The translations under genes and the position numbers were made by a program. Source: an uncultured Bacilli bacterium (GTDB lineage: Bacteria; Bacillota_I; Bacilli_A; RF39; UBA660). From it: 64,000 nucleotides of DNA. Under the pieces are notes generated by a model. It did no database searches and was not told where the DNA came from. It saw only the letters and a program-made list of their open reading frames with translations. Below, one piece after another: positions 1 through 64,000 of the stretch. The stretch covers positions 41,980 through 105,979 of the forward strand of contig CAKOXD010000003.1 in NCBI GenBank assembly GCA_934130005.1, given 5' to 3'. Each line of letters opens with the position of its first letter. Position 1 is the first letter of the stretch.

Positions 1-1164
1 TGTTGAAGTATTGTAAGTGTATATTTCATTTTTTCCATCAAATTCTTTTATTTTTTCTCCATTTACTGTTATTTCTTTTAAATAGTTATTTGGATTTCCT
101 TTATTTGGCAATGTAGTTGTAGTTGTTTGTTCTTTCCAAACTGTTATATAAAATATATAGTTACCATTTTTATAATCATTTTTTGTTTTATATGCATTAT
201 ACATCATAGATGCTTCTGATTTTGGTGCTTGAATATTTTGCATATATTGATGATTTCCCCAACATGTACCTGTAGCATCCCATTTTTGTAAATAAAGGGT
301 ATTTTGTCCATCATCTATATATCCTTTTCCAACAAATTTAGCTCCACCAATTATTGCCTTATATTCACTATCCCATCCTTGACTCTTAGCATAATTAAGT
401 CCTGATTTTATAACTTCATCAGTTGTACTACCATTTGCTTGAATATTAAAGTAATTATAATAATTTTCATAACCTTTATATTTTCCTGATACAAGTGCCC
501 CTTTAGTTGTACCTTGTTCTTGTTTCATTCTTGCTGCTAAAAAGTAAGCATTTACTCCATTTTGATTTGCTGCTTCTATTATAACTTCTGAGTATTTTTT
601 ATTTGATCCAGGACATGTAGTATTATACATAAATGAATTTTTTAAAATATTTTCTATTCCTGTTACTGTATAATTATTATCACTATAATTTAACATACTA
701 AACATAAATATATCTTGTTCATTTATAAAATTTAGAGAATTTAAATAATAAATTACAGTTTGTTTATTAGCTGCATACCAATATCCACCACTAAATCCTG
801 TGAATTTGTTTGTATAATAATTATATGCCCAACTATCTGTTGATTTATAACCATCATCACCTTGTGTTAAACTTCTACCTTTTATATTTCTATAGGTATC
901 ATAATATTCAATGTTAACCATTGTATTCCAATTTAATTTTGTATTATAAGTTTTACTACTACATTTATAATTAGAGTTATAATTATCAGGATATTTTGCT
1001 ACAAAAATAGCATTTGGATATATTTTGTGCAATTCTTTTATTTTTTCTTGATAACTACTTGGAAATTTATTTAGTTCTTCTTCATATGATAATGCTTTTA
1101 CATTTTTAATAAAGCAAAAAGAGAATATAAAAATGAATATAAATAATATTTTTTGTTTTTTCAT
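1..1164 (-). CDS. Secreted glycoside/peptidoglycan hydrolase-like protein (glucosaminidase-like domain), C-terminus off window
   Basis: Minus-strand ORF with start at 1164..1162 (MKKQKILFIFIFIFSFCFIKNVKA signal peptide), continuing past coordinate 1. My translation gives ...NTLYLQKWDATGTCWGNHQYMQNIQAP... and a C-terminal ITVNGEKIKEF cadherin-like beta-sandwich-type segment. The family call is from motif resemblance only. Confidence 0.35.
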   Translation of the reverse strand, partial: MKKQKILFIFIFIFSFCFIKNVKALSYEEELNKFPSSYQEKIKELHKIYPNAIFVAKYPDNYNSNYKCSSKTYNTKLNWNTMVNIEYYDTYRNIKGRSLTQGDDGYKSTDSWAYNYYTNKFTGFSGGYWYAANKQTVIYYLNSLNFINEQDIFMFSMLNYSDNNYTVTGIENILKNSFMYNTTCPGSNKKYSEVIIEAANQNGVNAYFLAARMKQEQGTTKGALVSGKYKGYENYYNYFNIQANGSTTDEVIKSGLNYAKSQGWDSEYKAIIGGAKFVGKGYIDDGQNTLYLQKWDATGTCWGNHQYMQNIQAPKSEASMMYNAYKTKNDYKNGNYIFYITVWKEQTTTTTLPNKGNPNNYLKEITVNGEKIKEFDGKNEIYTYNTST

Positions 1165-1264
1165 TTTACTACCCTCTTTCTTTAACATACTTTATATATA
1201 TTATAACAAACATTGTTATTATTGTATATAAGTTAATTTTTATATTTTTTTTCTTTACATCATT

Positions 1265-1762
1265 TTACGTTTTTTCTGATATTACTATTAGTCTTTTATT
1301 TTGTTTATTAGTACATGTCATAAGTATTAATGTTTTATTTTTATATTTTTTATTTAATATTTCATAATCATCAACATTAATTTCTTTTATTGTTTTTACT
1401 TTATATATTTCTTTTTTATCTAAATAAATTTCTATTAAATCATTTTCTTTTAAGTAATGTATTTTATGAAATACGTTATTTGTATTATGACCTGCAAGTA
1501 CAATCAAATTTTTTTTATTTATATCCATCATTCCTACATAGTTTTTATCCAGTATTTCATTTGTTGTTCCCTTTTTTATTATTTTATTTATGTTATATTT
1601 ATCTATTTTTATATACCCTTTATATTCTATATAATTATAATTATCATGTATATTATTGATTATTTTATTTTGATAATTATTTATTTTATATTCAAAATTA
1701 TATTTTATTATAACTATTAGTATTGATAAAAATATTAATACAAATCCAATTTTATTTTTCAT
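1265..1762 (-). CDS. Sortase (class B-like), N-terminal TM anchor
   Basis: ORF track 165 aa. It has an N-terminal hydrophobic anchor, a LAGHNT His motif, and TLILMTCTNKQNKRLIV (TLxTC catalytic Cys followed by Arg). It overlaps the 3' end of the upstream adhesin gene. Confidence 0.65.
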   Translation of the reverse strand: MKNKIGFVLIFLSILIVIIKYNFEYKINNYQNKIINNIHDNYNYIEYKGYIKIDKYNINKIIKKGTTNEILDKNYVGMMDINKKNLIVLAGHNTNNVFHKIHYLKENDLIEIYLDKKEIYKVKTIKEINVDDYEILNKKYKNKTLILMTCTNKQNKRLIVISEKT

Positions 1763-3794
1763 GTTTTAAACCTGACAATATGAGTGCTAATCCAATAAAT
1801 ATCAAATATGTTACAATAGTATTTATAATAATATCTTTATTACTTGTTTTAGGATAAACTATTTTTTTATTTATTAATTCTATTTCTTTTATTATTAGTT
1901 GTTCATCTTGTTTATTATTTAAATCTATATCATATATATTTTCATCTATATAAAATCCAGTTAATGTTTCTATTTCTTTTATATAATATTTTCCTATTGG
2001 AAGATCTTTTGATATAGCTATAGAATTATTTGTTGTTAAAATTTCAATTAATTCATCTTTTTTATATATTATTTTATTATTATCTAATATATCTTCTTTA
2101 GCATATAAATTAAATTTAACATTTGATAATTTTATAAGTTTATTATTTAAAAGTTTTCCATATTTTAGTATTTTTATCTTTCCAATTTGTTTTTTATTAT
2201 ATATGTTTAATACCATTTCTTCATCACTATTTATAGAAAATTCTATGTTTTTATCTTTTATATATCCTACGGGTGGTATAATTTCTTCTAACAAATATTT
2301 TCCACCTTTTATATCTAATTCAATTATTCCATTTTTTGTTTTAAATATTTCTCCATTATTTATATAATTATTACTATTTAAATCTTTTATTTTAAATGAT
2401 GCTTCTTTTAATATATTTTCTTTTGTATCAATATCTTTTTTTAAAATTTTTAATTTTGTTTTTATAATTTCATCATATAAATTAACAATTTTATCTTTAT
2501 TACTCTTTATTTCTACATAAAAATCATTTACTTTTTTATATCCAAACGTTGTATTTTTTTGAACTATTTTATATTTTCCATATATAAGATTTGTATATGC
2601 TTCTCCATTTATATTGGTAGTTATTTTATCTACTAATTTGTTATCCATGTCATATATTTCAAATATTATATTTTTTTCTTTTGATTTTAATGAATCATTT
2701 TTTAAATATTTTTTTATTATTAATTTACTTTTAATTATATCTTCTTTTAATTCTATTTTAGTGTTTTCTTTATCGATTTTTATATTATATATATTATTAT
2801 CTATTTCATAACCAAGTGGTGCTTGTACTTCTTTTAATATATAATCTCCATATTTTAAATCTTTTACATTAGCTATTCCATCTTTACCTATAGTTATTGT
2901 TTCTATTAAATTATTATTTTTATCATATAAATTATATTTAGCATTTTCTACACTAGCACTTCCTCTTTTTAAACTATTTAAGGTTTCACTATCTATTTTT
3001 TTTATTTCTAATTTTCCTGAATATACTTCTACTTCTATTTCTTTTTCTATTTTATCAATATATCCCCTTATCATTATAGATTGTCCTTTATTTGCTGTAT
3101 ATGGTATTGTTATATGTGAATGATTTCCATCTTTTTTTATTAATTTAATTTTATATTTTCCATCTTTTTTTGGATTTATTATTAATTTATTATTTTCTAT
3201 TTTTAAATTTAATGAACTATCTGCTTCTATATTAAATTCATTTAATGATTCAATATTCATTTCTTTTGTATCATTAATAGACATTTTTATATTTTCTATA
3301 CTTGGAAGTTTATTATAATTTTCTATTAATGTTTCTATTTCCTTTTCTTCTTTTTGAAATCTTTCAATTCTTTCTCCTTTAAATTTATTTGTATAGTATA
3401 TATCAGCATCTTTATCCATTTCTTTCCACAGCATTATTTGAGTTATAGCATACCATTTTAAATCCGTATGATCTTTATAATTATATCCAAAATAAGCTAT
3501 TTCTTTTATTCTTTTATATTTCTCTGTTGAGATATTAAGATACTTTTCTATCGAATAAAATCTAGCCGTATATAATTCATCTTCATATAAGGTATCAGAT
3601 GGTGTTAAACAATATACCGGTAAATTATCTCCCTCTCTTTTTATAACTCTCATTAGTTGTGATTTAGTAAAATCACCTTTTTTATATGTAGCATATACAC
3701 CTGTTACATAATTGTCTTCATAAAAATATTCTGCCTTTACATCTGTTGTTAAACATATAATTATAAATGTAATTATAATTAAAAATTTCTTCAT
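1752..3794 (-). CDS. Cell-wall anchored thioester-domain (TED) adhesin with repeated CnaB/SpaA-like domains
   Basis: 680 aa with a signal peptide. The N-terminal domain carries VYCLTP (Cys) and AITQIMLW, matching the TQxA(I/V)W thioester signature. At least three ~90-aa repeats follow, with a prealbumin-like pattern (…GKYKI.., ..GYI/YEID..). The C-terminal YPKTS sequence is followed by a hydrophobic helix and a basic tail (sorting signal). Confidence 0.7.
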   Translation of the reverse strand: MKKFLIIITFIIICLTTDVKAEYFYEDNYVTGVYATYKKGDFTKSQLMRVIKREGDNLPVYCLTPSDTLYEDELYTARFYSIEKYLNISTEKYKRIKEIAYFGYNYKDHTDLKWYAITQIMLWKEMDKDADIYYTNKFKGERIERFQKEEKEIETLIENYNKLPSIENIKMSINDTKEMNIESLNEFNIEADSSLNLKIENNKLIINPKKDGKYKIKLIKKDGNHSHITIPYTANKGQSIMIRGYIDKIEKEIEVEVYSGKLEIKKIDSETLNSLKRGSASVENAKYNLYDKNNNLIETITIGKDGIANVKDLKYGDYILKEVQAPLGYEIDNNIYNIKIDKENTKIELKEDIIKSKLIIKKYLKNDSLKSKEKNIIFEIYDMDNKLVDKITTNINGEAYTNLIYGKYKIVQKNTTFGYKKVNDFYVEIKSNKDKIVNLYDEIIKTKLKILKKDIDTKENILKEASFKIKDLNSNNYINNGEIFKTKNGIIELDIKGGKYLLEEIIPPVGYIKDKNIEFSINSDEEMVLNIYNKKQIGKIKILKYGKLLNNKLIKLSNVKFNLYAKEDILDNNKIIYKKDELIEILTTNNSIAISKDLPIGKYYIKEIETLTGFYIDENIYDIDLNNKQDEQLIIKEIELINKKIVYPKTSNKDIIINTIVTYLIFIGLALILSGLKHEK

Positions 3795-3867
3795 ATTATT
3801 CCTCCTTGGTTATAAATAATATTAAAATTTTTAGAAAGTTGCAACTGAATATTTTTGAATTTTTTGT

Positions 3868-3900
3868 ATAAAAAAAAAGCAGTTTTTCTATTTCTGCTTA
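3868..3900 (-). terminator. Rho-independent terminator after the pilin-like gene
   Basis: aaagcagtttttctatttctgctt forms the AAGCAG/CTGCTT stem, followed by a T-run on the minus strand. Confidence 0.5.
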
Positions 3901-3934
3901 CATATTTAATTTATTTGAAAATCTTTTATTATAT

Positions 3935-4357
3935 TTAATTAAATTCATCATTAAAATTTTTTGTTGTATACATTCCTGGGCAATTAATATATGGTGTGTA
4001 TGTTTTTTCTTCACTATTATATATAACATAACCATTACATGTAATATTTTTATCAAATGGATCTTTTATTTCATTAATTAATCCTTTATTTTTTAGTTTT
4101 TTTAAAGATATAATAGTATTTTCTTTTTTATTAAATTCATATTTTTTACTAGCATTTTTTAATTTATCTTCAAGTTTTATATATTCATTTGGTATTTCAA
4201 TATTTGAAGGTTTTATTATCGGATCAGCTATATTTGAGATATTTTCTTGTTTTATTGTTTTTGGTTTATTCCAGTAAGCCATAAATCCTATTAAAACAAA
4301 TATACTACATCCTATAAAGACTAAAAGTTCTGGAAGTCCAAATCCTTTATTATTCAT
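3935..4357 (-). CDS. Small secreted/membrane protein with degenerate prepilin-type N-terminus
   Basis: 140 aa. MNNKGFGLPELLVFIGCSIF has Gly-Phe followed by Glu at +5 and a hydrophobic helix, resembling a class III signal. Its start overlaps the stop of the upstream NrtR-like gene (TAATG). Confidence 0.3.
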   Translation of the reverse strand: MNNKGFGLPELLVFIGCSIFVLIGFMAYWNKPKTIKQENISNIADPIIKPSNIEIPNEYIKLEDKLKNASKKYEFNKKENTIISLKKLKNKGLINEIKDPFDKNITCNGYVIYNSEEKTYTPYINCPGMYTTKNFNDEFN

Positions 4358-5004
4358 TAAAACAGATCCTTATCAGCTATATCTTTAAATCTATATAATT
4401 TAGCTGGTCTACCTGTCATACTAATATTTTTATCCATTGTATCTTCTATAATGTCTAATTTTAGTATTTTTTTTCTAAAATTTCTTCTATCTAATTTTTT
4501 ATTTAACACTTGTTCATATAATTTTTGTAATTCTGGTAATGTAAAATCGCTTGGAAAAAATATTTTTAACCATTTTGTATTTAATAATTCTTGTTTTAAT
4601 TTATTAACTGATTCTTCTATTATTATTCCATTATCATATATTGTTTTTGGAATACTATTTATATTAAACCATTCTGCTTCTTCTGTTATATTAAATCCAA
4701 TGTTAGCTTTTACTGTATCAACTATTCCAATTACAGATATTCCAACAATTCTAGTATCTGGTATACGATCTATATTAGAAAAAACATTGCATGTTTCTTT
4801 ATATATATCTGTTACTCCAACTCTTTCTTTTAATGTTGCATCAGCACATTCTTCTAATGTTTCTTTGTTTAACATTAAATTACTTGGTAACATCCAATAT
4901 CCTTTAAATGGTTCATCTTGTTTTTTAAATAATAATATTTTTATTTCTCCTTTATCAAAAGTAAATAAATTAATTAATACTTCTATTTTATTATTAAAAT
5001 TCAT
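4357..5004 (-). CDS. Nudix hydrolase-domain / NrtR-like transcriptional regulator
   Basis: 215 aa with an N-terminal Nudix-like fold. The C-terminal part (…TMDKNISMTGRPAKLYRF) resembles the winged-helix domain of NrtR-family regulators. Confidence 0.55.
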   Translation of the reverse strand: MNFNNKIEVLINLFTFDKGEIKILLFKKQDEPFKGYWMLPSNLMLNKETLEECADATLKERVGVTDIYKETCNVFSNIDRIPDTRIVGISVIGIVDTVKANIGFNITEEAEWFNINSIPKTIYDNGIIIEESVNKLKQELLNTKWLKIFFPSDFTLPELQKLYEQVLNKKLDRRNFRKKILKLDIIEDTMDKNISMTGRPAKLYRFKDIADKDLF

Positions 5005-5074
5005 TAATTACACTCCTTTGTGTCCTATTGGACATAGAAAATTATAATACAAAAATAAATTTCTGTCAAATTAA

Positions 5075-5100
5075 AAAACATGTAAGAAATTACATGTTTT
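5075..5100 (-). terminator. Terminator hairpin after the Hpt-REC gene
   Basis: aaaacatgtaagaaattacatgtttt is a perfect inverted repeat, followed on the minus strand by a T-run. Confidence 0.55.
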
Positions 5101-5875
5101 AACTAAACATTACTGTTTTTTCTACTACTCTTTTTACATCTCTTTCATTAAATGGTTTTTGTAACATATCAATAATTGGGTAATTGAATGCTCTATTTAT
5201 TGATTCTTTATCATCTGCTCCTGTTATTATTGAAACTGGATATTTATTAAATAATCCATTTGCTTTAAAGTAATCAAGTACTGCAAATCCATCTACGTTT
5301 GGCATATTTAAATCTAATAATATACCTTTTATCTTATTATCAGTTTCACTTGTTACAATATCAATAGCCTCTTTTCCATCATGTGCCATTATAACAGAGA
5401 AAGTATCATCAAATATTTTTGAAATAAAATTTCTTATCATATCGGAATCATCAACCACTAAAATTGCTTTATCTTTAACGATGTTTTCTTTATGTTCTAC
5501 TACTGATACATTAGATTCTTTACCAAGATAGCTACTTACTAATTTTATTATTCTTTCTGATTCCATCATTAATTCATCATAATGGTCATATATATAATCT
5601 ACATTATTAGCTTTACTTTCCATTTCATGATTTAAAGATAGTTCTGCTAATTTAGTAAATCCTAAATATCTTGCATCACTTTTAAGCGAATGAACTAATA
5701 TAGCATAATTAGCCATATCAGAAGCTTCTTTATATCTTTTTATATCACTAAGTTTTTGATTAACTCCTGATAAAAATTCTTCTAATGTTTCATCATATGT
5801 TTCCATATCACCAAATAATTCTAAACTCTTATTTACATCTACACCATTATTTATTAATAAATTTACATCTTTCAT
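5099..5875 (-). CDS. Hpt domain + receiver domain phosphorelay protein
   Basis: 258 aa. The HSLKSDARYLG Hpt histidine motif is followed by a REC domain (VVDDSDMIRNF…DLNMPNVDG…K). Confidence 0.65.
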   Translation of the reverse strand: MKDVNLLINNGVDVNKSLELFGDMETYDETLEEFLSGVNQKLSDIKRYKEASDMANYAILVHSLKSDARYLGFTKLAELSLNHEMESKANNVDYIYDHYDELMMESERIIKLVSSYLGKESNVSVVEHKENIVKDKAILVVDDSDMIRNFISKIFDDTFSVIMAHDGKEAIDIVTSETDNKIKGILLDLNMPNVDGFAVLDYFKANGLFNKYPVSIITGADDKESINRAFNYPIIDMLQKPFNERDVKRVVEKTVMFS

Positions 5876-5908
5876 ATTATCACCTACATTAATTATAACA
5901 CATTATTA

Positions 5909-7720
5909 TTATTTTACCAAGAATTTTCTAATAACTCTATCAAGTTCATTACGATCGATTGGTTTTGATAAATAGTCACTAAAATGATCTTCATTTATGT
6001 ATTTTTCCTTCATACCACTTATAGCATTTGCTGTTAATATAATTGTTGGTATATCAAAATTATCAAGTACTTTTAAATTGTTATAAGTTTCTACACCACT
6101 CATATTTGGCATCATATCATCCATTAATATAAGATCGTATTTTTCACCCATATTTATTTTTTCAATACATGCTTGACCACTTGTTACTGATTCAATATTT
6201 AAATTGTAATCTTTTAATAATCTTGTAGCAACTTTTATATTTAAATTATTATCATCTACTATTAGAACTTTTTTATCACTTACATCTATTTCTTTTTTTT
6301 CTAGTTTTTCTTCTTCTATTTTAATTGGTTCTCTTGATACAATACTTTGATCAATTGCAACTGTAAATCTTGAACCTTCTCCATATATACTTTGAACTAC
6401 TATTTTTCCATTCATTAAATCTATTAATTTTTTTGTAATAGCAAGACCAAGTCCTGTTCCTTCTATCGTAATATTTTTTTCTAAATCAAATCTTTCAAAT
6501 TTTGTAAATAATTTATCTATATTTTCTTTTTTTATTCCTATTCCAGAATCTTCTACAGATATTATAAGTCTACATATATTATTTTTTACAACACTTGATA
6601 CTTTAAATTCTATATATCCCTCTTTAGTATATTTAACAGCATTAGTAAGTAAGTTTAAAATAATTTGTTTTATTCTAGTTTGATCACCATATAGTATTGA
6701 TGGAATTGTCTTATCAAAATTTGTTCTAAATTCTATATTTTTATCTCCTAAACGAGCTTTTGTTAATGCGACTAAATCAGATAATACTAAATTTATATCA
6801 TATTCAGTATTAACTATTTCTATTTTTCCTGCTTCTATTTTACTTATGTCTAGTATTCCATTTACAAGTTCCAATAGATTTTGAGAAGCATTTACTATGT
6901 CTTTTACTTCTTCTTTAGCACTTTGTGGGATATCTTCTTCTTCAAGTGCGGATGAAAATCCTACTATAGCATTTAATGGTGTTCTAATTTCGTGACTCAT
7001 ATTTGATAAGAATTCTGATTTAGCATTATTTGCTCTTTCTGCTTGTTCACGTGCAATATTAAGTTGTTCTATCATTTTTATATCTGGATTTTCTATTGTA
7101 AAATACATTATTAAATTTATGAATGCTAACATAAATGCTTGAAATACAATTTTTGGGAAATTTATTCTAATTAATACTGCTAAGCTTGCTAAAATAATAA
7201 GAGCAATTATAGGTATTAACTTTTTACTTTTAATATTTTTAAAATCTTTTAATATATAGATAATTACTGATATAAATATTGTAACAACTATTATACTTAA
7301 ACAGAATATCAAATAAACAGTTGCTGGTCCATTTGAGTCATTTACATTGTTTTCATTAATGATATTAACTTTTAATAGCATGATAATTATCGAAACAATA
7401 ACTGCCGTTATATTTAATATCTTTGTTATTATTGTTTTTTTATTTATATTTAAATTTAGAATATATTTTAAGAAGGAATATGCCCATAAAAATATTAAAA
7501 CATAATCTAATTTAACAATAAAATATGATATTTCAACAGTGCCTAATGTTTTTAAAATCATTAGTCCTATTATCTCTAAAGCCGATTGAATTAAACTTAT
7601 ACTTATTAAATAACCATATATTCTTGTTTCAGCATTATCTACTCTTTTTTTACCAAAAAAAATAATATAAAGTAAAAATGATATCAAAAAACCACATATA
7701 GGATATTCTAAATTACTCAT
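5909..7720 (-). CDS. Hybrid sensor histidine kinase (multi-TM sensor, HisKA, HATPase_c, C-terminal REC)
   Basis: 603 aa. It has about 6 N-terminal TM helices, the [11 protein letters not shown]-box, a G-rich ATP lid (GTGLGLAI) and a C-terminal receiver domain ([10 protein letters not shown]…[11 protein letters not shown]). Confidence 0.8.
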
Positions 7721-7763
7721 ACTATCACCTACTATAATTAGTTTAACATAAAAAAAAAGAAAT

Positions 7764-9092
7764 TTAAAGTTTTTTTACTTTTTCTTTTTTATCAATAAGT
7801 AAAAATTCTTCATATATTTCTTTTAATTTAGCTATTATATCATTTGGATATATAGGATTTCTTATTTCATTTAAAATTTCAATCATTGTTTTATATATTT
7901 TTTTTAAAGTTTCTTCATTTTTTAATTCTTTATATTCACTTTTTAATATTTCAAGATCATTTAAATATTTTTTTATTATATATTCATATACATATATAGG
8001 TTTTTCTAAATCATGATATTTTTTTTCATTTATTGCTTCTTCATCAAATGTCCATCCAGTTAAAATATCTTTTTTAAATTCTTCATTATATTTATTATAA
8101 TCTCCTATTTCTTTTCTTTTACATTTTATTCTATCTTTTATTCTATCATCAAAATATATTTGATATTTTGTATCAGCCATTAACTGTCTTAAATCTTCTA
8201 TAGCATGTGTATATTTAAAGTCATCATTTATATATTTTTTAGGATCAAATATTGTTTTAGATACATTTACTCCATATAATTTACTATTAAATCTCTCTAT
8301 CCCAACTGGTATTATAACAGCATTAGTATATATAGCTACTTTTATCATACCTGGAAATAATTTCGTTACTATTTCATTTGGTGATATATTCCATGCTGCT
8401 TCCATACTACATAGTATATTATCATTATTTTTTAATACTTCTTCAGCTTTCATTGCAATACTATATCTATCTTCTTTTGATTTCATATCAAAATATTTAA
8501 CACCATTTAAAGAAGTTATTAATCCTTCTAAATTATTATGTAAGCTTTCATAATCTCCTGATAGTATTGTATAGTGTTTTTTTATTGCCGTTGTAAATGC
8601 TGATATATCATCTCTTCCAACATGTGTTAATACGAATATAATTGGTCTATTTGTAGTAGGTAATTCTTCATTTAGGGTTACTATTTCTATATTGGAAGCT
8701 TTTAAATTTAGTTGCATAATTTTTCTTAATGTTGGTACTAGTTTTTTTCTTTTTTCTAATGATAGATTATTTATATTATTTAATTCATCATTTAATCTTA
8801 ATTTTTTTAAATACATTTGGTATTCTAATTCATTTAATTTTTGTTCTTCTTTTTCACTTAATCTTTTTACCTCTTTATCTTTATTATTTAAGTAATAATT
8901 TAATAGTTTAGAAAAATCATTACAATCTATTTTTTCTTGTTTTAATCCTTTAGTCCATTTTATTTCTTGTTGTTGTAAATAATAAAATTGTCTTAATTTT
9001 TCTAAATTTTCTTTTGTATATTTATGGTTATTTATTTTTATATCTTTAGATATTAAGGTATCCATATATGAGTTTTTTACTAATCTTGACAT
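7764..9092 (-). CDS. Coiled-coil N-terminal domain + PlsC-like acyltransferase-domain protein (function unknown)
   Basis: The track ORF runs 7764..9128. The probable start is Met13 (ATG 9092..9090), which sits 5 nt from the AGGGGGAT RBS. An N-terminal ~140-aa K/E/L-rich region is followed by HX4D-like THVGRDD and VIIPVGI motifs, consistent with an lysophospholipid-acyltransferase fold. Confidence 0.4.
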
Positions 9093-9190
9093 AATATCCC
9101 CCTTTTTTATAGTTATGTATACTATCATAAATTATATATAAAGTCAAATTTTTGTTCGTAAAAAAAAGGAATTTATTTTTTATTCCTTTT
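9093..9190 (-). promoter_or_regulatory. Promoter cassette A: terminator hairpin, LexA-box-like operator overlapping -35, extended -10 and GGGGG RBS
   Basis: Minus strand reads GGAAT…ATTCC hairpin + T-run, ACGAACAAAAATTTGAC (operator plus TTGACT -35, + coordinates 9143..9159), a 17-nt spacer, TAGTAT (9124..9119) and AAGGGGGAT. It is near-identical to cassette B at 11060..11148. Confidence 0.5.
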
Positions 9191-9823
9191 AGCAAGTAAA
9201 TTATCTAATACTTGGACAATTGTCCCATATCCTAGGAAAAACATATAAACTATAAAGCAATTAATCATGACACCTATTACTCCATATTTATTTATATCCA
9301 TATAGAAATATGGATATATTTCGCCATTTAAAAATCTTCCGCCAAGTATTAAGTATATTAACACAAATAATTGATATAAAATCAATACTAAACTCCATAT
9401 AATAGGATATTCTCTTTTTAATTTTCCTTTTTCTCCAAATACTAAATAATCAAATATTACCATTAAAGGTACTACTAAATGAACTAAATTGCATTCAAGT
9501 TCATGACCTTTAAAAGCTCCCATTCCATCTGTTGATGATAATAATATATTATATATAAACATTGTTATAGTTATTGCCATTGTAACCATACCTTTAAATA
9601 TATAATAAGTATCATTTTTATTTATTTTATGTGTTATTGTTTGTATTACTAATACTAAAAAATATATCAAACATATTAAATTACTTAAATTAGTAAAATA
9701 TACTATTCCTTCTTTAAGTCCTAAAAACTTAAAGTTCAAATAAAGAGCTATTGTTGTCACTATAATAATTAAAATTCTATATATTAGTTTTATTTTTTCT
9801 TTCATATTACACCTATTTTCCAT
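9173..9823 (-). CDS. Integral membrane protein (about 6 TM), unknown function
   Basis: 216 aa and highly hydrophobic. It lies between the two duplicated promoter cassettes. Confidence 0.4.
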   Translation of the reverse strand: MENRCNMKEKIKLIYRILIIIVTTIALYLNFKFLGLKEGIVYFTNLSNLICLIYFLVLVIQTITHKINKNDTYYIFKGMVTMAITITMFIYNILLSSTDGMGAFKGHELECNLVHLVVPLMVIFDYLVFGEKGKLKREYPIIWSLVLILYQLFVLIYLILGGRFLNGEIYPYFYMDINKYGVIGVMINCFIVYMFFLGYGTIVQVLDNLLAKRNKK

Positions 9824-9875
9824 AACTAGTATATACTAATTATATATATAAGTAAATTAAATTAGTAAAACAAAT

Positions 9876-9905
9876 GTCAAAAAAAGACTAATTTTTTAGT
9901 CTTTT
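9876..9905. terminator. Bidirectional terminator hairpin
   Basis: aaaaaaagactaattttttagtcttttt forms the AGACTAA/TTAGTCT stem flanked by A- and T-runs. Confidence 0.5.
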
Positions 9906-11059
9906 TATATTTCTTTTATTTTTTGATATGCTTCTTCAAATATAGATATCTTTTCTTTATTTTTTTCATTTTCTAATGCTAATTCTATATTCATATCGTC
10001 TACTTTTTTTCTTTCGTCTTCTTCAATTTTTAAAGCTTCTTTTAATTGCTCTAATTCTTCTTTTAATTTTTTATTTTCGTCATTTAATGTTGAATAACTA
10101 TTAATGGCTGATTCATTATTTTCTATATAACATAGTGAATTATTACATACATTTATTAGGTTAATTATATCACTATTTAACTCTATATCACCAACTGTTT
10201 CTTCTATAATTGATTCATCAAGTACATTACCACTTTTTATACTATCACTTAATAATCTTAATACATTTATACTAACATAGTGCTCTGTTCTATCATTCTT
10301 TATTTTATTTAATGTATAGTTATAATCTTTTGCGACAGATGCGGTAGCACCATATTTTTGTGATATTTTTATTGTTTTATCTAACAAAGCTTCTTTTGTT
10401 TCTAATGCTAATGAAAATGTATTTTTATATGAATTTTTATAATTTTCTATTTTTATTAAATGTGGATATGTTAATTCTTGTTTACAAGCTATTCTAGATA
10501 TATATTTTTCTAATTCTTGAAAATCATCATATTTTCTTGATGTTGATGGTATATAGTATTTTTCATTTTTAACTACACCTAATACAAAATATTTATTTAA
10601 TTTTTGTCTTACTATATAATAATCACATATTTCTGCTTTATCTTCTAATTTATATGTTTTTTCACTATCATATTTAACAATGGTATAAATATCATCATTT
10701 CTAATATTTATATTATCATTAAATGCTTCTAGTTTTTCATCTATATGTTTTGAAAACATTAAATCAAAACTAAGTTTTCCACTATTTCCTAAATTACCAA
10801 ATGTATATCTATTTTCTATAAAATATTTTAATATTTCATAACTATTCATTCCAGGCTTAAATTTATTTGATAATCTTAAATATTCAATATTTACTCCTAA
10901 TATATGTGGTAAGTTATTTTCAAATAATCTTATATTTAATAAATCTCCATTTGCTAGATAAAGTGTATATTTATTATTTGAAAATTCTATTCTATCATAG
11001 TAGTTTACAAGATTTTCTATTTTATCCATTATTTCATTATATTTTGCTAAATTAATCAT
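9905..11059 (-). CDS. Hypothetical protein with C-terminal coiled coil, expressed from duplicated cassette B
   Basis: 384 aa. I recognised no domain. The C-terminal ~70 aa are K/E-rich heptads. The RBS GGGGG is 6 nt upstream of the ATG. Confidence 0.5.
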   Translation of the reverse strand: MINLAKYNEIMDKIENLVNYYDRIEFSNNKYTLYLANGDLLNIRLFENNLPHILGVNIEYLRLSNKFKPGMNSYEILKYFIENRYTFGNLGNSGKLSFDLMFSKHIDEKLEAFNDNINIRNDDIYTIVKYDSEKTYKLEDKAEICDYYIVRQKLNKYFVLGVVKNEKYYIPSTSRKYDDFQELEKYISRIACKQELTYPHLIKIENYKNSYKNTFSLALETKEALLDKTIKISQKYGATASVAKDYNYTLNKIKNDRTEHYVSINVLRLLSDSIKSGNVLDESIIEETVGDIELNSDIINLINVCNNSLCYIENNESAINSYSTLNDENKKLKEELEQLKEALKIEEDERKKVDDMNIELALENEKNKEKISIFEEAYQKIKEI

Positions 11060-11148
11060 AAAAATCCCCCTTTTTTTATAGTTATGTATACTAACACAAA
11101 ATTTATTTTATGTCAAATTTTTGTTCGTAAAAAAAAGACTATTAGTCT
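11060..11148 (-). promoter_or_regulatory. Promoter cassette B: terminator hairpin, LexA-box-like operator overlapping -35, extended -10 and RBS
   Basis: AGACTAttAGTCT hairpin + T-run, ACGAACAAAAATTTGAC (11112..11128), a 17-nt spacer, TGtTAGTAT and AAGGGGGAT. It duplicates cassette A. Confidence 0.5.
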
Positions 11149-12731
11149 ATTTTATAATTTAAATATATTTTAGCTATTTCTTCTGCAGCTTTTAATCCAT
11201 CTATTGCAGCACTAGTAATACCTCCTGCATATCCTGCACCTTCTCCTATAGGATATATTCCTTTTATATTGCTTTCTAAAAATTCATTTCTTAATATTCT
11301 AACAGGTGATGATGTTCTACTTTCTATTGCTGCTAATAAAGTATCTTCTTTAGCAAAACCTTTTATTTTTTTATCAAAATTATTAATAGCTTCTTTTAAT
11401 GATTCATTAATATATTCTGGGAATAAATCATTTAAGTTTGATAAAGTATAATCTCCTTTTAATATAGGTTTTATATTACCTAGTTTTTCTGTTTTTTTAT
11501 TTTCTATATAATCTTTAAATGTTTGAAGTAATATTTTACCATTTCCCATATCGTATGCTTTCTTTTCTAGTTTTTCTTGAAATTTAATTCCATCTAAATT
11601 ATTACTTCCATAATCTTTTTCATTAATTGTTACTATAACAGCACTATTAGCATTTTCGCTTTCTCTTTTACTATTACTCATACCATTTATAACAAGTCTA
11701 CCATTTGTACTAGATGAATTTACAACATATCCACCAGGACACATACAAAATGTATAAACTCCTCTGTTATTACTTGACTTATATGTTAATTTATAACTTG
11801 CTGGTTCTAGTAAATTATATTTTTCACCATATTGACTTTTATTTATCATATCTTGTTTATGTTGAACTCTTATTCCTATAGCAAATGGTTTTGATGTTAT
11901 TTCTAGTTTTTTTTCATTTAATAAGTAAAATGTATCTCTTGAACTATGACCTATAGCAAGTACAAGTACATCTACATCTATCCATTCATCATTGATTTTT
12001 ATTTTTTTAATTTTATTATCTTCTATTTCTAAATCATTGAATGTACTGTTGTATTTAAATTCTCCACCATGTTTAATTATATCTTCTCTTATATTTTTTA
12101 CTATTTCTATTAATTTATCTGTTCCAATATGAGGTTTATTATCATAGAGTATTTCTTCTTTTGCTCCAAATTTATGAAATATTTCTAATACTTTTTTATT
12201 TCTAAATATCGGATCTTTTACTAATGTATTTAATTTTCCATCTGAAAACGTTCCTGCTCCACCTTCTCCAAATTGAACATTTGAATTTTCATTTAATTTT
12301 CCTGTTTTGAAAAATTCTTCTACAGTTTTTACTCTATCTTCTACTTTTTCTCCTCTTTCAATTATTAGTGGTTTATAATTATTTAAAGCAAGCATATATG
12401 CACAAAATAATCCTGCTGGTCCACTTCCTATGATAGCGATTCTATTTTTTATTTTTTTTGTTCCTGTTACTTCAAATTTATATTCTTCATTTGGAGTTTT
12501 CAATACATCGTGTAAATTTTTTGATAATATTTTTTCTTCATTATCTACTTTAATATCAACTTCATATACATAAAATATACTTGGTTTTTTTCTAGCATCT
12601 ATGCTTCTTTTATTAATTTTTATATTTTTTATTTCTTCTTCTTTTATTTTTAATTTACGTGCTATTTCTTTTTTTAAATTATTTTTCTCTATATCTACAC
12701 TTATTTGTCTTACCCTAATCATTATCTTCAC
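11142..12731 (-). CDS. FAD-dependent protein (COG2509-like uncharacterised FAD-dependent dehydrogenase)
   Basis: 529 aa. GSGPAG dinucleotide-binding motif after an N-terminal ~100-aa leader, with a flavoprotein-like overall layout. Confidence 0.6.
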   Translation of the reverse strand: MKIMIRVRQISVDIEKNNLKKEIARKLKIKEEEIKNIKINKRSIDARKKPSIFYVYEVDIKVDNEEKILSKNLHDVLKTPNEEYKFEVTGTKKIKNRIAIIGSGPAGLFCAYMLALNNYKPLIIERGEKVEDRVKTVEEFFKTGKLNENSNVQFGEGGAGTFSDGKLNTLVKDPIFRNKKVLEIFHKFGAKEEILYDNKPHIGTDKLIEIVKNIREDIIKHGGEFKYNSTFNDLEIEDNKIKKIKINDEWIDVDVLVLAIGHSSRDTFYLLNEKKLEITSKPFAIGIRVQHKQDMINKSQYGEKYNLLEPASYKLTYKSSNNRGVYTFCMCPGGYVVNSSSTNGRLVINGMSNSKRESENANSAVIVTINEKDYGSNNLDGIKFQEKLEKKAYDMGNGKILLQTFKDYIENKKTEKLGNIKPILKGDYTLSNLNDLFPEYINESLKEAINNFDKKIKGFAKEDTLLAAIESRTSSPVRILRNEFLESNIKGIYPIGEGAGYAGGITSAAIDGLKAAEEIAKIYLNYKID

Positions 12732-13902
12732 CCATTAATATTGCACTAAGCCATGCAAATCCTAAATTATAACCTCCACAATCACCATCTACATCTAGTA
12801 ATTCTCCTAATATATATAATCCTTTTTGTTTTAGTGATTCCATAGTATTTATATTTATTTCACTTAGTGGTATTCCTCCACTACATACTTGTGCTTCTAA
12901 ATATGATTTTGTATCTATTATACTTAATTTAAATTTTTTAAATGTTTTTTCTAACAATTTTTTATCTATTTCTTTTAGTTTTGAATCTTTTTTTATCTTA
13001 CTTTTTTCTAATAGTATTTCTATTAGTTTATGATTTAAAGTTCCTTCTAAAAGTTCAAATATATTTCTATTTTTAAGTTGTTTATCTTTTTTTTCTATAT
13101 ATTCTATAAAGTTATCTATACAAGGTAAAAAATCTATTAATAATTCTTCTTTATTGGAATTTAATCTTCTTTTTATTCTACCACTTAAATCAAACACACA
13201 AATTCCACTTACTCCATAATTTGTAAGCATAATTTCTCCTTTTGATGTACCTATTATTTTGTTGCTTTCTAAAATACTTAAATTTACATAACTTCTAATA
13301 CCAGCCCATTTTTTAAAATAAGTTTCATTTCCTACTAATTGTACTAAAGCTGGAAGTGGTTTTATAATTTTATGATTAAATTTTTTTAGTATTTCATATC
13401 CAAAATTTGTTTTTTCTTTTGTGCTTGCTATAGATCCAGTTGCTATTACTACTTTATCTGCTATTATTTCTTTATTTTCTAATTTTATTATATATTTATT
13501 ATTATAATTAATATCTAATACATTTGCATTACATATTATATTTATATCTAATTTATTTACTTCGATTAATAAGCTATTTAATATTGTTTCTGCTTTATTA
13601 GAAAATGGGTAGTAACATCCATTTTTAATTTTAGGTACTACTCCTATAGAATCAAAGAATTTTAATATTTTTTCTTTATTTTCTTCTGTTATTATTTTTT
13701 TTAAAATATCTATATCATCACTTCTATAGTGGTTTATAGTAAATTCTTCATTAAAATAATTACATCTACCGTTACCTGTTTTAAGTATTTTTTTACCACA
13801 TATATCATTTTTTTCTATAAGTATTACTTCATTATTTTTTCTTTTATTTACTATAGCACTTACAAGTCCACTAGCTCCTCCACCAATTATAGCTATCTTC
13901 AT
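12715..13902 (-). CDS. HI0933/YhiN-like NAD(P)/FAD-dependent flavoprotein (aminoacetone oxidase family)
   Basis: 395 aa with N-terminal IAIIGGGASGL. The family call rests on size and motif layout. Confidence 0.65.
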   Translation of the reverse strand: MKIAIIGGGASGLVSAIVNKRKNNEVILIEKNDICGKKILKTGNGRCNYFNEEFTINHYRSDDIDILKKIITEENKEKILKFFDSIGVVPKIKNGCYYPFSNKAETILNSLLIEVNKLDINIICNANVLDINYNNKYIIKLENKEIIADKVVIATGSIASTKEKTNFGYEILKKFNHKIIKPLPALVQLVGNETYFKKWAGIRSYVNLSILESNKIIGTSKGEIMLTNYGVSGICVFDLSGRIKRRLNSNKEELLIDFLPCIDNFIEYIEKKDKQLKNRNIFELLEGTLNHKLIEILLEKSKIKKDSKLKEIDKKLLEKTFKKFKLSIIDTKSYLEAQVCSGGIPLSEININTMESLKQKGLYILGELLDVDGDCGGYNLGFAWLSAILMGEDND

Positions 13903-13910
13903 AAATTCAC

Positions 13911-14591
13911 CTACTTATATTTTAATATTTTTATAATTAATTTATCTTTTTTTGTTTTATTTTTTATTTCTACATATTTATATTTTCCATATTTTCTAAT
14001 ACTAAATACATCATTTTCTTTTATAAAATAAGATGGTTTAATATTATCTTCATTATTTAAAATTATTTCTTTATTTTTAAATTTTTCTAATACTTTTTTT
14101 CTACTATCTCCTGTTATTATAGATACTATATTATCAATTCTAAGACTTGTTGTTACTAATTCTAACAAAGAGTATTCTCTTTTATAGTTATCAATATATG
14201 ATAGTTCAAGATTAATTTTATAGTTTGATATCATATTAAAGTTTTCTATTATATATTTTTCTACATTTTCTAAAATATAAAAATAAAAATTATCTTGATA
14301 TTTTATAATATCACCTATATATGACATATCTACTCCTATATTATATAATGATCCTAATATATCTTGATGTCTTATATTGTTATTACAATTTATTTTATAT
14401 AATAATACTTTGGGTAATTTTTTTTTATAAAGTATTACTTTGTCACTTTCTTCATATGGAGAATATATATTATATTTACTTTTATTTATTTTTCTTTTTA
14501 TTATTTCTAATTCTTTTTTATCTAAAAATAATGTTGATTCTTCTCTATTTAATCTTTCTATACTATTATTAATCTTATATAAATTTTTCAT
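13911..14591 (-). CDS. S4-domain RNA-binding protein (YlmH-like)
   Basis: 226 aa with a C-terminal S4-like segment (LRIDNIVSIITGDSRKKV…). Confidence 0.45.
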   Translation of the reverse strand: MKNLYKINNSIERLNREESTLFLDKKELEIIKRKINKSKYNIYSPYEESDKVILYKKKLPKVLLYKINCNNNIRHQDILGSLYNIGVDMSYIGDIIKYQDNFYFYILENVEKYIIENFNMISNYKINLELSYIDNYKREYSLLELVTTSLRIDNIVSIITGDSRKKVLEKFKNKEIILNNEDNIKPSYFIKENDVFSIRKYGKYKYVEIKNKTKKDKLIIKILKYK

Positions 14592-14620
14592 ATATATATT
14601 ATATCAAATTATTGTATTAT

Positions 14621-15454
14621 TTAATATAATTTTTTAGTTTTTTTATATATCATAACTCCTTCTTCTAAACCATAAAACTTATCAAACTCAAATTCTTTTT
14701 CACAAAAAAATCTTTTAAATTTATCACTAACATAATATAAATATGTAATTATAATGCCATTATCATTTAAGTTAAAATTTTTTAACATTTCTTTATAAAT
14801 AGATATATCAACATAGTTTATTATATTTGATAAATAAATTAAATCATAATTTTCTTTTAATTTTTTAGATATTTCTAATATATTTCCAGTATATAAATTT
14901 AAATCTATTTTATTTAAATTCTGTCTTAACTTTAAATAGTTTTCTTCTTTTAAATATTTATTTTTATTTATTATTTCTTCTTTAGTATGAAATTCACTTG
15001 AAAAAAGTGTTGAATTATATATATCATACCAGTCATAAAAATCGAATAATGAATCCCAGAATTTTCTCACATCTTTATCTAAATCTTCTCTTATCATAAA
15101 ATATAAATCATCATATATTTCATCTGTTGATATCGTATCAAAGAAAAATTTAATATATTCTTCTTTAGTTAATTTTTTTACAGCACTTATCTTTAAAAAT
15201 AAAAAGTATTTAGGAAAACAACTTATATCAAAAGCATCTATTTTTTTACTACCATTTAAAATACTATTTAGTATTTGATCTGATGATGAAATTACACTTA
15301 ATATTTTTTCTTTATCTTTTAAGTATTTATCATACATATTTATTCTTTCATTTGAACTTTTGTATATAATGGAATTTTCATGAAAAAAATTATTTTTTAA
15401 TATATTTGAATATGTATTTCCTACTATTTTTTGCGCTAAAGTTATATCATCCAT
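14621..15454 (-). CDS. Hypothetical protein (possible degenerate SAM-dependent-enzyme-like fold)
   Basis: 277 aa. I could not assign a family confidently. Confidence 0.35.
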   Translation of the reverse strand: MDDITLAQKIVGNTYSNILKNNFFHENSIIYKSSNERINMYDKYLKDKEKILSVISSSDQILNSILNGSKKIDAFDISCFPKYFLFLKISAVKKLTKEEYIKFFFDTISTDEIYDDLYFMIREDLDKDVRKFWDSLFDFYDWYDIYNSTLFSSEFHTKEEIINKNKYLKEENYLKLRQNLNKIDLNLYTGNILEISKKLKENYDLIYLSNIINYVDISIYKEMLKNFNLNDNGIIITYLYYVSDKFKRFFCEKEFEFDKFYGLEEGVMIYKKTKKLY

Positions 15455-15550
15455 AGAAACACCTCGGTTTTATATTATATCATATTTTTTAATATTATTG
15501 ACTTTTAATAACTTTTTATATAATATTGTTATAGAAATAGAGGGATTTAT

Positions 15551-16999
15551 ATGTATATAAATGATAAAATATTGATTGGTAAAAATAATGATGATGAGGC
15601 TTATATTTTACCAAATATGGCTAATAGACATGGTATTATTACAGGTGCGAGTGGTTCTGGTAAAACTATTACTTTAAAGGTTATGGCTGAGAGTTTTTCA
15701 GATTGTTCTATTCCTGTTTTATTAATTGATGTTAAAGGTGATTTAGCTGGATTAGCTATTAAGGGTGAAGATAGTATTAACATTCAAAATAGAATTAATA
15801 GTTTAAATTTAGAAAATTTTGAATTTAAAAGTTACCCTACTCATTTTTGGGATATTTATGGAAAGTTTGGGCATCCTATTAGAACTACTATATCTAATAT
15901 AGGTTATAAACTTCTTTCACGTATGCTTAATTTAACAAGTACTCAAGAAGGAGTTTTAGCTATTATATTTAAGATTGCTAGCGATGAAAATATAGAAATA
16001 GTTGATTTAAAAGATTTAAGAAATTTGATTAATTATATTGGTGAAAAAAGAAAAGATTATACATTAAAATATGGAAATATTTCTTTACAAAGTATTGGAG
16101 CAATTGGAAGAGGTTTAATTGCTTTGGAAGAAGAAGGTGGAGATTATTTTTTTGGTAAACCATCATTTAATATTAAGGATTTTATAAAATACAATGGTGA
16201 TGATGGTAGAGGTTTTATAAATATATTAGATGCGACTACCCTATTTAAAAAACCTACTTTATATGCTTCCTTTTTACTTTGGATTCTTGATTCTCTTTAT
16301 AATGAAATGCCTGAAGTTGGAGATTTAAATAAACCTAAACTTGTATTTTTTATCGATGAAGCACATTTACTTTTCAGTGAAATGCCTGATTATATGATCA
16401 AAAATATTGTTAGTATTGTTAAATTAATTCGTTCTAAAGGAATTGGTATTTATTTTATATCTCAAAGTCCAAGTGATATTCCAAATGAAGTATTATCACA
16501 GCTTGGTAATAGAGTTCAACATGTTTTAAGATATTATACTAAGAGTGATGAGAGTGCTATTAAAGCTGCTTGTAATTCCTTTAGAGAAAATCCTTTATTT
16601 AATACTATGGATGAAATTAAATCCTTAGAAACTGGAGAAGCATTGGTTTCATTTTTAAATGATGTTGGGGAGCCTTCTATAGTTTCTAAAGTAACTATAT
16701 TACCTCCTCAAAGTAAAATTGGTACTATTGATTTAGATACTAGAAATAACATTATTAAAAATGATATGTTCTATAATAAATATGAAAAGAAAATTAGTAC
16801 TGAAGATATTACTTTAAAATTTAATAATAAAACTGATGTAAAAGAAAATAATAGATTTTTAAAAAAAGAAAGTGAAGTTAAAACTACTAGAAAGAAAAAA
16901 AGTAGTCTTGAAAAGGCTACTGCTAAAGTTACAAATTCAGCTTTAAATACACTTGGTAGAAAAATAGGAAATTCAATTTTTAAGGGATTATTTAAATAA
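15551..16999 (+). CDS. DUF853/YjgR-like P-loop NTPase (HerA/FtsK-like ATPase fold)
   Basis: 482 aa. GASGSGKT Walker A at the N-terminus, a DEAH-like FIDEAH Walker B and a K-rich C-terminal tail. Confidence 0.7.
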   Translation: MYINDKILIGKNNDDEAYILPNMANRHGIITGASGSGKTITLKVMAESFSDCSIPVLLIDVKGDLAGLAIKGEDSINIQNRINSLNLENFEFKSYPTHFWDIYGKFGHPIRTTISNIGYKLLSRMLNLTSTQEGVLAIIFKIASDENIEIVDLKDLRNLINYIGEKRKDYTLKYGNISLQSIGAIGRGLIALEEEGGDYFFGKPSFNIKDFIKYNGDDGRGFINILDATTLFKKPTLYASFLLWILDSLYNEMPEVGDLNKPKLVFFIDEAHLLFSEMPDYMIKNIVSIVKLIRSKGIGIYFISQSPSDIPNEVLSQLGNRVQHVLRYYTKSDESAIKAACNSFRENPLFNTMDEIKSLETGEALVSFLNDVGEPSIVSKVTILPPQSKIGTIDLDTRNNIIKNDMFYNKYEKKISTEDITLKFNNKTDVKENNRFLKKESEVKTTRKKKSSLEKATAKVTNSALNTLGRKIGNSIFKGLFK

Positions 17000-17002
17000 T
17001 CC

Positions 17003-17035
17003 TTTTTTTGTATAAAAAAACCTCAAAATGAGGCT
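17003..17035. terminator. Bidirectional terminator between convergent genes
   Basis: aaaaaaacctcaaaatgaggcttatttattttt forms the CCTCA/TGAGG stem. Confidence 0.55.
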
Positions 17036-19191
17036 TATTTATTTTTCTTTTGCTTAATTATATTTAATATTAAATTTATTAATACAAATACCATTGTTAT
17101 ACTTAAAACAATAATTAAATTTTTAGTTAATAATGAACTTTCTATACTAACAATTGTTTCTTTTATTAATCTAATTGTATATGTCATAGGAAGTATTGGA
17201 TTTAAGAATCTAAAACATTTTGTAACTGTTTCAATTGGGAATGTTCCTCCTGCAGCTGCAAGTTGTAATACTAAAATTATAAGTCCAATAAATTTTCCAA
17301 TATCACTAAAGTTTTCTATTAGGAATTCTAATATTGCTAAGAAACAATTTGATGTAAGTACTATTACAAAATAGTATAAGAATACATTTGTTATAGTAAA
17401 GTCTAATAATACTTGTAATAAGAATGCTAATAAAATTCCTGATAATGTTGCTAAAACATGATATGCTGCCATTCTTTTTACTCTTCTTGGTTCGTTAACT
17501 GATAATAATCCAAATCTTTCTTCTTTATCATAATATAACACTATAAACATCATTAGACTTCCTACCCATAAAGCTATTGAGATGAATAATGGTGCAAATG
17601 CAGTACCATAACTTGATATTTTATTTACCTCTTTTGTTTCTAATTTTACAGGTTCTTTTGAGTAATCAGATAATGATTCAACTTTTTTTAGATCATTTTT
17701 TGTATCATTTATTTTGTTGTTTAATTCTACTTTTGATTCTTCTACACTACTATTTAATGTAGTTGCTCCATTATATAATTTAGTTGTTCCATTACTTAAA
17801 GTAAGTGCTCCATTATTTAATCTGTTAACACCATTACTTAAAGTAAGTGCTCCACTTTCAAGAGTATTTACTCCTGAATATAAATTATATAATCCTGTAT
17901 TTAATGATTTAGATCCAATACTTAATTTATATAATCCTGTATTTAATTCAGTTAATCCATTACTTAATTCTTCAAGTGATGTTAATGTTTCAGTTTTAGC
18001 TTTTTCTTTTGCAGTTTTTGCTACTTGTTGTGCAACACTTACACTAACTGTAGAAGCAGTTTGTTCTGATGCATTCATTGATGTTGTTATTGCTAAATTG
18101 TATATTGTTTTATATAAATTACTGTTTTCATTATTTAACTCATCTAATAATGATTTTAAATTTTTATAATTATTACAATAACTTGCAAAGTTAGCATCAA
18201 TACTATTAGAAATACAATAAGTATCAGCATCTATTCCACATTGACTTAATCCTGTTTTTATATTAGTTAAATTTGTGTTATATGTTTGTTTTACACTATT
18301 AATTGCTTGTTTTCCAATTTTATCTTTACTTTCATTTGTAAAGCTTTTCTTTACTGTATTTACTGATAATGTTTTTATATTGTTTAATGTTTCATTATCA
18401 ATTGCTTCACTGTTATCTTCTTTTAATTTAGTAATTGAGTTATTTACTTCATTTTTTATTTTAGTGCTTCCATTATAAGCATTTGTAATTCCATTATTTA
18501 AACTATCTGAACCATCTATTATTGTTTTTGTTCCATTTTTTATTTTTGTTATTCCATCTTTTAATGAAATAGTTCCACCTTTTAATTCTTTTGTTCCACT
18601 ATAAAGTGTTAATACCCCTTCATTTACTTCTTTTGTTCCACTTTTTATACTATTAGTTCCATCATTAAGTTTTGAAAAACCATTGCTTATTTGATCTAAA
18701 CTTGATGGTACTTCGTTTATTGACGATGATAAATTATCTATAATACCTGAATTTATTTCATTGTCTAAACTTTTTTCTACTGTTACCATAACAGTATTAA
18801 TTATTTGACTAGATAAGTAATTTGATTTTTGATTTGGAGAATATGTTATAGTTGGATGTACTTTATTTTCTGTTCCAACACTTTCTATATTTTCTGTAAA
18901 ATCACTTGGTATATTTATGATAGCATAATATTTTCCATCATTTAATCCTTTATTTGCTTCTTCTTCATCTAAAATACTTAATTTTAATTTTTTAGATTTT
19001 TTTATTGAATTTATTAATTCATTACCTTTATCACCTTTATCACTATTTATGACTGCTACTGGTAAATTATCTATATTACCTTCTCCATATGGATTCCAGT
19101 ATGCTTTTAAATAGAAAAAGCTATACATAAAAGGTATTATTAAGACTGCACAAATTATAATTATTTTAAATAATTTATTTTCTTTTTTCAT
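17035..19191 (-). CDS. YhgE/Pip (phage infection protein) family membrane protein
   Basis: 718 aa. An N-terminal TM, a large extracellular region with repeated NxS/T-rich segments and a C-terminal ABC-2-like multi-TM domain match the YhgE/Pip architecture. Confidence 0.7.
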   Translation of the reverse strand: MKKENKLFKIIIICAVLIIPFMYSFFYLKAYWNPYGEGNIDNLPVAVINSDKGDKGNELINSIKKSKKLKLSILDEEEANKGLNDGKYYAIINIPSDFTENIESVGTENKVHPTITYSPNQKSNYLSSQIINTVMVTVEKSLDNEINSGIIDNLSSSINEVPSSLDQISNGFSKLNDGTNSIKSGTKEVNEGVLTLYSGTKELKGGTISLKDGITKIKNGTKTIIDGSDSLNNGITNAYNGSTKIKNEVNNSITKLKEDNSEAIDNETLNNIKTLSVNTVKKSFTNESKDKIGKQAINSVKQTYNTNLTNIKTGLSQCGIDADTYCISNSIDANFASYCNNYKNLKSLLDELNNENSNLYKTIYNLAITTSMNASEQTASTVSVSVAQQVAKTAKEKAKTETLTSLEELSNGLTELNTGLYKLSIGSKSLNTGLYNLYSGVNTLESGALTLSNGVNRLNNGALTLSNGTTKLYNGATTLNSSVEESKVELNNKINDTKNDLKKVESLSDYSKEPVKLETKEVNKISSYGTAFAPLFISIALWVGSLMMFIVLYYDKEERFGLLSVNEPRRVKRMAAYHVLATLSGILLAFLLQVLLDFTITNVFLYYFVIVLTSNCFLAILEFLIENFSDIGKFIGLIILVLQLAAAGGTFPIETVTKCFRFLNPILPMTYTIRLIKETIVSIESSLLTKNLIIVLSITMVFVLINLILNIIKQKKNK

Positions 19192-19203
19192 ATAAAAACC
19201 TCC

Positions 19204-19749
19204 CTATTTAATTAATCCTTTCTTTAGAATTGAAGTTATTTCACTTGCTACTTTTACTTCATCTAGTTCATATTCATATTCAAATAATACTGATACAAAT
19301 ACATTATAAATAATAAATGCGGTTAAGTTAGTGTCACATTTTCTAATATTACCCTTTTTTATTTCTTCATCAAGTAAATTACTTATATATTTTATAATAT
19401 CATTATCATATATTTTTAAGAATGCTATGCTTTGTAAATCATTTTTATCTTTAATTAAATTTTTTACAATAGGGCTTTCTTTTCTTAGTTTTAACATTGT
19501 TATTATACTTTCAGTTAAACTATCAATAAATGATTCTTTTTTTGTTTTTTGTTCTATTTTATTTTTAATGCTTAATAATTCTTCTTCTATAAAATATTTA
19601 AATAATTCTTCTTTATCCTTAAAATAAGAATAAATTGTTTTTTTTGTGACATTAGCTTCTTTAGCAACTTCATCCATCGTAACTTTTTTATATCCATAAA
19701 GGTTAAAAAGTTCTCTTGCTTTATTTATTATTTCTTCCTTTTTATTCAT
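19204..19749 (-). CDS. TetR/AcrR family transcriptional regulator
   Basis: 181 aa with an N-terminal HTH (YKKVTMDEVAKEANVTKKTIYSYF). Confidence 0.8.
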   Translation of the reverse strand: MNKKEEIINKARELFNLYGYKKVTMDEVAKEANVTKKTIYSYFKDKEELFKYFIEEELLSIKNKIEQKTKKESFIDSLTESIITMLKLRKESPIVKNLIKDKNDLQSIAFLKIYDNDIIKYISNLLDEEIKKGNIRKCDTNLTAFIIYNVFVSVLFEYEYELDEVKVASEITSILKKGLIK

Positions 19750-19853
19750 AACTTCACCTTCTATACTACTATACCAATTCGGTATACCAGTATAGTATAT
19801 GCTTATATTTAAAAAAAGTCAAGTAAATAAAGAAAAAAATAAAGATTTTTTCT

Positions 19854-20876
19854 TTATTTTATCAAATACCATTCTTGCATATAGTTTATTTTAGTTTTGC
19901 AGTACTCACAAGTATCTTTATTTACATCTATAGAAGCTCCACAGTTATGACATTTTATAATATTTATTCCACCTTTTAACTCATCTACATATCGTTTATT
20001 TTTCTTCAATATAAATTGTTTATTTTCTATTTTTTTATTTATTTTATTGTTTATGTATTTTATTATTCTTATATTTATTGTTACTTTTATTATAGTTTCT
20101 TCTTTGTTTATTAAATCAAAATCTAAGTAATCAATAATATCATAATCTATAATATCTTCATTTTCTAGATAGTAATATCTTTGTAATTCATAGTTAAAGT
20201 TATTAAAGAATGTCTTTTTAGATATATTATTTTTTTCTGCATTATTCCAAAATTCTATTTGTTTTTGATTCATTTTATTTTTATATATTTTAATAGGAAG
20301 TAATACTATTAAGGCATCTAACATATAGAATATATAGTAAAGTGAAAATCCTAATATTAAACTTCCTACTACTATCTTTGATATATCATATATATTAAAT
20401 GTTCTACCATGTGTTTTTATATATATAAACACCAATATAAAACTCATAATTAAATCTATTATAAAAGTTATTTTATTATATTTTTCATTATGCATTATAT
20501 TGTCTAAATGTTCTTTTGTTCCTAATTCTTTATTAATATAATCTATATTATAATATGTATTACAATAAGGACATCCATTAATAAATTCTTTTGTAGTTCC
20601 AGTCTTACCACAGTTTGGACATATTGTATCTTTATTTTCTTCTTCTTTAAATACATATGTATAATGTACCCTTGGATCAAAATTAGAAACCTTTCCTATT
20701 AAATATCCATCTTTATAGTATTTTTTTTCTAGTCTTATTCCGTTTATAACATCATCATTTATAGAGTTATCTGTATTTCTTTCTAATATTTTATCATTTA
20801 CTTTGTATTTTGTTTTTATGTTTATATTATATTTTTTTAATTTTTTATCATGAAAATTTTCTGTTATTAAACTCAT
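19854..20876 (-). CDS. Membrane protein with N- and C-terminal zinc ribbons
   Basis: 340 aa. CPNCGKTG…CPYCNTYY is near the N-terminus, 2-3 TM helices follow, and the C-terminus reads CHNCGASIDVNKDTCEYCKTKINYMQEWYLIK. That tail resembles the tails of ORFs 60557..61270 and 61273..62190. Confidence 0.5.
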   Translation of the reverse strand: MSLITENFHDKKLKKYNINIKTKYKVNDKILERNTDNSINDDVINGIRLEKKYYKDGYLIGKVSNFDPRVHYTYVFKEEENKDTICPNCGKTGTTKEFINGCPYCNTYYNIDYINKELGTKEHLDNIMHNEKYNKITFIIDLIMSFILVFIYIKTHGRTFNIYDISKIVVGSLILGFSLYYIFYMLDALIVLLPIKIYKNKMNQKQIEFWNNAEKNNISKKTFFNNFNYELQRYYYLENEDIIDYDIIDYLDFDLINKEETIIKVTINIRIIKYINNKINKKIENKQFILKKNKRYVDELKGGINIIKCHNCGASIDVNKDTCEYCKTKINYMQEWYLIK

Positions 20877-20884
20877 ATTTTCTC

Positions 20885-21241
20885 CTAATTATTATTGTTG
20901 TTGTTATTATTGTTATTATTATTATTTGATGATGAACCAGAGTATCCTCCCGAACCACTTGATGAAGTATAATGTGGTGTTATTCTAAATATAGTATTAC
21001 TTATTAATATAGCATCAAATGCACTTGTTTTTGGACTTGCTTCTGTTGTTTTAACAATTTTTGTTCCTTGTTTATAATTTATATACTTATTTGTAGTGTT
21101 TATTGAATTATTTTTATCTTCTGATAAAAAATCATATATTTCATTTAGTTGTTCATCTGTAAGATTAAAATATTTGGATAGTTCATAACATCTTTTCTTT
21201 CTTATGATTTCATTATATGTTTTAGCTTCTTTATTTATCAT
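20885..21241 (-). CDS. Small protein with Ser/Gly/Tyr-rich tail ending in poly-Asn (13 N)
   Basis: 118 aa; …TPHYTSSSGSGGYSGSSSNNNNNNNNNNNNN. Its start overlaps the stop of the upstream radical SAM gene (ATGA). Confidence 0.45.
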   Translation of the reverse strand: MINKEAKTYNEIIRKKRCYELSKYFNLTDEQLNEIYDFLSEDKNNSINTTNKYINYKQGTKIVKTTEASPKTSAFDAILISNTIFRITPHYTSSSGSGGYSGSSSNNNNNNNNNNNNN

Positions 21242-22971
21242 AAATTTTCCTCCTTTAAGTAATAAAATTCTATATTTTGAAATGGTAAATTAATAGCATT
21301 TATATGATAATAAGCATTATTTTTTTGTTTTATATAGTGATAATCTCTTAAAGCATTAGTTGTAAAAAATATGTTATTTGGACTTTCAGTTGATAAGTAA
21401 TTACTATATTCTTTTATAAATTTTGTTATATCATAACAAAGATATTCTGATTTATCGCTTTTATTTTTTTCGAGTACGTTTTTATAGACTTGTAATGAAG
21501 CAATATGTTCTTGTTTTATTCTTCCTTCATCACCATATTGAATTAGATTTCCACTGAGTAATATAATATATAATGAATTATTTAAAGGATAATCACATTC
21601 CATATCAAGTAAATTATTTTTTATATAAAGTTTTATTTTGCTTTCTTCTGTTAAATAAATTATATCTCTTGATTTTTTTATTATTTGTGATTCTAGCTTA
21701 TATTCTGTATCATCAACTTTTAATATAAATGCTTCATCACTATAAATATATTTTAATTTAGGATCTTCATTTATTATGTTATGTAATGTTTTAATATTGT
21801 TTTCTTCTTGTGGAATATATTTTTCTATACTAGAGGGATGCATTTTAGAAACATAAAAATATGTTGAATCTAAATTAGTATCTTTTTCATAATTTCTTTT
21901 TTTATATAATTCTTGTTGTAATTTACATGTATATGATTTGTTGTTTTTATACACATTTTTTACAAATGGGCATCCTGTTTTACAAATATATAAGTATCCA
22001 CATTTACTACATTCATCATTAAATTCAAGTCTATTATGATTTAGAAACATTTTTTCACGTGCTGTTTTAAGTATTTCTTCTACAGTATTATTATATATGT
22101 TTCCAAAATAGTAGTCTTTATTTTTTTGTCCTCTAACACATGAATACATATCACCGTTTTTTTCTAGTAAAAAGAATTTCTCACCACAGTTATCACAGTT
22201 TGTACAATATTCTGGTCCAAATTCATTAAACCAAGCTCCATTTACTCCTTTATCTAAAGATGTTCCATCAAATTCTTTGTGCATTCTATTAAAAAATTCT
22301 ACTTGTTCTTCTTCTGTTAATGGTGTAAGTAAATTATTACTATTAAATTGAAATCCTATCATGAAATTAAAGTCATTCATATCAAGTGATGTATTTTTAT
22401 CTAAAAATTTTATATTTTCTATCATTTCATCTATTAACAAATAATGTTCTTTAAAAATAGTTGCGGATACTTTCTTTTTATTGTTAATATTATTTAATAA
22501 TTCTATATTCTTTAGTATCTTATCAAGCGTTGTTTTATTTCCTTTTGTTACTCTAAATTTATCATGAAGTGAAAATGGTAAATCTAAACTTCCACTTACT
22601 GAGACATTATATTCTTTTATTGTATCTATGTGTTTATCTAAATTATATAAATTTGTTTTTATATGTGGACTTAAGGCTTTAAATCCATTTTCTTCTAACA
22701 GTTTTTTATTTTTTTTATAATAATTATATATATATTCAATTAATTCTCTAAATTCCTCTTTTTTTAGTGTTGTTACTTCTCCACCATGAAGTGATATATT
22801 AAATGGGATCACATTATCTTGCTTTAATTTTTCTACTGTATATTTTAGTGTATCTAATGCGCTATGTTTTGTACTGATATCTTTTGTATTTTCTTCTAAA
22901 TAACAATATTTACATGCCATATTACATGCCATAGTAGGCACATATAATAAATGAATAAATTTATAATCCAT
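21238..22971 (-). CDS. Radical SAM / SPASM-domain protein with uncharacterised ~220-aa C-terminal extension
   Basis: 577 aa. CNMACKYC (CX3CX2C) sits at residues 16-23. A SPASM-like Cys cluster reads CTNCDNCGEKFF…CVRG…CSKCGYLYICKTGCPF. Confidence 0.75.
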   Translation of the reverse strand: MDYKFIHLLYVPTMACNMACKYCYLEENTKDISTKHSALDTLKYTVEKLKQDNVIPFNISLHGGEVTTLKKEEFRELIEYIYNYYKKNKKLLEENGFKALSPHIKTNLYNLDKHIDTIKEYNVSVSGSLDLPFSLHDKFRVTKGNKTTLDKILKNIELLNNINNKKKVSATIFKEHYLLIDEMIENIKFLDKNTSLDMNDFNFMIGFQFNSNNLLTPLTEEEQVEFFNRMHKEFDGTSLDKGVNGAWFNEFGPEYCTNCDNCGEKFFLLEKNGDMYSCVRGQKNKDYYFGNIYNNTVEEILKTAREKMFLNHNRLEFNDECSKCGYLYICKTGCPFVKNVYKNNKSYTCKLQQELYKKRNYEKDTNLDSTYFYVSKMHPSSIEKYIPQEENNIKTLHNIINEDPKLKYIYSDEAFILKVDDTEYKLESQIIKKSRDIIYLTEESKIKLYIKNNLLDMECDYPLNNSLYIILLSGNLIQYGDEGRIKQEHIASLQVYKNVLEKNKSDKSEYLCYDITKFIKEYSNYLSTESPNNIFFTTNALRDYHYIKQKNNAYYHINAINLPFQNIEFYYLKEENL

Positions 22972-22980
22972 ACTACCACC

Positions 22981-24639
22981 CTAATTATAATATAAATATA
23001 ATGAAATAAAATTTGAATATGTATTAAGAGTTTCTACTTTCGATACTTTTACAGCTATATCGGAGTTTATTACTTTATATGGCGTATCTTTAGTTATTGT
23101 AAATGTAGTAACTTCTCCATTCATTTTATATTCCATTATGAATTTTTTTACTCCATTTTCTTCTTTTACTTCTTTTAAAGTCAAAGTTGAGTTATATATT
23201 TTTGAGTCTTTATAATAAACAAAGTTTTTTTCTTCTTTGATAGAGAAAATTGAAAATGCCACATGTTTAAATTTACTTTCATCAAAAAAGCTTACTTTTT
23301 TATTTTCTACTTTTGGTTCTTCTACAGTATTATCTTCTTCACCAAATTGTTTTACAATTGTTGGACTTTCTTTAAATGCTCTTTCATTTATATATATATT
23401 ACTTGGAAGTGTTATAGAATATAATCTACTACATTTTCTAAAAGCGGATGATCCTATTTCATTTAATTTACTGTTTTCTGAAATTTTTACTTCACTTAAA
23501 TTAGTTGCCCCATAAAATGCGTGTCCACCTATTCTTGTAACATTATCTGGTATTTCTATACTTTTTAATGATGTACATTCTTCAAAGGTATTACCTCTAA
23601 TTTCTGTTATATTTTCTGGTAATTTAATACTTTCAAGCGAACTACAATTTTTAAATGCACTTCCATGTATGGAAGTAATATTATCACTTAGATTTATATT
23701 TTTTAATGATTTGCATCCTTCAAAGGTACTTCCATTTATTTCTGTTAATGTATCAGGTAGTTCTATTTTTTCTAATGAAGTACAGTTTTTAAATGCACTT
23801 CCTCCTAAATAATTTAAATTATTAGGAAGTTTTACATAAATTAAATTACTATCATTTAAAAATACTCTTCCTCTTATTTCTTTTATGCTATCTGGTAAAT
23901 ATATTTTTTTTAAGTTTCTTAAATTAGCAAACACATTTCCTCTTATACTTAATACTTTTTTTCCTTTATATGTTTCTGGCACTTTAATTTCTTCTTTATT
24001 TATTAGTCCCATTGTATAAAATCTTAATGAATATCCGTCTTCATATTTTTCATAAAACATCATTGGTTTAAAAAATATAGCCATTGGTAAAATTATTGAT
24101 ATTAAAATAGGAATAATTTTTTTAGCATAATTTGGCATTACTTTATCACTTATAACAGATGATACAACAAGTGAAATATCTTCATCTGGTCTTGCTTTTA
24201 CTTGTTTATAAAGATAATTTACTATATTGTATTTTTTTATAAACATAATATAAACTACTACGTTTAAAATAAGCAAAAGATACATTAAACTTGATATATG
24301 AAAAAATACAGTTGAAAAAATTAAAAAATTTAAAATAGAAAAAATTAAAGTTAAATTAAATTTTCTTTTTTCTATATATTCTATTGCATCTTTATAATTA
24401 TAATTATTTTTTTTGAGTTCTTCTTTTATAAATGTTTTTATTATTTCCTTTTCACTTTTTCTATATATTGGTTCTATATCATTTTGTTCTTGTGATATTA
24501 TACCTGGTATTTTAAGGCTACTTCTACCTTTTTTATTAACTAAAATAACAATAACCATTATAATTATTGGTAAAGAACTAAACATTATCGAAAAAAATGT
24601 TGAAATTAATGTAATAACTAAATTAAAAATCACTTCCAT
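22981..24639 (-). CDS. Multi-TM N-terminal domain + BspA-type leucine-rich repeat (LRR_5) protein
   Basis: 552 aa with about 5 TM helices. At least 7 repeats fit the pattern L.DSI..I…AF..C.SL..I.LP. Confidence 0.65.
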   Translation of the reverse strand: MEVIFNLVITLISTFFSIMFSSLPIIIMVIVILVNKKGRSSLKIPGIISQEQNDIEPIYRKSEKEIIKTFIKEELKKNNYNYKDAIEYIEKRKFNLTLIFSILNFLIFSTVFFHISSLMYLLLILNVVVYIMFIKKYNIVNYLYKQVKARPDEDISLVVSSVISDKVMPNYAKKIIPILISIILPMAIFFKPMMFYEKYEDGYSLRFYTMGLINKEEIKVPETYKGKKVLSIRGNVFANLRNLKKIYLPDSIKEIRGRVFLNDSNLIYVKLPNNLNYLGGSAFKNCTSLEKIELPDTLTEINGSTFEGCKSLKNINLSDNITSIHGSAFKNCSSLESIKLPENITEIRGNTFEECTSLKSIEIPDNVTRIGGHAFYGATNLSEVKISENSKLNEIGSSAFRKCSRLYSITLPSNIYINERAFKESPTIVKQFGEEDNTVEEPKVENKKVSFFDESKFKHVAFSIFSIKEEKNFVYYKDSKIYNSTLTLKEVKEENGVKKFIMEYKMNGEVTTFTITKDTPYKVINSDIAVKVSKVETLNTYSNFISLYLYYN

Positions 24640-24725
24640 ACTATCACCTATTAAAATTATATCATATATTGTTTATTTTTTTTCATAAAAAAATATAATT
24701 TAAAATGTAAATTATATTTTTTATT

Positions 24726-25340
24726 TTATTTGTATTTCATAATTTTTTTATTACTACTTGAAACATATTCTTCAAGATATTGATGTTCATTAAGTGATTT
24801 TTTTACATCAATATTATAATCTACTACTGTACAATGTGCATAAACATCATCATAATATTCTCTTATTCTTACACCACCTAATGATTCCATAGTTTTCCAT
24901 GATGCTGGATTATTTAAATCGGCATCCATAAAAACTTTATCTATTCCATATTCATCACATACTTTTAATCCTAAATATAAATTAATTTTATTATATCCTT
25001 TTTTTCTTTCACTTGGTCTTATTCCATAACCAATATGTCCACCAAATTTTTTTAGTGTTTCATTTAAAGCTAATCTTATATTAATCATACCTATAATTTT
25101 GTTATCATTTTCTCTTATTAAGAAATATGTTCTTGCTGGAACTTTTTCTTCATTTGGTATTCTAGCATAGTCTTCTTCTAATTTTTCTAACCAGCCTTCA
25201 TAATTATCTAAGTATTTTTTTAAACTACTAGAACCATTAATATCAGAATTAGCATTTAAATGTTCTTGAATATATTCTATCGCTTCTTCCTTTCTTTCAA
25301 TAGATGGAATTTCTAAATATAATTTTTCCATTAATATCAC
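24726..25340 (-). CDS. GNAT-family N-acetyltransferase
   Basis: 204 aa. An acetyl-CoA-binding-like segment (GYGIRPSERKKGY) and a GNAT-like length. Confidence 0.55.
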   Translation of the reverse strand: MILMEKLYLEIPSIERKEEAIEYIQEHLNANSDINGSSSLKKYLDNYEGWLEKLEEDYARIPNEEKVPARTYFLIRENDNKIIGMINIRLALNETLKKFGGHIGYGIRPSERKKGYNKINLYLGLKVCDEYGIDKVFMDADLNNPASWKTMESLGGVRIREYYDDVYAHCTVVDYNIDVKKSLNEHQYLEEYVSSSNKKIMKYK

Positions 25341-25349
25341 CTTTTCTTC

Positions 25350-25522
25350 TTATATTTTTTTAAAATAGTACACATTCTCTAGTAATTGTAATTTTTCAAG
25401 CATTCTTGTTTTTATCAATTTACCACCCATGTGTTTATAAAATTCATTACTAGGATTTCCAATAAGGCATCCTATTAACATTTTATCATAACCCATATTT
25501 TTTAATTCTTCTATTCTAATTA
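25350..25522 (-). pseudogene. Possible remnant of a second GNAT-like gene (C-terminal fragment only)
   Basis: Minus-frame translation gives …KLIRIEELKNMGYDKMLIGCLIGNPSNEFYKHMGGKLIKTRMLEKLQLLENVYYFKKI* after an in-frame stop. It has no start or N-terminal domain. Confidence 0.25.
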
Positions 25523-25604
25523 ATTTTCTTTTAATAAATTAAAATAATTCTATCTATCTTGTATATAAATTTATTATCATAAATTGAATGTTTCTAAAGT
25601 TTAT

Positions 25605-25705
25605 TTTTGATATCTTGATATATTAAGTATAATTCCCATACTACATAATGTTATTAATAAACTAGAGCCTCCATAACTTAAAAATGGAAGTGTTACACCT
25701 GTTAC
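25605..25705. repeat. Direct repeat copy 1 of the ftsW 3' end (101 bp, 1 mismatch to 26319..26419)
   Basis: tttgatatcttgatatattaagtataattcccatactacataatgttatta(a/g)taaactagagcctccataacttaaaaatggaagtgttacacctgttact. Copy 1 is followed in frame by its own TAA (25601..25603). Confidence 0.8.
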
Positions 25706-25781
25706 TAGTTCAAAGGGAGATAATTTCATAAGTTGCAGTTCTAAGGAGAGATGATTTTTATAATTATTTATCACAAAAACA

Positions 25782-25810
25782 TTGTATATAGAATATTTGC
25801 TTACTATAAT
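25782..25810 (+). promoter_or_regulatory. Sigma-A-like promoter for the small hydrophobic peptide ORF
   Basis: TTGTAT (25782..25787), a 17-nt spacer and TATAAT (25805..25810). Confidence 0.4.
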
Positions 25811-25876
25811 ACTTTTAGGAACATTTAGTTGTTGAGTGTCTACCTCTACTCTACATAGAGAGGAGGTTATTGATAT

Positions 25877-25960
25877 ATGAGCAAGAAGGATTTTTTAATC
25901 TCAATCTTACTTTTTATAATCATCTTATTAATAGCTTTACTCTTCATTATCTTGAAGTAG
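25877..25960 (+). CDS. 27-aa hydrophobic peptide (candidate type I toxin-like small membrane peptide)
   Basis: [32 protein letters not shown] lies 7 nt upstream. The RBS is embedded in the imperfect hairpin CCTCT…AGAGG. The imperfect hairpin GGCACT…AGTGCC lies downstream. Confidence 0.3.
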
Positions 25961-26111
25961 TATCAACTATAAATAAAAATGGCACTCATCTTTCAAGATA
26001 AGTGCCTTAACGTATATTACGGGTAGACATTCAGCTTGACGAACTAAATGTTCCCTTTTTTATTATATGCAAGAATACTTGCTACATACATAATAACATA
26101 TTTTTAATCAT

Positions 26112-26285
26112 TTAGCAATTATTTGATAAAAAAATATTTTTTATTATTTTTTCTATCTCAAAAGATATACATTCACTACCAGTTTCATCTATAACGCTAA
26201 ATACTTTCCCATAATTATTTAACCAAGAAAAATCTTGATATTCTCTTAATTTAAATTCTACATCGTCTATTTTTTGTATTATCAT
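26112..26285 (-). CDS. 57-aa ORF, possibly an N-terminal gene fragment
   Basis: MIIQKIDDVEFKLREYQDFSWLNNYGKVFSVIDETGSECISFEIEKIIKNIFLSNNC. It is below the ORF-track cutoff and I recognised no domain. Confidence 0.2.
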   Translation of the reverse strand: MIIQKIDDVEFKLREYQDFSWLNNYGKVFSVIDETGSECISFEIEKIIKNIFLSNNC

Positions 26286-26313
26286 TTATATCACTTACAT
26301 CAATTATACCACA

Positions 26314-27411
26314 CTATCTTTGATATCTTGATATATTAAGTATAATTCCCATACTACATAATGTTATTAGTAAACTAGAGCCTCCATAACTTAAAAATGG
26401 AAGTGTTACACCTGTTACTGGTATTAATCCTGTTACTACCATTAAATTTAATAATGCTTGAAATGATAGACCAAAAGTAATACCAAATGCTAAAAATTTA
26501 CCAAATGGTTCTTTTATATTTCTTGATATTTTAAGTCCTTTAATTATAATTATTAAAAATAATGTAGCAACTATTAATATTCCCATAAATCCAAATTCTT
26601 CACTTATAATTGAAAATATAAAATCTGTTTGAGGTTCTGGTAAATAAAAGTGTTTTTGTCTTGAATTTAAAAATCCATATCCAAATAAACCACCTGGACC
26701 TATAGCATATAAACTCTGTATTATTTGAAATCCGCTTCCTAAAGGATCACTCCATGGATTTAAAAAGGATAATATTCTTTTTAATCTATAAGGTGCGACT
26801 ACAATAAGTCCTGTTATTCCAAGTAGTCCTATTAAAAATAAATATATAAAGAATTTTAAATTAACCCCACCTACAAATAATAATCCAATTATTGTTACTA
26901 TTATAATAAATCCTGTTCCAAAATCTGGTTGTAACATAATAAGAGCAAATATAATAAAAGTTATAAATAGAATTGGTAATACACCTTTTTTGATATTCTT
27001 TATTATTTTTTCATTATTGCTTAAATATTTTGATGTAAATATTATAAGTGCCAGTTTACAGGCTTCACTTGGTTGAATTCCAAATGATCCTATTCCAAAC
27101 CAACTACGACTTCCATTTCTAACTGTTCCTATTCCTGGAATTGCTACTAATATTAATAAAATAATACAAGCAAATAATATTATATTGGCTTTTTCATAGT
27201 ATATTTTATAATCTATTTTGCTTATTATTATCATCAAAAACATACCAATTAATAAAAATAATGCTTGATTTTTCACAAATTTAAACGGATCGTTAAATTT
27301 GTATTCTGCCCATACATAAGATGCTGAATAAACCATGATAACTCCAAATATACTAATTGTTAAAATAGCTAAAAATAATGTATAATCTATACTGTTTTTT
27401 TTCATAACCAT
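26314..27411 (-). CDS. FtsW/RodA/SpoVE family peptidoglycan glycosyltransferase (SEDS)
   Basis: The track ORF runs 26314..27489. The likely start is MVMKKNS (27411), where the MraY TGA overlaps the ATG. About 10 TM helices and conserved SEDS blocks (…PSEACKLALII…, …GLLFVGG…). Confidence 0.85.
   Translation of the reverse strand: MVMKKNSIDYTLFLAILTISIFGVIMVYSASYVWAEYKFNDPFKFVKNQALFLLIGMFLMIIISKIDYKIYYEKANIILFACIILLILVAIPGIGTVRNGSRSWFGIGSFGIQPSEACKLALIIFTSKYLSNNEKIIKNIKKGVLPILFITFIIFALIMLQPDFGTGFIIIVTIIGLLFVGGVNLKFFIYLFLIGLLGITGLIVVAPYRLKRILSFLNPWSDPLGSGFQIIQSLYAIGPGGLFGYGFLNSRQKHFYLPEPQTDFIFSIISEEFGFMGILIVATLFLIIIIKGLKISRNIKEPFGKFLAFGITFGLSFQALLNLMVVTGLIPVTGVTLPFLSYGGSSLLITLCSMGIILNISRYQR
26319..26419. 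repeat. Direct repeat copy 2 (authentic 3' end of ftsW/spoVE-family gene)
   Basis: It matches 25605..25705. Confidence 0.8.
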
Positions 27412-28391
27412 ACTCCATAAATTATTGCAAGCATAGATCCTATAAGTCCGATAATCCAAAATAGTTTTACTATATCTCTTTCTTCCCATCCTATTTTTTC
27501 AAATGTATGATGTATTGGAGTCATTAAGAATAACCTTTTATGAGTTAGTTTATAATAATATCTTTGTATTAAGCATGTAAGCGTTTCAAGTACAAAGACA
27601 ATTCCTATTAGTATTAAAAGTAATTCATGTCTAGATAATATAGCAAGTGATCCTAAAGTTGCACCAAGTGCTAAAGACCCAGTGTCTCCCATAAATATTT
27701 TAGCAGGATTTGTATTAAATACTAAAAATCCCATGATACCACCTACTAATATAAAACAGAATAAAGCGATTTCTTCATATCCTTCTAACCATCCAGTATT
27801 ATACATTATTATTCCAAATGTAGTAATTGATATTACTGAAAGACCTCCTGCTAAACCATCTAATCCATCTGTTATGTTTACTGCATTTGAACTTGCTACT
27901 AAAATAAATAAAATAAATAATCCATAAAACCAATTAATATCTAATTTTAAATTTAATGAATGAATCCATAATAGTGGTTCATTATCTGCTTTTAAAAATA
28001 AGTAAAAGAATACAATAGCAACTAGTATTTGAGATATTAATTTTTCTACTTCTGTTAATCCTTTGTTATTATTTCTTTTTATTATTAAATAATCATCTAA
28101 AAATCCTATTAATGAGTATGATAAAAAAGTAAATATTATAATAATAAAATTATAAGTTATACTAATTTTATTTGTAAAATATAAAACAAGAATAGAAAAT
28201 ATTGTTGAAAATATAAATATTAATCCTCCCATTGTTGGAGTATGTGACTTCTTTTTATGTCTTTCTTCTAAATATATACTGAGTCTTTGATTCGCTCTTT
28301 TTTTTAAAATTGGAATTAAGATGATTGCAAATAAAAGAGCTAACATAAATCCTATTAGACTTGCTAATATAGCTTTTGTAAGTATAAGCAT
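27402..28391 (-). CDS. mraY: Phospho-N-acetylmuramoyl-pentapeptide transferase
   Basis: 329 aa and 10 TM. Conserved MraY blocks: NAVNITDGLDGLA, HHTFE…, and D-D-rich loops. Confidence 0.9.
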   Translation of the reverse strand: MLILTKAILASLIGFMLALLFAIILIPILKKRANQRLSIYLEERHKKKSHTPTMGGLIFIFSTIFSILVLYFTNKISITYNFIIIIFTFLSYSLIGFLDDYLIIKRNNNKGLTEVEKLISQILVAIVFFYLFLKADNEPLLWIHSLNLKLDINWFYGLFILFILVASSNAVNITDGLDGLAGGLSVISITTFGIIMYNTGWLEGYEEIALFCFILVGGIMGFLVFNTNPAKIFMGDTGSLALGATLGSLAILSRHELLLILIGIVFVLETLTCLIQRYYYKLTHKRLFLMTPIHHTFEKIGWEERDIVKLFWIIGLIGSMLAIIYGVWL

Positions 28392-28401
28392 TAATTCCCT
28401 C

Positions 28402-30306
28402 CTAACCTAACATTAGTTTTACTACTTCACCTTCTAGTATTCTTTCATTACTACTAGGTGATTGATATATTACTTTTTCTCCTTCTCCTGTATATTCAAC
28501 TTTAAAATCTTTTAATTCCTTTAATGCATCTTTTAATGTTTTCCCTTCTACATTAGGTACTTTTATATATTTTTTATCATTATAATTATATTTTTTTTCA
28601 CTTGCTCCATTTGGTTTTTTAATATTAAGTATCCTAATTGCATCGTTTAATATTACCTTAGCTATAGGTGCTGCTATTGTTCCACCATATTGTGTTGCTC
28701 CCTTGGCGTTATCAATTGCTATATATACAACAACTTCTGGATCATTTGCTGGTAAAAATCCTATAAATGATACTATATAGTTTCCTACCATATATCTTCC
28801 ATCTTTTACTTTTTGAGCAGTCCCTGTTTTTCCTCCTACTCTATAACCATCAATAAAAGCTGTTCTTCCTGTTCCATTTGTTACAACACTTTCAAGTGCA
28901 TATCTTACTTTTTTACTTGTATCTTCGCTTATTACTTTTCTTACAACTTGGGGTTTATTTTCCAGTATTACTGAATTTGTTTCTGGTTCATTTATACTTT
29001 TTACAATATATGGTTTATATAATATTCCACCATTTATTGCTGCACTAACTGCTGTTATTTGTTGAATTGGAGTTACCGATACTCCTTGGCCAAATGCAGT
29101 AGTTGCAAGTTCTACCGGTCCTACTTTGTCTAAACTAAATAATATTCCTTTACTTTCTCCATTTAATTCAACCCCTGTTTTCTTACCAAAACCAAATTTG
29201 TTTATATATTCAAACAATTTTTCTTTTCCTAATTTTTGCCCTATAGTTACAAATCCTGGATTGCAAGAATTCTCTACTACTTGTAGATATGTTTGACTTC
29301 CATGACCACCGTGTTTCCAACATTTAATTCTAGCATTTTCTACTTTTATACTTCCTGAATCATGATAATGGTCATTTTCTAAATCTATTAATTTTTCTTC
29401 TAAGGCACTTGCTAATGATATGATTTTAAATGTACTACCTGGTTCATATGTCATCCACACAGGTAAATTTCTATTTATTTCTTCTACTTTATAATTTTTA
29501 TATTTACTTGGTGAAAAATTAGGACGAGATGATATTGCAAGTATTTCTCCTGTTTTTGGATTCATAGCTATACCCAATGCTTGATCTGGATTATATTTAG
29601 ATACCGCATTATCAAGTTCTCTTTCAAGTGATTCTTGAAGTTCAAAATTTATAGTTAAAGTCATATTCATTCCATCTTGTGGTTTCTCATAACTTTCTTC
29701 TAATTCTAATTTATTTCCTTTTGCATCACTAGCATATTTTATCGAACCATATTCTCCTGTTAAATACTTATCATAAGTAAGTTCTAATCCACTTAATCCT
29801 TGATTATCTATTCCAACAAATCCTATTGTATGAGCTAGCATTTTGTCATATGGATAATATCTTTTCGATTCTTTTATAAGATATACTCCATCTAATTTTA
29901 AGGCATTTATTTTGTCTGCTACTTCATATGATAATCTTCTTCCAATTGGATGAACTCTTTCTATTGATGTTCTTTTATTAACATGTTTGTACATTTCTTC
30001 ATATGATGTATTTAGAATGTTCGCTAATTCTTTAGCAACTACTTTTTTATTTTTGATTTGATTAGGAACTAATACTAATGATACTGTTGTTTTGTTACTT
30101 GCAAGTATTTTGGAATTTCTATCATATATTTTTCCTCTATTTGCTTCTACTGGTAAATTTCTATTCCATAAGGAACTTGCTAAACTATTTAGTTTTCCAT
30201 AACTAATAACTTGAATATAAAATACTTTTAATATTATCACAACAAATAAAACTACTATAAAAAAAGTTATTATTTTAATTCTATTATGTATATTTTTATA
30301 AAACAT
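28402..30306 (-). CDS. Class B penicillin-binding protein (FtsI/SpoVD-like transpeptidase) with C-terminal PASTA
   Basis: 634 aa. STFK, SCN and KTGTA motifs plus a PASTA domain at the C-terminus. Confidence 0.85.
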   Translation of the reverse strand: MFYKNIHNRIKIITFFIVVLFVVIILKVFYIQVISYGKLNSLASSLWNRNLPVEANRGKIYDRNSKILASNKTTVSLVLVPNQIKNKKVVAKELANILNTSYEEMYKHVNKRTSIERVHPIGRRLSYEVADKINALKLDGVYLIKESKRYYPYDKMLAHTIGFVGIDNQGLSGLELTYDKYLTGEYGSIKYASDAKGNKLELEESYEKPQDGMNMTLTINFELQESLERELDNAVSKYNPDQALGIAMNPKTGEILAISSRPNFSPSKYKNYKVEEINRNLPVWMTYEPGSTFKIISLASALEEKLIDLENDHYHDSGSIKVENARIKCWKHGGHGSQTYLQVVENSCNPGFVTIGQKLGKEKLFEYINKFGFGKKTGVELNGESKGILFSLDKVGPVELATTAFGQGVSVTPIQQITAVSAAINGGILYKPYIVKSINEPETNSVILENKPQVVRKVISEDTSKKVRYALESVVTNGTGRTAFIDGYRVGGKTGTAQKVKDGRYMVGNYIVSFIGFLPANDPEVVVYIAIDNAKGATQYGGTIAAPIAKVILNDAIRILNIKKPNGASEKKYNYNDKKYIKVPNVEGKTLKDALKELKDFKVEYTGEGEKVIYQSPSSNERILEGEVVKLMLG

Positions 30307-30410
30307 TCTATCACCAGTAAATTATATGAAAATTTTATATTATATTTGTTATATTTTTATTTTTTTATTTCATATATTTTATTTTTACATATAATATATA
30401 AGGAGGTTTT

Positions 30411-30800
30411 ATGGAAACAGAATTAAGTAATGTTGTATCTGCACTTGGTAATTATAATGAAATTCCAACATCTATAACTAGTGATGCTGTTTTAGTTACT
30501 ATGATTGATGGTCTTACAATTACAAAGACTGCAGATAAACCTATTTGGGCAGATGGTAGCCTAACTTATACTATCAAAATTGATAATCAAACAAATGAAA
30601 CATATTCAAGTCCTGTTATCACTGATGTTATAAGCACTTTAGTTTCTTTTACAAATGATAGTGTTACAATTGATGGTGTTAAAGCAGGAAGTGAACAATA
30701 TACTTTTGATACATCTACTAATACACTTAAAGTTACTTTAGATGATATAGCACCCACACAATCAAAAACTGTTACGTTTCAAGTTACGAAAAAAGCATAA
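30411..30800 (+). CDS. DUF11-like (conserved repeat domain) small protein
   Basis: 129 aa. The ITKTADKP…GSLTYTIKIDNQTNETYSSPVITDVIS..LVSF…SVTIDGVKA pattern fits the TIGR01451/DUF11-type beta-sandwich. No signal peptide. A strong AGGAGG RBS is present. Confidence 0.45.
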   Translation: METELSNVVSALGNYNEIPTSITSDAVLVTMIDGLTITKTADKPIWADGSLTYTIKIDNQTNETYSSPVITDVISTLVSFTNDSVTIDGVKAGSEQYTFDTSTNTLKVTLDDIAPTQSKTVTFQVTKKA

Positions 30801-30940
30801 TGAAGTATTTATCTTAAAAAATTATGCAATATTAACTGTTAATAATAATTCATATAAGAGTAATACTGTTATCGTTAATAGTATATTGTCAAAAATTAAA
30901 AACGATAAATGTTTTTGTGACACTCCATTTTGGAGATATT

Positions 30941-30970
30941 AAAAAAACACTATTAAATAGTGTTTTTATT
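30941..30970. terminator. Bidirectional terminator
   Basis: aaaaaaacactattaaatagtgtttttatt forms the AACACTA/TAGTGTT stem. Confidence 0.55.
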
Positions 30971-32828
30971 CTTCTAAACTCCATATTATAACTGCACTAT
31001 ATATCTTATTTATTTCAATATAGTTAATTATTTGAGCTAAAATATTTTCATCTTTTTTAAATACTATTGTTGTTTCTTTTGTTACTCCTTCGTTTTTTTC
31101 TCCTTGATATATAAGTGTTTTTTCATTTGATAATATATTTATATTACCATTGTCATCTAAATAAACAATAGATGATATTAATGTTTTGTCATCATCTTCT
31201 AAATCATGATTAATAGATGCATATAATTTCCAATCTGTACTATCAATTCTTGAATCAGTTATTTTTATTATAATATCTTCATTCTTACTTAAAAGTATAT
31301 TATTATTATTAATTCTTGATAATATAAATTCTATTTTTTCAGGATATGTATCTATTGTTAAGTCACCACTATATATTATAGTTACCTTTTTTGTATGATA
31401 TATTAAACTATTATTTTCTTTTGATGTAATAGTTATTACCGTACCTATTTCAAGTTCTGTTTCATAATCGTACTTAAACAAATTATTTTCATCTGTTTTA
31501 ACTGTAGCATTTATATCATTATATTGTATAAGTACTGATGATGGATTAGTTGTTTTTCCTGTTATATTAAGTGATTTATCTGTTATTGGATTAATATGTA
31601 ATATAGAATCTGCGACTGATAATGCTTTATTAGTACTTATATTAAAATTACTTAATGATGGAAGATTTAATAATTCTTCTTCTGTAAAATTAGATTTTTC
31701 TATTGTTGTTTTTGTTGAATTAAATTTTCCTGTTATAGTTGCTACTAAATTATCTTTATACCATGCATATGTTGGCAATGTAGATAAACTAATTTCACTA
31801 TCTATTTGGATTGCTTTAGAAAAAATATTTATTCTTGTAAAATTAAATTCAAATGGTATTTCATAAGAAGTTGATATAACATTAGCAGATTCATTATATA
31901 AAATAACATATCCTGGATTATTTAAAATTAATCCTGAAGTTGATGTTGTAAAATTTATATTATAGTTTAATGTTGATATATTTGTATAATTATTAATAAT
32001 ACTTAAATTTGATAATTCATTTAAAGTGATTACTCCTGAACTATACCAAGTTGAATAATTTCCGTTTTTTTCTGTTTGGCTAATATTTAAAGTTGCCTTG
32101 CTATCTATTAGAGTTGTTCCTGTACCATAATTTCCATATGAAAGACCATTTTTTGTTGTAACATTAAATGTTGAATTTTGATTTAGTGTTAATTTAAGAT
32201 CATAAACTCCATAAATTAATTCTCTTGATATACTTGTAAAATTAACTATTGCATTTTTTAATATTGTTAAAGATGGTTCACTGTTTCTAAACCAAAATGA
32301 TGAGTTTGCTGTTGATTTATGTAAAATAGTTGTATTTCCACCTATTTCAATTTTATTGCATTCTGCTACTTCATTTCCACTAGCATAATTATCTTGAATA
32401 GTTATATTACAATCTATAAACCTTGTAAGCCCATTTGGATTAAAGGAAATTTGTGGCCCAATATATGTTATGTTATTATATTCAATTATAATATTTTTAT
32501 AATCATTACTTTCTGGTACATAAATTATTCCATAATAGTTATACCCAGTAACATCCATGTTTTTTACAGTTACATTTAACGTAAGTTTATTTGATACTGC
32601 TATTACATTTGCTGTTGAAAGGCTTTTCATATCAGTAAATTTATAGCGATTATTATTGTATGTTCCATTAATTGTAATATTATTTTTAGTACCAGATATT
32701 TTTATTCCACTTGTTAGTGTTATATCATTTCCAAAATAGATATAAGTGTATGAATTATTGTTTTCAAGTATATTTTTTAATTCTTCACTTGATGTAACAA
32801 CTACCGTATTATTATCAATTATTTCCAT
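30966..32828 (-). CDS. Asn/Thr/Ser-rich protein with probable right-handed beta-helix repeats, no signal peptide
   Basis: 620 aa, extremely N/T/S/I-rich with short repeats (NITINGT, NITYIG, NITIQDN) typical of pectin-lyase-fold proteins. The function is unknown. Confidence 0.35.
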   Translation of the reverse strand: MEIIDNNTVVVTSSEELKNILENNNSYTYIYFGNDITLTSGIKISGTKNNITINGTYNNNRYKFTDMKSLSTANVIAVSNKLTLNVTVKNMDVTGYNYYGIIYVPESNDYKNIIIEYNNITYIGPQISFNPNGLTRFIDCNITIQDNYASGNEVAECNKIEIGGNTTILHKSTANSSFWFRNSEPSLTILKNAIVNFTSISRELIYGVYDLKLTLNQNSTFNVTTKNGLSYGNYGTGTTLIDSKATLNISQTEKNGNYSTWYSSGVITLNELSNLSIINNYTNISTLNYNINFTTSTSGLILNNPGYVILYNESANVISTSYEIPFEFNFTRINIFSKAIQIDSEISLSTLPTYAWYKDNLVATITGKFNSTKTTIEKSNFTEEELLNLPSLSNFNISTNKALSVADSILHINPITDKSLNITGKTTNPSSVLIQYNDINATVKTDENNLFKYDYETELEIGTVITITSKENNSLIYHTKKVTIIYSGDLTIDTYPEKIEFILSRINNNNILLSKNEDIIIKITDSRIDSTDWKLYASINHDLEDDDKTLISSIVYLDDNGNINILSNEKTLIYQGEKNEGVTKETTIVFKKDENILAQIINYIEINKIYSAVIIWSLEE

Positions 32829-32926
32829 ATAAATAACTCCTTTATATATTTTATGAGATTAATAGTTATTAAGATAATTTAAATCACTATTTTATTTAAA
32901 TACATAAAAAAAGACAAATAATTTGT

Positions 32927-34354
32927 CTAATTATTTATATGTTGATGTGCTGAAAAAGAATCGCTATTTAATGCTTTAAAAGTATATCCTCTAGCTAATC
33001 CTTCTTTTATAATAGTTTCAACTGCATCTACACTAAATTTTTTTACATCGTGTTGTAATATTACTAATGTTTTACCACTATTCATTGATCTTACTACATT
33101 ATTTATTACTTTATCTGTACTTGTTGTTCCACCAGCATCTCCACTTGAAACATTCCAATCAAAATAAGTGTATCCTCTACTTGTAAGTTCACTCGTTATA
33201 TCTGTCATTATTCCTTTTTTATATTTTCTACTTACAGTATTAGAACTACCTCCTGGAAGTCTTACAAGTTTTGAATAAGTTCCAGTTTCTCTTTTAATAA
33301 TATTATTCATTTTGTCTAAATCATTAAAATAACTGTCTATACTACTATATACTGTTTTATAATTATGAGAATATGAATGAATTGCTACTGAATGTCCTTC
33401 CATATATTCTCTTTTTATTAGATAAGCATATTTAGGATATTGATATGTAACAAAAAATGTTGCTTTTACATTATATTTTTTTAGTATATTTAAAAGTTCA
33501 TCAGTATATATATAAGGTCCATCATCAAATGTAAGATATATTATTTTTCCGTTATTATTAGTATTATTTGGTTTTATAACTCTTACTGTTCTTTCTTCAT
33601 GTGCTATATTACCATCATTATCTTTTACTTCATATATTACCTTATATGTTCCTATTTTATTTGTATTAACATTATTCTTTATTTCTATTTTATCAGTTAT
33701 ATCTTTATCACAATTATCATAAGCAGTTGCTTTTTTGTCTTTATAATTTGAATATAATAAAATAGTTTCTATCTTATTTCCATTTATTTTTATAACTGGT
33801 TTTTCTATATCTTTATATTCTACATTTAAGATTTTTACTGTTTCATTGTTACTAGAATCAGACACTTTAATAATTAATTTATCTCCTTTTAATTGTTTTA
33901 TAATCTTATCTTTCAAATCTCCGTCATAATTATCTGTTGCTTCTATTTCTAGGTCAATTGTTTCACTACCCTTACATACATATATGGGTTCTTCTTTGTT
34001 TACTTTTATAACTGGCTTTTCTCTATCAACTACTTCTACTATTTTTGTAAAGTTTATTTTTTTATTTTTTATTTTTGCTTGATATTTTATTTTATATTTA
34101 CCAAGTTTTTCTGTATCAATTTTATCTTCTTTTATTTTTTTTATATTTTTTACTTTCTTATATCCTAGTAATTTATTTCCATATTTAATATTTATATCTT
34201 TTTCTTTATATGTACTTTTATATTCTATTTTTTCTATATTTTCTTGTGGTAAAATAAATTCTTTTTTTATTATAAATAAATAAAATAATACTATAAATAT
34301 CACTATAACTATTGATATTAAACTTATAAATATACTTTTCTTCATAAAACACAC
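32927..34354 (-). CDS. Membrane-anchored polysaccharide deacetylase (NodB domain) with N-terminal Ig-like repeats
   Basis: 475 aa. An N-terminal TM, two about 90-aa repeats (…PVIK(V/I)N…YDNxD…), then TFDDGP and HSYSH NodB motifs. Confidence 0.7.
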   Translation of the reverse strand: MCFMKKSIFISLISIVIVIFIVLFYLFIIKKEFILPQENIEKIEYKSTYKEKDINIKYGNKLLGYKKVKNIKKIKEDKIDTEKLGKYKIKYQAKIKNKKINFTKIVEVVDREKPVIKVNKEEPIYVCKGSETIDLEIEATDNYDGDLKDKIIKQLKGDKLIIKVSDSSNNETVKILNVEYKDIEKPVIKINGNKIETILLYSNYKDKKATAYDNCDKDITDKIEIKNNVNTNKIGTYKVIYEVKDNDGNIAHEERTVRVIKPNNTNNNGKIIYLTFDDGPYIYTDELLNILKKYNVKATFFVTYQYPKYAYLIKREYMEGHSVAIHSYSHNYKTVYSSIDSYFNDLDKMNNIIKRETGTYSKLVRLPGGSSNTVSRKYKKGIMTDITSELTSRGYTYFDWNVSSGDAGGTTSTDKVINNVVRSMNSGKTLVILQHDVKKFSVDAVETIIKEGLARGYTFKALNSDSFSAHQHINN

Positions 34355-34421
34355 ATCCTAAAACTATTATAATTATAATATATATTTATCTTTTTTTAAA
34401 TAAAAAAAATAGATAATTTAT

Positions 34422-36719
34422 CTATTTTTGAAATTGTGAATTATAAAGTTCTGCATAGAAACCATTTTGTTTCATTAATTGTTCATGATTTCCTTGTTCT
34501 ATAATATTTCCATCTTTCATAACTAATATTAAATTAGCATTTTTTATTGTACTAAGTCTATGAGCTATTATAAAAGATGTTCTTCCTTCTGTTAATTTAT
34601 CCATTGCTTTACTTACTAATTCTTCTGTTCTGGTATCTACATTACTTGTTGCTTCATCTAGTATTAGTAATGGAGCTTTATCAAGCATACCACGAGCAAT
34701 TGTAATTAATTGTTTTTGTCCTGATGATATACTGTCACTATCTGTTATTAAAGATTCATATCCATTTGGAAGTGTTTCTATAAAATGATCTACACCTACT
34801 TCTTTACAAACTCTTCTAATTTCTTCATCACTAATATTTTGGTGGTTATAAACAATATTTTCTTTTATTGTACCATTAAATACCCATGTATCTTGAAGAA
34901 CCATTGTAAACAATGAATGAATATTCTCTCTTGTAAGTTCATTTATAGATATTCCATCTATTTTTATATCGCCACTATTTATATTATAAAATTTCATAAG
35001 TAAGTTTACCATTGTAGTTTTTCCTGCACCTGTTGGTCCTACTATAGCAACTTTTTCTCCACTTTTTATATTTGCTGTAAAATCTTTTATTATTATATCT
35101 TCATTATATCCAAATTTAACATGTGAAAATTCAACATTTCCTTTTACATCTTCTGGATTTAGATATTTCTCTTTTGTTTCTATTTCCATTTCTTGTTCTT
35201 CTAAAAATTCAAATACTCTTTCACTAGCTGCAGCAGTTGATTGAAGTGAAGTCATTGCTTGAGCTATTTGTGATAATGGACTTGTAAATAATCTTACGTA
35301 TGTAATAAAAGCAATTATAACACCAAATGTAATTGCATCTTTTGATACTAAAAGTGCTCCTACAATACATACAGCTACATATCCAAAGTTACCTATAAAG
35401 CCCATCATTGGTTGCATAAGTCCTGATAAAAATTGACTTTTCCTATTACATTCATATACATTTTTATTTAATTCATCAAATTTTTTATCAGCATCTTTTT
35501 TACCATTGTATACTTTTACAACATTAAGTCCTGAATATATTTCTTCTATATGACCATTAAGTTTTCCAAGTTCAACTTGTCTTGCTATAAAATATTTTTG
35601 AGATTTTCCTAGTATTTTAAACATAAATACAAATCCTATTAAACTTGCTAATATAGCAGTTATAGCTAATATACCATTAGTATAAAACATCATTATAATT
35701 GATCCTATAAATAAGGTTATTGAACTAACTAAGGTTGCTAATGATTGATTCATTGATTGCGCTATAGTATCAACATCATTTGTTACTCTAGATAATATAT
35801 CTCCAGATAAATTATTATCAAAATATTTAAGTGGTAATTTGTTTATTTTAATAGATATTTTACTTCTTAATTTTTTAGCAAATTTATTAGCTACATCTGT
35901 CATTAAAATAGATTGAATAAAATTAAATAAAGCACTGCATATATATATAATTACTAGGAATTTAGCAATTTCTTTGATTTTTTTCATATTTATTGTAGGT
36001 TCTATTACTTTTTTTATACTATTTGGTAATTCATCTACTTTTTTATAAATAGTACTTACATCTGTTTTTTCATTTATATTCCCTAATATATTTATAAATT
36101 CTATTTTATCTTTTGAATTAATTTCTACATTATCTATTTTTGAATTACTTAATAATATATTTTTTATATTATTTGGTATATTATTAAAACTATTATTTGC
36201 TAATGAATTAATTAATTTAGTTTTATCTTCTTTTGTTATTTCTGTTCCATTATATATAGAGTCTTCTAAAATTAAATTTAATATATTATTTGGTAATTTA
36301 TTTATATAACTAAATGTATTTTTTTCATCTTTATTTATCTTTTCTAATGTTTCGTTTAGTATTTTTTTATCAGCAGAATTTTTAACATTATCAAATTTTA
36401 TATTTAATATTTCGTTTATTTTTTTACTATATTCTTCACTACTTACTTCTTGTTTTATATCATTTGTAAGTATTTTTATATTTTTACTATTTATTATAAT
36501 TCCTTTACTTATTTCATCTGTTAAATCAGATAGTTTATTAGGAGCAATTAATGATAATATTGAACTGGACATTGCTAGTATAAGTGATATAAATATAAAT
36601 ATCTTAAAAGCTTTTAAATTTTTAAATAGTTTTATTAATGATTTTTTTAAATCTTTTGGTTTTTCAAAATTTGGTCCATGCATTGGTCCTCTTTTAGAAT
36701 TAGTTTTTTCATTATTCAT
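34422..36719 (-). CDS. ABC exporter permease/ATPase (heterodimer partner) with ~200-aa insertion between TM1 and TM2
   Basis: 765 aa with Walker A GPTGAGKTT, signature SSGQKQ and Walker B ILDEATS. Compared with its partner it is about 180 aa longer in the first extracytoplasmic loop. Confidence 0.85.
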   Translation of the reverse strand: MNNEKTNSKRGPMHGPNFEKPKDLKKSLIKLFKNLKAFKIFIFISLILAMSSSILSLIAPNKLSDLTDEISKGIIINSKNIKILTNDIKQEVSSEEYSKKINEILNIKFDNVKNSADKKILNETLEKINKDEKNTFSYINKLPNNILNLILEDSIYNGTEITKEDKTKLINSLANNSFNNIPNNIKNILLSNSKIDNVEINSKDKIEFINILGNINEKTDVSTIYKKVDELPNSIKKVIEPTINMKKIKEIAKFLVIIYICSALFNFIQSILMTDVANKFAKKLRSKISIKINKLPLKYFDNNLSGDILSRVTNDVDTIAQSMNQSLATLVSSITLFIGSIIMMFYTNGILAITAILASLIGFVFMFKILGKSQKYFIARQVELGKLNGHIEEIYSGLNVVKVYNGKKDADKKFDELNKNVYECNRKSQFLSGLMQPMMGFIGNFGYVAVCIVGALLVSKDAITFGVIIAFITYVRLFTSPLSQIAQAMTSLQSTAAASERVFEFLEEQEMEIETKEKYLNPEDVKGNVEFSHVKFGYNEDIIIKDFTANIKSGEKVAIVGPTGAGKTTMVNLLMKFYNINSGDIKIDGISINELTRENIHSLFTMVLQDTWVFNGTIKENIVYNHQNISDEEIRRVCKEVGVDHFIETLPNGYESLITDSDSISSGQKQLITIARGMLDKAPLLILDEATSNVDTRTEELVSKAMDKLTEGRTSFIIAHRLSTIKNANLILVMKDGNIIEQGNHEQLMKQNGFYAELYNSQFQK

Positions 36720-38472
36720 TTTCTAATTCCTCCTTTGAAAGTTGTGATAAAGCAATTTCTTTATATACTTCACAATTATTAAGCAATTCTTTATGTGTAC
36801 CCATTCCAACACATATTCCATTATCAAGTACAATTATTTTATCTGCATTCATAATTGTACCGATTCTTTGTGCGACTATTAAAATAGTTGCATCTTTTGT
36901 TGATTTCTTTAAATTTTTTCTTAATGTTGCATCTGTTTTGTAATCTAGTGCACTAAATGAGTCATCAAATATATATATTTCTGGATTACGAGCTATTGCA
37001 CGTGCTATTGAAAGCCTTTGTTTTTGTCCACCAGATATATTGGTACCACCTTGTGCAATATGTGCATTATATGTATCTTCCATATTTAATACAAATTCTT
37101 TTGCTTCTGCTATTTCTATAGCTTTTTTTATTTGTTCTTCTGTTATTTTTTCTTTACTTTCTCCATATGCAACATTACTTGATACTGTACCATTAAACAT
37201 TATAGCTTTTTGTGAAACATAACCTATTTTTTTATATAATGCTTCTTCTTTATATTCTTTAACATTAACACCATCTACTAATATTTCACCTTCTGTTACA
37301 TCATAAAATCTTGGTATAAGGTTTATAAGTGTTGATTTTCCACTTCCTGTTGATCCTATAAATGCAACTGTTTCTCCTTTTAAGGCTTTAAAACTAATAT
37401 CTTTTATAAGATATTCTTTAGCATCTGGATATTTAAATGATACATTTTTAAATTCAACAACACCTTTTAAATTGTCTATTCCATCTTCTCTTGTACCATC
37501 TTTAATACTTAGTTTTGTATCTAGTACTTCATTTATACGTTTTGCTGATACATTAGCTCTTGGTAGCATCATGAAAATCATTGCTAACATTAAGAAAGAC
37601 ATTATAACTTGCATTGCATAACTTGAAAATACAACCATATCACCAAATAAAGTTATTTTATCTGCCATTTGTGCATCTTTTATTAATATTGCCCCTATAA
37701 AATATATAGAAAGTGTTAAAAAGTATAATACTAAATACATTACAGGTTGAAGAAATGAAAATGCTTTTTGATTAAATAATTGCATATTAGTCAATTTATC
37801 ATTTACATTTTCGAATTTTTCTTCTTGATATTCTTCTGCATTAAAAGCCCTAACAACTCTAATTCCATTTAGATTTTCTCTTGTTACGCCATTAATACTA
37901 TCTATTAGTTTTTGAACTAATTTAAATCTTGGCATAACTATTAACATTAATACAATAATTGTTATTAATAAAATTAAAACTGCTATTGCTGTTATAATAC
38001 TCCAATCAATATTTTTATTTAATATTTTTGTTACAGCCCAAACTGCTGTAATTGGCGATTTGATTAAAAGTTGAAGTCCCATAGCTATAAACATTTGAAC
38101 TTGAGTAATGTCATTTGTTGTTCTTGTAATTAAACTACTTGTTCTAAATTTTTTTATTTCTTCTGATCCTAGAGATTCTACTTTAGTAAATAATTTTTTT
38201 CTTATATTCATTGAAAAAGTGGCAGCTATATTGGATATAAAATATCCTACTATAATTGCAGATATTAAACTTCCAAATGCACATATAAGCATATACATTC
38301 CTTGTTTTAAAATATCACCCATACTAGCTCCTTCGGTTTGAACTAGTTTTGTTATTTCTGACATATAATCGGGCATTTTAAGTTCTAGAAATACCTGAAA
38401 TACAATTAATATTAAGCATATAAATATTATAAAGTAATCTTTTTTATTAAAGTTTTTTATTAATTTTATCAT
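36712..38472 (-). CDS. ABC exporter permease/ATPase (heterodimer partner)
   Basis: 586 aa with GSTGSGKST, ISGGQKQRLSIARA and IFDDSFSALD. It overlaps both neighbouring genes, consistent with an operon. Confidence 0.85.
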   Translation of the reverse strand: MIKLIKNFNKKDYFIIFICLILIVFQVFLELKMPDYMSEITKLVQTEGASMGDILKQGMYMLICAFGSLISAIIVGYFISNIAATFSMNIRKKLFTKVESLGSEEIKKFRTSSLITRTTNDITQVQMFIAMGLQLLIKSPITAVWAVTKILNKNIDWSIITAIAVLILLITIIVLMLIVMPRFKLVQKLIDSINGVTRENLNGIRVVRAFNAEEYQEEKFENVNDKLTNMQLFNQKAFSFLQPVMYLVLYFLTLSIYFIGAILIKDAQMADKITLFGDMVVFSSYAMQVIMSFLMLAMIFMMLPRANVSAKRINEVLDTKLSIKDGTREDGIDNLKGVVEFKNVSFKYPDAKEYLIKDISFKALKGETVAFIGSTGSGKSTLINLIPRFYDVTEGEILVDGVNVKEYKEEALYKKIGYVSQKAIMFNGTVSSNVAYGESKEKITEEQIKKAIEIAEAKEFVLNMEDTYNAHIAQGGTNISGGQKQRLSIARAIARNPEIYIFDDSFSALDYKTDATLRKNLKKSTKDATILIVAQRIGTIMNADKIIVLDNGICVGMGTHKELLNNCEVYKEIALSQLSKEELENE

Positions 38473-38891
38473 AAATTATTCTCCTTTATATTTTCTTTTA
38501 TTTTATCTATAACAATAAAGAAATTTTCTAATTCTTCATTGGTTATGTTTTTTTTTAATTCTGTTTCTAAATTTATCATTTGTTCTTTTATTATTTTTAT
38601 TTCTTTTTTTATATCAACTGTTAAAAAAATTTCATTAATTCTGTTATTTGTTTCTTTTAAAATAAGATTATTTTTTTCCATTGTCTTTAAAATTCCTGAT
38701 ATAGTTGATCTTCTAAGATTAAATTCTTTTTCTAAGTCTTTTTGATAAGCTTTTTCATTTATTAATAAATAATCTATTATTTTATATTGAATTGGAGTTA
38801 TTATCTTATTGTTATTTTTATACATTAAAAATATTCTTCTTGTTAATAAATTGTTTATATCTTTTATTTCATATCCTATATATCGATTCAT
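38469..38891 (-). CDS. MarR family transcriptional regulator
   Basis: 140 aa with a winged HTH (…QYKIIDYLL…QKDLEKEFNLRRSTISGILKTMEK…). It is the first gene of the ABC operon. Confidence 0.7.
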   Translation of the reverse strand: MNRYIGYEIKDINNLLTRRIFLMYKNNNKIITPIQYKIIDYLLINEKAYQKDLEKEFNLRRSTISGILKTMEKNNLILKETNNRINEIFLTVDIKKEIKIIKEQMINLETELKKNITNEELENFFIVIDKIKENIKENNL

Positions 38892-38984
38892 AATATCACC
38901 TTTGTTAGTTACCTAACATGAATAATTCTACCAAATTAATATATGCAAGTCAATGAAATTTGTGTGAAAAAAAATAAAGTTGTT

Positions 38985-39374
38985 TTACTTTATTTCATAA
39001 TCAATATGTGCTGTTTGGAATAATTCTTCATCAACAAACTCATTTATATTTATTGTTTCTTTCTTTTTTACCGTATCAAGTGATACATCTAATGTCTTTA
39101 TTATATTATTATCACTATCTTTAAATAGAATAGTAAATTTATTTACTTTTATATCTTTATTTGTTTCATTTATTATAGATGTGTCAACAAATGTTTTTCC
39201 ACCACTTATATAAAATGATGCTGTCCCAAATTTTAAATCCTTAACTGTTTTATAATTAACAACAGGTGCATTAGGATCCTTTGTTTCTTCTTTCTTTACT
39301 TTTTTATTATTAGAACAACCTGTAATTAAAAATATTGATAATGTAATTGCTAAAAATATTTTAAATTTTTTCAT
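38985..39374 (-). CDS. Lipoprotein
   Basis: 129 aa with a signal peptide and an LITGCS lipobox. Confidence 0.5.
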   Translation of the reverse strand: MKKFKIFLAITLSIFLITGCSNNKKVKKEETKDPNAPVVNYKTVKDLKFGTASFYISGGKTFVDTSIINETNKDIKVNKFTILFKDSDNNIIKTLDVSLDTVKKKETININEFVDEELFQTAHIDYEIK

Positions 39375-39435
39375 ATTAACATCTCCCTAGTATATGTATA
39401 TTTTATCATAAATTATCATTAATTGTATATAATTT

Positions 39436-39574
39436 TTACTTATTTATTATTAATTCATTACTATCTACTGTTTCATTATTTAATTTTTCTACATTTAATG
39501 AATTAAAGTAAGATACTCCTAATACAAATACAACAAATAAAACTAAAAATTTACTTTTTAACATTTCTTTCATG
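39436..39574 (-). CDS. 45-aa single-TM peptide divergent from lexA (candidate SOS-induced division inhibitor, SosA/YneA-like)
   Basis: MKEMLKSKFLVLFVVFVLGVSYFNSLNVEKLNNETVDSNELIINK. The AAGGAG RBS is 7 nt upstream. It was not in the ORF track (<60 aa). Its promoter region contains the LexA boxes. Confidence 0.35.
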
Positions 39575-39605
39575 CTATCACTCCTTAACTTAGTTTCATT
39601 ATATT

Positions 39606-39711
39606 ACGAACAGTTGTTTGTGTCAATACTTTTTACGAAAAAATGTTTGTTTTTGTATTTTTTATAAAATACGAACAAATATTTGACAAACAAATGAATG
39701 TGTGTTAAACT
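39606..39711. promoter_or_regulatory. lexA control region: three LexA boxes (GAAC-N4-GTTT type) and lexA promoter
   Basis: CGAACAGTTGTTTG (39606..39619), CGAAAAAATGTTTG (39635..39648) and CGAACAAATATTTG (39672..39685). The third overlaps the TTGACA -35 (39683..39688), followed by a 17-nt spacer and TGtgTTAAACT (-10 at 39706..39711). Confidence 0.55.
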
Positions 39712-39738
39712 ATTATTAGTTAAAAAGGAGGTTTTATT

Positions 39739-40356
39739 TTGGTAAGTTTAACTAAAAGACAAGATGAAATTTTAAAATACATTAAAGAATATATAGTAGC
39801 TCATGGATATCCACCTACTATAAGAGAAATTGGTGCTGCACTTGGTATTTCAAGCCCTGCAACTATACATGCTCATTTAAAAAATCTTGAAAAAAAAGGT
39901 TTTATAAGAAAAAATGATTCTAAGAATAGAGCTTTAGAATTACTAGTAAAAAATGAGTTTGCAATTAATGATGAATTAACTGTTGAGGTTCCACTACTTG
40001 GAAAGATTACAGCTGGTAGTCCAATTGAAGCAATTGAACATCCTGATGAATATTTTTCATTACCATCTTATTTAATTCCTAAAAATAAAGAAGTATTTAC
40101 TTTGAATGTTAGTGGTACTAGTATGATAAATGCTGGAATATTAGATGGTGATATTGTTGTAGTTGAAAGAGCAAATACAGCTAGAAATGGTGAAATTGTA
40201 GTAGCAATGACTGATGAAAATGAAGTTACATTAAAAACATTTTATAAAGAAAAAGATCATTTTAGATTACAACCTGAAAATGATACTATGGATCCTATAA
40301 TTTTAAGTAATGTTACTATTTTAGGTAAAGCAATCGGGTTATATAGAAAAATATAA
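39739..40356 (+). CDS. lexA: LexA repressor
   Basis: 205 aa with a TTG start and an AAGGAGG RBS. The N-terminal winged HTH and the C-terminal S24 peptidase (GTSM Ser, …TLKTF Lys) are both present. Confidence 0.9.
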   Translation: MVSLTKRQDEILKYIKEYIVAHGYPPTIREIGAALGISSPATIHAHLKNLEKKGFIRKNDSKNRALELLVKNEFAINDELTVEVPLLGKITAGSPIEAIEHPDEYFSLPSYLIPKNKEVFTLNVSGTSMINAGILDGDIVVVERANTARNGEIVVAMTDENEVTLKTFYKEKDHFRLQPENDTMDPIILSNVTILGKAIGLYRKI

Positions 40357-40364
40357 AAAAGAAA

Positions 40365-41099
40365 TCATTCAGATTTCTTTTTTATATACCAATTCTTTAT
40401 TTTTTCATTATACTCTTCTTTTTTGTTATTTATTTTTTCTTTTGTTTCTTCTTGTTTTTCTTTTAAATCTTCTTTTACTTCTATATAATCATTATACTTA
40501 TCTTTTAGTGTTTCTTTTAAAAAGATATCTTTATCATATTTAAAATCATCATATTTATCTTTTATAAATTTAGATATAATACTATATTTATCCTTTATTT
40601 GTTCTTTATAATTTGGATTTTTACTTTCTATTTTTCCATCTATTTTATAATAAATATCTAATAATTTTTCTTTTGTTTCTTCTTTCAATTCTTTATATTT
40701 TATACCATTTATTTCTTCATCATACCATATAAATCCAATCATGGTTGCTACTTTATCTGTTATTCTATCTGATAATTTTTTATTATTTATACATTCATCT
40801 GTTTCTTTTTCTATATTTTCAAATTCTTTTAATATTATCTTGTCTTTTTCTACTATTTGATTTTCTTTTTTAGAACTATCTACTGATTCAATATTGTTTT
40901 CTATATTATTTTGAGATGTTTCATTATTTTCTTCTAAATTATTTTGAGAAGGTTTATTCTTTTTTTCTTCTTCTATTTTATTTTCATTTATACTGTTTTT
41001 TTTATCTATTTGTTTATTATTTATTATTAATAATATTATAATTAGGCATAAAAGAAATATTATAATAGATAAAAGTATAGTTATTTTTTTATTATTCAT
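40365..41099 (-). CDS. Membrane-anchored K/E/N-rich protein, unknown function
   Basis: 244 aa. An N-terminal TM followed by a low-complexity charged region. Confidence 0.4.
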   Translation of the reverse strand: MNNKKITILLSIIIFLLCLIIILLIINNKQIDKKNSINENKIEEEKKNKPSQNNLEENNETSQNNIENNIESVDSSKKENQIVEKDKIILKEFENIEKETDECINNKKLSDRITDKVATMIGFIWYDEEINGIKYKELKEETKEKLLDIYYKIDGKIESKNPNYKEQIKDKYSIISKFIKDKYDDFKYDKDIFLKETLKDKYNDYIEVKEDLKEKQEETKEKINNKKEEYNEKIKNWYIKKKSE

Positions 41100-41712
41100 T
41101 TATATTACCTCTTTTTGAATATATGCATCCACAATAGTTTTGTCTGTATAATTTATATATTTTTGATAATTCTATTGATCTTTTATAACCATTTTTCTTT
41201 TTAAAGTCAGCATATAAATATTTTATATTATATTCCTTTTCTAAATCTTCACCTATTTCATTTAGCTTAGCTGCATTTTTATATGGACTTATTGATAATG
41301 TGGTTGTAAAGTAATCATAGTTTAATTTTTTAGCTAGTTTAGCTGTTTCTTCCATTCTAAGTCTATAACATTTAAAGCAACGATTTCCGCCTTCTTTTTC
41401 GTTTTCAAGTCCTTTTATAGTTTCTTCGTATTTATCATTTTCATATTTTCCTTCTATTATATCAATTTTGTTTACAGTATCCATTTCATTAATAAGTCGT
41501 ACTTGTTCTTTTAGTCTTTTTTCAAATTCTTCTTTTATTGATATATTTGGATTATAATAAAATACTGTTATTTTAAAATATTTAGATAAATATTCTAAAA
41601 CATAACTACTACAAGGTGCACAACAACTATGAAGTAATAGTTTTTTAGGTTCTTTTATTTCATTTAATATTTCTTCTAATTTTTTTTGATAGTCAATTTT
41701 CAAAATAATCAC
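41092..41712 (-). CDS. queH: Epoxyqueuosine reductase QueH (DUF208)
   Basis: 206 aa with the LLHSCCAPCS signature and downstream CFKC / CGC cysteines. Confidence 0.8.
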   Translation of the reverse strand: MIILKIDYQKKLEEILNEIKEPKKLLLHSCCAPCSSYVLEYLSKYFKITVFYYNPNISIKEEFEKRLKEQVRLINEMDTVNKIDIIEGKYENDKYEETIKGLENEKEGGNRCFKCYRLRMEETAKLAKKLNYDYFTTTLSISPYKNAAKLNEIGEDLEKEYNIKYLYADFKKKNGYKRSIELSKIYKLYRQNYCGCIYSKRGNINE

Positions 41713-42636
41713 CTACTTATTATCTACAAACAATTTTTTTATATTTTTTTTAGGTAATAAAATATTTATATTTCTAACTATTTCTATTACAAATTTATTT
41801 GTATTATCATTAAATTTTTCACCATCTAAACTCCAATTAATATTATCTATATCATTAAATGTTATTTCAAATTTATCTGTTTTGTAAAAATTAAATCCTG
41901 GTGCTTTTGTTATATCACTTGTTTTCAAATAATATAATCCTTTTGCTATATCTCTTTTTGCAATTGTATCACATACTAAAACTTCAAATGTATTATCATC
42001 TAGTTTTATATCTTTATAGAAATTTTGTATTCCTGCTATTCTATTGGCATTTGATATCAATATAAATGATGATGGTACTTCTACTTTTTTTTCATTTACT
42101 TTATATGTTATGTTGTATAGTTTTGATGGTCCATTAAATTCTTTTAATCCTTTTATTAAATACGCAAAGTATCCATATTTCTTTTTTAAATTTCTAGGTG
42201 TATCATATGAGACATTAACAAAATTACCTGCTCCTGCTGAATATATAAATGGCTTATTATTTATAGTACAAACGTCTATTTTTTTTACAGTTCCTTCTAA
42301 TAATAGTCTTAAATTTCTAACTAAATTTTTACCATATCCATACATTGCTCCGACATCATTTGTTGTTCCTACTGGAATATGCGCTAATAAAAGTTTTTCT
42401 TTTCTTTCAAAATTTCCAGTCATACTTTCATTAAATGTTCCATCTCCACCTATAGAAATTACTAAATCAACTTTTTCTAAGTTTTTTACAATATCTATAG
42501 CATGTCCTTTATATTCAGATTTCATTATATTACTTTCATAACCATAAATTAGTAAAATTTCTTTTACTTTTTTTAATATTTTTTCATGTATGCCTCTACC
42601 ACTATTTGGATTATATATAACTATACATTTTTTCAT
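41713..42636 (-). CDS. Diacylglycerol kinase-family lipid kinase (DagK/YegS-like)
   Basis: 307 aa with N-terminal IYNPNSGRG and a GGDGT motif. Confidence 0.8.
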   Translation of the reverse strand: MKKCIVIYNPNSGRGIHEKILKKVKEILLIYGYESNIMKSEYKGHAIDIVKNLEKVDLVISIGGDGTFNESMTGNFERKEKLLLAHIPVGTTNDVGAMYGYGKNLVRNLRLLLEGTVKKIDVCTINNKPFIYSAGAGNFVNVSYDTPRNLKKKYGYFAYLIKGLKEFNGPSKLYNITYKVNEKKVEVPSSFILISNANRIAGIQNFYKDIKLDDNTFEVLVCDTIAKRDIAKGLYYLKTSDITKAPGFNFYKTDKFEITFNDIDNINWSLDGEKFNDNTNKFVIEIVRNINILLPKKNIKKLFVDNK

Positions 42637-42702
42637 AAAGTCACCTCAGATACTTATATTATACATATTTTATATTTTTTTTCAAGTAAAAAGAAGAATA
42701 GT

Positions 42703-43311
42703 CTATTCTTCTTCATATACTGCTTCTATTACTTTTGTATCATTTTTGCCTTTTGTTACATTTGTAAATTCTTTTACTGTTTTCTTTAATGTATAACATT
42801 CTATTAAATCTAATATAGAATATATAATTACTGATATTCCTATTACTTTTGTTAAAAGGATAGCTCCTTTAAATGGATTAAATATTAATATAAGTCCACA
42901 TACTAATATAACAAGGGATATTATTATTGATATAGTTGCACTGCTTACTTTATTTATTGTTAATGAATAATATAACTTAGTAACTCCATTTATTACCATC
43001 CATATTCCTATTAATAAAGGTATTATACTTCCTATTATATCTGGGTTTATCATTATAATAATTCCAAATATTAAAGCAAATACTCCTAATATAAAACTAA
43101 ACTCTAAATAATTTTTATTTTCTTTATTTGAGAAAAATCCTATTATTGGTATTAATCCCCATATAATTAAAGCAATTCCTATAAAGTAAGATATAGCATG
43201 TAATGTAGTTTCTGGTTTTATTAAAAGGAAAAGACCTACTAATATTAAAACTACTGAAAATATAATTGAAGTTCTATACATACTTTTAAATTTATTTTTT
43301 ATAAATTCCAT
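42703..43311 (-). CDS. HdeD/DUF308-like small multi-TM membrane protein
   Basis: 202 aa with 6 short TM helices in paired repeats. Confidence 0.5.
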   Translation of the reverse strand: MEFIKNKFKSMYRTSIIFSVVLILVGLFLLIKPETTLHAISYFIGIALIIWGLIPIIGFFSNKENKNYLEFSFILGVFALIFGIIIMINPDIIGSIIPLLIGIWMVINGVTKLYYSLTINKVSSATISIIISLVILVCGLILIFNPFKGAILLTKVIGISVIIYSILDLIECYTLKKTVKEFTNVTKGKNDTKVIEAVYEEE

Positions 43312-43350
43312 TTTGTTCCTCCTTATTTTTACATTTATATAATAGCATAA

Positions 43351-45234
43351 TTATATTTTTTTTTCAAATCTATTAATTCTAAATGAGTTTAAAACTGTAA
43401 ATATTGTTACTCCAACGTCTGCTAGTACAGCCATCCACATATTAGTTATTCCAAATAATCCTAATATCATAACTAATATTTTTATTCCTATAGCAAATAT
43501 TATATTAAATAAAATCATTCTGTTTGTTTTATTTGATATATCTATTACATTTACTATTTCATTTAAATTATCATTAAAAATTACCATATCACTTGCTTCT
43601 ACTGCTATTTCACTACCTAAATTCCCCATTGATATACCAACATCTGATTCCATTAATACTAATGCATCATTTATTCCATCACCAACAAAAATTGTTTTTT
43701 CTGTTGTTTCTATTTCTTTCAGTATTTCAAATTTGTCATTTGGAAGTAAATTAGCGTAACACTCATCCATTTTTAATTTATTACCTACTTTTTTTACTGT
43801 TTCTATATTATCTCCTGATAACATTAAAACTCTTTTTATTCCAATTTGTTTTAATTTTTCTACAATACTTATACTTTCTTCTTTTATTTCATCTGAAATT
43901 ACTATTGTACCTATATATTCATTATTTAAAGAAACAAGAACTGTTGTACCTATAAATTCTATTTTAGGATATTTTATTTGTTTTTCTTCGAATAAAGTTG
44001 AATTTCCTACTAGAATTAAGTCATCATTTACTTTTAAACTAATTCCTTTTCCGCTTATTTCTTTATAGTCAGATATTAGTTTTTCATCTATTTTTTCTTT
44101 ATATTCATTTTTTATAGCGCATGCGATTGGATGATTTGAATTATATTCAGCATATGCTGCATATTTAAGTACTTCTTCTTCTTTTTTATATAATGGAACT
44201 ATTTTGGTTATTTTAAAATTTCCTTTTGTTAATGTACCTGTTTTATCAAATAGAATAGTTTTTATTTTTGGTAATTTATCTATTACATCGGCACTTTTTA
44301 TTATTACACCATTCTTACTACATAGTGATATAGCAAGAAAATAACAAAGTGGAACTGATATTACTAGTGCACATGGACATGATGTTACTAAGAATAATAG
44401 TGATTTATATATCCATATATTCATATCTTGTTTTAATATAAGTGGAATTATAAATAATAAGAATGATATCAATACTACTATTGGTGTATATATCTTAGCA
44501 AATCTAGTAATAAATCTTTCATATTTTGCTTTATTTTCACATGAATTTAATATTAAATTTAAAATGATAGTTGATGTACTATTTTCTAGTGTTTTCAATA
44601 CCTTTATTTCTAATACACTATCTAAGTTTATCATACCACTTAATACTTCATCATTTTCTTTTACTACTTTTGGTTTTGATTCTCCTGTTATACTTTTGGT
44701 ATCAATATTTCCTTTTCCTTTTAATATTATTCCATCTAATGGTATTTTAACTCCAGGTTTTACAACAATTATGTCCCCTATTTTTACTTCTTTTGTTTCT
44801 ACTTTTTCTACTTTATTATTTTTCTTTACTAATACATATTCACTTTGTAAATCTAATAAATCAGTTATATTTTTTTTAGATTTATCAGTTGCAAGATCAC
44901 TTAAGTATTCACCTATTTGATAAAATAGCATAACTGCTACTGCTTCTTTAGTTTCTTTTATTAATATAGCTCCTATGGTCGCTATTAACATTAGTAAATT
45001 TTCATCAAATATTTCTTTTTCTTTTAAGTTATTATAAACATTTATAACGACATCATAACTTAAAAATATATAAGTTATATATAATAAAATATCATTTTTT
45101 ATAAAAAAACACACTACATAAATTATAGAGCATATAATTAATCTTAATAATTCTTTATTTTTCACATTATCACCATTATTATTATACATTATATTTAAAA
45201 ATAAATAAACAAAAAAATATGAATTTTTCTTCAT
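43351..45234 (-). CDS. P1B-type heavy-metal translocating ATPase (no N-terminal HMA domain)
   Basis: 627 aa with the CPC motif (SCPCALV), DKTGTLT and GDGINDA. Confidence 0.85.
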   Translation of the reverse strand: MKKNSYFFVYLFLNIMYNNNGDNVKNKELLRLIICSIIYVVCFFIKNDILLYITYIFLSYDVVINVYNNLKEKEIFDENLLMLIATIGAILIKETKEAVAVMLFYQIGEYLSDLATDKSKKNITDLLDLQSEYVLVKKNNKVEKVETKEVKIGDIIVVKPGVKIPLDGIILKGKGNIDTKSITGESKPKVVKENDEVLSGMINLDSVLEIKVLKTLENSTSTIILNLILNSCENKAKYERFITRFAKIYTPIVVLISFLLFIIPLILKQDMNIWIYKSLLFLVTSCPCALVISVPLCYFLAISLCSKNGVIIKSADVIDKLPKIKTILFDKTGTLTKGNFKITKIVPLYKKEEEVLKYAAYAEYNSNHPIACAIKNEYKEKIDEKLISDYKEISGKGISLKVNDDLILVGNSTLFEEKQIKYPKIEFIGTTVLVSLNNEYIGTIVISDEIKEESISIVEKLKQIGIKRVLMLSGDNIETVKKVGNKLKMDECYANLLPNDKFEILKEIETTEKTIFVGDGINDALVLMESDVGISMGNLGSEIAVEASDMVIFNDNLNEIVNVIDISNKTNRMILFNIIFAIGIKILVMILGLFGITNMWMAVLADVGVTIFTVLNSFRINRFEKKI

Positions 45235-45240
45235 ATTTTT

Positions 45241-45900
45241 TTAACAAGATTCATCACACATATCATTATAAACTTTGTGAATGTTGTCTTTATATATATT
45301 TAATAATTCTTTTTCTTGTTCTTCTGTTAATTTAACATAAGGATCTTTTTGACTTTCTACTGTTGATTCTTGAGTTGCTACTACTTTACCATTTTCTACA
45401 AATACAACAAGTGGAACATATATTCTTTTTATACCTTCATCATTTAAATCTTTATATACAGATGCTTTATCACCTAAAGCTTCTAGTATTTTTTTATATC
45501 CTTCAGTTCCCTCTTCTACTGTTACTACTTTTCCATCCTTTAATTCCTTTTTATCCCTTATATCATGCATATTTAAATAATATATGTCATTTACTCCAGT
45601 TTGTTTTGCTGCTTCTAATAAAACTGGTACAGCATTACGACACCAAGGACATTCTGGATATCCTAAATAAATTATTCCTGTTTTATTTTTTATTATATCT
45701 ACTATTTCTTCTGCTGTTTTATATTTTATAGGATTTTTTTTATCTATAGTAAGTTCTAAATATTTTTTATCATTAACTACTTGATTATTAAGTCTTTCGT
45801 ATTCTTCTTTAAATTTAACTGCGTCTGTTTTTTCTTTATTTTGACATCCCGTTAATATGAAAGCTGATATTAACATTAAACTTATTATTATTTTTTTCAT
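45241..45900 (-). CDS. Thioredoxin-fold lipoprotein (CPWC active site)
   Basis: 219 aa with an LTGCQ lipobox and a YPECPWCRNA redox motif. It is adjacent to the metal ATPase. Confidence 0.7.
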   Translation of the reverse strand: MKKIIISLMLISAFILTGCQNKEKTDAVKFKEEYERLNNQVVNDKKYLELTIDKKNPIKYKTAEEIVDIIKNKTGIIYLGYPECPWCRNAVPVLLEAAKQTGVNDIYYLNMHDIRDKKELKDGKVVTVEEGTEGYKKILEALGDKASVYKDLNDEGIKRIYVPLVVFVENGKVVATQESTVESQKDPYVKLTEEQEKELLNIYKDNIHKVYNDMCDESC

Positions 45901-46574
45901 TTTTTTATCTTCCTTTCTTCTTCTGTTTTTATAATTTTAGAAAATACTTTGCTTGCTAATTCTTCATCATCTAAAATAGATGCTTTTAATAATTGCTTTT
46001 TTGTTTTTTTACTTAAATTATAATCTAAATAATAATTTGTTTTTAATATTTTATTTATAACAATTACATATTCTCTTAAGAATTCTCTTAAAGTTCTTCC
46101 GTTTCCTTCTCTAAATGGATGTATCATGTTTAAGTCTAAATAATATTTTCCTAAGTATGCCCCAAGAGTTTCTTTATCTTTTATCTTTACAACATTTTGT
46201 TTCATTTCTTCTAAAGTATATTTTAAATTTCTAACTATAAATGGTATTTCACAAAATGGTGTTTTACCAGATTTATATGGTTCATTTGATTTATAAATAT
46301 TTTCATCTCTTATAGTTCCAGCAAATGGATATAAATCACCAAATAAATATTCATGAATACTAAGATAATGATATATATCAAATGTTTGTTTATATGGTAT
46401 GTCATTTAAATATAGTTTTGATAGTTTAAATGCTGTTATACCATTTTCTATTTCTATTAATCTATCATGATTTTTGATATTTTTTTTATTTATTAATGTT
46501 TTAGTATTTTGATAACAATATTTAGATTGTTCTAATTCATTACTTAGTTCTTCCATGTTTATTTTCCTCTTCAC
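45897..46574 (-). CDS. Fic/Doc family protein
   Basis: 225 aa. HPFREGNGRTLR matches the Fic motif HxFx(D/E)GNGRxxR. Confidence 0.8.
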   Translation of the reverse strand: MKRKINMEELSNELEQSKYCYQNTKTLINKKNIKNHDRLIEIENGITAFKLSKLYLNDIPYKQTFDIYHYLSIHEYLFGDLYPFAGTIRDENIYKSNEPYKSGKTPFCEIPFIVRNLKYTLEEMKQNVVKIKDKETLGAYLGKYYLDLNMIHPFREGNGRTLREFLREYVIVINKILKTNYYLDYNLSKKTKKQLLKASILDDEELASKVFSKIIKTEEERKIKK

Positions 46575-46725
46575 TTATTCTTAGAAGTTCTTCTATTAGA
46601 CTTTTATCATTACTTAAATTTTTTAATTTTTCTTTTATGGTTTTTTTCTGTTCTTTAGTAATTTTTAAATTATCTATATCTAAACTTGCTACTGCTTGAT
46701 CTAATGCATTTTCTATTTTTTTCAT
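46540..46725 (-). CDS. Small helical protein upstream of and overlapping fic (candidate antitoxin/partner)
   Basis: 61 aa. Its overlap with the Fic ORF gives the yhfG-fic-like arrangement. Confidence 0.4.
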   Translation of the reverse strand: MKKIENALDQAVASLDIDNLKITKEQKKTIKEKLKNLSNDKSLIEELLRISEEENKHGRTK

Positions 46726-47966
46726 GAATCCTCCTTTATTATTTTAGTAATACAATAATTACTAAAGTCTAATTCATTTATTTTTTTAGAATATTCTTCA
46801 AATGTTAATTTTTCTATATCTTTTATTTTATCCATTTTATAATAATCATATTCTATTATATTTTCAATAAATGGTTCTAACATACTAAATAGGCTATCTT
46901 CTCTTAATATTAATCTTATTATTGATTGTTTTTGTTTTATTAAAAACATTTCTTTATCTACTTTTCTTTTATTAATTTCTTCATTTATATATTTTATAAA
47001 TTCTTTATCTTTATTTGTATAGTTTCCTACTTTAATTATTAAGAATTTATCAATTATATCAAAATTATAATTAATATTATAAGAACAAATATTATTTTTT
47101 ACTAATTCACTATATAGTTTTGATGTAGGACCAAATATTGTATCTAGAAAATATGATATATATGACATCAAATTTAGTAGTTTTATCTTTTTATATTTTT
47201 CTATATTTATTTTATAATTTATTGATACATAATCCATATTGACATCTTTTTTTATAAAACTATAATTTTTTACTATTTTATTTTCTTCTTTTATTTTTTC
47301 TATTTGATAGTCAATATTTGGCTTATTTAGTTTTTTATATGTTTTTTCTATTAATTCTTCTACTTTTTCTATATTGAAATTTCCAGATATTATAAGTATT
47401 TGATTTTTAGGTTGATAAAATGTTTCATAACATTTTTTTATTTCTTCATAGCTTATTTTTTCTATATCTTTTACCTCTCCTAATATATTAGGATATTTTA
47501 TATTTTTAAACAAACATTCATAATTTATTTTATCTAATTCTGCAAAGTAATTATCTTTACTCATCATTTTTTCTTTTATTATTGCTTTTCTTGTTTCTTC
47601 TATATCTTCTTTTTTAAAACATGGATTATTTACAATATTTATTAATTTTTCTATTTCTTTTAAATAATCATTAACTATATTTACATAAAATTCTGTTGTA
47701 TCTTTTGTTGTGAAGCCATTTGATATTGTATTGTTCTTTTCAAATTCTGTCATACTATTACCATAGATACTATGTTCTATAAGTAGATGCTCTATAAAGT
47801 GAGCTGTTCCATTTTTTATAGTGTATTCTTGGTCACTATAAAATTTTTTATTATTACCACCAAATTTTACAAATAAATTAGCCATTACAATATGTTTTGT
47901 TTTGTCTTGATAAAATACTACTTTTAATCCGTTTTCTAATGTATATATTTTATTCATTAAACTCAC
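46722..47966 (-). CDS. M16 family zinc peptidase, catalytic subunit (HxxEH)
   Basis: 414 aa with the GTAHFIEHLLIEH inverted zinc-binding motif. Confidence 0.75.
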   Translation of the reverse strand: MSLMNKIYTLENGLKVVFYQDKTKHIVMANLFVKFGGNNKKFYSDQEYTIKNGTAHFIEHLLIEHSIYGNSMTEFEKNNTISNGFTTKDTTEFYVNIVNDYLKEIEKLINIVNNPCFKKEDIEETRKAIIKEKMMSKDNYFAELDKINYECLFKNIKYPNILGEVKDIEKISYEEIKKCYETFYQPKNQILIISGNFNIEKVEELIEKTYKKLNKPNIDYQIEKIKEENKIVKNYSFIKKDVNMDYVSINYKINIEKYKKIKLLNLMSYISYFLDTIFGPTSKLYSELVKNNICSYNINYNFDIIDKFLIIKVGNYTNKDKEFIKYINEEINKRKVDKEMFLIKQKQSIIRLILREDSLFSMLEPFIENIIEYDYYKMDKIKDIEKLTFEEYSKKINELDFSNYCITKIIKEDS

Positions 47967-49197
47967 CTCTTAAAAAATATATTGTGTCCATAGTTAATCT
48001 ATTTAAAAACTCTAGTAATTTATCTAAATCAATGTTTTTATATTTTTCCATTAGTTCTTCATCTGTATATCTTGTTTTTAATTTATGTGCAATAAAATCA
48101 TTAAACTTTTTTACTCTACTGTCTTTATTTCTTATTAATTTGAATTTCATATATTCTAATCTTTTATTTATATATTCTTCTAGCAATTCTTTATTTTTTA
48201 ATTTTTTTAAAATGTTTTCTATACCTTCTATTACTTTATCTTTTGATTTATTATTTATATATGATTCTATCACTAATAAGCCTTCTTTACAGTACCATAC
48301 ATCTGATGAATAAATTAATCCAAGATTATTTCTTAATTCTTTGAATACTAAATTATTAGGGCTTGTACTTAGTATATCCTTTATAATTTTCAAATATATT
48401 TGATCCGACTTTTTCATATTTTTTATTTTATATGCAACATATAAAAATGATTGGTTATATTTTGATTTTTCTTCTATATCTTTTTTTGCTTTAAATGGTA
48501 TTAAATAATTAGTATTATATTTATTAATTATTATTTCTTTGTTTTCTATTTTTATATATTTTTTTACTATCTCTTCTATTTTATTATCTACATTGCCATA
48601 AATCATTATTATTGGTTTATTATTTAATATATATTTTTTATATTTTTTATATACTTCTTCACTATTTGATTTTTCTATCAAATCCATATTATTATATATA
48701 TTTTCTTTTAATATACCATTATCATCTACTATATTTATAAATTTTTGATGTGCTAGTGTATGAATGTTTTTTAATGAGTTTTGTATATCTTCTTTTAAGT
48801 ATTCTTTTTCTCTTTCAAAACATTCTAAATTAAATTTATTATTTTTTATATTAGGTTTATATATTGTATTTATAAAAAATTTGAACGCTGCTTCAAAATC
48901 ATAATTTTTTACTTTTTTAGGATCTGGCACTAATAATCCAAAACTTAGAAAAGTATTTTTATTATGTGTTGATATTTTTAAAGTTTGACTTATAATCATA
49001 TTCTCTTTATATGCTTTTCTATATTTTTCTTCTGTTTCATATTCTTCAGATGTATTAAGTAAAAGTTGTCTTATCATATGAAAGTCAAATAAGTTATTTT
49101 TATCATATTCACATGGAAATATTAATAACAGTTCTATTGTACTATATTTTTTTTGTTTTATTATGTATGGTGTATCTTTAAACTTCAATTCTTGCAT
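47950..49197 (-). CDS. M16 family peptidase-like protein, non-catalytic partner
   Basis: 415 aa with an M16-like length and layout but no HxxEH. It overlaps the downstream catalytic subunit. Confidence 0.6.
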   Translation of the reverse strand: MQELKFKDTPYIIKQKKYSTIELLLIFPCEYDKNNLFDFHMIRQLLLNTSEEYETEEKYRKAYKENMIISQTLKISTHNKNTFLSFGLLVPDPKKVKNYDFEAAFKFFINTIYKPNIKNNKFNLECFEREKEYLKEDIQNSLKNIHTLAHQKFINIVDDNGILKENIYNNMDLIEKSNSEEVYKKYKKYILNNKPIIMIYGNVDNKIEEIVKKYIKIENKEIIINKYNTNYLIPFKAKKDIEEKSKYNQSFLYVAYKIKNMKKSDQIYLKIIKDILSTSPNNLVFKELRNNLGLIYSSDVWYCKEGLLVIESYINNKSKDKVIEGIENILKKLKNKELLEEYINKRLEYMKFKLIRNKDSRVKKFNDFIAHKLKTRYTDEELMEKYKNIDLDKLLEFLNRLTMDTIYFLRGEFNE

Positions 49198-49270
49198 AAC
49201 ACTACTCCTTTGATTTATTATAACATAAAAATAGATAATTTTTTTAATTATCTATTATATTAAGTTCACT

Positions 49271-51241
49271 TTATAAATTTATTTTTACTATATTTACAAT
49301 GTTTTCTGCAGTTTTTTCTACTCCATATTTATCTACATTAAATGAAAAATCATAATTATTAAAATCAAGCCAATCTCTACCTGTATAAAATTTATAATGT
49401 TTTTTTCTTGCCCTATTTATCTTATTAATTTCTTTAACAGCTGTTTCTTTTTTTAATCCATAGTATTTTATAGCTCTTTTTTCTTTAGATTTTAAATCAC
49501 TATATAAAAATATTTTAATTGCATCTTTATTATTTCTTAAAACATAGTCTGCACATCTTCCTACTATAACACATGAATTACTTGCTAAATCTTTTATTAC
49601 TTTTTCTTCTGCTATAAATATTCTATCATCATTATTATTGATGTAATTTGCTTTACTTTTATTTTGATCAAGTTTTTCTATATACTTTTTTGAAAGTCCT
49701 GATTTTTTTGATGCTAGTGTTATTAATTCTTTATCATAAAATGGAATATTTAATTTATCAGCTATTATTTTTCCTACAAATCTTCCTCCTGAACCATATT
49801 CACGTGATATAGTAATTATTATTTTTTTATCATTTATTATAGTTTTTGGTATTTCTTCTAATATTTCACTTGAATTTGTTTTTCCAAGTTTTTTATATTC
49901 AGATTTTAGTATAAAAATTGTTATAAAAAAGCATAATATATCTGCAATACATCCAGCATATAATACACCATATATTCCTTTATTTAAAATAAATGCTAAT
50001 AAAAGTGATATAGGTATCAATAAAATTATTTGTCTTATAAATGTTACAGCTGTTGATTTTACTACTTTTCCTAGTGATTGTATTACAATACTTGTTGTCA
50101 TTTCAAGTGCATTTAGTGCTATTACTAGTAGAAAGCTATGACACATTAAAGTTGCAAATTCCATAAATAAATCATATGAAGGATCATTATTTGATATAAA
50201 AATTCCTGCTAACCCTTTTGGAAACAATAAGAAAATTAAATTAAATATTATTTCTATTATAAAGTTTATTTTTAAAACTTTTTTTATTGTTTCTTTTACT
50301 CTTAATTCATTTCCTGCTCCATAATTAAATCCTATAATTGGTTGTGAACCTATTGATATTCCAAGTACTGTAGAAATATATAAACTATTTATTTTTGATA
50401 TAACTCCATATACTGAAAGTGGAATATCAGATCCAAATTTTGATGTTTCTCCTAATTTAGTCATTATATTATTCATAAAAATAAATAATACTAGAATAGT
50501 TGCTTGTGTTATAAATGACGATAATCCTAATGATAGAATTTTAAATATATTCTTATCTAATTTAAAATCACTTTTTTTAATTTTTACTGATTTTATTTTT
50601 CTTATATAAAGGATTGCTATTACAAATGAAATTATTTGTCCTATTACTGTTGCAATTGCTCCTCCTTTTACACCCATATCAAATGTAAAAATAAATATTG
50701 GATCTAATATTATGTTTATTATAGCCCCAATTACTAACATAATCATTGAGTATTTTGGAGATCCATCTGCTCTTATAATACTTGAAAGAGATGAATAAAT
50801 TAACATAAAAGGAGCTCCAACAATTATTATTCTTCCATAATCTAATGCATATTTATAAACATTTTCTGTACATCCAAACAAATATACAAGTTTTGGTAAT
50901 AATATATAAGTAATTAAACTTATTATTACTGATATAATTATTGATAAACTTATTGCTTGTCCTATACTTTTTGCAGCATTTTTTTTGTCACTTTCTCCTA
51001 ATTTAAGTGATAAATTAGCTGCTGCACCATTTCCTATTAATCCTGCTATTGCATTAAAAATTATTACAAGTGGAAATATAACATTAGTAGCAGCATTTCC
51101 AAGTGTCCCTACACCTTTTCCAATAAATATTTGATCAACTATATTATATACTGAATTTATTAACATACTAATTACACATGGAAGTGCGAATGATATTAAT
51201 AATTTATTTATATTGTCTTTTCCTAAATTTAATTCTTTCAT
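49271..51241 (-). CDS. MATE/MOP-family transporter fused to a C-terminal cytidylate-kinase-like (P-loop) domain
   Basis: 656 aa. The first ~440 aa have 12 TM helices (MATE-like). The C-terminal ~200 aa (ITISREYGSGGRFVGKIIADKLNIPFYDKELI…) form a cytidylate-kinase-like family domain. Confidence 0.65.
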   Translation of the reverse strand: MKELNLGKDNINKLLISFALPCVISMLINSVYNIVDQIFIGKGVGTLGNAATNVIFPLVIIFNAIAGLIGNGAAANLSLKLGESDKKNAAKSIGQAISLSIIISVIISLITYILLPKLVYLFGCTENVYKYALDYGRIIIVGAPFMLIYSSLSSIIRADGSPKYSMIMLVIGAIINIILDPIFIFTFDMGVKGGAIATVIGQIISFVIAILYIRKIKSVKIKKSDFKLDKNIFKILSLGLSSFITQATILVLFIFMNNIMTKLGETSKFGSDIPLSVYGVISKINSLYISTVLGISIGSQPIIGFNYGAGNELRVKETIKKVLKINFIIEIIFNLIFLLFPKGLAGIFISNNDPSYDLFMEFATLMCHSFLLVIALNALEMTTSIVIQSLGKVVKSTAVTFIRQIILLIPISLLLAFILNKGIYGVLYAGCIADILCFFITIFILKSEYKKLGKTNSSEILEEIPKTIINDKKIIITISREYGSGGRFVGKIIADKLNIPFYDKELITLASKKSGLSKKYIEKLDQNKSKANYINNNDDRIFIAEEKVIKDLASNSCVIVGRCADYVLRNNKDAIKIFLYSDLKSKEKRAIKYYGLKKETAVKEINKINRARKKHYKFYTGRDWLDFNNYDFSFNVDKYGVEKTAENIVNIVKINL

Positions 51242-51351
51242 AGTAACCTCTTTTCTAATTCAAACTGCTTGTTAATTGTAGCACAAAAAAATTTTTTGTG
51301 TAAGTTTTTTTTGTAAAAAAAAAAAGATTTTTTTATCTTTTTTGATTATTA

Positions 51352-51879
51352 TTAAATATTATTTTTGTTTTTTTTAGATATTTTTTTTCTTTTTTCTAAT
51401 TTATCTGGATGATGTGCTAAAGCATCGCATCTTTGAACTTCATATCTTTGTAATTGTAATTCATAATTTTCCTTTATTTCTTGTTCTTTTATAGGCGTAT
51501 CATGATTTTCTATTAAATAGCAAATTTTAGTTATATACTTTGAATTAAATTCTAATCTTTTTAATATTTTCTCTCCTATTATAGCACTAACTTTTGGATG
51601 ATTATGAAAGTGTCTTATTTCTTCATCTTGATAACTAAATGGTTTTCCTATATCATGTAATAGTAAAGTTATTCTAATATCAAAGTCATTTTTTGATAAG
51701 CTTATAGCATATAATGTATGATTCCATAAATCTAGGTGATGATGTGGATTTTTTTGGTCAAAATTTATCATATACTTTATTTCATAAATATTTTCTAATA
51801 AAAAATCCATATTTTTATTTATTTCTTCTATTACATTATCACTAGTTAATATTAATTTTAATTTTTCTTTTATCAACAT
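51352..51879 (-). CDS. HD-domain phosphohydrolase
   Basis: 175 aa with H…HD motifs (HHHLDLWNHTL, LLHDIGKP). Confidence 0.65.
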   Translation of the reverse strand: MLIKEKLKLILTSDNVIEEINKNMDFLLENIYEIKYMINFDQKNPHHHLDLWNHTLYAISLSKNDFDIRITLLLHDIGKPFSYQDEEIRHFHNHPKVSAIIGEKILKRLEFNSKYITKICYLIENHDTPIKEQEIKENYELQLQRYEVQRCDALAHHPDKLEKRKKISKKNKNNI

Positions 51880-51881
51880 TT

Positions 51882-52502
51882 TTACATATGCTCTACTATA
51901 AATTTAACAACATGGTCTTCATTTACTTTGATTAATTTTTTATCTTCTTCTGTTACTTCTGTAAAATATTTATCTATTTTTTTATATTTAGATATTGAAT
52001 TTAATGGATATCCAGGATTAATTTTTTCGCTTCTTTTATCAACTATATAAAAATCATCTTTATCCCAAGTATATGTATATTCACCATTTTCTGTTATGAG
52101 TGCTAAACCATATACCCATTTAGCATTTAATTTTCCATCTTTTCCATATTTTTTTACAAGTTTTATATAATGTTCTAACATTTCTTCATCTGTTAATGTT
52201 TTACCATTTATTCTTCTTACATATAATCCTGGTTGATCTACCTCATCTACATTTTCTAAGTATAAATTATCATCCATACCAATAGTTGGAATGTTTGTTT
52301 TAGAAAAGCATTCTCTAGCTTTTATTAAAGCATTTTCTATAGCTGTTTTTCCAGTTTCTTCTTGTTCTAATTTTAGATTTATATCTTTTAATGATAGTAC
52401 TTCTATATCATTTTTTAATAATCCTTCACTAAATCTTTTAGCTTTTGTAGGATTTCCTGTAGCAAAAATTATTTTTTTCATATTATACCTCTTTTCAAGC
52501 AA
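51882..52502 (-). CDS. Ham1/ITPase-like non-canonical NTP pyrophosphatase family protein
   Basis: 206 aa with IIFATGNPTKAKRF, resembling the Ham1 N-terminal motif. Confidence 0.5.
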   Translation of the reverse strand: MLEKRYNMKKIIFATGNPTKAKRFSEGLLKNDIEVLSLKDINLKLEQEETGKTAIENALIKARECFSKTNIPTIGMDDNLYLENVDEVDQPGLYVRRINGKTLTDEEMLEHYIKLVKKYGKDGKLNAKWVYGLALITENGEYTYTWDKDDFYIVDKRSEKINPGYPLNSISKYKKIDKYFTEVTEEDKKLIKVNEDHVVKFIVEHM

Positions 52503-52546
52503 AATTATATCATTTATTTATAAAAAATAAAAGTATCTTTTATTAG

Positions 52547-53496
<950 letters not shown>

Positions 53497-53566
53497 TTAT
53501 GTTTTTTTTATAATATGAAATATTATTACCAACTATATATAATAAAAAAAATGGTAATAACCATTT

Positions 53567-55129
53567 TTATGCAACTTTCTTTTTAACCTTATTTACATTT
53601 AAACCATTTATATCTTCTAACATTGTTTCTACTTTTACATTTTCTTCTAATAAATCTAATTTCATTTCTTCTAATCCAATTAGTAATTTTTTTGCTTCTT
53701 GATCAAAATATAATAACTCTAATTTACCTTTTAATTTATCAATTTCATCTATTGTATCTAATAATATATAATTAGTACTTTTAAGACATGAATCTTTATC
53801 TTTTATTTCATTTAAAATTCCTTCATATTCTATCATATTAATTTGTTCATTATTAAATATTGAATTCATACTTCTAATTCTATTATTTAAAATAATTCCA
53901 CTTGTTAATGTTGCTAATAACTTATTTTTAAATATTCCAAATGGTATTAAACTTATACCAACATTTATAGATAATCTAAAGAAATTATTTAATCTTTCTA
54001 GTAATGTTGGCTTATAATTATTTCCTAGCTTATTTATATCTTGTTTTATCTTTTCTATTTCTTCCTTACTTAACATTATATCTTTTTTTATACTATTTTT
54101 AACTAATTCTATTTGTGATTTATCAATAATAATTTCTTGTTTTTGTTTTTTTATTTGTTCTTCTTTTATTTTTTTTATCTTTAAATCATTTATTGACTTT
54201 TCTAAATATTCAACTAAATCTTGAATTGATCTATCATGATAAACTAAATGATTAGGATCTATAGAATTAATATTTTTATATTTTTTTAAGTCTTTAAATT
54301 CATCATTTTTTGATAATTCTAAATATTCTTTTTTTAAATTATTTACTTTTTCTTTTAATGAATTTAATTCTTCTTCTTTATCTAAATTATTATTATTTCT
54401 TATTTTTTGCATATTTAAATATGCATTATTTATTTCTTTATTAAGTTTTTTTATATTCTCTATCATAATTTTATCAGTCTTATTTTCCTTTTTTATTAGT
54501 ACTTTTTTAGGTTTTCTTATGTTATTTATAACTAAAACGCCTGGTATTGTTAATAATGATAAAGTTTTTTTAATTTTATTTTTAATATTATTTGTTTTTT
54601 TTGATTGTTTTATATTTGATTTTTTTATTGTTTTAGTTTTATTAATTTTATATTTTTTTACATTATTATAATCTAATCCTTTTAATTTATTTTCACAAAT
54701 GGTAATTTTATCTTTTATATTTAATAATGTATTTGTTTGATCTTTTATTAATTTAGATTCTTCCCTTGTTTTTAAATTTTTCATATTTTTTAATTTATTT
54801 ATTTTTTTATTTATTTCTTTTTTATACATTTTTAAAACAATAGGTGTTGTTTCATTTTCAATTGTTTTTTCTATATTTAGTATATTTTTATTTATTTTTC
54901 TTAATTCTTTTGATATATCTATTTCTTTTTCTTTTTTATCTCTTTTTACTAATGAGCTGATTGAACTTCCAATCATTCCAAATGTTTTAGTAAAAAATAT
55001 TTTTATTTTATTATCTTTATTTTTTATATTAATTTTTTTTATATTATATGATATATTTTTAAAAAGTTTTTTAAAAAAACTTATTATTCTTAAAATTATT
55101 TTTTTTAAAAAGTTTATTACTTTTTTCAT
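53567..55129 (-). CDS. K/N/E-rich coiled-coil protein with C-terminal hydrophobic segments, unknown function
   Basis: 520 aa of low complexity with predicted long coiled coils and 2 TM-like stretches near residue 400. Confidence 0.4.
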   Translation of the reverse strand: MKKVINFLKKIILRIISFFKKLFKNISYNIKKINIKNKDNKIKIFFTKTFGMIGSSISSLVKRDKKEKEIDISKELRKINKNILNIEKTIENETTPIVLKMYKKEINKKINKLKNMKNLKTREESKLIKDQTNTLLNIKDKITICENKLKGLDYNNVKKYKINKTKTIKKSNIKQSKKTNNIKNKIKKTLSLLTIPGVLVINNIRKPKKVLIKKENKTDKIMIENIKKLNKEINNAYLNMQKIRNNNNLDKEEELNSLKEKVNNLKKEYLELSKNDEFKDLKKYKNINSIDPNHLVYHDRSIQDLVEYLEKSINDLKIKKIKEEQIKKQKQEIIIDKSQIELVKNSIKKDIMLSKEEIEKIKQDINKLGNNYKPTLLERLNNFFRLSINVGISLIPFGIFKNKLLATLTSGIILNNRIRSMNSIFNNEQINMIEYEGILNEIKDKDSCLKSTNYILLDTIDEIDKLKGKLELLYFDQEAKKLLIGLEEMKLDLLEENVKVETMLEDINGLNVNKVKKKVA

Positions 55130-55181
55130 AAAACCACCTATATTAATTTTATCACAAAATCAATATAAACTAAAGGATATT

Positions 55182-55964
55182 TTAATTTAATATATTATAT
55201 ATTTTTACTCCTATTTTTTGAATTAGTGGAGCTCTATATATAAATTTATTATTATTTTCTATTGCTTTTATTATTTTATTCACAATACTATTAAGTGTTT
55301 TTTGCTCTAAAAGAATCATCATTATATTTTCTTTTCTCTTAATAATTTCTAGTTCTTCTTTAAATAATAAATCAAAATTAGTTCCATATTTGTTGTCAAA
55401 CATTACCTTATTAAATCCTGTTTTATACATTCCAGGTTCTATTAAGCAAATATTTATTTTGCTTTTTAATATTTTTAATTCTTTTTTTAAACATTCACTT
55501 AATTTTATAATACTTGCTTTAGTAGAACAATAAGATCCTAAAAAAGGTATAGGAAATTCACCAGCCATAGATGCCATAATAATTATTTTTCCATTATCTT
55601 TTTTTAACATTTTATTTAGTATTATTTGTATTAATTCAAAATTAGAAAATACATTGACTTCAAAATTATTTCTAACATCATTTATATTCATATTAATAAC
55701 ACTACCACCTATTCCTATTGCTGCATTAGCTATTAATATATCTATATCTAATTTTTTTACTTTTTCTCTATCTATTTTAGATGTAATATCTAATTTTAAA
55801 CATTTAATATTTTTTTCATTCTTATATTTTTCTTTTATATTTTTCAATTCATTTTCTGTGTGAGTTGTTACATATATAAAATATTTATTTTTTATTTTTT
55901 TTATAACCTCTTTCATTATTCCAGAGGTTGCTCCTGTTATTAAAATTTTTTTCAAAAAAATCAC
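55182..55964 (-). CDS. Short-chain dehydrogenase/reductase (SDR)
   Basis: 260 aa with TGATSGIM Rossmann and YCSTK (YxxxK) motifs. Confidence 0.75.
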   Translation of the reverse strand: MIFLKKILITGATSGIMKEVIKKIKNKYFIYVTTHTENELKNIKEKYKNEKNIKCLKLDITSKIDREKVKKLDIDILIANAAIGIGGSVINMNINDVRNNFEVNVFSNFELIQIILNKMLKKDNGKIIIMASMAGEFPIPFLGSYCSTKASIIKLSECLKKELKILKSKINICLIEPGMYKTGFNKVMFDNKYGTNFDLLFKEELEIIKRKENIMMILLEQKTLNSIVNKIIKAIENNNKFIYRAPLIQKIGVKIYNILN

Positions 55965-55972
55965 CAGTATTA

Positions 55973-57499
55973 TTATTTACTGATGATATCGTTAATATTC
56001 ATATTTAAATAATTTGCATTTTTAGATAATCCAGGCATAGTTAGTATATTTTCCATATAAACAACTATTATTTTTGCCCCATTTAATACTTTTATATCAG
56101 TTATTTTCATTTTAAAATTTTTAGGATATCCTAATATTTTTTTATTGTCAGTTAATGAGTATGGTGTTTTTGCTATACAAACTGGATATTTATATTTATC
56201 TAATGATTCTATTTTTTCTTTTAATGTATCTTCTATTTCTAATTCATTACATCCAAACATAGAACACATTTTTTTTATTTTATCTATTAATTTATCCTCT
56301 AAATTATATATTTGGTATGTTTTTGATTTTTCTAATTTTTCTACTTCTTTTGCAAGATTTATACATCCATCTTCTCCATCTAAATACATTGTTGATATAA
56401 CAAATTTAGTATCTAATTTTTCTACATATTCTTTTATAAAATTAATATCTTCTTTTAAATCATTTTCATATTTATTTAATGATACTATTACATTGCTGAA
56501 TTTTTTCATATTTAATATATGATATTTTAGATTTTCTATTCCTTCTTTTAAATTATCATTGCCATTATATTTTAAACTTTTAATTGTTGTATTTATAACT
56601 ATTGTATCCGGATATATATCATTATCTCTGCATTTTATATCTAAAAATTTAAGTGCACCCATATCACTACCAAAACCTGCTTCTGTTATAACATAATCAC
56701 TTAATTTTAAAGCAGTTGAAGTTGCAATTAAACTATTACAACCGTGTGCTATATTAGCAAATGGTCCACCATGAACTATAACTGGGTTATTATATAAACT
56801 TTGTACTAAATTAGGTTTAATAGCATCTTTAAGTAGTATGGTGGCAGCATCTTCTACCTTCAAGTCTTTTGCATATATTTCTTTTTTTTCTTTTGTATAA
56901 CCTATTATAATATTTCCAATTCTTTCTTTTAAATCATAGATATTTTTAGATAGACATAATATTATCATTATTTCACTTGCTGGTGTTATATTAAAGTGTT
57001 CTATTCTATCATTTAATTTAACAGTTCTAAGTGCTCTATCATTTATATCTAAACATCTATTAAAAGTTACTTCATTTATTTTTAGTTCATTTCCTTGATA
57101 TATATGATTATCTATTACTGAGCTTATTAAATTATTAGCACTTGTTATAGCATGAAAATCACCTGTAAAATGTAAGTTTATGTCTAATTCTGGTTCTATT
57201 TTTGAAAGTCCACCACCGCAAGCACCTCCTTTAAGTCCAAATACTGGTCCTAATGATGGTTCTCTTAAAACTGCTATACTTTTTTTCCCTAATTTATTTA
57301 ATGAATCAGAAAGACCTATAGCTAATGTTGTTTTACCTTCTCCGTATGGTGTAGGATTTGTTGATGTAATTAGTATTAATTTACCATTTTTTTTATTATC
57401 TTTTAAATTCATATTTATTTTTGCTTTATAGTTTCCATATAATTCTATATCTTCATTTGTTAAATCTATTTTTTTTATTATTTCTGTTATTTTTTTCAT
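55973..57499 (-). CDS. fhs: Formate--tetrahydrofolate ligase
   Basis: 508 aa with the TPYGEGKTT P-loop and global FTHFS-like sequence. Confidence 0.85.
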   Translation of the reverse strand: MKKITEIIKKIDLTNEDIELYGNYKAKINMNLKDNKKNGKLILITSTNPTPYGEGKTTLAIGLSDSLNKLGKKSIAVLREPSLGPVFGLKGGACGGGLSKIEPELDINLHFTGDFHAITSANNLISSVIDNHIYQGNELKINEVTFNRCLDINDRALRTVKLNDRIEHFNITPASEIMIILCLSKNIYDLKERIGNIIIGYTKEKKEIYAKDLKVEDAATILLKDAIKPNLVQSLYNNPVIVHGGPFANIAHGCNSLIATSTALKLSDYVITEAGFGSDMGALKFLDIKCRDNDIYPDTIVINTTIKSLKYNGNDNLKEGIENLKYHILNMKKFSNVIVSLNKYENDLKEDINFIKEYVEKLDTKFVISTMYLDGEDGCINLAKEVEKLEKSKTYQIYNLEDKLIDKIKKMCSMFGCNELEIEDTLKEKIESLDKYKYPVCIAKTPYSLTDNKKILGYPKNFKMKITDIKVLNGAKIIVVYMENILTMPGLSKNANYLNMNINDIISK

Positions 57500-57559
57500 A
57501 GAATCATCTCCATTTATATTATATCAAAATACTTAATTTATGTACAAGTTAATAATTAA

Positions 57560-57592
57560 AAAATAGCTTTTATAAAGCTATTTTATACTAAA
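57560..57592 (-). terminator. Terminator after the LamG pilin-like gene
   Basis: aaaaaatagcttttataaagctatttt forms the ATAGCTT/AAGCTAT stem plus a T-run. Confidence 0.55.
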
Positions 57593-59266
57593 CTCTTTTG
57601 AGTCGAATTCATAGTTGTTTTTAATTTCATTTTCTTCTAGTCCTCTATTATATACTCTTGTTGAATAGATTGATCCATTGAAACAATTACCATCAAGTGG
57701 ATCATATGAAAGCATAAGATTTACTCCACTTTTTGGAGGTGATATTTTTCCTGATATGTCTTTTTTAGATTGTAATTCCCCGTTTAGATATAGTTTTAAT
57801 GTGGTACCATTATAAGTTAATGCTGTATAATATTTTTTATTTAGTTCAATTTCTTTAGATGCAATTTCTTGATATGAACCATTTATATTACAAAGAGTAG
57901 ATAATTTATTTTTCAACATTCTAATTCCACATCCTCCACTTTCAGTGCTTGAAATAATATGTTGATTACTATTTGTTATGTTTTTTGGTTCAAATACAAC
58001 TTCATATGTTATATTTGCTTCTCTTATATTTCCAATTGTCATATATGAATTGTTTCCTGTAAAATTTATTGCATTATTACTTATTTGTGCATTTGATGGT
58101 TTTGCATTATATTGATTACTAGCTAAATTTCTGACAAAATTTATATTTTCTAGATTTTGAAGTCCTATATTATTATTTAAATTATAATATACAAGTAATC
58201 CATTTTGACTTATTTTGTTATCTATTTTATATTCTGTTGATTTAAAATATTTATTTTTATCTACTTGATAGTTATTTAATATTTCTTCTTCTGTAAGTGC
58301 TCTATCATAAAGTCTAGCTGATGCTATAAATCCATTAAAATATGAATCCTCTGCTTTTGATCCATATGGATTAGCCCCTAATGCAAGTTTAGTTGATGAT
58401 TCTGGTTGTTTAAGTTTTTTATTCAAAGTTAATTTACTTTGTAGTTCTCCATTTATATATAGTTTTAAATCAATTTCATCATATGTTAAAATTGCATGAT
58501 AATAATTAAAAGGATTTATATTTTCTTTTGATGAAACTTCTTTATATGATCCATCAATACGACAATATCCATTTATTTTATTATTTTTTAAGTATATAGC
58601 ACACCCTCCTAATTCAGTATTTGAAACTATATCCTGATGATCAGTTGGTGATGAGAATGGTACAAAAGTTGTTTCAAATGTAATCTTTTCTTTATTATAT
58701 TCACCAACTATAGAATAACTATTACTTCCATTATAATATAATCCATAATCAGTTTTTAATGTATTATTATGTTTTATTGTGCTTTCCTTATCATTATAAT
58801 CAAAATTAAACATCAATGCTTTATCATTTATTATTTCTAATTTTGGTTCTTCTATTTTTTTATTACCACATTCTAAAATATTATTTTCATAATTACATAG
58901 ATATCCATTTATTTTTAATGCTACTTTATTTAATTTTTCATTTTCTATAGTTATTTCTATTTCTGTTGGTTTTGTTCCCTTTACTGTTTTATTAATTGAC
59001 CCAATAAAGCCAGTTGTTAATTTATCACAATCTTTATCACATGACTCTGATTTTATTAATTTTTTATTATAATTTTTATTATCAAATTCAGATAGCATTA
59101 TGTAATTTTCTATTGATTTTATATATCCATATGCTGAATCTTTTGCAGCTTCTCTTCTTGAATCTTCAATTATATTTAAAATAATTGGAGTTGCAATTAA
59201 TGCAATGATTGCTAATATTACTATGACTGCTAATAGTTCTATTAGTGTGAATCCCTTTTTTTCCAT
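57578..59266 (-). CDS. Large prepilin-type (type IV pilin-like) protein with two C-terminal LamG/lectin-like domains
   Basis: 562 aa. MEKKGFTLIELLAVIVILAIIALIATPIIL is a class III signal with Gly-Phe and Glu+5. Two about 190-aa repeats follow, each ending …GFIASARLYDRALTEEEILNNY / …GSIYSTRVYNRGLEENEIKNNY (concanavalin-like). Confidence 0.6.
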   Translation of the reverse strand: MEKKGFTLIELLAVIVILAIIALIATPIILNIIEDSRREAAKDSAYGYIKSIENYIMLSEFDNKNYNKKLIKSESCDKDCDKLTTGFIGSINKTVKGTKPTEIEITIENEKLNKVALKINGYLCNYENNILECGNKKIEEPKLEIINDKALMFNFDYNDKESTIKHNNTLKTDYGLYYNGSNSYSIVGEYNKEKITFETTFVPFSSPTDHQDIVSNTELGGCAIYLKNNKINGYCRIDGSYKEVSSKENINPFNYYHAILTYDEIDLKLYINGELQSKLTLNKKLKQPESSTKLALGANPYGSKAEDSYFNGFIASARLYDRALTEEEILNNYQVDKNKYFKSTEYKIDNKISQNGLLVYYNLNNNIGLQNLENINFVRNLASNQYNAKPSNAQISNNAINFTGNNSYMTIGNIREANITYEVVFEPKNITNSNQHIISSTESGGCGIRMLKNKLSTLCNINGSYQEIASKEIELNKKYYTALTYNGTTLKLYLNGELQSKKDISGKISPPKSGVNLMLSYDPLDGNCFNGSIYSTRVYNRGLEENEIKNNYEFDSKEFSIK

Positions 59267-59302
59267 ATTATCACTCTTCCTACTATATTTAATTATAACA
59301 AA

Positions 59303-59332
59303 AAAATAGCTTTTTTCAAGCTATTTTAGTTA
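59303..59332 (-). terminator. Terminator after the SPFH gene
   Basis: aaaaaatagcttttttcaagctattttag is the same hairpin family as at 57560 and 63640. Confidence 0.55.
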
Positions 59333-60541
59333 TGCTATTTTTGTTCCACATTCTGTACAGAAGTTACCTGTTGCTTTTGTTCCGCAATTTGGACAAAATT
59401 TAGGTTTTACTGCTTCTTCTTTTGCTATAGATGGTTCTACAGTTTCTTCTTTTTCTATTGAAGGTTCTACATTAACTTCTGATTTTTCTTCTACTGGTTG
59501 ATTTGTTGGCATCATCATATCAGGTGCACTCATTGAATCCATTGTCATTCCTTGAGTACTTTGAGAAGAGATATTTGCTCCAAACATTGCTCCTCCTTGA
59601 TTCATCATACCAATACCCATAAATCCATTCATTGCTCCATTTTCATTGTTAGCAGCAGCAACCATTGCTTCACTTGCAGCAGCATTTGCTCTTGCACCTT
59701 GCATTGCTGGATTCATAGCATAAATTCTATCTTTTTGTGCTGCTTTAATCATAGAAGCACTTTCTTCTGTTGGAGTTACACTCTTAATTGAAACTCTACT
59801 TACATTTATACCATTTTGTCCCCATGTTGGATCTAATTGTTGTTTTACAGCTTCTGATATTTGTGTAACTGCACCTGGTAACATATCATATGCTACTTTT
59901 TGAAGTGCAACACTTGCTAATGCTGGTTGTAATGCTTGTAAGAAATCTGCACTAAATTGTGATTCAAATTCATCATCTATTACATAATCACTTTCTATAT
60001 TTCCACCAAGTGATGTAAAGAATTTAATTGGATCTGTTACTTTAAATACATATTCTCCATAACATCTAATATCAACTGTTATTCCAAATTCACTATCTCT
60101 AAATGGTACTGGATTTGGTGTTCCAAATTTATTTCCAATAATATCACGCATATTTATAAAATATACTCTTTGATCATGATTTACATTTCCTGCTGTTGTA
60201 AATCTTGAACCAAATGTTTTAAAACTTTCAATAAGTCCTTTTCCAAATCCACCATATAACATTGATGGTTCTGTTCCTTTATCAAAAGTATATCTACCAG
60301 CTTCTGCTGTAAAATCTACTATTTTTCCATCTGATACAACTACTAAGAATTGATCTTCAGCTACTACTATTTTACTTCCATTAGTAATGATATTTTCATT
60401 ACCATTATTATTTGTTTTGTTTTTTGCTGTTCCTCTTCTCATTAAAACGTTATCTGGTAATCTATCACAATAGATATACTCTAACCATTCATCTTTTAAT
60501 GTTGAAGAAGCTGCTCCAACTACTGCTTTTATTAATCCCAT
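59330..60541 (-). CDS. SPFH/band-7 family protein with C-terminal zinc ribbon (COG4260/YdjI-like)
   Basis: 403 aa with an N-terminal SPFH-like region, a Met/Gly/Ala/Asn-rich low-complexity linker and C-terminal CPNCGTKATGNFCTECGTKI. Confidence 0.65.
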   Translation of the reverse strand: MGLIKAVVGAASSTLKDEWLEYIYCDRLPDNVLMRRGTAKNKTNNNGNENIITNGSKIVVAEDQFLVVVSDGKIVDFTAEAGRYTFDKGTEPSMLYGGFGKGLIESFKTFGSRFTTAGNVNHDQRVYFINMRDIIGNKFGTPNPVPFRDSEFGITVDIRCYGEYVFKVTDPIKFFTSLGGNIESDYVIDDEFESQFSADFLQALQPALASVALQKVAYDMLPGAVTQISEAVKQQLDPTWGQNGINVSRVSIKSVTPTEESASMIKAAQKDRIYAMNPAMQGARANAAASEAMVAAANNENGAMNGFMGIGMMNQGGAMFGANISSQSTQGMTMDSMSAPDMMMPTNQPVEEKSEVNVEPSIEKEETVEPSIAKEEAVKPKFCPNCGTKATGNFCTECGTKIA

Positions 60542-60556
60542 AATCTTTCCTCTTTC

Positions 60557-61270
60557 CTAAAATTCTCTTATATTATTTAAAACCCAAGTTCTTTTTAAAA
60601 TATCAATTACACCACTACCGCAATAATCACACATTTTATCTCCTAGGTTTTTAATTGGTGCTCCACAATTTGGACAATTAAGTCCAACACCTTTCAATGT
60701 TCCTATTTTTTCTTCATCAATTACATATATATATTCAAGTTCAAATCTTGTTTGAATCTTTTGTGGACTTTTATTATCTTCACGATATATATATTCTAAA
60801 GCAATATGAATTTTTATTGTTGCAATTGCATCTTGTTTTTCATATCTATTTAGAATTGTCTTATGAATTTTTATAGAATCATAAGTAACATTTTTATCTT
60901 TTAATTCTTGTAATTTATTATTTATCCATATTTTTAATATTTCTTCTTTTACATTACTACTATCTTTTTTTTCAATTTGTTTTAAACAATTAATTACTTT
61001 ACTTTCTGAATCTCTTTTAAGTTCATTTATATTTAAATTTTTAAAGTCATTATTTAATCTTGGTAAATCTAATTTTTCCATTCCTGTTATTGTTTTGGGA
61101 GTACTTTGTGTTTCTAATTCTTCTTTTTTTATTCCTTCTATTATATTTTCTGTTCCAAATGCTTCTTGTGAAAAACTTTTCAATTTGCTTTTAATATGAA
61201 AATATATATTAATTATAGCTAGGAATAATATTATAAATAATGACAATAATATAATAATTATTATTTCCAT
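60557..61270 (-). CDS. Membrane-anchored Tim44-like-domain protein with C-terminal zinc ribbon
   Basis: 237 aa with an N-terminal TM and C-terminal CPNCGAPIKNLGDKMCDYCGSGVIDILKRTWVLNNIREF. Confidence 0.5.
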   Translation of the reverse strand: MEIIIIILLSLFIILFLAIINIYFHIKSKLKSFSQEAFGTENIIEGIKKEELETQSTPKTITGMEKLDLPRLNNDFKNLNINELKRDSESKVINCLKQIEKKDSSNVKEEILKIWINNKLQELKDKNVTYDSIKIHKTILNRYEKQDAIATIKIHIALEYIYREDNKSPQKIQTRFELEYIYVIDEEKIGTLKGVGLNCPNCGAPIKNLGDKMCDYCGSGVIDILKRTWVLNNIREF

Positions 61271-61272
61271 AA

Positions 61273-62190
61273 TTACCTACTTCTTATATCACTTAGTACC
61301 CAGTCATGTTCACCTGTTGTAATTACACTCTTACAGTATTCACATTTACCTGATGATGTAATTTCTGTAGGTGCTCCACAATTTGGACAGTTAGTTACAG
61401 ATTTATTACTCATACCTGGTTCTGTTTTAACGCCTGCTTTACGATTAAATACCATGACATATTTCATATACCAATCTTTATTTGGATCACTTTCTAATAC
61501 TTTACCTGTTACTTCATCTATCACATAATCTCTCATAACAGCATCTAGATAAACAGTAAGTACTTCTTTATCTCCATCTACACTAAATGATTGTAATGAA
61601 ACTTGTTTTATTGCAATTTTTTCTACTTTATTAATTTTTTTATTTTTAATATATTCTTCTAATTGGCTATTATGTTGGCTAAATAATTCATTTGATTCAA
61701 ATGGTCTTATTTCTTCCCACTTACGATCTGACCATGCTTGTTGTATTTTTAAGAATACTTCTCTAACCCATCCAACAAATGCATCTGATGAGAAGTTTGG
61801 ATCTATTTCCCTTATTTGTTTTGCTACATTTTCAGTATTATCATATATGTGTGGTACAGTATTTTGAACACTATGATTATTTAAATCATTACTTATATTA
61901 TTTAATACACCTTTTTTCTTCAGTATAATAAATCCAATTATTACTCCAAATAAAATTAAAATAGTTGGTATTGGTCCTAATATATCGAACATTAACCATA
62001 TAAGCCAAAAAATATCACCATCACTATCACTACTACTTGAACTTGAGCTTGAACTACTTGATGAACTACTGTATCTGTTATTATTTCCAACATCTGCACT
62101 TACATTAGGAATACTTGCAAAAATAACTCCTAATACTAAAACAATGCATGAAATTATACAAAAATATTTTATGATTTTTTTCTTATTCAC
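61273..62190 (-). CDS. Membrane protein with poly-Ser tract, Tim44-like domain and C-terminal zinc ribbon
   Basis: 305 aa with a signal/TM, SSSSSSSSSSSSSS, a second TM and a Tim44-like region. It ends CPNCGAPTEITSSGKCEYCKSVITTGEHDWVLSDIRSR and is a paralogue of 60557..61270. Confidence 0.5.
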   Translation of the reverse strand: MNKKKIIKYFCIISCIVLVLGVIFASIPNVSADVGNNNRYSSSSSSSSSSSSSSDSDGDIFWLIWLMFDILGPIPTILILFGVIIGFIILKKKGVLNNISNDLNNHSVQNTVPHIYDNTENVAKQIREIDPNFSSDAFVGWVREVFLKIQQAWSDRKWEEIRPFESNELFSQHNSQLEEYIKNKKINKVEKIAIKQVSLQSFSVDGDKEVLTVYLDAVMRDYVIDEVTGKVLESDPNKDWYMKYVMVFNRKAGVKTEPGMSNKSVTNCPNCGAPTEITSSGKCEYCKSVITTGEHDWVLSDIRSR

Positions 62191-62341
62191 TATACCCTCC
62201 TTTATAGAGTTTATAATAAATTATATTCATTAAAAGACTTTTTACCACCTACCAATTCTAATAAAATTATATCATTAAAAAAACACAAAGTAAATTACTT
62301 TATGTTTTTTTATTATTATATTTTATTTATAAATAGAATAA

Positions 62342-63610
62342 TTATTTTCCAACATATGTTATTTTAACATATCCATTTCCTTTTTTTGCATAATTACTTA
62401 TCGGTGTTTCTGACGCATTTGTAGTTGATATAGTTTTAGTTGCTTCTTCATTTGATTCCTTACAATTATAACAATACATTGCTTTTTCTTTTAACGATGC
62501 ATTACCAATATATGAAGAGCCACCACCACCAGAGCCAGCTCTAGCTCCAGAACTGCTTATCCAAGCTCCACCAGATCCACCATAAAATCCAGCTCCGCCT
62601 CCACCGGCCCAATATTTGCCAGAAGCACCATTTAAATTTTCTGCATTTGACCCATAACCAAAACCGCCAATCACAGTTGCATCATTAGATCCAGATGGTT
62701 TCATTCCTCCTGCTGTCTGTGTTCCACCATAACCATAATATGACTCAAGACCTATTCCATCTACTCCAATATATCCACCTGCACTTCCACCAGCATTTTT
62801 TTCTTCAGAGACTCCACCTCCCCCTCCAGATACAATTAAAATTGAGGGAATATCTTCTGATAATTCTTTTAATAATCCACTTTTTGTTGCAATATGAGTT
62901 GCTCCGCCTCCTCCTAATGCAAGATTATTATAGTTACTATTTACATTGGCGTTTCCTCCTCCATTATATCCACCAACATAATTATTACTTGTTCCTCCTA
63001 CTTGCAAATATAGTATATCATCTTTTTTCAATTGGATTTTTCCTGTTGAATATCCACCATATCCACCTATTTTATTATCACTTTCAATAGTGCCTCCTTG
63101 GGCTCCCCATGTTTCAAGTAAATATATACCATTTGCAGGGATTGTAAGAATCTGTTCATTACCTGTATAATCAAATTCGTATACTTTTCCAACTAAACTC
63201 TCATCTATATCACTATTTTCTTTTGAATTACATTTTCCTGTTACCTCTGCTTTTTTAGAGTCATATTCTACAGTATATCCACTTATACATAATGATGCAT
63301 TAACTACTCTTTTCTTACTTATTGATATTTTACCACTATCAGGTTTTGTTCCCTTAACATTTATATTTGTTATTGTACTTATATCAATATCTTCCCCATC
63401 TTCTATTAATGAATATTTATCTTTGTTTATCATATTCATTGAATTATTATATTCAACTGCTTCTATATATCCGTATGCACTATCTACTGCTGCACTTTTT
63501 CTTGCATTATTTATCATGTTTAATATTATTGGTGTTGCGATTAATGCGATGATTGCTAATATCACTATTACTGCTAATAGTTCTATTAATGTAAAACCTC
63601 TTTTTTTCAT
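62342..63610 (-). CDS. Large prepilin-type (type IV pilin-like) protein with C-terminal Gly-rich domain
   Basis: The track ORF runs 62342..63664. The likely start is MKKRGFTLIELLAVIV (ATG at 63610), which has an AGGA RBS. Its first ~60 aa are near-identical to 57578..59266. The C-terminal ~200 aa are GGxGG/GSGG repeats. Confidence 0.6.
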   Translation of the reverse strand: MKKRGFTLIELLAVIVILAIIALIATPIILNMINNARKSAAVDSAYGYIEAVEYNNSMNMINKDKYSLIEDGEDIDISTITNINVKGTKPDSGKISISKKRVVNASLCISGYTVEYDSKKAEVTGKCNSKENSDIDESLVGKVYEFDYTGNEQILTIPANGIYLLETWGAQGGTIESDNKIGGYGGYSTGKIQLKKDDILYLQVGGTSNNYVGGYNGGGNANVNSNYNNLALGGGGATHIATKSGLLKELSEDIPSILIVSGGGGGVSEEKNAGGSAGGYIGVDGIGLESYYGYGGTQTAGGMKPSGSNDATVIGGFGYGSNAENLNGASGKYWAGGGGAGFYGGSGGAWISSSGARAGSGGGGSSYIGNASLKEKAMYCYNCKESNEEATKTISTTNASETPISNYAKKGNGYVKITYVGK

Positions 63611-63682
63611 TCTATTCCTACTTTCTACTACATATAGTATAATAAAAAAACTAACTTTTTTCAAGCTGTTTTTTGAAGTATA

Positions 63683-63970
63683 TTATTCTTTTAGTTTATT
63701 TATTTCTTCTTTAGTAATTCCTGTTGATGAAATAATTACATCAATATCAACATTGTTTTTTAAAAGATTTCTTGCTATTTCTAATTGTTTATCATGTTCT
63801 TGTTCTTTTAATTTTTTCTCTTGTTCTTTTAATTTTTTCTCTTGTTCTTTTAACTTTTTCTCTTGTTCTTTTAACTGTTCTTCTTTTCCTTTAAATTCCG
63901 ATATCATTTCATCATATTCACTCTTTAACTCTAAGTCTCTTTTACTATTCATATCAAATTCTATCATCAC
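63683..63970 (-). CDS. Coiled-coil protein with (KEQEKKL)n repeats and Rpn/YhgA-like C-terminal tail; may be the 3' part of a longer gene
   Basis: 95 aa in the track. …EIARNLLKNNVDIDVIISSTGITKEEINKLKE resembles the C-terminal motif of Rpn-family PD-(D/E)xK proteins. The open frame continues to the window edge. Confidence 0.3.
   Translation of the reverse strand: MMIEFDMNSKRDLELKSEYDEMISEFKGKEEQLKEQEKKLKEQEKKLKEQEKKLKEQEHDKQLEIARNLLKNNVDIDVIISSTGITKEEINKLKE
63790..63880. repeat. 4 x 21-bp perfect/near-perfect tandem repeat (ttttctcttgttcttttaa[c/t]t) within the CDS
   Basis: Direct inspection. It encodes the KEQEKKL heptads. Confidence 0.8.
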
Positions 63971-64000
63971 TTCATCATCTCCACTTAACCTAATAACTTC

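Follow-up and report, generated by a model that had tools for sequence, protein, structure and literature searches.

A radical SAM/SPASM enzyme family linked to proteins with C-terminal asparagine runs in gut Bacilli, other bacteria and phages

New peptide chemistry comes mainly from radical SAM/SPASM enzymes. Precedents among them include DynA (dynobactin, Trp-Asn C-beta), NxxcB (Cys-Asn thioether) and TqqB (Thr-Gln ether), which cover hydrogen abstraction at the C-beta of Asn and the formation of (thio)ethers from Ser, Thr or Cys to Asn or Gln. Repeated action along an Asn-rich peptide is known from the proteusin polytheonamide, where one radical SAM enzyme, PoyD, gives rise to a regular modified polymer; epimerisation of the PoyD type is redox-neutral. 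The closest solved enzyme to the one described here is the anaerobic sulfatase maturase (anSME; TIGR03942; PDB 4K36), which modifies proteins and not leader peptides, at Ser or Cys, and whose substrate is a sulfatase with the motif C/S-x-P-x-R.

The window, a stretch of 64,000 nucleotides from an uncultured Bacilli bacterium with a GC content of 22%, had been proposed to carry a tight operon of four minus-strand genes, and all four ORFs were found. The junctions had been given as 10, -4 and 9 bp, of which the -4 was right and the other two were off by one, the order being a 9-nt spacer, a 4-nt overlap (ATGA) of the small-gene start with the stop codon of the radical SAM gene, and an 8-nt spacer. 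At the stop codon of the small gene there is an overlapping Shine-Dalgarno sequence, AGGAG. The features are as follows:

24639..22981, minus strand: gene of the LRR membrane protein, 552 aa (ORF calling)
22971..21238, minus strand: gene of the radical SAM/SPASM enzyme, 577 aa (ORF calling)
22903..22926, minus strand: CX3CX2C motif of the enzyme (Cys16, Cys20, Cys23), without variation in 79 aligned homologues and also in the alignment of the divergent family
21925..22206, minus strand: SPASM region of the enzyme (Cys256, 259, 262, 278, 321, 324, 330, 334 and 349), from homologue and family alignments
21241..21894, minus strand: C-terminal domain of the enzyme, residues 360-577 (218 aa), made of a helical linker and then a beta-sandwich
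21241..20885, minus strand: gene of the small protein with a poly-Asn tail, 118 aa (ORF calling)
20888..20926, minus strand: run of 13 Asn in interleaved AAT and AAC codons, Ser-Ser-Ser before it and the stop codon directly after, putative modification site
20876..19854, minus strand: gene of the Zn-ribbon membrane protein, 340 aa (ORF calling)

Housekeeping genes surround the module. A promoter and terminator scan of this AT-rich DNA gave fewer promoter-like sites than shuffled sequence and zero terminators. A search with PADLOC returned zero matches for any of the four operon proteins, and a defence system was rejected as the identity of the operon without any such match.

Relatives of the enzyme are encoded in 229 stretches of GTDB species-representative genomes, of which the best 80 loci were kept; all of these 80 come from uncultured gut Bacilli with small genomes, and enzyme identity among them is 66-82%. 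The gene order LRR, radical SAM, poly-Asn, Zn-ribbon occurs in 72-80 of these 80 species-level loci (in every one where the contig permits), and the genes flanking the operon are conserved in just 2-5 of 80. Because the same four genes recur in the same order in 72-80 of 80 loci, the arrangement is far beyond chance.

The window enzyme has the Pfam domains Radical_SAM, Fer4_12 and SPASM. It belongs to the radical SAM superfamily (PF04055, 43.7 bits against a cut-off of 29.5, with the CX3CX2C motif present) and carries a SPASM domain (PF13186, 27.5 against 21.5; TIGR04085, 43.8 against 27), so that Pfam, NCBIfam and the alignments agree with the original prediction on this point. Eight of the SPASM cysteines are invariant across the whole family, Cys259 being substituted in a high-GC clade. 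These eight would be sufficient for two fully Cys-ligated auxiliary [4Fe-4S] clusters, an arrangement which we take to correspond to the auxiliary-cluster ligation of anSME. No N-terminal RRE is present, only 15 residues preceding the CX3CX2C motif, and Pfam and fold comparison gave no PqqD match in the extra domain of the enzyme and no PqqD-like gene in the operon. The best NCBIfam matches were DynA (E=2.8e-26) and anSME, joint best at 92 bits each against cut-offs of 450 and 349. The named SPASM peptide maturases (DynA, PapB, DarE/W, HxsB, AmcB, YhhB, GrrM, XyeB, QhpD, CefB and others) scored 32-92 bits against equivalog cut-offs of 265-855. Against PDB sequences, neither phmmer with the enzyme nor a profile of its close homologues gave a match, and anSME was reached by the diverse family profile only (anSMEcpe 4K36, E=1.6e-16), with profile positions 15-362 aligned to anSME 12-354.

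Beyond this core lies the additional uncharacterised domain of about 220 aa that had been noted earlier; it measures 218 aa, has no described relative and is found in this family only. A search of 1.84 billion representatives gave 98 matches, which lie only on the C-terminus of radical SAM proteins of this family or are short fragments, and fold comparison gave no informative match. Its invariant motifs are YGDExRxKQxH (family form YGDExRxKxxH) and TTxALRDxHYxKxxxNAYYHIxAINLPF, and its invariant residues are common to the cellular and the phage branches. Outside the catalytic core it is the sole part of the enzyme that is invariant in all branches. Recognition of the Asn-run C-terminus could be guessed as the role of this domain.

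At the C-terminus of the small protein, ...TSSSGSGGYSGSSS leads into 13 Asn, the only run of at least five Asn among the 62 window ORFs of at least 80 aa. The body of this soluble, cytoplasmic protein contains the motifs ETYxEIIRKKRC...IYxFL and ...IDG..S...F.I.PHY, which are followed by a Ser/Gly-rich linker and the tail. No Pfam, NCBIfam or PHROG family was matched by the 118-aa protein, and hydropathy gave no transmembrane segment in either this protein or the enzyme. A word-index search for its homologues returned just two proteins, which is a limit of sensitivity; tblastn on the loci recovered it in 79 of 80. Among 148 homologous tails the Asn run is 6-28 residues long with a narrow length distribution (median 14, mode 13-14), the residue before it (position -1) is Ser in 139 (94%) and Thr in six, and the run is followed by R, G or nothing. 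The original prediction had stressed a GGYSG/Tyr motif, which is not conserved beyond the gut Bacilli clade; what is conserved is the Ser/Thr at -1 together with the Asn run. A role in a spore layer, also suggested at that time, found nothing in its support. Runs of 14-22 Asn occur even in genomes of 60-68% GC, where the remainder of the protein is 2.6% Asn, and codon usage within the run is drawn toward 50:50 AAC:AAT at every genome GC. Since the two codons are interleaved and near parity whatever the genome bias, the tail is, judging from codon usage, under selection at the protein level and not an artefact of AT bias.

Across the wider family the conserved unit is smaller. Of 150 loci in which the sequence extends far enough, with GC contents of 23-68%, 143 have the radical SAM gene next to a gene for a 120-190-aa protein ending Ser-(Asn)~14-(Gly/Arg), and the 4-nt overlap between the two genes is frequent. 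The small protein had been put forward as a translationally coupled partner, and this co-occurrence among homologues bears it out as an obligate one; the conserved unit is thus two genes, the enzyme and the Asn-tailed protein. The proposal of a four-gene unit holds as far as the coupling is concerned, with the LRR and Zn-ribbon genes specific to gut Bacilli and the other clades having unrelated membrane proteins instead. The body domains of the partners are homologous among three cellular clades (hhalign; A-B 97.9% probability, B-C E=1.6e-5), and the pair is therefore old. In clade A a hydrophobic segment lies immediately before the tail. The module was also detected at over 500 loci in metagenomes of many habitats, as well as in prophages of Campylobacter. 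An 'Asn-tail rSAM' family (including phrog_1802) is proposed for proteins with a radical SAM/SPASM core, a C-terminal domain containing YGDExRxKxxH ... NAYYHIxAINLPF and a neighbouring gene whose product ends in [S/T]-Asn run, and the window enzyme belongs to it. Proteins of the module are currently annotated as 'hypothetical' or 'radical SAM protein'.

Cellular modules are always accompanied by membrane proteins. The LRR protein of the window has 4-5 N-terminal transmembrane helices by hydropathy (about residues 3-35, 96-137 and 173-192), BspA-type repeats at about residues 200-430 (PF13306, LRR_5, 196.7 bits against 27.7, E=1.5e-58) and then a variable C-terminal domain; it fell short of the HupY/LrrG adhesin equivalog (70 against 1250). 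Its gene lies immediately upstream of the radical SAM gene in 80/80 gut-clade loci, with 33-62% identity and a variable C-terminus, and it is absent from the loci of the environmental clades. The Zn-ribbon protein has CxxC...CxxC ribbons (Cys86/89/102/105 and Cys309/312/323/326) flanking a transmembrane hairpin at about residues 136-195, two transmembrane segments being indicated by hydropathy; it gave weak zinc-ribbon Pfam matches only, and its soluble parts are NTF2/Tim44-like. The three kinds of membrane partner are mutually without homology by hhalign, and Pfam found nothing significant in the partners from the other clades (a GIDE match at E=0.039 was discounted). The best reading of the LRR and Zn-ribbon proteins is that of lineage-specific accessories of the gut Bacilli clade.

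The window enzyme matched phrog_1802 over its full length, including the C-terminal domain motifs (8e-41). In phages the radical SAM gene sits between tail-fibre and tail-assembly-chaperone genes. Of 18 distinct cases, 16 have [S/T]-x0-2-N2-7-x0-6 at the C-terminus of the protein encoded two genes upstream, a pattern shown by 2 of 174 background ORFs (Fisher test, 2.7e-19, a value in which independence is overstated as the phages are related). These Asn-tailed proteins are structural tail fibres of 263-1000 aa with differing bodies, the S/T-Asn tail being the only feature common to them. Two phage-clade loci (L082 and L182) have no Asn tail, and a phage protein of 211 aa showed no homology to the Asn-protein body by hhalign. 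Searching viral contigs for (AAY)11-GGN-stop gave one orphan match, apparently non-coding and with no radical SAM gene nearby. The cellular tails carry 11-17 Asn against 2-7 in the phage tails, and therefore either one chemistry must tolerate both lengths or the phage tails represent a weaker signal.

Taken together, it is suspected, with a probability of roughly 0.55, that the enzyme is an anSME-like maturase which recognises and oxidatively modifies C-termini made of Asn runs, the window holding the gut-Bacilli (RF39-like) version of a widespread undescribed module. The C-terminal beta-sandwich would dock the Asn-run C-terminus of the partner, because every branch keeps this domain invariant and the partners all have nothing but the Asn run in common. 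The radical SAM cluster would then cleave SAM, and the 5'-deoxyadenosyl radical would abstract a hydrogen from a residue in the Ser/Thr/Cys-Asn run, with the two fully ligated auxiliary clusters taking the second electron to give a net oxidation. Candidate products are a Ser/Thr/Cys-to-Asn (thio)ether cross-link, an Asn C-beta link or a dehydrogenation, and the reaction would probably be repeated along the run. The modified protein would not be cut to a small peptide and may act as a protein at the membrane, in the envelope or in adhesion, with its lineage-specific membrane partners, which in the window would be the Zn-ribbon/NTF2-like protein and the LRR protein, whose repeats are predicted to be extracellular. 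Neither an exporter nor a signal peptide was found that would explain how the partner gets to this extracellular LRR domain. In phages the same enzyme family would treat the C-terminal tip of the tail fibres. A bolder extension, which is doubtful at present, is that the family processively converts an encoded poly-Asn tail into a regular new polymer (a cross-link ladder or repeated oxidation), in bacteria of many phyla at the envelope and in phages on the receptor-binding tip of the tail fibre. Were this true, a phage virion protein would for the first time be the target of a radical SAM modification, and a poly-Asn tract would for the first time have an enzymatic use.

It is the gene linkage and the shared tail that point to the Asn-tailed protein as a probable substrate, and translational coupling fits a stoichiometric complex or scaffold equally well as an enzyme-substrate pair. 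It is nevertheless considered unlikely that the Asn-tailed protein serves the enzyme as a stoichiometric subunit, a regulator or a tether, for example through a flexible polar tail that brings it to the membrane proteins, while the true substrate is something else, such as a small molecule, a lipid or cell-wall precursor, or the LRR protein. The 4-nt overlaps imply a synthesis of about 1:1, membrane proteins accompany every cellular module and the hydrophobic segment ahead of the tail in clade A would suit a tether, but the three clades have unrelated membrane partners, so that no conserved alternative substrate is left, the tail is all that the differing phage proteins share, and a conserved Ser/Thr/Cys at -1 suggests chemistry over tethering. 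That the Asn run is a neutral by-product of AAT slippage in an AT-rich genome, beside a plain anaerobic sulfatase maturase, is scarcely credible. The 22% GC of the window and the standing of anSME as closest solved structure and joint best NCBIfam match would agree with it, but against it are the 14-22 Asn with interleaved codons in 60-68% GC genomes, the fact that the run is the sole one in the window, the score of 92 bits against 349 for the anSME model, the extra 218-aa conserved domain and an operon without a sulfatase. The combination of AT-bias artefact and anSME identity was ruled out by the high-GC orthologues with Asn tails.

The remaining explanations concern a product that leaves the protein. 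A classical RiPP cluster usually shows a radical SAM/SPASM gene beside a small ORF whose C-terminus is of low complexity, as here, and the NCBIfam matches are mostly to RiPP maturases (DynA, PapB, DarW, cyclophane synthases); the 118-aa protein would then be a precursor with a long leader, its Ser/Gly/Asn tail the core, to be cleaved off and then exported as a signal or bacteriocin, with export or immunity provided by the membrane proteins. This is rather unlikely, as no protease or ABC exporter occurs in any clade, the RRE domain is missing, and an enzyme identity of 66-82% over 80 gut-clade loci in housekeeping surroundings is unlike sporadic bacteriocin clusters. The partner bodies are moreover folded-looking domains of 100-150 aa that are kept across clades, and the tailed proteins of phages are structural fibres of 263-1000 aa. 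PqqE and MftC are SPASM enzymes, and a cofactor or metabolite pathway of the PQQ or mycofactocin style, which converts every tail Asn and then releases it, would make the homopolymer a source of many product copies per precursor and would fit the strong conservation of the module in reduced gut genomes as that of a housekeeping product. It is very unlikely all the same, with no linked peptidase or other tailoring enzyme in any clade and with tail fibres making little sense as precursors.

Under the preferred reading, that of an anSME-like maturase of Asn-run C-termini, the module is a sharply defined and directly testable pair, in which a single enzyme faces a single small protein whose target measures 13 residues. 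New chemistry of Asn could come to light in this way, together with a function for bacterial poly-Asn tracts and a post-translational step acting on the receptor-binding proteins of phages, which would be relevant to host range and phage engineering.

No description of the system was found in Pfam, NCBIfam, PADLOC or the literature on poly-Asn with radical SAM/SPASM or on tail fibres with radical SAM, and the CJIE1 literature found concerns other genes; the earlier statement that no characterised system matches is thus upheld for the family databases and the literature. To our knowledge, no radical SAM/SPASM member has a homopolymeric Asn substrate, a C-terminal domain of this kind or a phage tail-fibre context. 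The original prediction had set kinship with anSME, or with another known non-peptide maturase, and the absence of the small protein beside homologues as grounds against itself, and here anSME is the closest solved structure whereas the small protein does accompany the enzyme, in the 143 of 150 loci given above. The core of anSME has the same length and is collinear with residues ~15-362 of the window enzyme, and both have the CX3CX2C motif, no N-terminal RRE and eight SPASM cysteines that would allow two auxiliary clusters. The site of modification may also be comparable, being here the residue that immediately precedes the Asn run (Ser, Thr or Cys). The window enzyme differs from anSME in its extra 218-aa C-terminal domain, in the translational coupling of its gene to that of the partner and in this partner being an Asn-tailed protein; it scored 92.3 bits against the 349.45 of the anSME equivalog (TIGR03942 / NF010308), and no C/S-x-P/A-x-R sulfatase substrate was present among the four operon proteins and the three flanking genes scanned. 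The catalytic-base residue of anSME is presumably not kept in the window family. The phage proteins of PHROG 1802 (e.g., of Campylobacter phage CAM-P21, annotated as hypothetical), a PHROG without assigned function, are of the same family as the window enzyme; unlike the window module they lie in tail-fibre modules beside phrog_10241 and a DUF1353 tail assembly chaperone, and their presumed targets have just 2-7 Asn. The likeness to PoyD is one of analogy alone, PoyD not being a SPASM enzyme of this family, and the alignments of the window family show no conserved extra Cys able to donate a hydrogen atom. With DynA, NxxcB, TqqB and PapB the window enzyme shares the class of radical SAM/SPASM chemistry. 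It differs from the SPASM RiPP maturases in having no RRE or leader logic and no linked protease or exporter, and in its presumed substrate, which would be a homopolymeric Asn tail carried by a protein of 120-190 aa or by a phage fibre.

The original prediction had placed four minus-strand ORFs in one operon, and their coordinates proved exact:

24639..22981, minus strand, gene for the LRR protein (552 aa)
22971..21238, minus strand, gene for the radical SAM (rSAM) enzyme (577 aa)
21241..20885, minus strand, gene for the poly-Asn small protein (118 aa)
20876..19854, minus strand, gene for the Zn-ribbon protein (340 aa)

Of the junctions of 10, −4 and 9 bp proposed for it, the 4-nt overlap (ATGA) was found as described, with the spacers before and after it each one shorter, at 9 and 8 nt. 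The stop codon of the small gene is overlapped by an AGGAG Shine-Dalgarno sequence. Pfam searches identified BspA-type LRR_5 repeats in the 552-aa protein (1.5e-58) and Radical_SAM, Fer4_12 and SPASM domains in the 577-aa enzyme, with nothing but zinc-ribbon matches below threshold for the 340-aa protein and no match at all for the 118-aa protein. Hydropathy analysis indicated 4–5 TM segments in the LRR protein and one TM hairpin in the Zn-ribbon protein, with none in the enzyme or the 118-aa protein. At its C-terminus the latter carries TSSSGSGGYSGSSS and then 13 Asn, specified by interspersed AAT and AAC codons; this is the sole run of at least five Asn among the 62 ORFs of at least 80 aa in the window (GC content approximately 22%).

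More than 120 close homologues of the enzyme were found (576–590 aa, 66–82% identity), named, where named at all, 'radical SAM protein [Bacilli bacterium]'. When a single genome was scanned for each GTDB species, 229 genome stretches encoding a relative were obtained. The best 80 of them come without exception from gut or rumen MAGs, whose labels are Bacilli, Tenericutes, Mycoplasma sp. CAG:877, Clostridium sp. CAG:524, CAG:571, CAG:417, Candidatus Coprovivens or Faecimonas, names which suggest that the carriers form an RF39-like lineage. When these best 80 of the 229 were searched with the window proteins (tblastn), the LRR, enzyme, small and Zn-ribbon proteins were present in 80, 80, 79 and 72 loci, respectively. 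Because this order was kept in every locus with a long enough contig, and the flanking genes of the window (GNAT, FtsW, TetR and ABC-2/YhgE-like) were seen again in just 2–5 of the 80, the operon consists of these four genes. It should also be noted that MAG RGIG9051 carries two operon copies on two contigs (L001 and L002). Comparison of L001 7085–7128 with L002 showed that one copy has a single extra base just ahead of the Asn codons, giving a stop after ...GSSS and leaving 8 Asn codons out of frame; possible explanations of this frameshift are an assembly error, a pseudogene and a slippage-type switch.

Other features of the window were also recorded. On the minus strand at 17035–19749, a TetR-family regulator (19204..19749) precedes a YhgE/Pip-like ABC-2 membrane protein (17035..19191, 718 aa) with a long repeated central region rich in Asn/Gly/Leu/Ser; the pair lies beside the operon in only 2–3 of the 80 loci. 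The 3' end of the ftsW-like gene (26314..27489) recurs 713 nt downstream of it as a 108-nt direct repeat (25602–25709 and 26315–26422, 97% identical), and the copy gives a 57-aa ORF (25601..25774) that matches the FtsW C-terminus exactly. The segment of approximately 600 nt between the repeats holds a 57-aa ORF (26112..26285), and the repeat is either an insertion footprint or an assembly artefact. A GC spike at 52564–53472 on the minus strand (0.35 against approximately 0.22) represents the gene for a 302-aa collagen-like protein of nearly all G-x-T triplets (GATGPT...), which resembles BclA-type exosporium or surface filaments. The 64-kb window yielded no rRNA, tRNA or Rfam family.

A metagenome scan with the family alignment gave more than 519 loci, and 80 of these were retained; co-occurrence was counted in every one of the 150 loci that extend at least 650 nt past the enzyme gene. 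The original prediction had asked whether the poly-Asn protein accompanies homologues of the enzyme, and an ORF with a C-terminal Asn run does adjoin the enzyme gene in 143 of the 150. The run is 6–28 residues long (median 14), with 12–15 Asn in 107 of 148 tails, preceded by Ser in 139 and Thr in 6, and followed by R in 68, G in 37, nothing in 25 and otherwise short GNNNG-type extensions. Divergent family members were traced to contigs of very different organisms. On one of 64% GC, the enzyme stop is overlapped over 4 nt by the gene of a 160-aa protein whose C-terminus is ...GQRKPGQS-N18-G, and on another, of 57% GC, the 120-aa protein downstream ends ...DGTWT-N10-G and has RRC...DFL...K.N.I motifs in common with the window protein. 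In genomes above 60% GC, the protein outside the run is only 2.6% Asn. Codon use in the run is drawn to parity at any genome bias: in low-GC genomes AAT accounts for a fraction of 0.57 there, compared with 0.76 in the adjacent enzyme gene, and in high-GC genomes the corresponding values are 0.36 and 0.22. Within the run the two codons are interleaved (for example TCCTCTCTCCCTCC, where T is AAT and C is AAC). Such a pattern would be expected if the Asn run were selected for and slippage-prone pure repeats were selected against; an origin of the run as an AT-bias artefact is refuted by the tails in high-GC genomes and by the interleaved codons. The sole nearly pure AAC tract, in locus L087, encodes 22 Asn and is the second longest after that of L136 (28). 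Environmental contigs of 55–68% GC (L081 3103–3585, L084 4878–5240, L086–L141) have a gene after the rSAM homologue that ends with 10–22 consecutive Asn and then Gly.

The enzyme and the tail protein form the two-gene core of the module, and the accessory genes around them differ by clade.

Gene order of the module by clade
Clade A (mostly high-GC, environmental): ~155-aa membrane protein, enzyme, tail protein with N14-G end
Clade B (low-GC, sediment or marine): enzyme, tail protein with N13-GNNNG end, ~270-aa protein with TM segments at both ends
Clade C (gut, including the window): LRR protein, enzyme, tail protein with N13-R end, Zn-ribbon protein

No homology was detectable among the three kinds of membrane partner, no Pfam family was found for those compared across clades, and the modules are surrounded by ordinary chromosomal genes. 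In hhalign comparisons, partner proteins from different clades proved to have homologous bodies (A–B 97.9% probability, B–C E=1.6e-5), so the enzyme/partner pair is old. In clade A tail proteins, the tail is immediately preceded by a hydrophobic segment and a basic cluster; the tail proteins of another clade end in N13-GNNNG or GNNGNNG repeats.

Within the enzyme, Cys16, 20 and 23 (CX3CX2C) and the SPASM-region Cys256, 259, 262, 278, 321, 324, 330, 334 and 349 are invariant in an alignment of 79 sequences. Eight of these nine are also invariant family-wide, in an alignment including members at 30–40% identity, a number sufficient to ligate two auxiliary clusters fully. The enzyme has no N-terminal extension and hence no RRE domain. 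It was matched by 34 NCBIfam rSAM/SPASM models, with DynA and anSME at the top (92 bits each) and none of the equivalog cut-offs (265–855 bits) approached. Against PDB sequences, a diverse family profile matched anSMEcpe (4K36, E=1.6e-16) collinearly over positions 15–362, and CteB (2e-7) and SuiB (3e-5) far worse. The core resembles that of anSME, a protein-modifying enzyme; however, the window enzyme differs by score, domain content and partner, and plain anSME identity is refuted by an NCBIfam score well short of the equivalog cut-off. Residues 360–577 are conserved, the final 60 being nearly invariant (NNIFFTTxALRDYHYxKQKNNAYYHIxAINLPFQNIEF). Just 98 of 1.84 billion representative proteins matched this domain (phmmer). 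The long matches carry it at the C-terminus of ~590–616-aa proteins, which are rSAM enzymes of the same family where the sequence was read; the remainder are short fragments, and no other architecture was seen among the 98.

A full-length family member, annotated as hypothetical, was detected by tblastn in Campylobacter phage CAM-P21 (L166, MW462221.2, 3241–8138), and a C. coli megaplasmid carries a second Campylobacter case within a prophage. The phage gene order is baseplate J, tail protein I, tail fibre, 211-aa protein, rSAM enzyme, DUF1353 protein, fibre-like protein and tail sheath. In PHROGs, the enzyme is phrog_1802 ('radical SAM domain-containing protein'), a profile matched by the window enzyme at 8e-41 across residues 11–569; the database calls the DUF1353 protein a 'tail assembly chaperone' and puts the 211-aa protein in phrog_10241, which has no assigned function. 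The CAM-P21 tail fibre ends ...YAPSGSTNNNNY. In 18 IMG/VR loci and related contigs, a variable tail fibre (263–689 aa) lies two genes upstream of the enzyme, replaced on large phage contigs by a small 84–109-aa protein; a 1000-aa neighbour one gene further upstream has an NNNS end too. Endings include SSNNNNY, ATNNNNY, SCNNNNN, STGNNF, SMGNNS, SSGNNF, FSNNNNNNLAGNV and SSNNNNNNRG. The C-terminal pattern [ST]-x0-2-N>=2-x0-6 occurs in 16 of 18 distinct upstream proteins against 2 of 174 other ORFs of the same loci (Fisher 2.7e-19, a generous value since the sequences are related), and such a tail is absent in two phage-clade loci. The fibre bodies vary and the Asn tails persist, an arrangement which suggests that the phage-encoded enzyme modifies receptor-binding proteins.

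Across the phage and prophage members in tail-fibre modules (L166, L167, L168–L185), upstream proteins end in Ser/Thr and 2–7 Asn (e.g., ...SGSTNNNNY). Some phage-clade loci have 76–84-aa proteins upstream of the rSAM gene (L085 247–477, L183 5260–5514) with Gly-rich tails containing Asn and Cys, ...GGGGHSGNNNSKCSG and ...RNNNGNNNNSCSGGW, which may be a variant substrate type. Among 2.9 million viral contigs, (AAY)11-GGN-stop was matched exactly at a single site (L186 2275–2313). It lies in a very short frame bounded by stops (LSN13G*), a short distance upstream of a gene, on a 4.9-kb contig without an rSAM gene.

Because the C-terminal Ser/Thr(/Cys)-Asn run is the only feature common to all partner proteins, and the beta-sandwich domain, with invariant Tyr, His, Arg, Lys and Asn, alone among the non-catalytic parts of the enzyme is conserved in all branches, it is proposed that this domain would dock the Asn run and that the enzyme would modify the run, or the Ser preceding it. 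The anSME-like core and two fully Cys-ligated auxiliary clusters point to a net oxidation, in which hydrogen abstraction would be followed by electron removal; no further conserved Cys as a hydrogen-atom donor for epimerisation was present in the 79-sequence and family alignments. A tailed protein serving as a scaffold or subunit rather than a substrate would be consistent with the translational coupling, and is the less likely reading.

Since the run is 2–7 residues long in phages against 11–17 in cells, with the same enzyme architecture, repeated action on it is more likely, and a role as a fixed spacer unlikely. Neither a protease nor an exporter is linked to the module, and the partners in phages are structural proteins, so the modified product probably remains attached to the protein. 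The lack of a protease, exporter and RRE, the housekeeping-like conservation of the module and the large partners make a classical secreted RiPP less likely, and a cofactor pathway, here without any releasing enzyme, is very improbable. For a modified tail retained on its protein, an envelope or adhesion role is suggested only by context, namely the membrane partners in every cellular clade, the predicted extracellular LRR domain here and the phage tail-fibre tips. We infer this whole scheme, from docking to envelope role, from sequence comparison.

None of Pfam (2025 copy), NCBIfam release 20 and PADLOC includes a model for the 118-aa protein, the C-terminal domain of the enzyme or the module, and PHROGs contains only an unannotated rSAM family; full-text searches found no literature tying radical SAM enzymes to poly-Asn tails or tail fibres. 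Among SPASM enzymes, DynA links Trp to Asn C-beta, NxxcB links Cys-S to Asn C-beta and TqqB links Thr-O to Gln C-alpha, so that enzymes of this type are able to attack Asn/Gln and to form S/T/C heteroatom links. An rSAM/SPASM maturase with a cognate protein is an already known kind of system; the putative substrate type, the predicted recognition domain and the phage context are new.

Follow-up and report, generated by a model that had tools for sequence, protein, structure and literature searches.

A strain-variable 604-bp insertion between ftsW and a displaced copy of its 3' end in uncultured Bacilli

An insertion behind an intact ftsW

In a 64,000-nucleotide stretch of DNA from an uncultured Bacilli bacterium (hereafter the window), positions 25710-26313 are a strain-variable 604-bp insertion that lies between an intact ftsW gene and the displaced native last 34 codons of that gene. 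The gene itself (26314..27405, minus strand) is a complete ftsW/spoVE-type SEDS gene of 363 aa, matched by Pfam PF01098 at E 7e-117 over profile positions 3-354 of 356. It closes a PBP-mraY-ftsW block, and public contigs carry an identical 363-aa gene call. A repeat search paired 25602-25709 with 26315-26422 at 97% identity. Alignment places the core of this direct repeat at 25606-25707 and 26319-26420, 102 nt with an offset of 713 and a single internal mismatch (25658 A / 26371 G), such that the last 34 codons of ftsW are present twice, 713 bp apart. The first-pass annotation had described this duplication, which is real, although its pairing of 25605..25705 with 26319..26419 is one base off register at the distal copy. 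The gene-side copy (26319..26420, minus strand) begins with codons V-T-G-V-T-L-P-F and runs to Q, and the gene terminates in AGA TAG (Arg-TAG). The distal copy, which we call the orphan (25601..25709, minus strand), consists of 34 codons plus TAA, matches PF01098 at profile positions 322-355 and terminates in AAA TAA (Lys-TAA); as had been reported, it has its own stop codon, the TAA at 25601-25603. Cassette DNA adjoins the orphan start, with CCCTTTGAACT directly followed by AGTAACAGG. A 51-mer taken from the repeat has exactly two occurrences in the window versus 0 expected from shuffled sequences, and no other long dispersed direct repeat of high identity is present in the 64 kb, which bears out the proposed duplication.

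Evidence for insertion comes from a conspecific contig, L082, which is 99.4% identical to the window across PBP-mraY-ftsW and from which the insert is absent. This contig aligns to window positions 29264..26315 and then directly to 25709..25543, so that ftsW runs without a break into the sequence left of 25601; the contig stops 59 nt beyond the ftsW stop codon. The empty site proposed as a comparison for this locus therefore exists, and together with the repeat it confirms an insertion into the ftsW 3' end with duplication of the gene end. The single block of L082 combines the gene-side allele at the internal polymorphic site with an orphan-type K-TAA end and flank, as predicted by one crossover within the repeat. 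In relatives, as in the empty-site strain, ftsW ends in K-TAA and not R-TAG; R-TAG is always linked to the cassette, and the K-TAA end of the orphan with its downstream flank is identical to L082. By these sequences the incoming DNA brought its own last 34 codons, the gene-side copy ending in Arg-TAG, and the distal Lys-TAA is the resident end, such that the last codon and stop of the window ftsW (AGA TAG) come from the insert. The join falls inside the 102-bp homologous block, which kept ftsW whole and turned the resident Lys-TAA end into a downstream orphan. Equally, L082 could have lost the insert by a secondary deletion, its ftsW being almost identical to that of the window. The search for a donor recombination tract was uninformative, with ftsW nearly identical in occupied and empty strains.

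At least six further contigs (L083, L084, L088, L169, L171, L172), which come from other samples and other assemblers, show the window arrangement, and the structure is no assembly artefact. It is true that the window comes from a metagenome assembly and that contigs L082, L084 and L088 break at the repeat. However, the junctions recur in at least six independent samples and assemblers, including assembly at k = 141, which exceeds the repeat length; the two copies differ at fixed positions, and decayed orphans are found in other species. Simple tandem duplication is countered by the DNA behind the orphan, which is no second copy of the cargo. A template and variable repeat pair of a diversity-generating retroelement is countered by the lack of a reverse transcriptase and of any ORF large enough for one within or beside the insert, by mismatches that are one C/T plus the last codon and stop and are not adenine-specific, and by the existence of the empty site. 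Trivial explanations of this kind can for practical purposes be dismissed.

Comparison among strains shows further variation at the locus. One cassette precedes two different downstream haplotypes; the right part of the orphan (site c, last codon and stop) tracks the downstream haplotype, and its left part and the cargo are common to the strains. In L169 (at site a) and in L014, strain-specific alleles are common to both repeat copies, which requires gene conversion. The GNAT fragment at 25350-25496 lies just outside the insert, as annotated; it is a C-terminal remnant on the minus strand, next to a full GNAT gene, and belongs to no part of the cassette. It sits in a further strain-variable block between the orphan and an LRR gene, where strains L169 and L171 have 3.46 kb of additional DNA. 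In the relative L001 the LRR gene directly follows ftsW.

Recurrence at ftsW and at other gene ends

At least six other species of an uncultured low-GC gut Bacilli clade share this architecture, with cargos of 0.9-8 kb. The suggestion of a cassette exchanged at a recombination hotspot fits this result, as the junction bears other cargos in each of these species. Cargos at ftsW are often defence-related and sometimes form arrays; each cargo is followed by an ftsW orphan. They include an ORF6N-PLD protein (a match to PDC-S05), a glycan-synthesis cluster and membrane-protein genes. In L019 a 99-nt repeat (98% identity) flanks 4.1 kb of cargo, in L099 a 106-nt repeat flanks an 8.1-kb glycan cluster, and L102/L173 carry an array in the order ftsW, ORF6N-a, orphan, 311-aa ORF, orphan, ORF6N-b; decayed orphans are present in L080, L053 and L176-180. 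Overall, the region behind ftsW is hypervariable across 80 species.

The boundaries of the repeat behave differently at its two ends. In every species the orphan starts within ~10 nt of codons V-T-G, with unrelated cargos. This start was considered as the upstream limit of ftsW conservation and ruled out, because the conserved ftsW block begins ~30 nt upstream of it. The right end of the repeat coincides with the stop codon in four species. In L173 the repeat is ~230 nt; the 5' region of the downstream ORF6N gene is also shared there and identity continues 125 nt past the stop codon. The right end thus lies wherever homology ends. The two copies are 98-100% identical within each genome, versus a divergence of ftsW between species of 15-25%. 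An 11-bp palindrome, CCTGT(T/A)ACAGG, is found at V-T-G in four of the six ftsW genes examined and the orphan starts near GT(T/A)ACAGG; polymorphisms in the window species fit a mid-block crossover equally well. The motif CCC-(W)3-4-TGA-NNN precedes several orphans with different cargo as well as the end of an AbiE cassette in L014, and mini-remnants GGNGTTAC lie just upstream of two orphans.

Similar duplications occur at other gene ends. In L014 a 106-nt repeat surrounds an AbiEi/AbiEii pair at the PBP 5' end, with L033 as the empty site, and L191/L192 carry an orphan 5' piece of rbgA. The cassettes at the PBP 5' end and at rbgA, like those at ftsW, are flanked by gene-end duplications and are integrase-less. 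Duplications of ~100 nt at several gene ends speak for a homology-driven route of general reach and against a single dedicated att site. L014 and L033 also carry, natively and right behind the ftsW stop codon, a toxin-antitoxin (TA) module related to that of the window insert (described below). On its left side the window insert continues into a homologous ftsW end. After the TA module L014 reads AACTAGTAAC, and the right joint of the window, AACT followed by AGTAACAGG, shares AGTAAC with it, consistent with a microhomology join at the window junction.

Proposed homologous recombination and its rivals

The first-pass annotation had taken the repeats as the hallmark of site-specific integration (attL/attR). 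A motif screen detected no integrase in any cargo, beside ftsW in about 190 loci, or in the window, although a negative from this screen is no proof, as it was a crude regular expression, applied to flanks of 6-10 kb downstream of ftsW, that had no positive control for tyrosine recombinases. The absence of an integrase from the intervening DNA, also noted earlier, is thus upheld, and the cassette encodes no mover; the search for a cognate recombinase returned none in the window or beside ftsW in these loci. Viral contigs searched with the FtsW C-terminus gave 113 pattern matches, none encoding a relative, and blastn of the whole element against phage and plasmid collections gave no match. Searches of the literature on an ftsW attB or on ORF6N-PLD nucleases yielded nothing pertinent. 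Large serine recombinases are frequent in these genomes. Those nearby were considered as movers and rejected, since they belong to a separate element inside the PBP gene that is present in both empty and occupied strains. Given these searches and the similar duplications at other gene ends, we do not favour the integrase reading.

Finding no integrase in any cargo or beside ftsW in ~190 loci leads us to favour host homologous recombination, rather than a dedicated integrase, as what moves the cassettes, a reading to which we give about even credence. Here ftsW would serve as the left homology arm and the ~100-bp orphan as a portable right arm, pairing with the single ftsW end of a naive recipient. 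With these two arms, cassettes could be inserted, swapped, stacked (the newest beside ftsW) or deleted (repeat versus repeat) independently of the DNA lying downstream. The founding joint, of cargo end to V-T-G, would be a rare illegitimate event of the microhomology type that has spread since. Cargo corresponds to what natively adjoins ftsW elsewhere, namely the TA module (L014/L033) and the ORF6N gene (25 of 181 loci). Homology alone is insufficient as an explanation, because the orphan start is fixed to ~10 nt with no conservation step there, and the model must in addition assume that the junction is of common descent and has then spread. The pre-orphan motif and the GGNGTTAC mini-remnants could also be recombinase sites, which would count against homologous recombination. 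The need for gene conversion to explain alleles common to both copies in L169 and L014 is a further point against it.

These same features sustain the main rival, which we consider possible, if clearly less probable: a site-specific integrative element that, like a CIME or pseudo-SCC, is non-autonomous, with the 102-bp blocks as attL and attR. Integration and excision would depend in trans on a tyrosine or serine recombinase whose gene lies at another place in the genome or on a helper element. The crossover core would be the GT(T/A)ACAGG at V-T-G, and the rest of the block would only rebuild the gene end. The fixed orphan start in at least seven species with unrelated cargo, the palindrome, the common pre-orphan motif and remnants, the known empty site (L082), the frequency of large serine recombinases and the tandem arrays with decayed distal sites, which resemble accretion at an att site, all agree with such an element. 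However, no integrase-bearing autonomous element was found at the site in ~190 loci, viral contigs, phages or plasmids, and the serine recombinases seen are those in the PBP gene of occupied and empty strains alike. The other gene-end duplications would demand several dedicated recombinases. Copies as alike within each genome as those described, given the divergence of ftsW, would be unusual for an element-borne replacement end, and the identity past the stop codon in L173 is a further difficulty. An unlikely variant is that the orphan blocks are recombination sites of an undescribed integron-like cassette-capture system with a trans-acting enzyme. This enzyme would recognise the GT(T/A)ACAGG core at V-T-G together with the short pre-orphan motif, the ~100-bp gene-end copy would replace attC on each cassette, and defence and addiction cassettes would be stacked behind ftsW and other gene ends (PBP, rbgA). 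The enzyme could be a recombinase that has escaped recognition or, conceivably, the ORF6N protein with its PLD fold, working via a covalent phosphohistidine intermediate.

The ORF6N-PLD protein is also central to a homing-like scheme, in which it would be the nuclease that makes a site-specific double-strand break at V-T-G. Repair from a diverged donor would copy across the donor ftsW end and the DNA downstream, and a microhomology join to the broken recipient end would leave the 34 codons of the recipient as the orphan. This would account for a fixed orphan start with a scatter of a few nucleotides, for variable cargo length and for cargo that is the downstream neighbour in the donor. The ORF6N-PLD protein of other species has a nuclease-type fold and an invariant H-x-R-x4-D...G-x-S-x-K motif, and its gene lies directly behind ftsW in 25 of 181 loci, with tandem piles of paralogues and fragments. 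Over its full length the protein matches PDC-S05, a candidate for phage defence (E 2e-94), and one PDC-S05 representative was reported to protect against phages (bioRxiv 10.1101/2024.09.26.614923), such that the protein is more simply explained as cargo; its candidacy as mobilising nuclease was downgraded after this PADLOC match. In addition, the window has no ORF6N-PLD gene, the V-T-G sequence is the same in loci with and without ORF6N and so bears no self-protection signature, the catalytic Lys is replaced by Arg, and duplications at other sites occur without ORF6N. We therefore regard the homing-like scheme as quite improbable. More improbable still is a transposition-like insertion with staggered cuts ~100 bp apart, yielding a true target-site duplication. 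Repeat lengths do concentrate in the range 99-108 nt both at the ftsW 3' end and at the PBP 5' end of L014, which are different kinds of site, and genome-specific alleles are common to both copies. But in four species the repeat stops at the ftsW stop codon or no more than 4 nt from it, and the codons and stops of its two copies, although homologous, differ (AGA TAG versus AAA TAA, AGA TAA versus AGG TAA), indicating two homologous segments and not one copied segment. The cassettes also have no terminal inverted repeats or transposase. Because of the distinct ends and the ~230-nt repeat of L173, we rejected a de novo duplication of ~100 bp.

The ftsW cassettes have partial precedents. Integrase-less att-flanked elements that accrete at a gene 3' end are known as CIMEs at fda in Streptococcus thermophilus and as pseudo-SCC at rlmH/orfX in staphylococci. 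The ftsW cassettes share with these recombinase-free cargo, gene-end direct repeats, tandem arrays, empty and occupied alleles within a species and an intact host gene. They differ in that CIME and pseudo-SCC repeats are att cores of ~15-30 bp, versus 99-108 bp or longer and reaching to the end of homology here, and in that CIMEs and pseudo-SCC have autonomous integrase-bearing relatives at the same site, of which our survey of about 190 loci gave none. In icd of E. coli, prophage e14 and phage 21 carry a replacement for the 3' end of their target, as do tRNA-gene elements of actinomycetes. As with e14 and phage 21, a new 3' end comes in, the native end is displaced as a pseudo-copy and identity extends from the crossover to the gene end; yet these and the actinomycete elements are 10-40 kb with their own integrase beside att, versus 0.6 kb and none here. 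The arrays are integron-like, but we found no IntI integrase and no attC fold, as both repeat copies, on either strand, fold no better than shuffled sequence (z +0.7 to +1.2).

Homology-facilitated illegitimate recombination is known in naturally transformable Acinetobacter and in Streptococcus pneumoniae. There, as proposed for ftsW, one homologous anchor imports the neighbouring DNA of the donor and the other junction forms at microhomology, with no dedicated recombinase. Its junctions are scattered and usually delete recipient DNA, whereas at ftsW the same codons are used in many species and a duplication results, which unlike in that process seems to act as a reusable homology arm. In fungal mitochondria, mobile endonuclease ORFs bring a duplicate C-terminal segment, for example in atp6 of Allomyces. 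There too the insertion lies near the 3' end of an essential membrane-protein gene, supplies a foreign C-terminus in frame and leaves the native C-terminus downstream as a pseudogene. The Allomyces insert is a recognised homing endonuclease, in contrast to the nuclease-free window cassette and the defence-like ORF6N-PLD protein found elsewhere. Finally, the locus resembles defence-island hotspots at core genes in its defence and addiction cargo (PDC-S05, a fragment of a gene with a weak kinase-like PD-T4-6 match, a type I TA module) and in the AbiE pair at the neighbouring PBP 5' site, but differs from them in that each cassette bears its own copy of a core-gene end.

If homologous recombination does move the cassettes, reduced-genome gut bacteria would shuffle defence and addiction genes without dedicated mobile-element machinery, with a 100-bp tail of an essential gene travelling with each cassette as a universal landing pad. 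Such turnover of defence islands would be missed by standard tools, because these seek integrases and transposases. A dedicated enzyme, if one is involved instead, would make this a new system of cassette capture. In both cases, the ftsW orphan offers a sequence signature by which such cassettes can readily be found in metagenomes at scale, and the locus gives a clear genomic niche for the defence candidate PDC-S05.

Cargo of the window cassette

As first annotated, the 604 bp hold a small-peptide gene (25877-25960, plus strand) and a 57-aa ORF (26112-26285, minus strand). The latter has no match in Pfam, NCBIfam or PADLOC. Across 160 nt it has 85.6% nucleotide identity to the beginning of a longer, ~275-aa gene in L191/L192, and the homology ends where the ORF ends; the remaining downstream part of the L191/L192 gene has weak matches to Pkinase and PD-T4-6. 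On this comparison the 57-aa ORF (26112..26285) is a defunct 5' remnant of a kinase-like gene of defence type rather than a whole gene.

The small-peptide gene, present as described, has a context that the first-pass annotation did not recognise, a type I toxin-antitoxin-like module. The candidate toxin transcription unit, read from the sequence and its fold, spans 25782..26072 on the plus strand. It has a candidate promoter TTGTAT-17 nt-TATAAT at 25782-25810, whose -35 element matches at only three of six positions and which the promoter scan missed. In the 5' UTR a predicted hairpin sequesters the SD sequence GAGAGGAGG (25857-25866), which is followed by the ORF for a hydrophobic peptide of 27 aa. 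The 3' UTR is predicted to pair with the 5' end (arms ~25818-25845 and 26025-26059), and 25814-26072 folds at -78.8 kcal/mol (z = -7.8) with a long 5'-3' closing helix. Overlapping the 3' UTR on the minus strand, promoter and terminator scans and folding place a candidate antitoxin sRNA gene (25971..26118), with the promoter TTGCTA-17 nt-(TG)TATTAT at 26118-26090. The predicted transcript (~26089-25971, about 115 nt) forms three hairpins, with an intrinsic terminator at 26006-25981 followed by a U-tract, and folds at -38.3 kcal/mol (z = -5.9); it is convergent with the toxin and complementary to the toxin 3' UTR.

Related modules are present in other species. Peptides related to the toxin candidate are MRTKTFILKVLRYISIILLLSTLLVLALKK in L014 and MFKKDILIFSLIIIILLQLVVQLVK in L119, where folding gives an equivalent toxin-mRNA architecture (z = -5.8 and z = -6.5, respectively). 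A homologous promoter and three-hairpin unit is found in L014, L033 and L119, three other species; covariation analysis of the sRNA had four sequences only, too thin to decide. The 27-aa peptide has no match in Pfam, NCBIfam or PADLOC, and Rfam gave none for the sRNA gene at gathering threshold, with chance-level matches only at E up to 10. Together the two genes make up a complete type I toxin-antitoxin-like pair of predicted function, which probably penalises loss of the cassette by repeat-to-repeat deletion. Type I systems of Firmicutes include the par/Fst RNA I-RNA II pair of pAD1 and TxpA/RatA and BsrG/SR4 of Bacillus subtilis. The window module resembles these in its very small hydrophobic peptide, in a predicted antisense RNA that converges on the toxin mRNA and overlaps its 3' end, in its location on accessory DNA and, as predicted here, in a sequestered ribosome-binding site and a 5'-3' closing helix. 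Unlike them, it has no Rfam, Pfam or NCBIfam family match. It may thus represent an undescribed type I-like family, a further lead from this locus, with a peptide that at 27 aa is shorter than most type I toxins.

The duplicated ftsW end and its insert

All genes around the insert lie on the minus strand, in the order PBP gene (28402-30306, uninterrupted in the window), mraY (27402-28391) and ftsW (26314-27405; PF01098, E 7e-117). The host, an uncultured gut bacterium of the Bacilli, has very AT-rich DNA (~24% G+C), and its closest FtsW relatives, at 88% identity, are found in MAGs labelled Bacilli, Tenericutes or Firmicutes. The final 34 codons of ftsW (26319-26420) recur at 25606-25707, at an offset of 713 nt, and the copies differ at one of 102 positions (25658 A, 26371 G); extended in a repeat search of the window, the pair reaches 108 nt at 97% identity. 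The first-pass annotation, which proposed an insert flanked by ftsW-end repeats, had placed these copies correctly in general, with the distal one a base out of register. A 51-mer taken from the repeat has exactly two occurrences in the window, against an expectation of zero, and the 64 kb contain no other long, high-identity dispersed direct repeat. The two copies end differently, in AGA TAG on the gene side and AAA TAA on the distal side (stop at 25601-25603). A long run of 9-nt tandem repeats is also present in the window (52534-53472); the protein it encodes, from a minus-strand ORF of 302 aa (52564-53472), has collagen-like triple-helix repeats (Pfam Collagen, E 8e-33).

Conspecific contigs were found through exact-protein look-ups (98-99.5% nucleotide identity); L081 and L170 are the window's own contig (ENA ERZ27287182, k141_239987). 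The occupied structure is reproduced in L083, L084, L088, L169, L171, L172 and L190, and because these contigs come from other samples and assemblers, mis-assembly is ruled out as its origin. The empty site for which the annotation had suggested a search exists in the conspecific contig L082: the alignment runs from window 29264 to 26315 and then straight to 25709-25543, so that the sequence left of the distal copy directly follows ftsW. Its single block has the C of the gene-side copy at the polymorphic position inside it and an end of the distal type (AAA TAA plus flank), the mix that one crossover inside the block would be predicted to leave. Since this contig stops 59 nt beyond the ftsW stop codon and its ftsW is nearly identical to that of the window, the empty state may be either ancestral or a secondary, repeat-by-repeat deletion. 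The K-TAA end is found in relatives and in the empty strain, and R-TAG invariably adjoins the cassette; the gene-side end therefore arrived with the insert, and the distal copy, or orphan, is the displaced native end. Across strains one cassette is joined to two downstream haplotypes, that of the window and that of L169/L172, in which the orphan ends AAG TAG and other genes follow. The orphan's right-hand polymorphisms go with the downstream haplotype, and its left part and the cargo are common to both.

Accessory DNA also separates the orphan from the leucine-rich-repeat (LRR) gene, namely the GNAT block at 24726-25600. In the window it is followed by a BspA-type LRR protein gene (22981-24639) and a radical SAM/SPASM enzyme gene (21238-22971); in the 88%-related L001 and L002, the LRR and radical-SAM genes directly follow ftsW with no GNAT block between. 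At the same position L169 and L171 carry 3.46 kb of extra DNA (L169 9834-13292) encoding a 130-aa repeat protein, an HTH protein, 289-aa and 199-aa ORFs and a 175-aa GNAT protein, and in L172 tyrS follows the 130-aa ORF instead. L001 (JAGBES010000032) and L002 (JAGBES010000006) are contigs of one MAG, RGIG9051, that share the ftsW 3' end, downstream flank and gene order (LRR, radical SAM), which reflects either bin redundancy or a real duplication.

The cargo: a gene fragment and a candidate toxin-antitoxin module

The 57-aa ORF of the insert (26112-26285, minus strand) is a fragment of a longer gene. It matches the start of a ~275-aa gene in the compared loci L191 and L192 (85.6% identity over 160 nt), the homology ceases at the end of the ORF, and the rest of the longer gene has weak matches to protein-kinase and PD-T4-6 (defence kinase). 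In L191 the neighbours of this kinase-like gene are a 411-aa serine recombinase, AbiTii and a Zeta-toxin-like gene.

The remainder of the insert is taken up by two closely packed, convergent RNAs. On the plus strand, a candidate toxin promoter (TATAAT; 25782-25810) precedes an ORF for a 27-aa peptide, the candidate toxin (25877-25960). In the candidate mRNA a 5' UTR hairpin (CCUCU...AGAGG) covers the Shine-Dalgarno sequence and the 3' UTR pairs with the 5' end (fold of 25814-26072, -78.8 kcal/mol, z = -7.8). The minus strand encodes a predicted antisense RNA of ~115 nt with three hairpins (fold z-score -5.9) and full complementarity to the toxin 3' UTR; it is delimited by an extended -10 promoter (26118-26090) and the region's sole terminator (26006-25981). 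A homologue of the whole module lies directly behind the ftsW stop codon in L014, and another, in L033, has lost the 5' part of the toxin to a deletion. A third homologue (L119 16626-16908; peptide MFKKDILIFSLIIIILLQLVVQLVK) lies between rpsB and another gene, away from ftsW, and thus the module family is not tied to the ftsW site. The peptides are related in sequence, and the candidate toxin mRNAs of L014 (z = -5.8) and L119 (z = -6.5) share the same 5'-3' closing helix. By its architecture we infer that the module is a type I toxin-antitoxin system of an undescribed family: it shares the general plan of such systems but matches no family in Rfam, Pfam, NCBIfam or PADLOC.

A recurrent splice point behind ftsW

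Eighty species representatives and 80 metagenome loci were each searched for a second copy of their own ftsW end. A 99-nt repeat (98% identity) flanks 4.1 kb of membrane-protein and other genes in L019, and a 106-nt repeat flanks an 8.1-kb glycan-synthesis cluster in L099. L102 and its longer version L173 hold an array (ftsW, ORF6N-a, orphan, 311-aa ORF, orphan, ORF6N-b), and in L080, L053 and L176-L180 decayed orphans come after ORF6N genes or pieces of them. In all cases the orphans correspond to FtsW residues 330-363 and start within ~10 nt of GT(T/A)ACAGG (codons V-T-G). In four species the repeat runs on the right as far as the stop codon; in L173 it is perfect over ~230 nt, since both copies continue into the same 125 nt of downstream sequence (ORF6N promoter and 5' end). 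The left end is therefore fixed, and the right end is where homology stops. Clade members differ strongly in what follows ftsW, a hypervariable region. In L028, 80-nt and 52-nt repeats (7591-7714, 9171-9414) surround a sigma-factor/anti-sigma-like cassette downstream of ftsW, and the right-hand copy is closely followed by an ORF for a serine-recombinase N-terminus (9428-9895).

An ORF6N-domain gene (~290 aa) directly follows ftsW in 25 of 181 loci (15 of ~140 distinct sequences), frequently with tandem paralogues or fragments. Given the predicted PLD-superfamily fold of its C-terminal half (mean pLDDT 72.6) and an invariant motif (H-x-R-x4-D...G-x-S-x-K), the protein was considered as a candidate nuclease for the splice point. 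Its entire length, however, aligns with the PADLOC defence candidate PDC-S05 (E 2e-94), a representative of which is reported to protect against phage (preprint 10.1101/2024.09.26.614923). The gene is thus more economically read as cargo, and we consider nuclease-triggered capture improbable. The V-T-G codons do not differ between loci with and without ORF6N. PDC-S05-like ORF6N-PLD genes pile up, with up to four in a row (L187 2752-5931; L182-L186 3479-4873; L144 10576-12290), and their tandem paralogues or fragments occur both beside ftsW and elsewhere.

Proposed homologous exchange and its alternatives

As the first-pass annotation had remarked of the insert, no integrase was found in the cassette; nor was any recombinase found in the other cargos, the window ORFs or the 6-10 kb downstream of ftsW in ~190 loci. 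The repeat block has no attC-like fold, and nothing related was found among viral contigs, phages and plasmids. A de novo target duplication of ~100 bp is unlikely, as the ends are homologous but distinct in codons and stops and the length tracks homology, not a fixed ruler. Integrase-less cassettes at other gene ends are flanked by comparable duplications. In L014 a 106-nt direct repeat (99% identity; 1392-1496 and 3028-3133), which runs from the end of an SLT-like gene upstream through the PBP promoter as far as PBP codon 14, encloses an AbiEi/AbiEii pair with no recombinase (1497-3027). L033 has the corresponding empty site (~3029-3142), and both L014 copies carry L014-specific alleles absent from this relative. 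The complete gene to which the window's 57-aa ORF is related lies behind an orphan fragment from the 5' end of the GTPase gene rbgA/ylqF (...WYPGHMAKT, then stop; L191 3100-3190, L192 40-105), which suggests that orphaned gene ends may flag cassette sites in further conserved genes. The window cargo is DNA natively behind ftsW in L014, whose sequence after the toxin-antitoxin module (AACTAGTAAC) matches the window joint (AACT|AGTAACAGG).

Because of these observations we favour a homology-driven route, to which we give about an even chance. Donor DNA made up of ftsW, cargo and orphan would recombine with a naive ftsW, the gene providing homology on the left and the orphan, a portable arm of ~100 bp, on the right; these repeats would also permit cassettes to be swapped, stacked and deleted. 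Homology alone leaves the constant V-T-G start of the orphans unexplained: the conserved ftsW block starts ~30 nt upstream of V-T-G, and the model therefore needs a founding joint at V-T-G that would then have spread by descent. The main rival, a site-specific enzyme acting in trans, could draw on a short motif (CCC-(W)3-4-TGA-NNN) ahead of several orphans, mini-remnants (GGNGTTAC) ahead of two, and a palindrome (CCTGT(T/A)ACAGG) at the orphan boundary, but no element with an integrase was found at this site in ~190 loci, which speaks against it, and we regard it as rather unlikely.

The architecture resembles homology-facilitated illegitimate recombination, but the joint here is reused and fixed in position. 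CIMEs and pseudo-SCC are likewise integrase-less elements accreting at the end of a conserved gene, and prophages e14 and phage 21 likewise bring a replacement gene end into icd. These elements and prophages are defined by a cognate integrase or related autonomous element, whereas none was found here when sought. The arrays look like integrons, yet have neither IntI nor an attC structure. For specialists, the question is whether a gene-tail copy serves as a self-carried homology arm for exchange of defence cassettes, or whether a recombinase that has so far escaped recognition is responsible.

The large serine recombinases encoded nearby (527-593 aa) are part of another element, which interrupts the gene immediately ahead of mraY, the SpoVD-like PBP gene, and is found in empty (L082) and occupied (L169) strains alike. 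It occupies L082 3442-6001, where T4SS coupling-protein and methylase genes accompany it, and L169/L171 1240-7015, and occurs also in L101, L147, L176 and L179, these carriers comprising conspecifics and other species. The PBP gene of the window is an empty site for this element.

Follow-up and report, generated by a model that had tools for sequence, protein, structure and literature searches.

[quoted passage not shown]

The window, a stretch of 64,000 nucleotides from an uncultured Bacilli bacterium, carries behind mraY-ftsW a compact unit in which a plus-strand promoter of the sigma-A type and a minus-strand promoter are predicted to drive two RNAs toward each other (Table 1). The plus-strand RNA would be the mRNA of a small hydrophobic peptide, and the minus-strand RNA overlaps its 3' end. 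[quoted passage not shown] The note had further placed the unit inside an insert beside ftsW. The module is indeed present there, but it is not specific to the insert, since copies of it are found in many unrelated contexts. A 57-aa ORF lies between ftsW and the module, outside the latter; it has no Pfam match and 11 unnamed short homologues, and none was found near ftsW in relatives.

Table 1. Positions of the predicted elements of the module in the window
Feature	Position	Strand	Details and basis
Sense (presumed toxin) promoter, sigma-A type	25782..25810	+	-35 TTGTAT 25782-25787, 17-nt spacer, -10 TATAAT 25805-25810
Predicted mRNA of the presumed toxin, ~244 nt	25817..26061	+	predicted start A25817/G25818, to T-run 26056-26061
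5' arm of end-to-end helix, GGAACAUUUAGUUGUUGAGUGUCUACC	25818..25844	+	pairs with 26022-26054; covariation
Anti-SD/SD hairpin, CCUCUACUCU - ACAU - AGAGAGGAGG	25843..25866	+	predicted fold
ORF for 27-aa peptide (stop included)	25877..25960	+	ATG at 25877
3' arm of end-to-end helix, GGUAGACAUUCA...AACUAAAUGUUCC (26022-26054), plus U-run (26056-26061)	26022..26061	+	sequence, fold, covariation
Antisense (candidate antitoxin) promoter	26090..26118	-	-35 TTGCTA 26118..26113, 17 nt, extended -10 TGT-TATTAT 26098..26090
Predicted antisense RNA, candidate antitoxin, ~111 nt	25972..26083	-	conserved promoter and terminator
Antisense 5' hairpin, GCAAGuauuCUUGC	26082..26069	-	predicted fold
Antisense hairpin H2	26055..26021	-	predicted fold
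Antisense terminator hairpin, then U-run AUUUUUAUUU	26006..25981, then 25980..25971	-	predicted

One metagenome scan and a profile search together yielded more than 60 homologous copies. The scan used a 21-base motif and returned 51 metagenome loci, almost all of which share this architecture; since the motif is that of the antisense promoter, the set is biased toward copies that retain the antisense RNA. A family HMM built from 43 homologues gave 69 hits and matched 25818-26061 of the window with an E value of 1.7e-43. The hosts are AT-rich, uncultured Bacilli or Mycoplasmatota-like bacteria of the human and ruminant gut. The two-arm pattern GGAACATTTAGTT-N(195-225)-AACTAAATGTTCC had no match in 185,579 species genomes; the arms vary between species, and the representative of this species lacks the module or is absent from the collection.

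Across homologues, the distance of the sense promoter from the 5' arm is maintained, with TTG in the -35 box in 35 of 43, a spacer of 17 nt in 38, the TGn of an extended -10 in 35, and a distance of 7 to 8 nt between the -10 box and GGAAC in 39; in further strains of this species, the site reads TGTTATAAT. The peptide encoded downstream has a basic N terminus (with KK nearby), an uncharged stretch of 21 residues, and a C-terminal Lys, with a GRAVY score of 2.29, and the same pattern recurs in homologues of 27 to 34 aa. Homologous ORFs stay open and fall into two subtypes, of 27 and 30 aa. The ratio pN/pS was 0.23 and 0.48 in frame versus 0.75 to 1.7 off frame, and by this measure the ORF is under purifying selection as a coding sequence. 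We presume that the product is a single-helix membrane peptide and the toxin of the module: it is shorter than 60 aa, has a predicted transmembrane helix, and is charged at its ends, matching the description of type I toxins as peptides of <60 aa with a transmembrane helix and charged ends (PMC6563280).

The 13-mer GGAACATTTAGTT at 25818-25830 is matched by a perfect reverse complement at 26042-26054, with CTTTTTT directly after it. Taken alone, this repeat is only marginally beyond chance in DNA of 22% G+C: block shuffles gave ~6 hits to perfect 13-mer inverted repeats within 300 nt per 64 kb, and the window holds ~10 such repeats (17 k-mer hits), among which this is the only one with at least four G/C. 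It is, at the same time, the core of a longer helix of 24 to 27 bp that joins 25818-25844 to 26022-26054 and accounts for about -31.7 kcal/mol of the fold. When the mRNA region (25812-26062) was folded with RNAfold, as the earlier note had suggested, the minimum free energy was -78.8 kcal/mol, compared with -43.8 +/- 4.3 kcal/mol for shuffled sequences (z = -8.06; none of 200 as good). Conservation of the 13-nt complementarity at homologous loci, on which the proposal had been made to depend, was borne out by the end-to-end helix, which persists across 43 distinct homologues, with 96.7% of its cells paired, versus 33 to 46% when the arms are slid against each other, and with double changes at 10 pairs (39 cells), a result that none of 500 shuffles equaled. 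G-U pairs are frequent in the helix, with 23 U-G at columns 9/275 and 35 G-U at columns 20/258. Together with the covariation, these pairs, which would be A-C mismatches on the opposite strand, show selection on the plus-strand RNA.

These G-U pairs bear directly on the idea that the unit is a non-coding repeat, MITE-like or REP-like, or a bidirectional terminator cassette of convergent genes in which the ORF is incidental, an idea that we consider extremely unlikely. The unit is short (~360 bp), dispersed, and tandemly repeated, and its inverted repeat in the window extends outward over both TATAAT-like boxes; yet that repeat is internal to the unit rather than terminal, G-U pairs confined to one strand mark selection on RNA and not on DNA, and neither a transposase nor a target-site duplication was seen. 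Similarly, although the unit often lies at the 3' end of a convergent gene, and although the ftsW terminator of one relative (L045) resembles the minus-strand terminator here, the purifying selection on the ORF is frame specific and both promoters are exactly spaced to the 5' ends of their RNAs. We rejected a MITE or DNA palindrome for three reasons: the G-U pairs are strand specific, the repeat is internal, and the ORF is under coding selection.

Within the mRNA, the SD GAGAGGAGG (25858-25866) is predicted to pair with an upstream anti-SD, CCUCUACUCU (25843-25852), in a hairpin whose lower stem, CCUCC/GGAGG, is conserved throughout the family. In models of the free, antisense-bound, and 3'-truncated mRNA, the mean unpaired probability of the SD was 0.24, 0.19, and 0.22, respectively, and with the 3' untranslated region (UTR) blocked it was slightly more paired in 34 of 43 sequences. 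The three folding models thus gave no clear on/off switch, and we rejected a riboswitch-like on/off model of the SD, which stays paired in all of them.

On the minus strand, the antisense promoter is the most conserved block between species. Its -35 box, which was not part of the search pattern for the loci, begins with TTG in 44 of 47 readable distinct homologous copies, and TGnTAnnAT stands 17 nt downstream in all 47. On in silico evidence, this promoter, with its invariant extended -10, is stronger than the sense promoter. A minus-strand TATAAT at 26067..26062, inside the inverted repeat, was also considered as the antisense -10 and rejected; the conserved promoter is that at 26118..26090, and the box lies inside the RNA. 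The hairpin at 26006..25981 is a strong terminator and the only terminator-like site in 25300-26500. Of 43 homologues, 42 have a terminator hairpin with its U-run on the minus strand; the plus strand gave none in 42 and a negligible one (-0.3 kcal/mol) in the remaining homologue. For the two hairpins, the minus-strand form was the more stable one in 18 of 23 and 28 of 31 distinct sequences. In the antisense structure, 92.6% of cells are paired, double changes occur in 10 of the 11 terminator pairs, and one copy (L114) has a compensatory GCAAA/UUUGC variant. By these measures, the antisense RNA is structured in its own right.

The predicted antisense RNA and the 3' end of the mRNA overlap for ~89 perfectly complementary nucleotides (25972-26061), which span the hairpin after the stop codon and the whole 3' helix arm (26022-26054). 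The U-run of the antisense RNA borders the segment immediately past the stop codon and, in the 30-aa subtype, reaches the last codons. The separate gene for a complementary antisense RNA that characterizes type I systems was therefore found here in silico. Of the two meanings that the earlier note had offered for the 13-nt complement, a 5'-3' contact within the mRNA or a small antisense RNA, both appear to hold, the first through the covarying helix and the second through the conserved minus-strand promoter and terminator.

It could be objected that no separate antitoxin RNA exists in this window, that the minus-strand hairpin serves just to terminate the mraY-ftsW operon, and that the 13-nt complement is nothing more than the small gene's intrinsic terminator. 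We regard this as very unlikely. A single predicted terminator lies between the ftsW stop codon and 25300, and the ftsW terminators of two relatives (L045 and L013) are similar in sequence; against this, 50 of the 51 metagenome loci are nowhere near ftsW, and TTGnnA-17-TGnTAnnAT is conserved in 47 of 47 readable copies. The 3' arm can form a local hairpin ahead of the U-run, but this plus-strand hairpin is weak (-6.6 kcal/mol here, with a family mean of -7.15 kcal/mol), and the covarying changes involve the distant 5' arm. Read-through from the operon, moreover, does not conflict with an antisense RNA, whose supply it would increase.

[quoted passage not shown] The family is new, and the kind is already known. 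As far as sequence analysis goes, the proposal of the earlier note is thus supported. Rfam 15 gave no match at an E value of <=10 in the window and none at the gathering score in seven other loci; Pfam-A and NCBIfam gave no toxin family at an E value of <=10 for six representative peptides; these searches returned only noise, and the family has no sequence similarity to any validated toxin.

The same structural evidence, which shows selection on the RNAs and the peptide, says nothing about harm, and the unit may instead encode an ordinary small membrane protein, for example, a complex subunit or regulator, whose mRNA has a cis-antisense RNA and a stabilizing end-to-end helix. We judge this unlikely, and the genomic distribution of the module bears on it in several ways. 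The chromosomal contexts are varied, and no neighbor gene is constant, which argues against a partner complex. Homology between contexts runs from ~45 nt upstream of the mRNA to ~65 to 88 nt past it, exactly the extent of the two promoters and the two RNAs, so that the module travels alone. A phage origin was rejected, two viral scans being empty save for one chance match inside a coding region. A search of the 64-kb window for paralogues, which the note had recommended, found none (blastn/tblastn and family HMM); elsewhere the module is multi-copy and tandemly amplified, in arrays of two to three copies with a period of ~380 nt whose paralogues are divergent in sequence. Many type I loci are multi-copy, with tandem arrays. 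Decayed copies (L040, L114a, L115c, L131, L113, and L135a) have lost the 5' end of the toxin gene and kept the antisense, again against an ordinary membrane protein, as is the threefold repression by the end-to-end lock, the anti-SD, and the strong antisense promoter, which is typical of toxins. An SD that is permanently sequestered in silico, by contrast, fits low constitutive expression of an ordinary protein equally well, and two array copies (L127b and L135b) keep the promoter, SD, and ORF without the 3' arm and the antisense gene. Such copies would be unexpected if an unguarded copy were lethal, and they count against the toxin-antitoxin reading.

[quoted passage not shown] The sigma-A-type promoter would make a ~244-nt mRNA for the 27-residue membrane peptide, in which the first nucleotides are predicted to pair with the last before the U-run to form an end-to-end lock and the ribosome-binding site (RBS) to be buried by the upstream anti-SD. 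With both ends protected and its RBS buried, the complete mRNA should be stable but poorly translated. The opposite-strand promoter would make a ~111-nt antisense RNA of three hairpins, and pairing between the two RNAs probably begins at complementary hairpin loops downstream of the stop codon. The resulting duplex of ~89 bp (predicted net energy, -81 kcal/mol) would displace the 5' arm, and in the modeled complex the SD-sequestering stem lengthens from 7 to 10 bp. Being a likely substrate of RNase III, the duplex would lead to decay of the toxin mRNA together with tighter translational repression, as shown experimentally for bsrG/SR4. Should the antisense supply fall, an activating step (processing or refolding) would let the peptide be made and enter the membrane.

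The stretch from ftsW to the antisense terminator has no predicted terminator of its own, so transcripts reading through from mraY-ftsW should also carry the antisense sequence. In a joint reading, improbable as a whole, the antitoxin would strike the 3' arm of the lock by strand displacement and its supply would be coupled to an operon. The translation-initiation region would be left untouched by the antitoxin; the 5' arm would in effect be a shortened copy of the antitoxin's own hairpin that competes with it; and the fate of the toxin would be set by the intramolecular versus the intermolecular helix. Where the module adjoins an essential operon, the 3' UTR made by read-through would supply antitoxin, possible examples being its position behind mraY-ftsW here and directly behind ftsW in two related species. 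If true, this would couple expression of the peptide to the transcription of cell-wall and cell-division genes.

Current catalogs of type I systems come almost wholly from cultured Proteobacteria and Firmicutes. T1TAdb lists 24 families (PMC8594479), and the narrow phylogenetic range of type I families is thought to be an artifact of searching (PMC12390103). The module adds a well-delimited candidate family, supported by covariation, from uncultured, genome-reduced, and very AT-rich gut lineages; in the literature searched, no type I toxin-antitoxin system of such Bacilli/Mycoplasmatota-like lineages was described. Its more than 40 natural variants of both RNAs offer material on the co-evolution of two features encoded in one stretch of DNA, an end-to-end mRNA lock and an antisense RNA directed at the 3' end, and it enables annotation of a 27-aa ORF and a small RNA that gene callers miss. 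A compact RNA-controlled module might also be of use in synthetic biology.

Among known systems, bsrG/SR4 of Bacillus subtilis and the related txpA/RatA, bsrE/SR5, and yonT/SR6 likewise have a hydrophobic-peptide gene and a convergent antisense RNA that overlap at their 3' ends, and 3'-side overlap is the layout of Gram-positive families (PMC8594479). The genes are convergent here too, with the antisense over the 3' part of the toxin mRNA; by sequence, protein-family and Rfam searches placed neither the peptide among the TxpA/BsrG toxins nor the RNA among the RatA/SR4 antitoxins. In bsrG/SR4, binding of the antitoxin far off in the 3' region extends the SD helix from 4 to 8 bp (PMC3834814), compared with 7 to 10 bp in our model, and, as with SR4, the terminator hairpin of the antisense RNA could make the first loop-loop contact with the mRNA hairpin to which it is complementary (PMC3834814). 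Unlike in the bsrG/SR4 group, the peptide is shorter (27 to 30 aa), the overlap barely reaches the ORF (last codons only), the antisense RNA is also directed at the 3' arm of a 24- to 27-bp end-to-end mRNA helix, and the modules are not in prophages, the viral scans being empty.

Closure of the full-length toxin mRNA by a 5'-3' long-distance interaction, with strong covariation, is known from hok and aapA (PMC6733600) and is also predicted for the mRNA described here. With hok/Sok (plasmid R1 and enterobacteria) and aapA/IsoA (Helicobacter pylori) the module further shares chromosomal multi-copy loci and local SD-sequestering hairpins. In hok and aapA, however, the anti-SD is at the 3' end of the mRNA, whereas here it is local and upstream, with the SD outside the end-to-end helix; and their antitoxins act on an mRNA processed at its 3' end, by pairing with its 5' or translation-initiation region, whereas the antisense here is complementary only to 25972-26061 and would pair with the 3' arm. 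The hosts of hok and aapA are Gram negative, and neither has sequence similarity to the module.

As in the mRNA predicted here, the Fst toxin RNA has a 5' helix that protects its 5' end and a stem that sequesters its RBS. Like the module, Fst/RNAII (par of Enterococcus faecalis pAD1 and chromosomal Fst-like loci of Firmicutes) is convergent, with an antisense RNA on the 3' side that spares the ORF (PMC8594479). The six peptides had no match to the Fst family at an E value of <=10 in Pfam-A and NCBIfam, nor did Rfam 15 give one to the RNAII model. Fst and RNAII share a bidirectional terminator and interact outside their overlap (PMC8594479), unlike the two RNAs here, which have separate terminators, at 26021-26061 (+) and 26006..25971 (-), and whose complementarity is the overlap itself.

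The Clostridioides difficile modules CD2517.1-RCd8, CD2907.1-RCd9, and CD0956.2-RCd10 also overlap convergently, and the length of their complementarity points to a degradation mechanism (PMC6563280). They have no sequence similarity to the module here, their toxins are 34 to 59 aa long and end in a Lys-rich tail, the majority are located in prophages or beside CRISPR arrays, and an end-to-end lock is not described for them (PMC6563280). As with the present family, they represented new sequence families that came to light by means other than homology searches. Overall, the layout most resembles that of the 3'-overlapping Bacillus systems (bsrG/SR4), combined with an end-to-end lock like that of hok and aapA.

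Direct reading of 25500-26400, with its ORFs listed, found in place each element described by the earlier note: the promoter, the Shine-Dalgarno sequence (SD) within a hairpin, the 27-aa ORF and the 13-nt complement followed by a T-run. Because GGAACATTTAGTT lies just downstream of the -10 element, the predicted start of the transcript falls at this segment. In DNA with a G+C content of 21-23%, perfect 13-mer inverted repeats within 300 nt are no rarity, and the window holds ~10 of them versus ~6 k-mer matches per 64 kb in block shuffles. The GGAACATTTAGTT/AACTAAATGTTCC 13-mer is the only one of these ~10 with at least four G/C, and a longer end-to-end helix is built around it, in which a 5' arm (25818-25844) pairs with a 3' arm (26022-26054). 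RNAfold, which the earlier note had proposed using, gave -78.8 kcal/mol for 25812-26062 (shuffles, -43.8 +/- 4.3; z = -8.06), with the ends paired, and barring the 5' arm from pairing cost 31.7 kcal/mol.

On the minus strand we predict an antisense RNA of ~111 nt that starts at A26083, folds into three hairpins (z = -6.0) and overlaps the peptide mRNA over its final ~89 nt. No terminator was predicted in the window between the ftsW stop codon and the antisense terminator, so read-through transcripts of the mraY-ftsW operon should include the antisense sequence as well. In one relative, the ftsW terminator resembles the minus-strand terminator hairpin of the module.

Predicted elements of the two-RNA module (window positions)
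Element	Position	Strand	Remark
Sense promoter, TTGTAT-17-TATAAT	-35, 25782-87; -10, 25805-10	+	read from sequence
5' segment GGAACATTTAGTT	from 25818	+	7-8 nt past -10
Anti-SD CCUCUACUCU	25843-52	+	faces SD
SD GAGAGGAGG	25858-66	+	opposite anti-SD
27-aa peptide ORF	25877-25960	+	ATG at 25877; ORF listing
Perfect complement AACTAAATGTTCC	26042-54	+	then C-TTTTTT
Antisense promoter, TTGCTA-17-TGT-TATTAT	26118..26090	-	upstream of terminator
Antisense 5' hairpin GCAAGuauuCUUGC	5' end of RNA	-	predicted fold
Antisense second hairpin GGGAACAUUUAGUU...GAAUGUCUACCC		-	complement of mRNA 3' arm
Antisense third hairpin (terminator) GGCACUUAUCUUGAAAGAUGAGUGCC, then AUUUUUAUUU	26006..25981	-	sole terminator-like site in 25300-26500

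With nhmmer, we found the module immediately behind ftsW in two other species among 80 ftsW loci: locus L021 carries it complete, with the peptide MRTKTFILKVLRYISIILLLSTLLVLALKK, and in L040 the antisense portion is intact and the promoter, leader and first codons have been lost. The antisense promoter and 5' hairpin form the block most conserved between species. A metagenome scan with the pattern TGCAAGNNNNCTTGCTACATACATA returned 51 loci, nearly all of which share one order: promoter, 5' arm (GGAACAUUU...), anti-SD/SD hairpin, ORF of 27-34 aa, an A-run and then a hairpin after the stop codon, 3' arm (...GACAUUCA...AAUGUUCC) and U-run. The ORFs fall into 27-aa (MSKKDFLI...ILK) and 30-aa (MK(T/K)K...IKK) subtypes. 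A family HMM gave 69 matches, including tandem arrays of 2-3 copies ~380 nt apart, and no second copy in the window. Among the metagenome loci only L117, matching the L021 module, is ftsW adjacent; the neighbors of the others include EF-Tu, transporters and tRNAs. Copies from different contexts are homologous over a stretch that begins ~45 nt upstream of the mRNA and ends ~65-88 nt past it, a shared span of exactly both promoters and both RNAs. No match to the module was found in phage collections. Many rumen-type copies (L089-L134) have, just beyond the antisense promoter and overlapping its -35, a perfect hairpin, AAAAGGAAC-TTGAAAA-AAGTTCCTTTT, which is absent from the window copy and could be an insulating bidirectional terminator or an operator. 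In at least two contexts tRNA genes lie ~80-100 nt or less from the module (L089, 3406-3478; L107, 10217-10288); ARAGORN found none in the whole window. Locus L106 has a SAM riboswitch (10136-10219) distant from its module.

Among readable distinct copies, the antisense promoter has TTG at -35 in 44/47 and TGnTAnnAT 17 nt downstream in 47/47. This -35 was not part of the search pattern, and copies lacking the exact pattern still have the promoter, one of them with a compensatory GCAAA/UUUGC 5' hairpin. The sense promoter has TTG at -35 in 35 of 43 copies, a 17-nt spacer in 38 and TGn in 35; in 39, the 5' arm follows it after 7-8 nt. In-frame pN/pS of the ORF was 0.48 for the 30-aa subtype (n = 23) and 0.23 for the 27-aa subtype (n = 4), versus 0.75-1.7 in other frames.

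Across 43 distinct mRNAs (alignment A2), the 24 pairs of the end-to-end helix were 96.7% paired, versus 33-46% once the partners were shifted by 1-3 columns; the helix is kept in homologues. Ten pairs showed double-sided changes (39 cells), 0/500 shuffles matched the helix on any measure and RNAalifold found it independently. The alternative that a DNA palindrome was selected is rejected on the many G-U pairs (columns 9/275 hold U-G in 23 cases and columns 20/258 hold G-U in 35), which would be A-C mismatches on the other strand; thus, the helix was selected as plus-strand RNA. The lower anti-SD/SD stem, CCUCC/GGAGG, is conserved across the family, and the upper stem varies in sequence by subtype, its pairing kept in single-sequence folds. 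In 35 antisense sequences (alignment A4), 92.6% of cells were paired, with double changes in 10/11 terminator pairs. Both the terminator hairpin (minus strand, -11.5, versus plus strand, -9.7 kcal/mol; minus steadier in 18/23 sequences) and the second antisense hairpin (-9.85 versus -7.15 kcal/mol; 28/31) favor the minus strand, which has a terminator with a U-run in 42/43 sequences; the plus strand gave one negligible match (-0.3 kcal/mol).

The exact FtsW (starting MKKNS; 26314-27405, minus strand) is present on 13 metagenome contigs, and the module occurs at 96-98% identity in 6/6 that extend into the region. Strain differences are concentrated in the sense promoter, whose -10 is extended in the other strains (TGTTATAAT); the mRNA has just three, at 25863 (a weaker SD in one strain), 25917 (I14T in the peptide) and 25966 (3' UTR), and 25967-26132 is identical throughout. 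By FtsW, the GTDB relatives are uncultured gut "Bacilli/Tenericutes/Mollicutes" MAGs, e.g., Clostridium sp. CAG:1193 and Candidatus Fimihabitans, which NCBI places in Mycoplasmatota incertae sedis.

A 108-nt direct repeat (25602-25709 and 26315-26422, 97% identical) duplicates the ftsW 3' end (displaced copy ...ISRYQK, functional copy ...ISRYQR) and flanks a 605-bp segment containing the module and a 57-aa ORF. This arrangement is found in 6/6 strain contigs; the module of two related species directly abuts ftsW without the duplication or the ORF. Integration with a replacement gene end and illegitimate recombination are possible origins. Lying between the antisense promoter and ftsW, the 57-aa ORF (26112-26285, minus strand) has no Pfam match, no counterpart near ftsW in related species and only 11 homologues, unnamed and of 45-93 aa, among 5.8 billion proteins; it may be either a small orphan gene or a fragment. 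In the window, 63 nt (25503-25565) beside a 48-aa GNAT fragment (25350-25496) stand where identical-FtsW strains have ~3.4 kb (L001, 7833-11293; 130-aa, HTH_38-like, 289-aa, 199-aa and GNAT genes), which puts the module at the margin of a region that varies between strains. In L001 and L003 (1-5015), a ~4.5-kb insert encoding a 576-aa large serine recombinase (Resolvase/Recombinase/Zn_ribbon) interrupts the gene for a penicillin-binding protein upstream of mraY; the gene is unbroken (634 aa) in the window (28402-30306, minus strand) and L002. G+C reaches 0.35 at 52001-54000, versus 0.19-0.30 elsewhere in the window.

In silico, the module comprises two convergent RNAs with separate promoters and predicted structures. 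The plus-strand RNA encodes a conserved, predicted single-helix membrane peptide, its SD modeled as buried and its ends as paired, and the complementarity of the antisense RNA takes in the mRNA 3' UTR and, with it, the 3' arm of this lock. The free mRNA would be stable and poorly translated. Antisense binding (net -81 kcal/mol) would displace the 5' arm, lengthen the SD stem from 7 to 10 bp in the modeled complex and create an ~89-bp duplex that would be an RNase III substrate. The model has two weak points. The SD, unpaired at 0.24 in the free, 0.19 in the antisense-bound and 0.22 in the truncated mRNA, is predicted to stay paired throughout, so the model lacks an activation step. The other weak point is two second array copies (L127, 1423-1586; L135, 4884-5031) in which sense promoter, leader, SD and ORF are retained and which end just past the stop codon or hairpin, without 3' arm or antisense gene; these toxin-only remnants do not fit easily with strict addiction.

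Taken together, two conserved structured RNAs and coding selection support, in silico, the type I toxin-antitoxin reading of the earlier note. We regard it as very likely that the module consists of two RNAs, one of them translated into a membrane peptide, and as probable that it works as a toxin-antitoxin. Sequence comparison supports a candidate new family of this known kind: Pfam-A, NCBIfam and Rfam 15 held no family matching the peptides or RNAs, and our literature search turned up no publication that connects type I systems with these uncultured gut lineages. The evidence from comparison is unusually clean, and the lineage is unexplored; specialists nonetheless expect further new type I families. 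Fst/RNAII differs in its shared terminator and interaction outside the overlap, and hok and aapA, whose end-to-end lock the module mirrors (PMC6733600), differ in having the anti-SD in the 3' end and antitoxin pairing at the 5' region. SR4 acts dually on bsrG, extending the SD helix from 4 to 8 bp after first contact via the terminator loop (PMC3834814), and the proposed SD-stem extension plus duplex would mirror this. The antisense lies on the 3' side, as in Gram-positive type I families (PMC8594479), and the systems nearest in layout are bsrG/SR4, txpA/RatA and the convergent C. difficile modules (PMC6563280).

Follow-up and report, generated by a model that had tools for sequence, protein, structure and literature searches.

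Small membrane proteins that inhibit division upon SOS induction are now viewed as the common bacterial solution; few of them have been characterised, and those few are mutually unrelated in sequence. In Bacillus, Listeria, Staphylococcus, Mycobacterium and Corynebacterium, the product of the gene divergent from lexA is a division inhibitor induced in the SOS response; these inhibitors have little sequence in common, but each spans the membrane once and has its C-terminus outside (PMC6851548). A mechanism has been proposed for YneA in which its membrane helix docks on the seventh transmembrane helix (TM7) of FtsW and blocks septal wall synthesis, and AlphaFold 3 suggests like docking on FtsW for SosA, ChiZ and SidA (PMC13396833). 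On its own, the membrane helix of B. subtilis YneA localises to the septum and does not block division, for which the LysM domain is required. SosA has an extracellular C-terminus and is conserved just outside the membrane and at its extreme C-terminus (PMC6851548). SidA targets late division proteins rather than FtsZ (PMC6851548), and it is predicted to bind TM7 of FtsW (PMC13396833).

We examined a lexA locus in a 64-kb stretch of DNA from an uncultured member of the Bacilli (the whole stretch is hereafter called the window), whose G+C content is 20-28%. Gut metagenomes are the source of the contigs that encode an identical LexA. All of the 80 closest lexA loci belong to metagenome-assembled genomes labelled uncultured 'Bacilli', 'Mycoplasmatota' or 'Tenericutes', and Candidatus Faecisoma and Firmicutes bacterium CAG:460 are among the 80. 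The lineage is presumably of the RF39 type. Organisms of this kind are mostly predicted to have kept a peptidoglycan wall (PMC10868615). Our search of the literature on SOS or LexA in RF39 found nothing useful. The features on which our analysis turns are the following, in window coordinates.

38985..39374, minus strand: gene for a 129-aa lipoprotein (lipobox LITGC), 61 nt downstream of the peptide gene
39436..39573, minus strand: gene for the 45-aa peptide, from the ORF listing and the sequence
39581..39586, minus strand: Shine-Dalgarno sequence AAGGAG of the peptide gene, 7 nt upstream of its ATG
39598..39626, minus strand: predicted sigma-70 promoter of the peptide gene, TTGACA-17-TATAAT, matching the consensus at 12/12 positions
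39607..39620, no strand assigned: putative LexA box 1, CGAACAGTTGTTTG, 14 nt, exactly GAAC-N4-GTTT
39636..39649, no strand assigned: putative LexA box 2, CGAAAAAATGTTTG, GAAA-N4-GTTT, degenerate, between the two promoters
39672..39685, no strand assigned: putative LexA box 3, CGAACAAATATTTG, GAAC-N4-ATTT, overlapping the -35 hexamer of the lexA promoter
39683..39711, plus strand: predicted lexA promoter, TTGACA-17-TAAACT with a TG extension, from the promoter scan
39739..40356, plus strand: lexA, which starts at TTG and has AGGAGG as its ribosome-binding site 7 nt upstream

The identity of lexA anchors the comparison. Its product matches the Pfam models LexA_DNA_bind (PF01726) and Peptidase_S24 (PF00717), and it scores 234 bits against the NCBIfam equivalog TIGR00498, for which the cut-off is 111. 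Judged by these domain and equivalog matches, 39739..40356 is a bona fide lexA. The start codon of the peptide gene lies 165 nt from that of lexA in the window, and the two genes are transcribed away from each other. A preliminary description of this DNA, made from the sequence alone, had pointed to this 45-aa ORF with a good ribosome-binding site divergent from lexA, and both the ORF listing and the AAGGAG 7 nt before its ATG bear that out. The ORF is also called by gene callers on public contigs of the same species, and a homologue with 84% identity to the peptide is entered in NCBI as a 'hypothetical protein'.

The product of the ORF, MKEMLKSKFLVLFVVFVLGVSYFNSLNVEKLNNETVDSNELIINK, has the makings of a bitopic membrane peptide. 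A basic N-terminus (MKEMLKSK) is followed by a hydrophobic span from about residue 9 to residues 23-28, and then by a polar, acidic tail of 17-22 aa whose last residues are LIINK. The strongly hydrophobic core covers only about 15 aa in the window peptide (FLVLFVVFVLGVSYF). AlphaFold2 models the peptide as one long helix, with a pLDDT of 92 across the membrane span and a low-confidence tail (pLDDT 50-57), a lone helix being a structure that says little on the tail. The peptide is predicted to be oriented with its N-terminus inside and its C-terminus outside. The earlier proposal of a single-pass membrane peptide thus fits both the sequence features of the family and the AlphaFold2 helix. Searching a six-frame translation of the window with the family profile recovered one copy (E = 5e-17), the next match having an E-value of 0.19.

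The regulatory sequences between the two genes are arranged in a manner that suggests joint control by LexA. The promoter assigned to the peptide gene, with its -35 hexamer at 39626-39621 and its -10 hexamer at 39603-39598 on the minus strand, is the only 12/12 sigma-70 consensus match that the promoter scan found in the region. The TATAAT ends 24 nt before the ATG of the peptide gene, so the leader is predicted to be about 17 nt long, counted from a predicted start site. This leader is predicted to fold weakly (-6.4 kcal/mol) and to leave the ribosome-binding site mostly unpaired. The 14 nt of box 1 occupy the spacer of this promoter, and we infer that box 1 is the operator that represses the peptide gene; box 3, at the lexA promoter, would be the autoregulatory operator of lexA. 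The preliminary description had spoken of three GAAC-N4-GTTT boxes. Three LexA-type boxes do lie in the spacer, but only box 1 has exactly that sequence. With boxes at both promoters, the idea that lexA and the peptide gene have a LexA-box region in common holds.

These boxes are clustered. Allowing up to two mismatches to CGAAC-N4-GTTCG, we found 5 matches in the 64 kb against 1.26 expected, and 3 of the 5 fall within 79 nt, in the 165-nt spacer between lexA and the peptide gene. Within the species none of the three boxes varies, in contrast to the T-runs that flank them. From the placement of the boxes, LexA very probably switches off the peptide gene, which we propose to be the first gene in a LexA-repressed transcription unit diverging from lexA. 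The 18-mer design of box 3 is seen again elsewhere in the window, at 9143-9160 and 11112-11129.

We compared the locus with the 80 closest lexA loci in a species-level genome collection, in which LexA is 63-86% identical to that of the window; 79 of these were informative, the flank being too short in one. ORFs were sought in the 900 nt preceding lexA, read on the opposite strand. A peptide of the same architecture diverges from lexA in 67 of the 79 informative loci, which answers positively the check on small-ORF conservation that had been suggested for relatives' lexA loci. In a further two loci the peptide lies about 0.9 kb from lexA, and in 10 of the 79 there is no such peptide gene within 3 kb of lexA. 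The relatives' peptides are 42-57 aa long, apart from three truncated ones of 28-34 aa. All are built alike: the N-terminus is basic (M-K/E-E-M/L-L-K-S/N-K), about 18 uncharged residues follow, usually with a glycine among them, and a polar stretch of 14-28 aa forms the tail. Each copy starts with ATG, preceded at the window's spacing by a ribosome-binding site of the GGAG type.

The intergenic arrangement is kept along with the gene. The distance from the peptide start to the lexA start is 118-230 nt in the relatives (118-157 nt in most), rising to about 320 nt in loci with an additional small ORF in between. Nearly all relatives have a TTGACA-17-TAnnAT promoter at a matching distance from the peptide ATG, and across all loci the -10 hexamer ends 19-30 nt before that ATG. 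With the window included, a LexA box (up to two mismatches) lies inside the peptide promoter, or overlaps or abuts it, in 53 of 68 loci, and a second box lies at the lexA promoter in 52 of 68. Most relatives have these two boxes only, against three in the window. In six loci an extra ORF of 60-70 aa is found between the promoter and the peptide gene, and there the box moves with the promoter.

Sequence conservation within the peptide is uneven. Of 68 family sequences, 60 have a net positive N-terminus; the median uncharged span is 18.5 aa and the median length 46 aa. Beyond the membrane helix, conservation falls on a juxtamembrane (K/R)(L/M/F)(D/E/N) motif and on a hydrophobic-x-hydrophobic-polar motif at the C-terminus, the second of which is found in 47 of 64 sequences. 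In 43 of 64 the tail carries a net negative charge, and it is otherwise poorly conserved in sequence. Nei-Gojobori dN/dS lay between 0.11 and 0.52 in 28 of 28 pairs, these being all the pairs of the same length with 60-98% identity. The peptide is under purifying selection, and the 45-aa ORF is a genuine gene.

The family is larger than a search with one member suggests. A single-sequence homology search with the peptide found 2 proteins only, and a profile reached further. Run against 5.8 billion proteins, the family profile returned 170 matches, all of 44-69 aa and without a Pfam domain, and each carrying either no name or the name 'hypothetical protein'. A HMMER profile search of 1.84 billion cluster representatives gave 268 clusters at E <= 1e-3, which puts the size of the family at 268 clusters at 50% identity at least. 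The best 150 of these 268 are all 43-84 aa long and are unnamed proteins of uncultured Bacilli. We considered whether the longer relatives (63-84 aa) represent a distinct architecture and rejected this, as they are N-terminal over-extensions or have frameshifted ends. In a reciprocal test, two homologues that only the profile had found (P0019 and P0099) both proved to lie about 130 nt from lexA and divergent from it.

None of the reference collections supplied a name. The peptide has no match in Pfam at E <= 1, hence no LysM, and no meaningful match in NCBIfam, in PHROGs (best E = 0.087) or among PDB sequences (best E = 0.43, to a potassium-channel helix). No named and no Staphylococcus-labelled protein occurs among the profile matches listed from the searches of 5.8 and 1.84 billion sequences. 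On these comparisons, the peptide represents a new sequence family of some size, in a functional and positional class that was already known.

Given the position of the gene, we looked at what lies beyond it. The lipoprotein gene directly downstream on the same strand, which had been remarked upon before, is indeed there, across a gap of 61 nt. A terminator scan between the two genes found none (the best hairpin is -3 kcal/mol), so co-transcription is possible in the window species and the lipoprotein may be expressed together with the peptide. The lipoprotein was also considered as a functional partner and rejected, as it is found in the window species only: its homologues are confined to same-species contigs (L001-L008) and appear in 0 of 80 loci of other species. 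A gene so restricted to one species is a passenger and not a conserved partner. In the window species it is followed by a MarR regulator, whose homologues are likewise limited to same-species contigs, and by two ABC exporters.

Other species have other genes there. Of 55 loci, 23 have transketolase as the next gene on the peptide strand, 6 a gene for a UPF0154 (YneF-family) protein and 5 that for DNA polymerase I (polA); in the rest the gene varies. In B. subtilis we take the order to be lexA, then yneA yneB ynzC tkt yneE yneF. Transketolase and YneF-family genes thus lie downstream of the peptide gene as they do downstream of yneA, which places the peptide in the yneA/sosA slot; judged by synteny, it appears to occupy the yneA position of an old Bacilli gene order. 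The B. subtilis locus tags are BSU17880 for ynzC and BSU17910 for yneF (PMC3814617).

By analogy with the genes known from this slot, the peptide is most likely an SOS-induced division inhibitor. We also weighed four other accounts of it. That the ORF is a chance one, or a leader whose translation matters rather than its product, might be supposed from its shortness, its 22% G+C surroundings and its lack of a family match. Yet dN/dS is at most 0.52 in every one of the 28 pairs, length, topology and motifs are kept across at least 268 clusters at 50% identity, and the genes that a leader ORF would lead are not conserved; this account is in practice effectively refuted, and we give it next to no credence. 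Slightly less improbable, though still very unlikely, is a cleavable signal peptide, whose removal upon DNA damage would yield a secreted peptide of about 22 aa that serves as a signal or an antimicrobial. The N-terminal part with its hydrophobic core of about 15 aa resembles a signal peptide, and G-V-S fits the -3/-1 rule in the window species. Across the family, however, a small-x-small site near the end of the span occurs in 12 of 68 members and AxA in 1 of 68, so that no conserved cleavage motif recommends secretion, and the median uncharged span is, at 18.5 aa, longer than that core. The putative mature part is acidic, polar and free of cysteines, unlike known bacteriocins or pheromones, and no modification enzymes are encoded nearby. 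Literature on signal-peptide processing of YneA yielded nothing useful.

The remaining two accounts accept a membrane peptide under LexA control and differ over what it does. TisB and DinQ are type I toxins of E. coli, very small hydrophobic membrane peptides repressed by LexA; in both an antisense RNA serves as the antitoxin and the leader is long and structured, and the primary tisB transcript is translationally inert. A toxin of this type would dissipate the proton-motive force and cause growth arrest or persistence without a specific block of division. The window peptide is likewise small, hydrophobic and very probably LexA-controlled, it has no recognisable domain and its tail is weakly conserved, all of which a toxin would allow. 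Against this, we found no antitoxin RNA of a conventional kind: an Rfam scan of 38800-40000 gave one snoRNA match at chance level, and the antisense strand has a promoter-like site in 7 of 68 loci, fewer than the 20 of 68 in which one turns up on the sense strand of these segments. The leader, predicted at about 17 nt, exposes a strong ribosome-binding site, the gene is single-copy in the window, it sits in the slot syntenic with yneA/sosA, and its tail keeps the juxtamembrane (K/R)(L/M/F)(D/E/N) motif and, in 47 of 64 sequences, the C-terminal one. A TisB-like toxin is therefore less likely than a division inhibitor, and we regard it as doubtful. We see rather more, but still little, in another SOS role at the membrane, in which the peptide would regulate or anchor a membrane protease, a transporter or a repair factor, or assist the product of the downstream gene. 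Small membrane proteins often modulate larger partners, and polA is the next gene in some lineages, as though the unit were a general damage operon. But the downstream genes are diverse (transketolase, UPF0154, polA, the lipoprotein and others), with no single conserved partner among them, and every characterised Gram-positive gene in this position is a division inhibitor (PMC6851548).

We therefore return to division inhibition, a reading to which position, regulation, topology, a candidate target and the pattern of conservation all lead. More specifically, we lean, if not by much, towards a checkpoint peptide under LexA repression, which would stall the septal synthase formed by FtsW and its PBP. 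In the undamaged cell, LexA would keep the gene off by sitting on box 1, which separates the -35 hexamer of a nearly perfect promoter from its -10 hexamer. DNA damage would then lead to RecA-stimulated self-cleavage of LexA and free the peptide promoter; the short, unstructured leader and strong ribosome-binding site would allow immediate synthesis of the peptide, which would insert into the membrane. There the helix, with its conserved mid-helix glycine, and the short outside tail would bind the late division machinery, the most probable target being the SEDS polymerase FtsW with its class B PBP. Such binding would stall septal wall synthesis until repair is done. LexA binding, damage induction, inhibition of division and the identity of the target are each predicted here from sequence and from the known systems.

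Candidates for the target are encoded in the window itself, which also encodes MraY.

26314..27489, minus strand: SEDS glycosyltransferase of the FtsW/SpoVE type (Pfam FTSW_RODA_SPOVE, E = 1e-116)
28402..30306, minus strand: class B PBP that carries a PASTA domain and pairs with the SEDS protein (Pfam Transpeptidase, PBP_dimer and PASTA)

The SEDS protein scores above the NCBIfam cut-off for FtsW and 1.6 bits under that for SpoVE, and the class B PBP passes the SpoVD equivalog cut-off. The best-scoring models for the pair are those of the sporulation paralogues SpoVE and SpoVD, and the pair may be just these paralogues. As a target of the peptide, the SEDS polymerase with its class B PBP is plausible.

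We tentatively suggest something broader, in which we place less confidence than in division inhibition itself: the family may have replaced YneA across a clade of uncultured RF39-like gut Bacilli as a minimal inhibitor of FtsW. It would consist of one helix and a tail of about 20 residues that ends hydrophobic-x-hydrophobic-N, and would do without a peptidoglycan-binding domain. Were this broader suggestion correct, inhibition without LysM would be widespread among Bacilli and no peculiarity of staphylococci, and hundreds of natural variants would be at hand for mapping how so small a peptide stops the synthesis of the septal wall. To a specialist, a gene of some such kind in the slot divergent from lexA would come as no surprise, and since the rule that the gene opposite lexA is a division inhibitor is already in the literature, our reading extends a known rule and overturns none. 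What the locus adds is a large and previously unnamed family from an uncultured, genome-reduced gut lineage, together with a first view of the LexA operator and of regulon design in these organisms. The shortness of the peptide also sharpens the question of the minimum needed to inhibit FtsW, itself an antibiotic target.

How the peptide stands to the described systems can be set out one by one. TisB and DinQ differ from it in their position, as they do not occupy the slot divergent from lexA, and in their antisense antitoxin and long leader, neither of which was found at the peptide locus. YneA of B. subtilis and Listeria and ChiZ of Mycobacterium are like the peptide in their slot beside lexA, the LexA box in their promoter and their single-pass topology, and the neighbourhood of YneA is syntenic with the peptide loci, with tkt and yneF downstream. 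YneA, however, needs its peptidoglycan-binding LysM domain, which the peptide lacks and for which its tail is too short. This places the peptide outside the YneA/ChiZ family, and because the YneA helix is inactive without LysM, the peptide would have to act like SosA or SidA.

SosA of S. aureus (77 aa) comes closest in build: like the peptide gene, its gene diverges from lexA, and both proteins have an N-terminal span and no LysM domain. SosA is controlled by LexA, as the boxes suggest for the peptide. The conservation pattern of the peptide family is that reported for SosA. The two differ in size, at 77 against 45 aa, and in the outside tail, which is about 47 aa in SosA and 17-22 aa in the peptide. 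The SosA family is delimited at about 77 aa and 25-60% identity to staphylococcal SosA, and the peptide is shorter than that; the profile searches brought up no sequence relationship to SosA among the matches listed. Resemblance to YneA and SosA, which the preliminary description had put forward, accordingly extends to position, regulation and topology; by sequence the peptide does not belong to the YneA family and probably not to that of SosA.

SidA of Caulobacter crescentus, at 29 aa, is a minimal SOS-induced membrane peptide, as the window peptide appears to be. It differs in being alphaproteobacterial, in having no detectable homology to the peptide and in having almost no outside tail, and its gene is not known to lie beside lexA in a like arrangement. 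That SidA is active at 29 aa indicates that a peptide of such size can suffice. Set against the class formed by YneA, SosA, DivS and ChiZ, the peptide has, as far as its sequence tells, the position divergent from lexA, the LexA box in the promoter and the single-span topology, and it is the shortest Gram-positive candidate for an SOS division inhibitor so far.

The divergent unit, in which the gene for the 45-aa membrane peptide (39436..39573, minus strand) points away from lexA (39739..40356, plus strand), varies in its composition among relatives. Six related species (loci L038, L039, L054, L055, L057 and L058) carry an extra ORF of 60-75 aa with the sequence MEYYTI(K/N)DIQ(L/I)LTG..., on the strand opposite to lexA and ~100-320 nt upstream of it. 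There the ORF is placed between the peptide gene and the LexA-boxed promoter (a predicted sigma-70 promoter with a putative LexA operator), giving a two-gene unit; a Pfam search returned no match for it. One sub-lineage, whose peptides share a DRIERLD motif (L078, L080, L081, L084, L086 and L089-L095), has polA, encoding DNA polymerase I, 25-55 nt behind the peptide gene. Given this short distance, polA of the sub-lineage may be co-transcribed from the LexA-controlled promoter. At L052, one of the ten loci that lack the peptide gene, a 184-aa ORF lies divergent from lexA, 121 nt upstream and on the opposite strand, and its N-terminus, judged by eye, resembles that of DNA-3-methyladenine glycosylase I.

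In the window's species, other genes lie behind the peptide gene:

34422..39374, minus strand: genes for a lipoprotein, a regulator of the MarR family and two ABC exporters

This block stands where relatives carry transketolase. Across the lexA loci compared, homologues of the lipoprotein and of the MarR regulator were restricted to contigs of the same species, which suggests a lineage-specific insertion or rearrangement.

Also encoded in the window is a group of genes of division and cell-wall type:

26314..30306, minus strand: cluster coding for MraY, a SEDS protein and a class B PBP that carries PASTA

The SEDS protein scored above the cut-off for FtsW; its SpoVE score was higher yet fell just below the cut-off for that model. 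The class B PBP was above the cut-off of the SpoVD model. The SEDS protein and the PBP may thus represent either the division pair or its sporulation counterpart.

The window has nearly all its genes on the minus strand and shows negative GC skew along its whole length; the few genes on the plus strand include lexA and one for a HerA-like ATPase (15551..16999). A radical SAM/SPASM enzyme of 577 aa with a 118-aa ORF just downstream (20885..22971, minus strand) could be a peptide-modification locus. The load of surface proteins is notable for a small genome (1752..3794, 22981..24639, 52564..53472, 57578..59266 and 62342..63664), comprising a thioester-domain/SpaA adhesin, a BspA-type leucine-rich-repeat protein, a collagen-repeat protein and two large proteins with a type IV pilin N-methylation motif, one with a Laminin_G_3 domain and the other with an ALK/LTK glycine-rich domain.

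Further LexA-type boxes occur in the window as two copies of one 18-mer, TACGAACAAAAATTTGAC:

9143-9160, minus strand: LexA-type box 5' of ORF 7764..9128
11112-11129, minus strand: LexA-type box 5' of ORF 9905..11059

The 18-mer is a -35 hexamer fused with a LexA-type box, and its two copies sit within two near-identical ~60-nt blocks 5' of genes. The two ORFs showed no relation to one another on comparison, and neither was assigned to a family in a Pfam search. Both may be additional members of the SOS regulon. The fused design was matched three times in the window, against 0.03 matches expected; beyond the two copies of TACGAACAAAAATTTGAC, the third match is the putative operator of lexA itself, TACGAACAAATATTTGAC (39670-39687), which shares this design.
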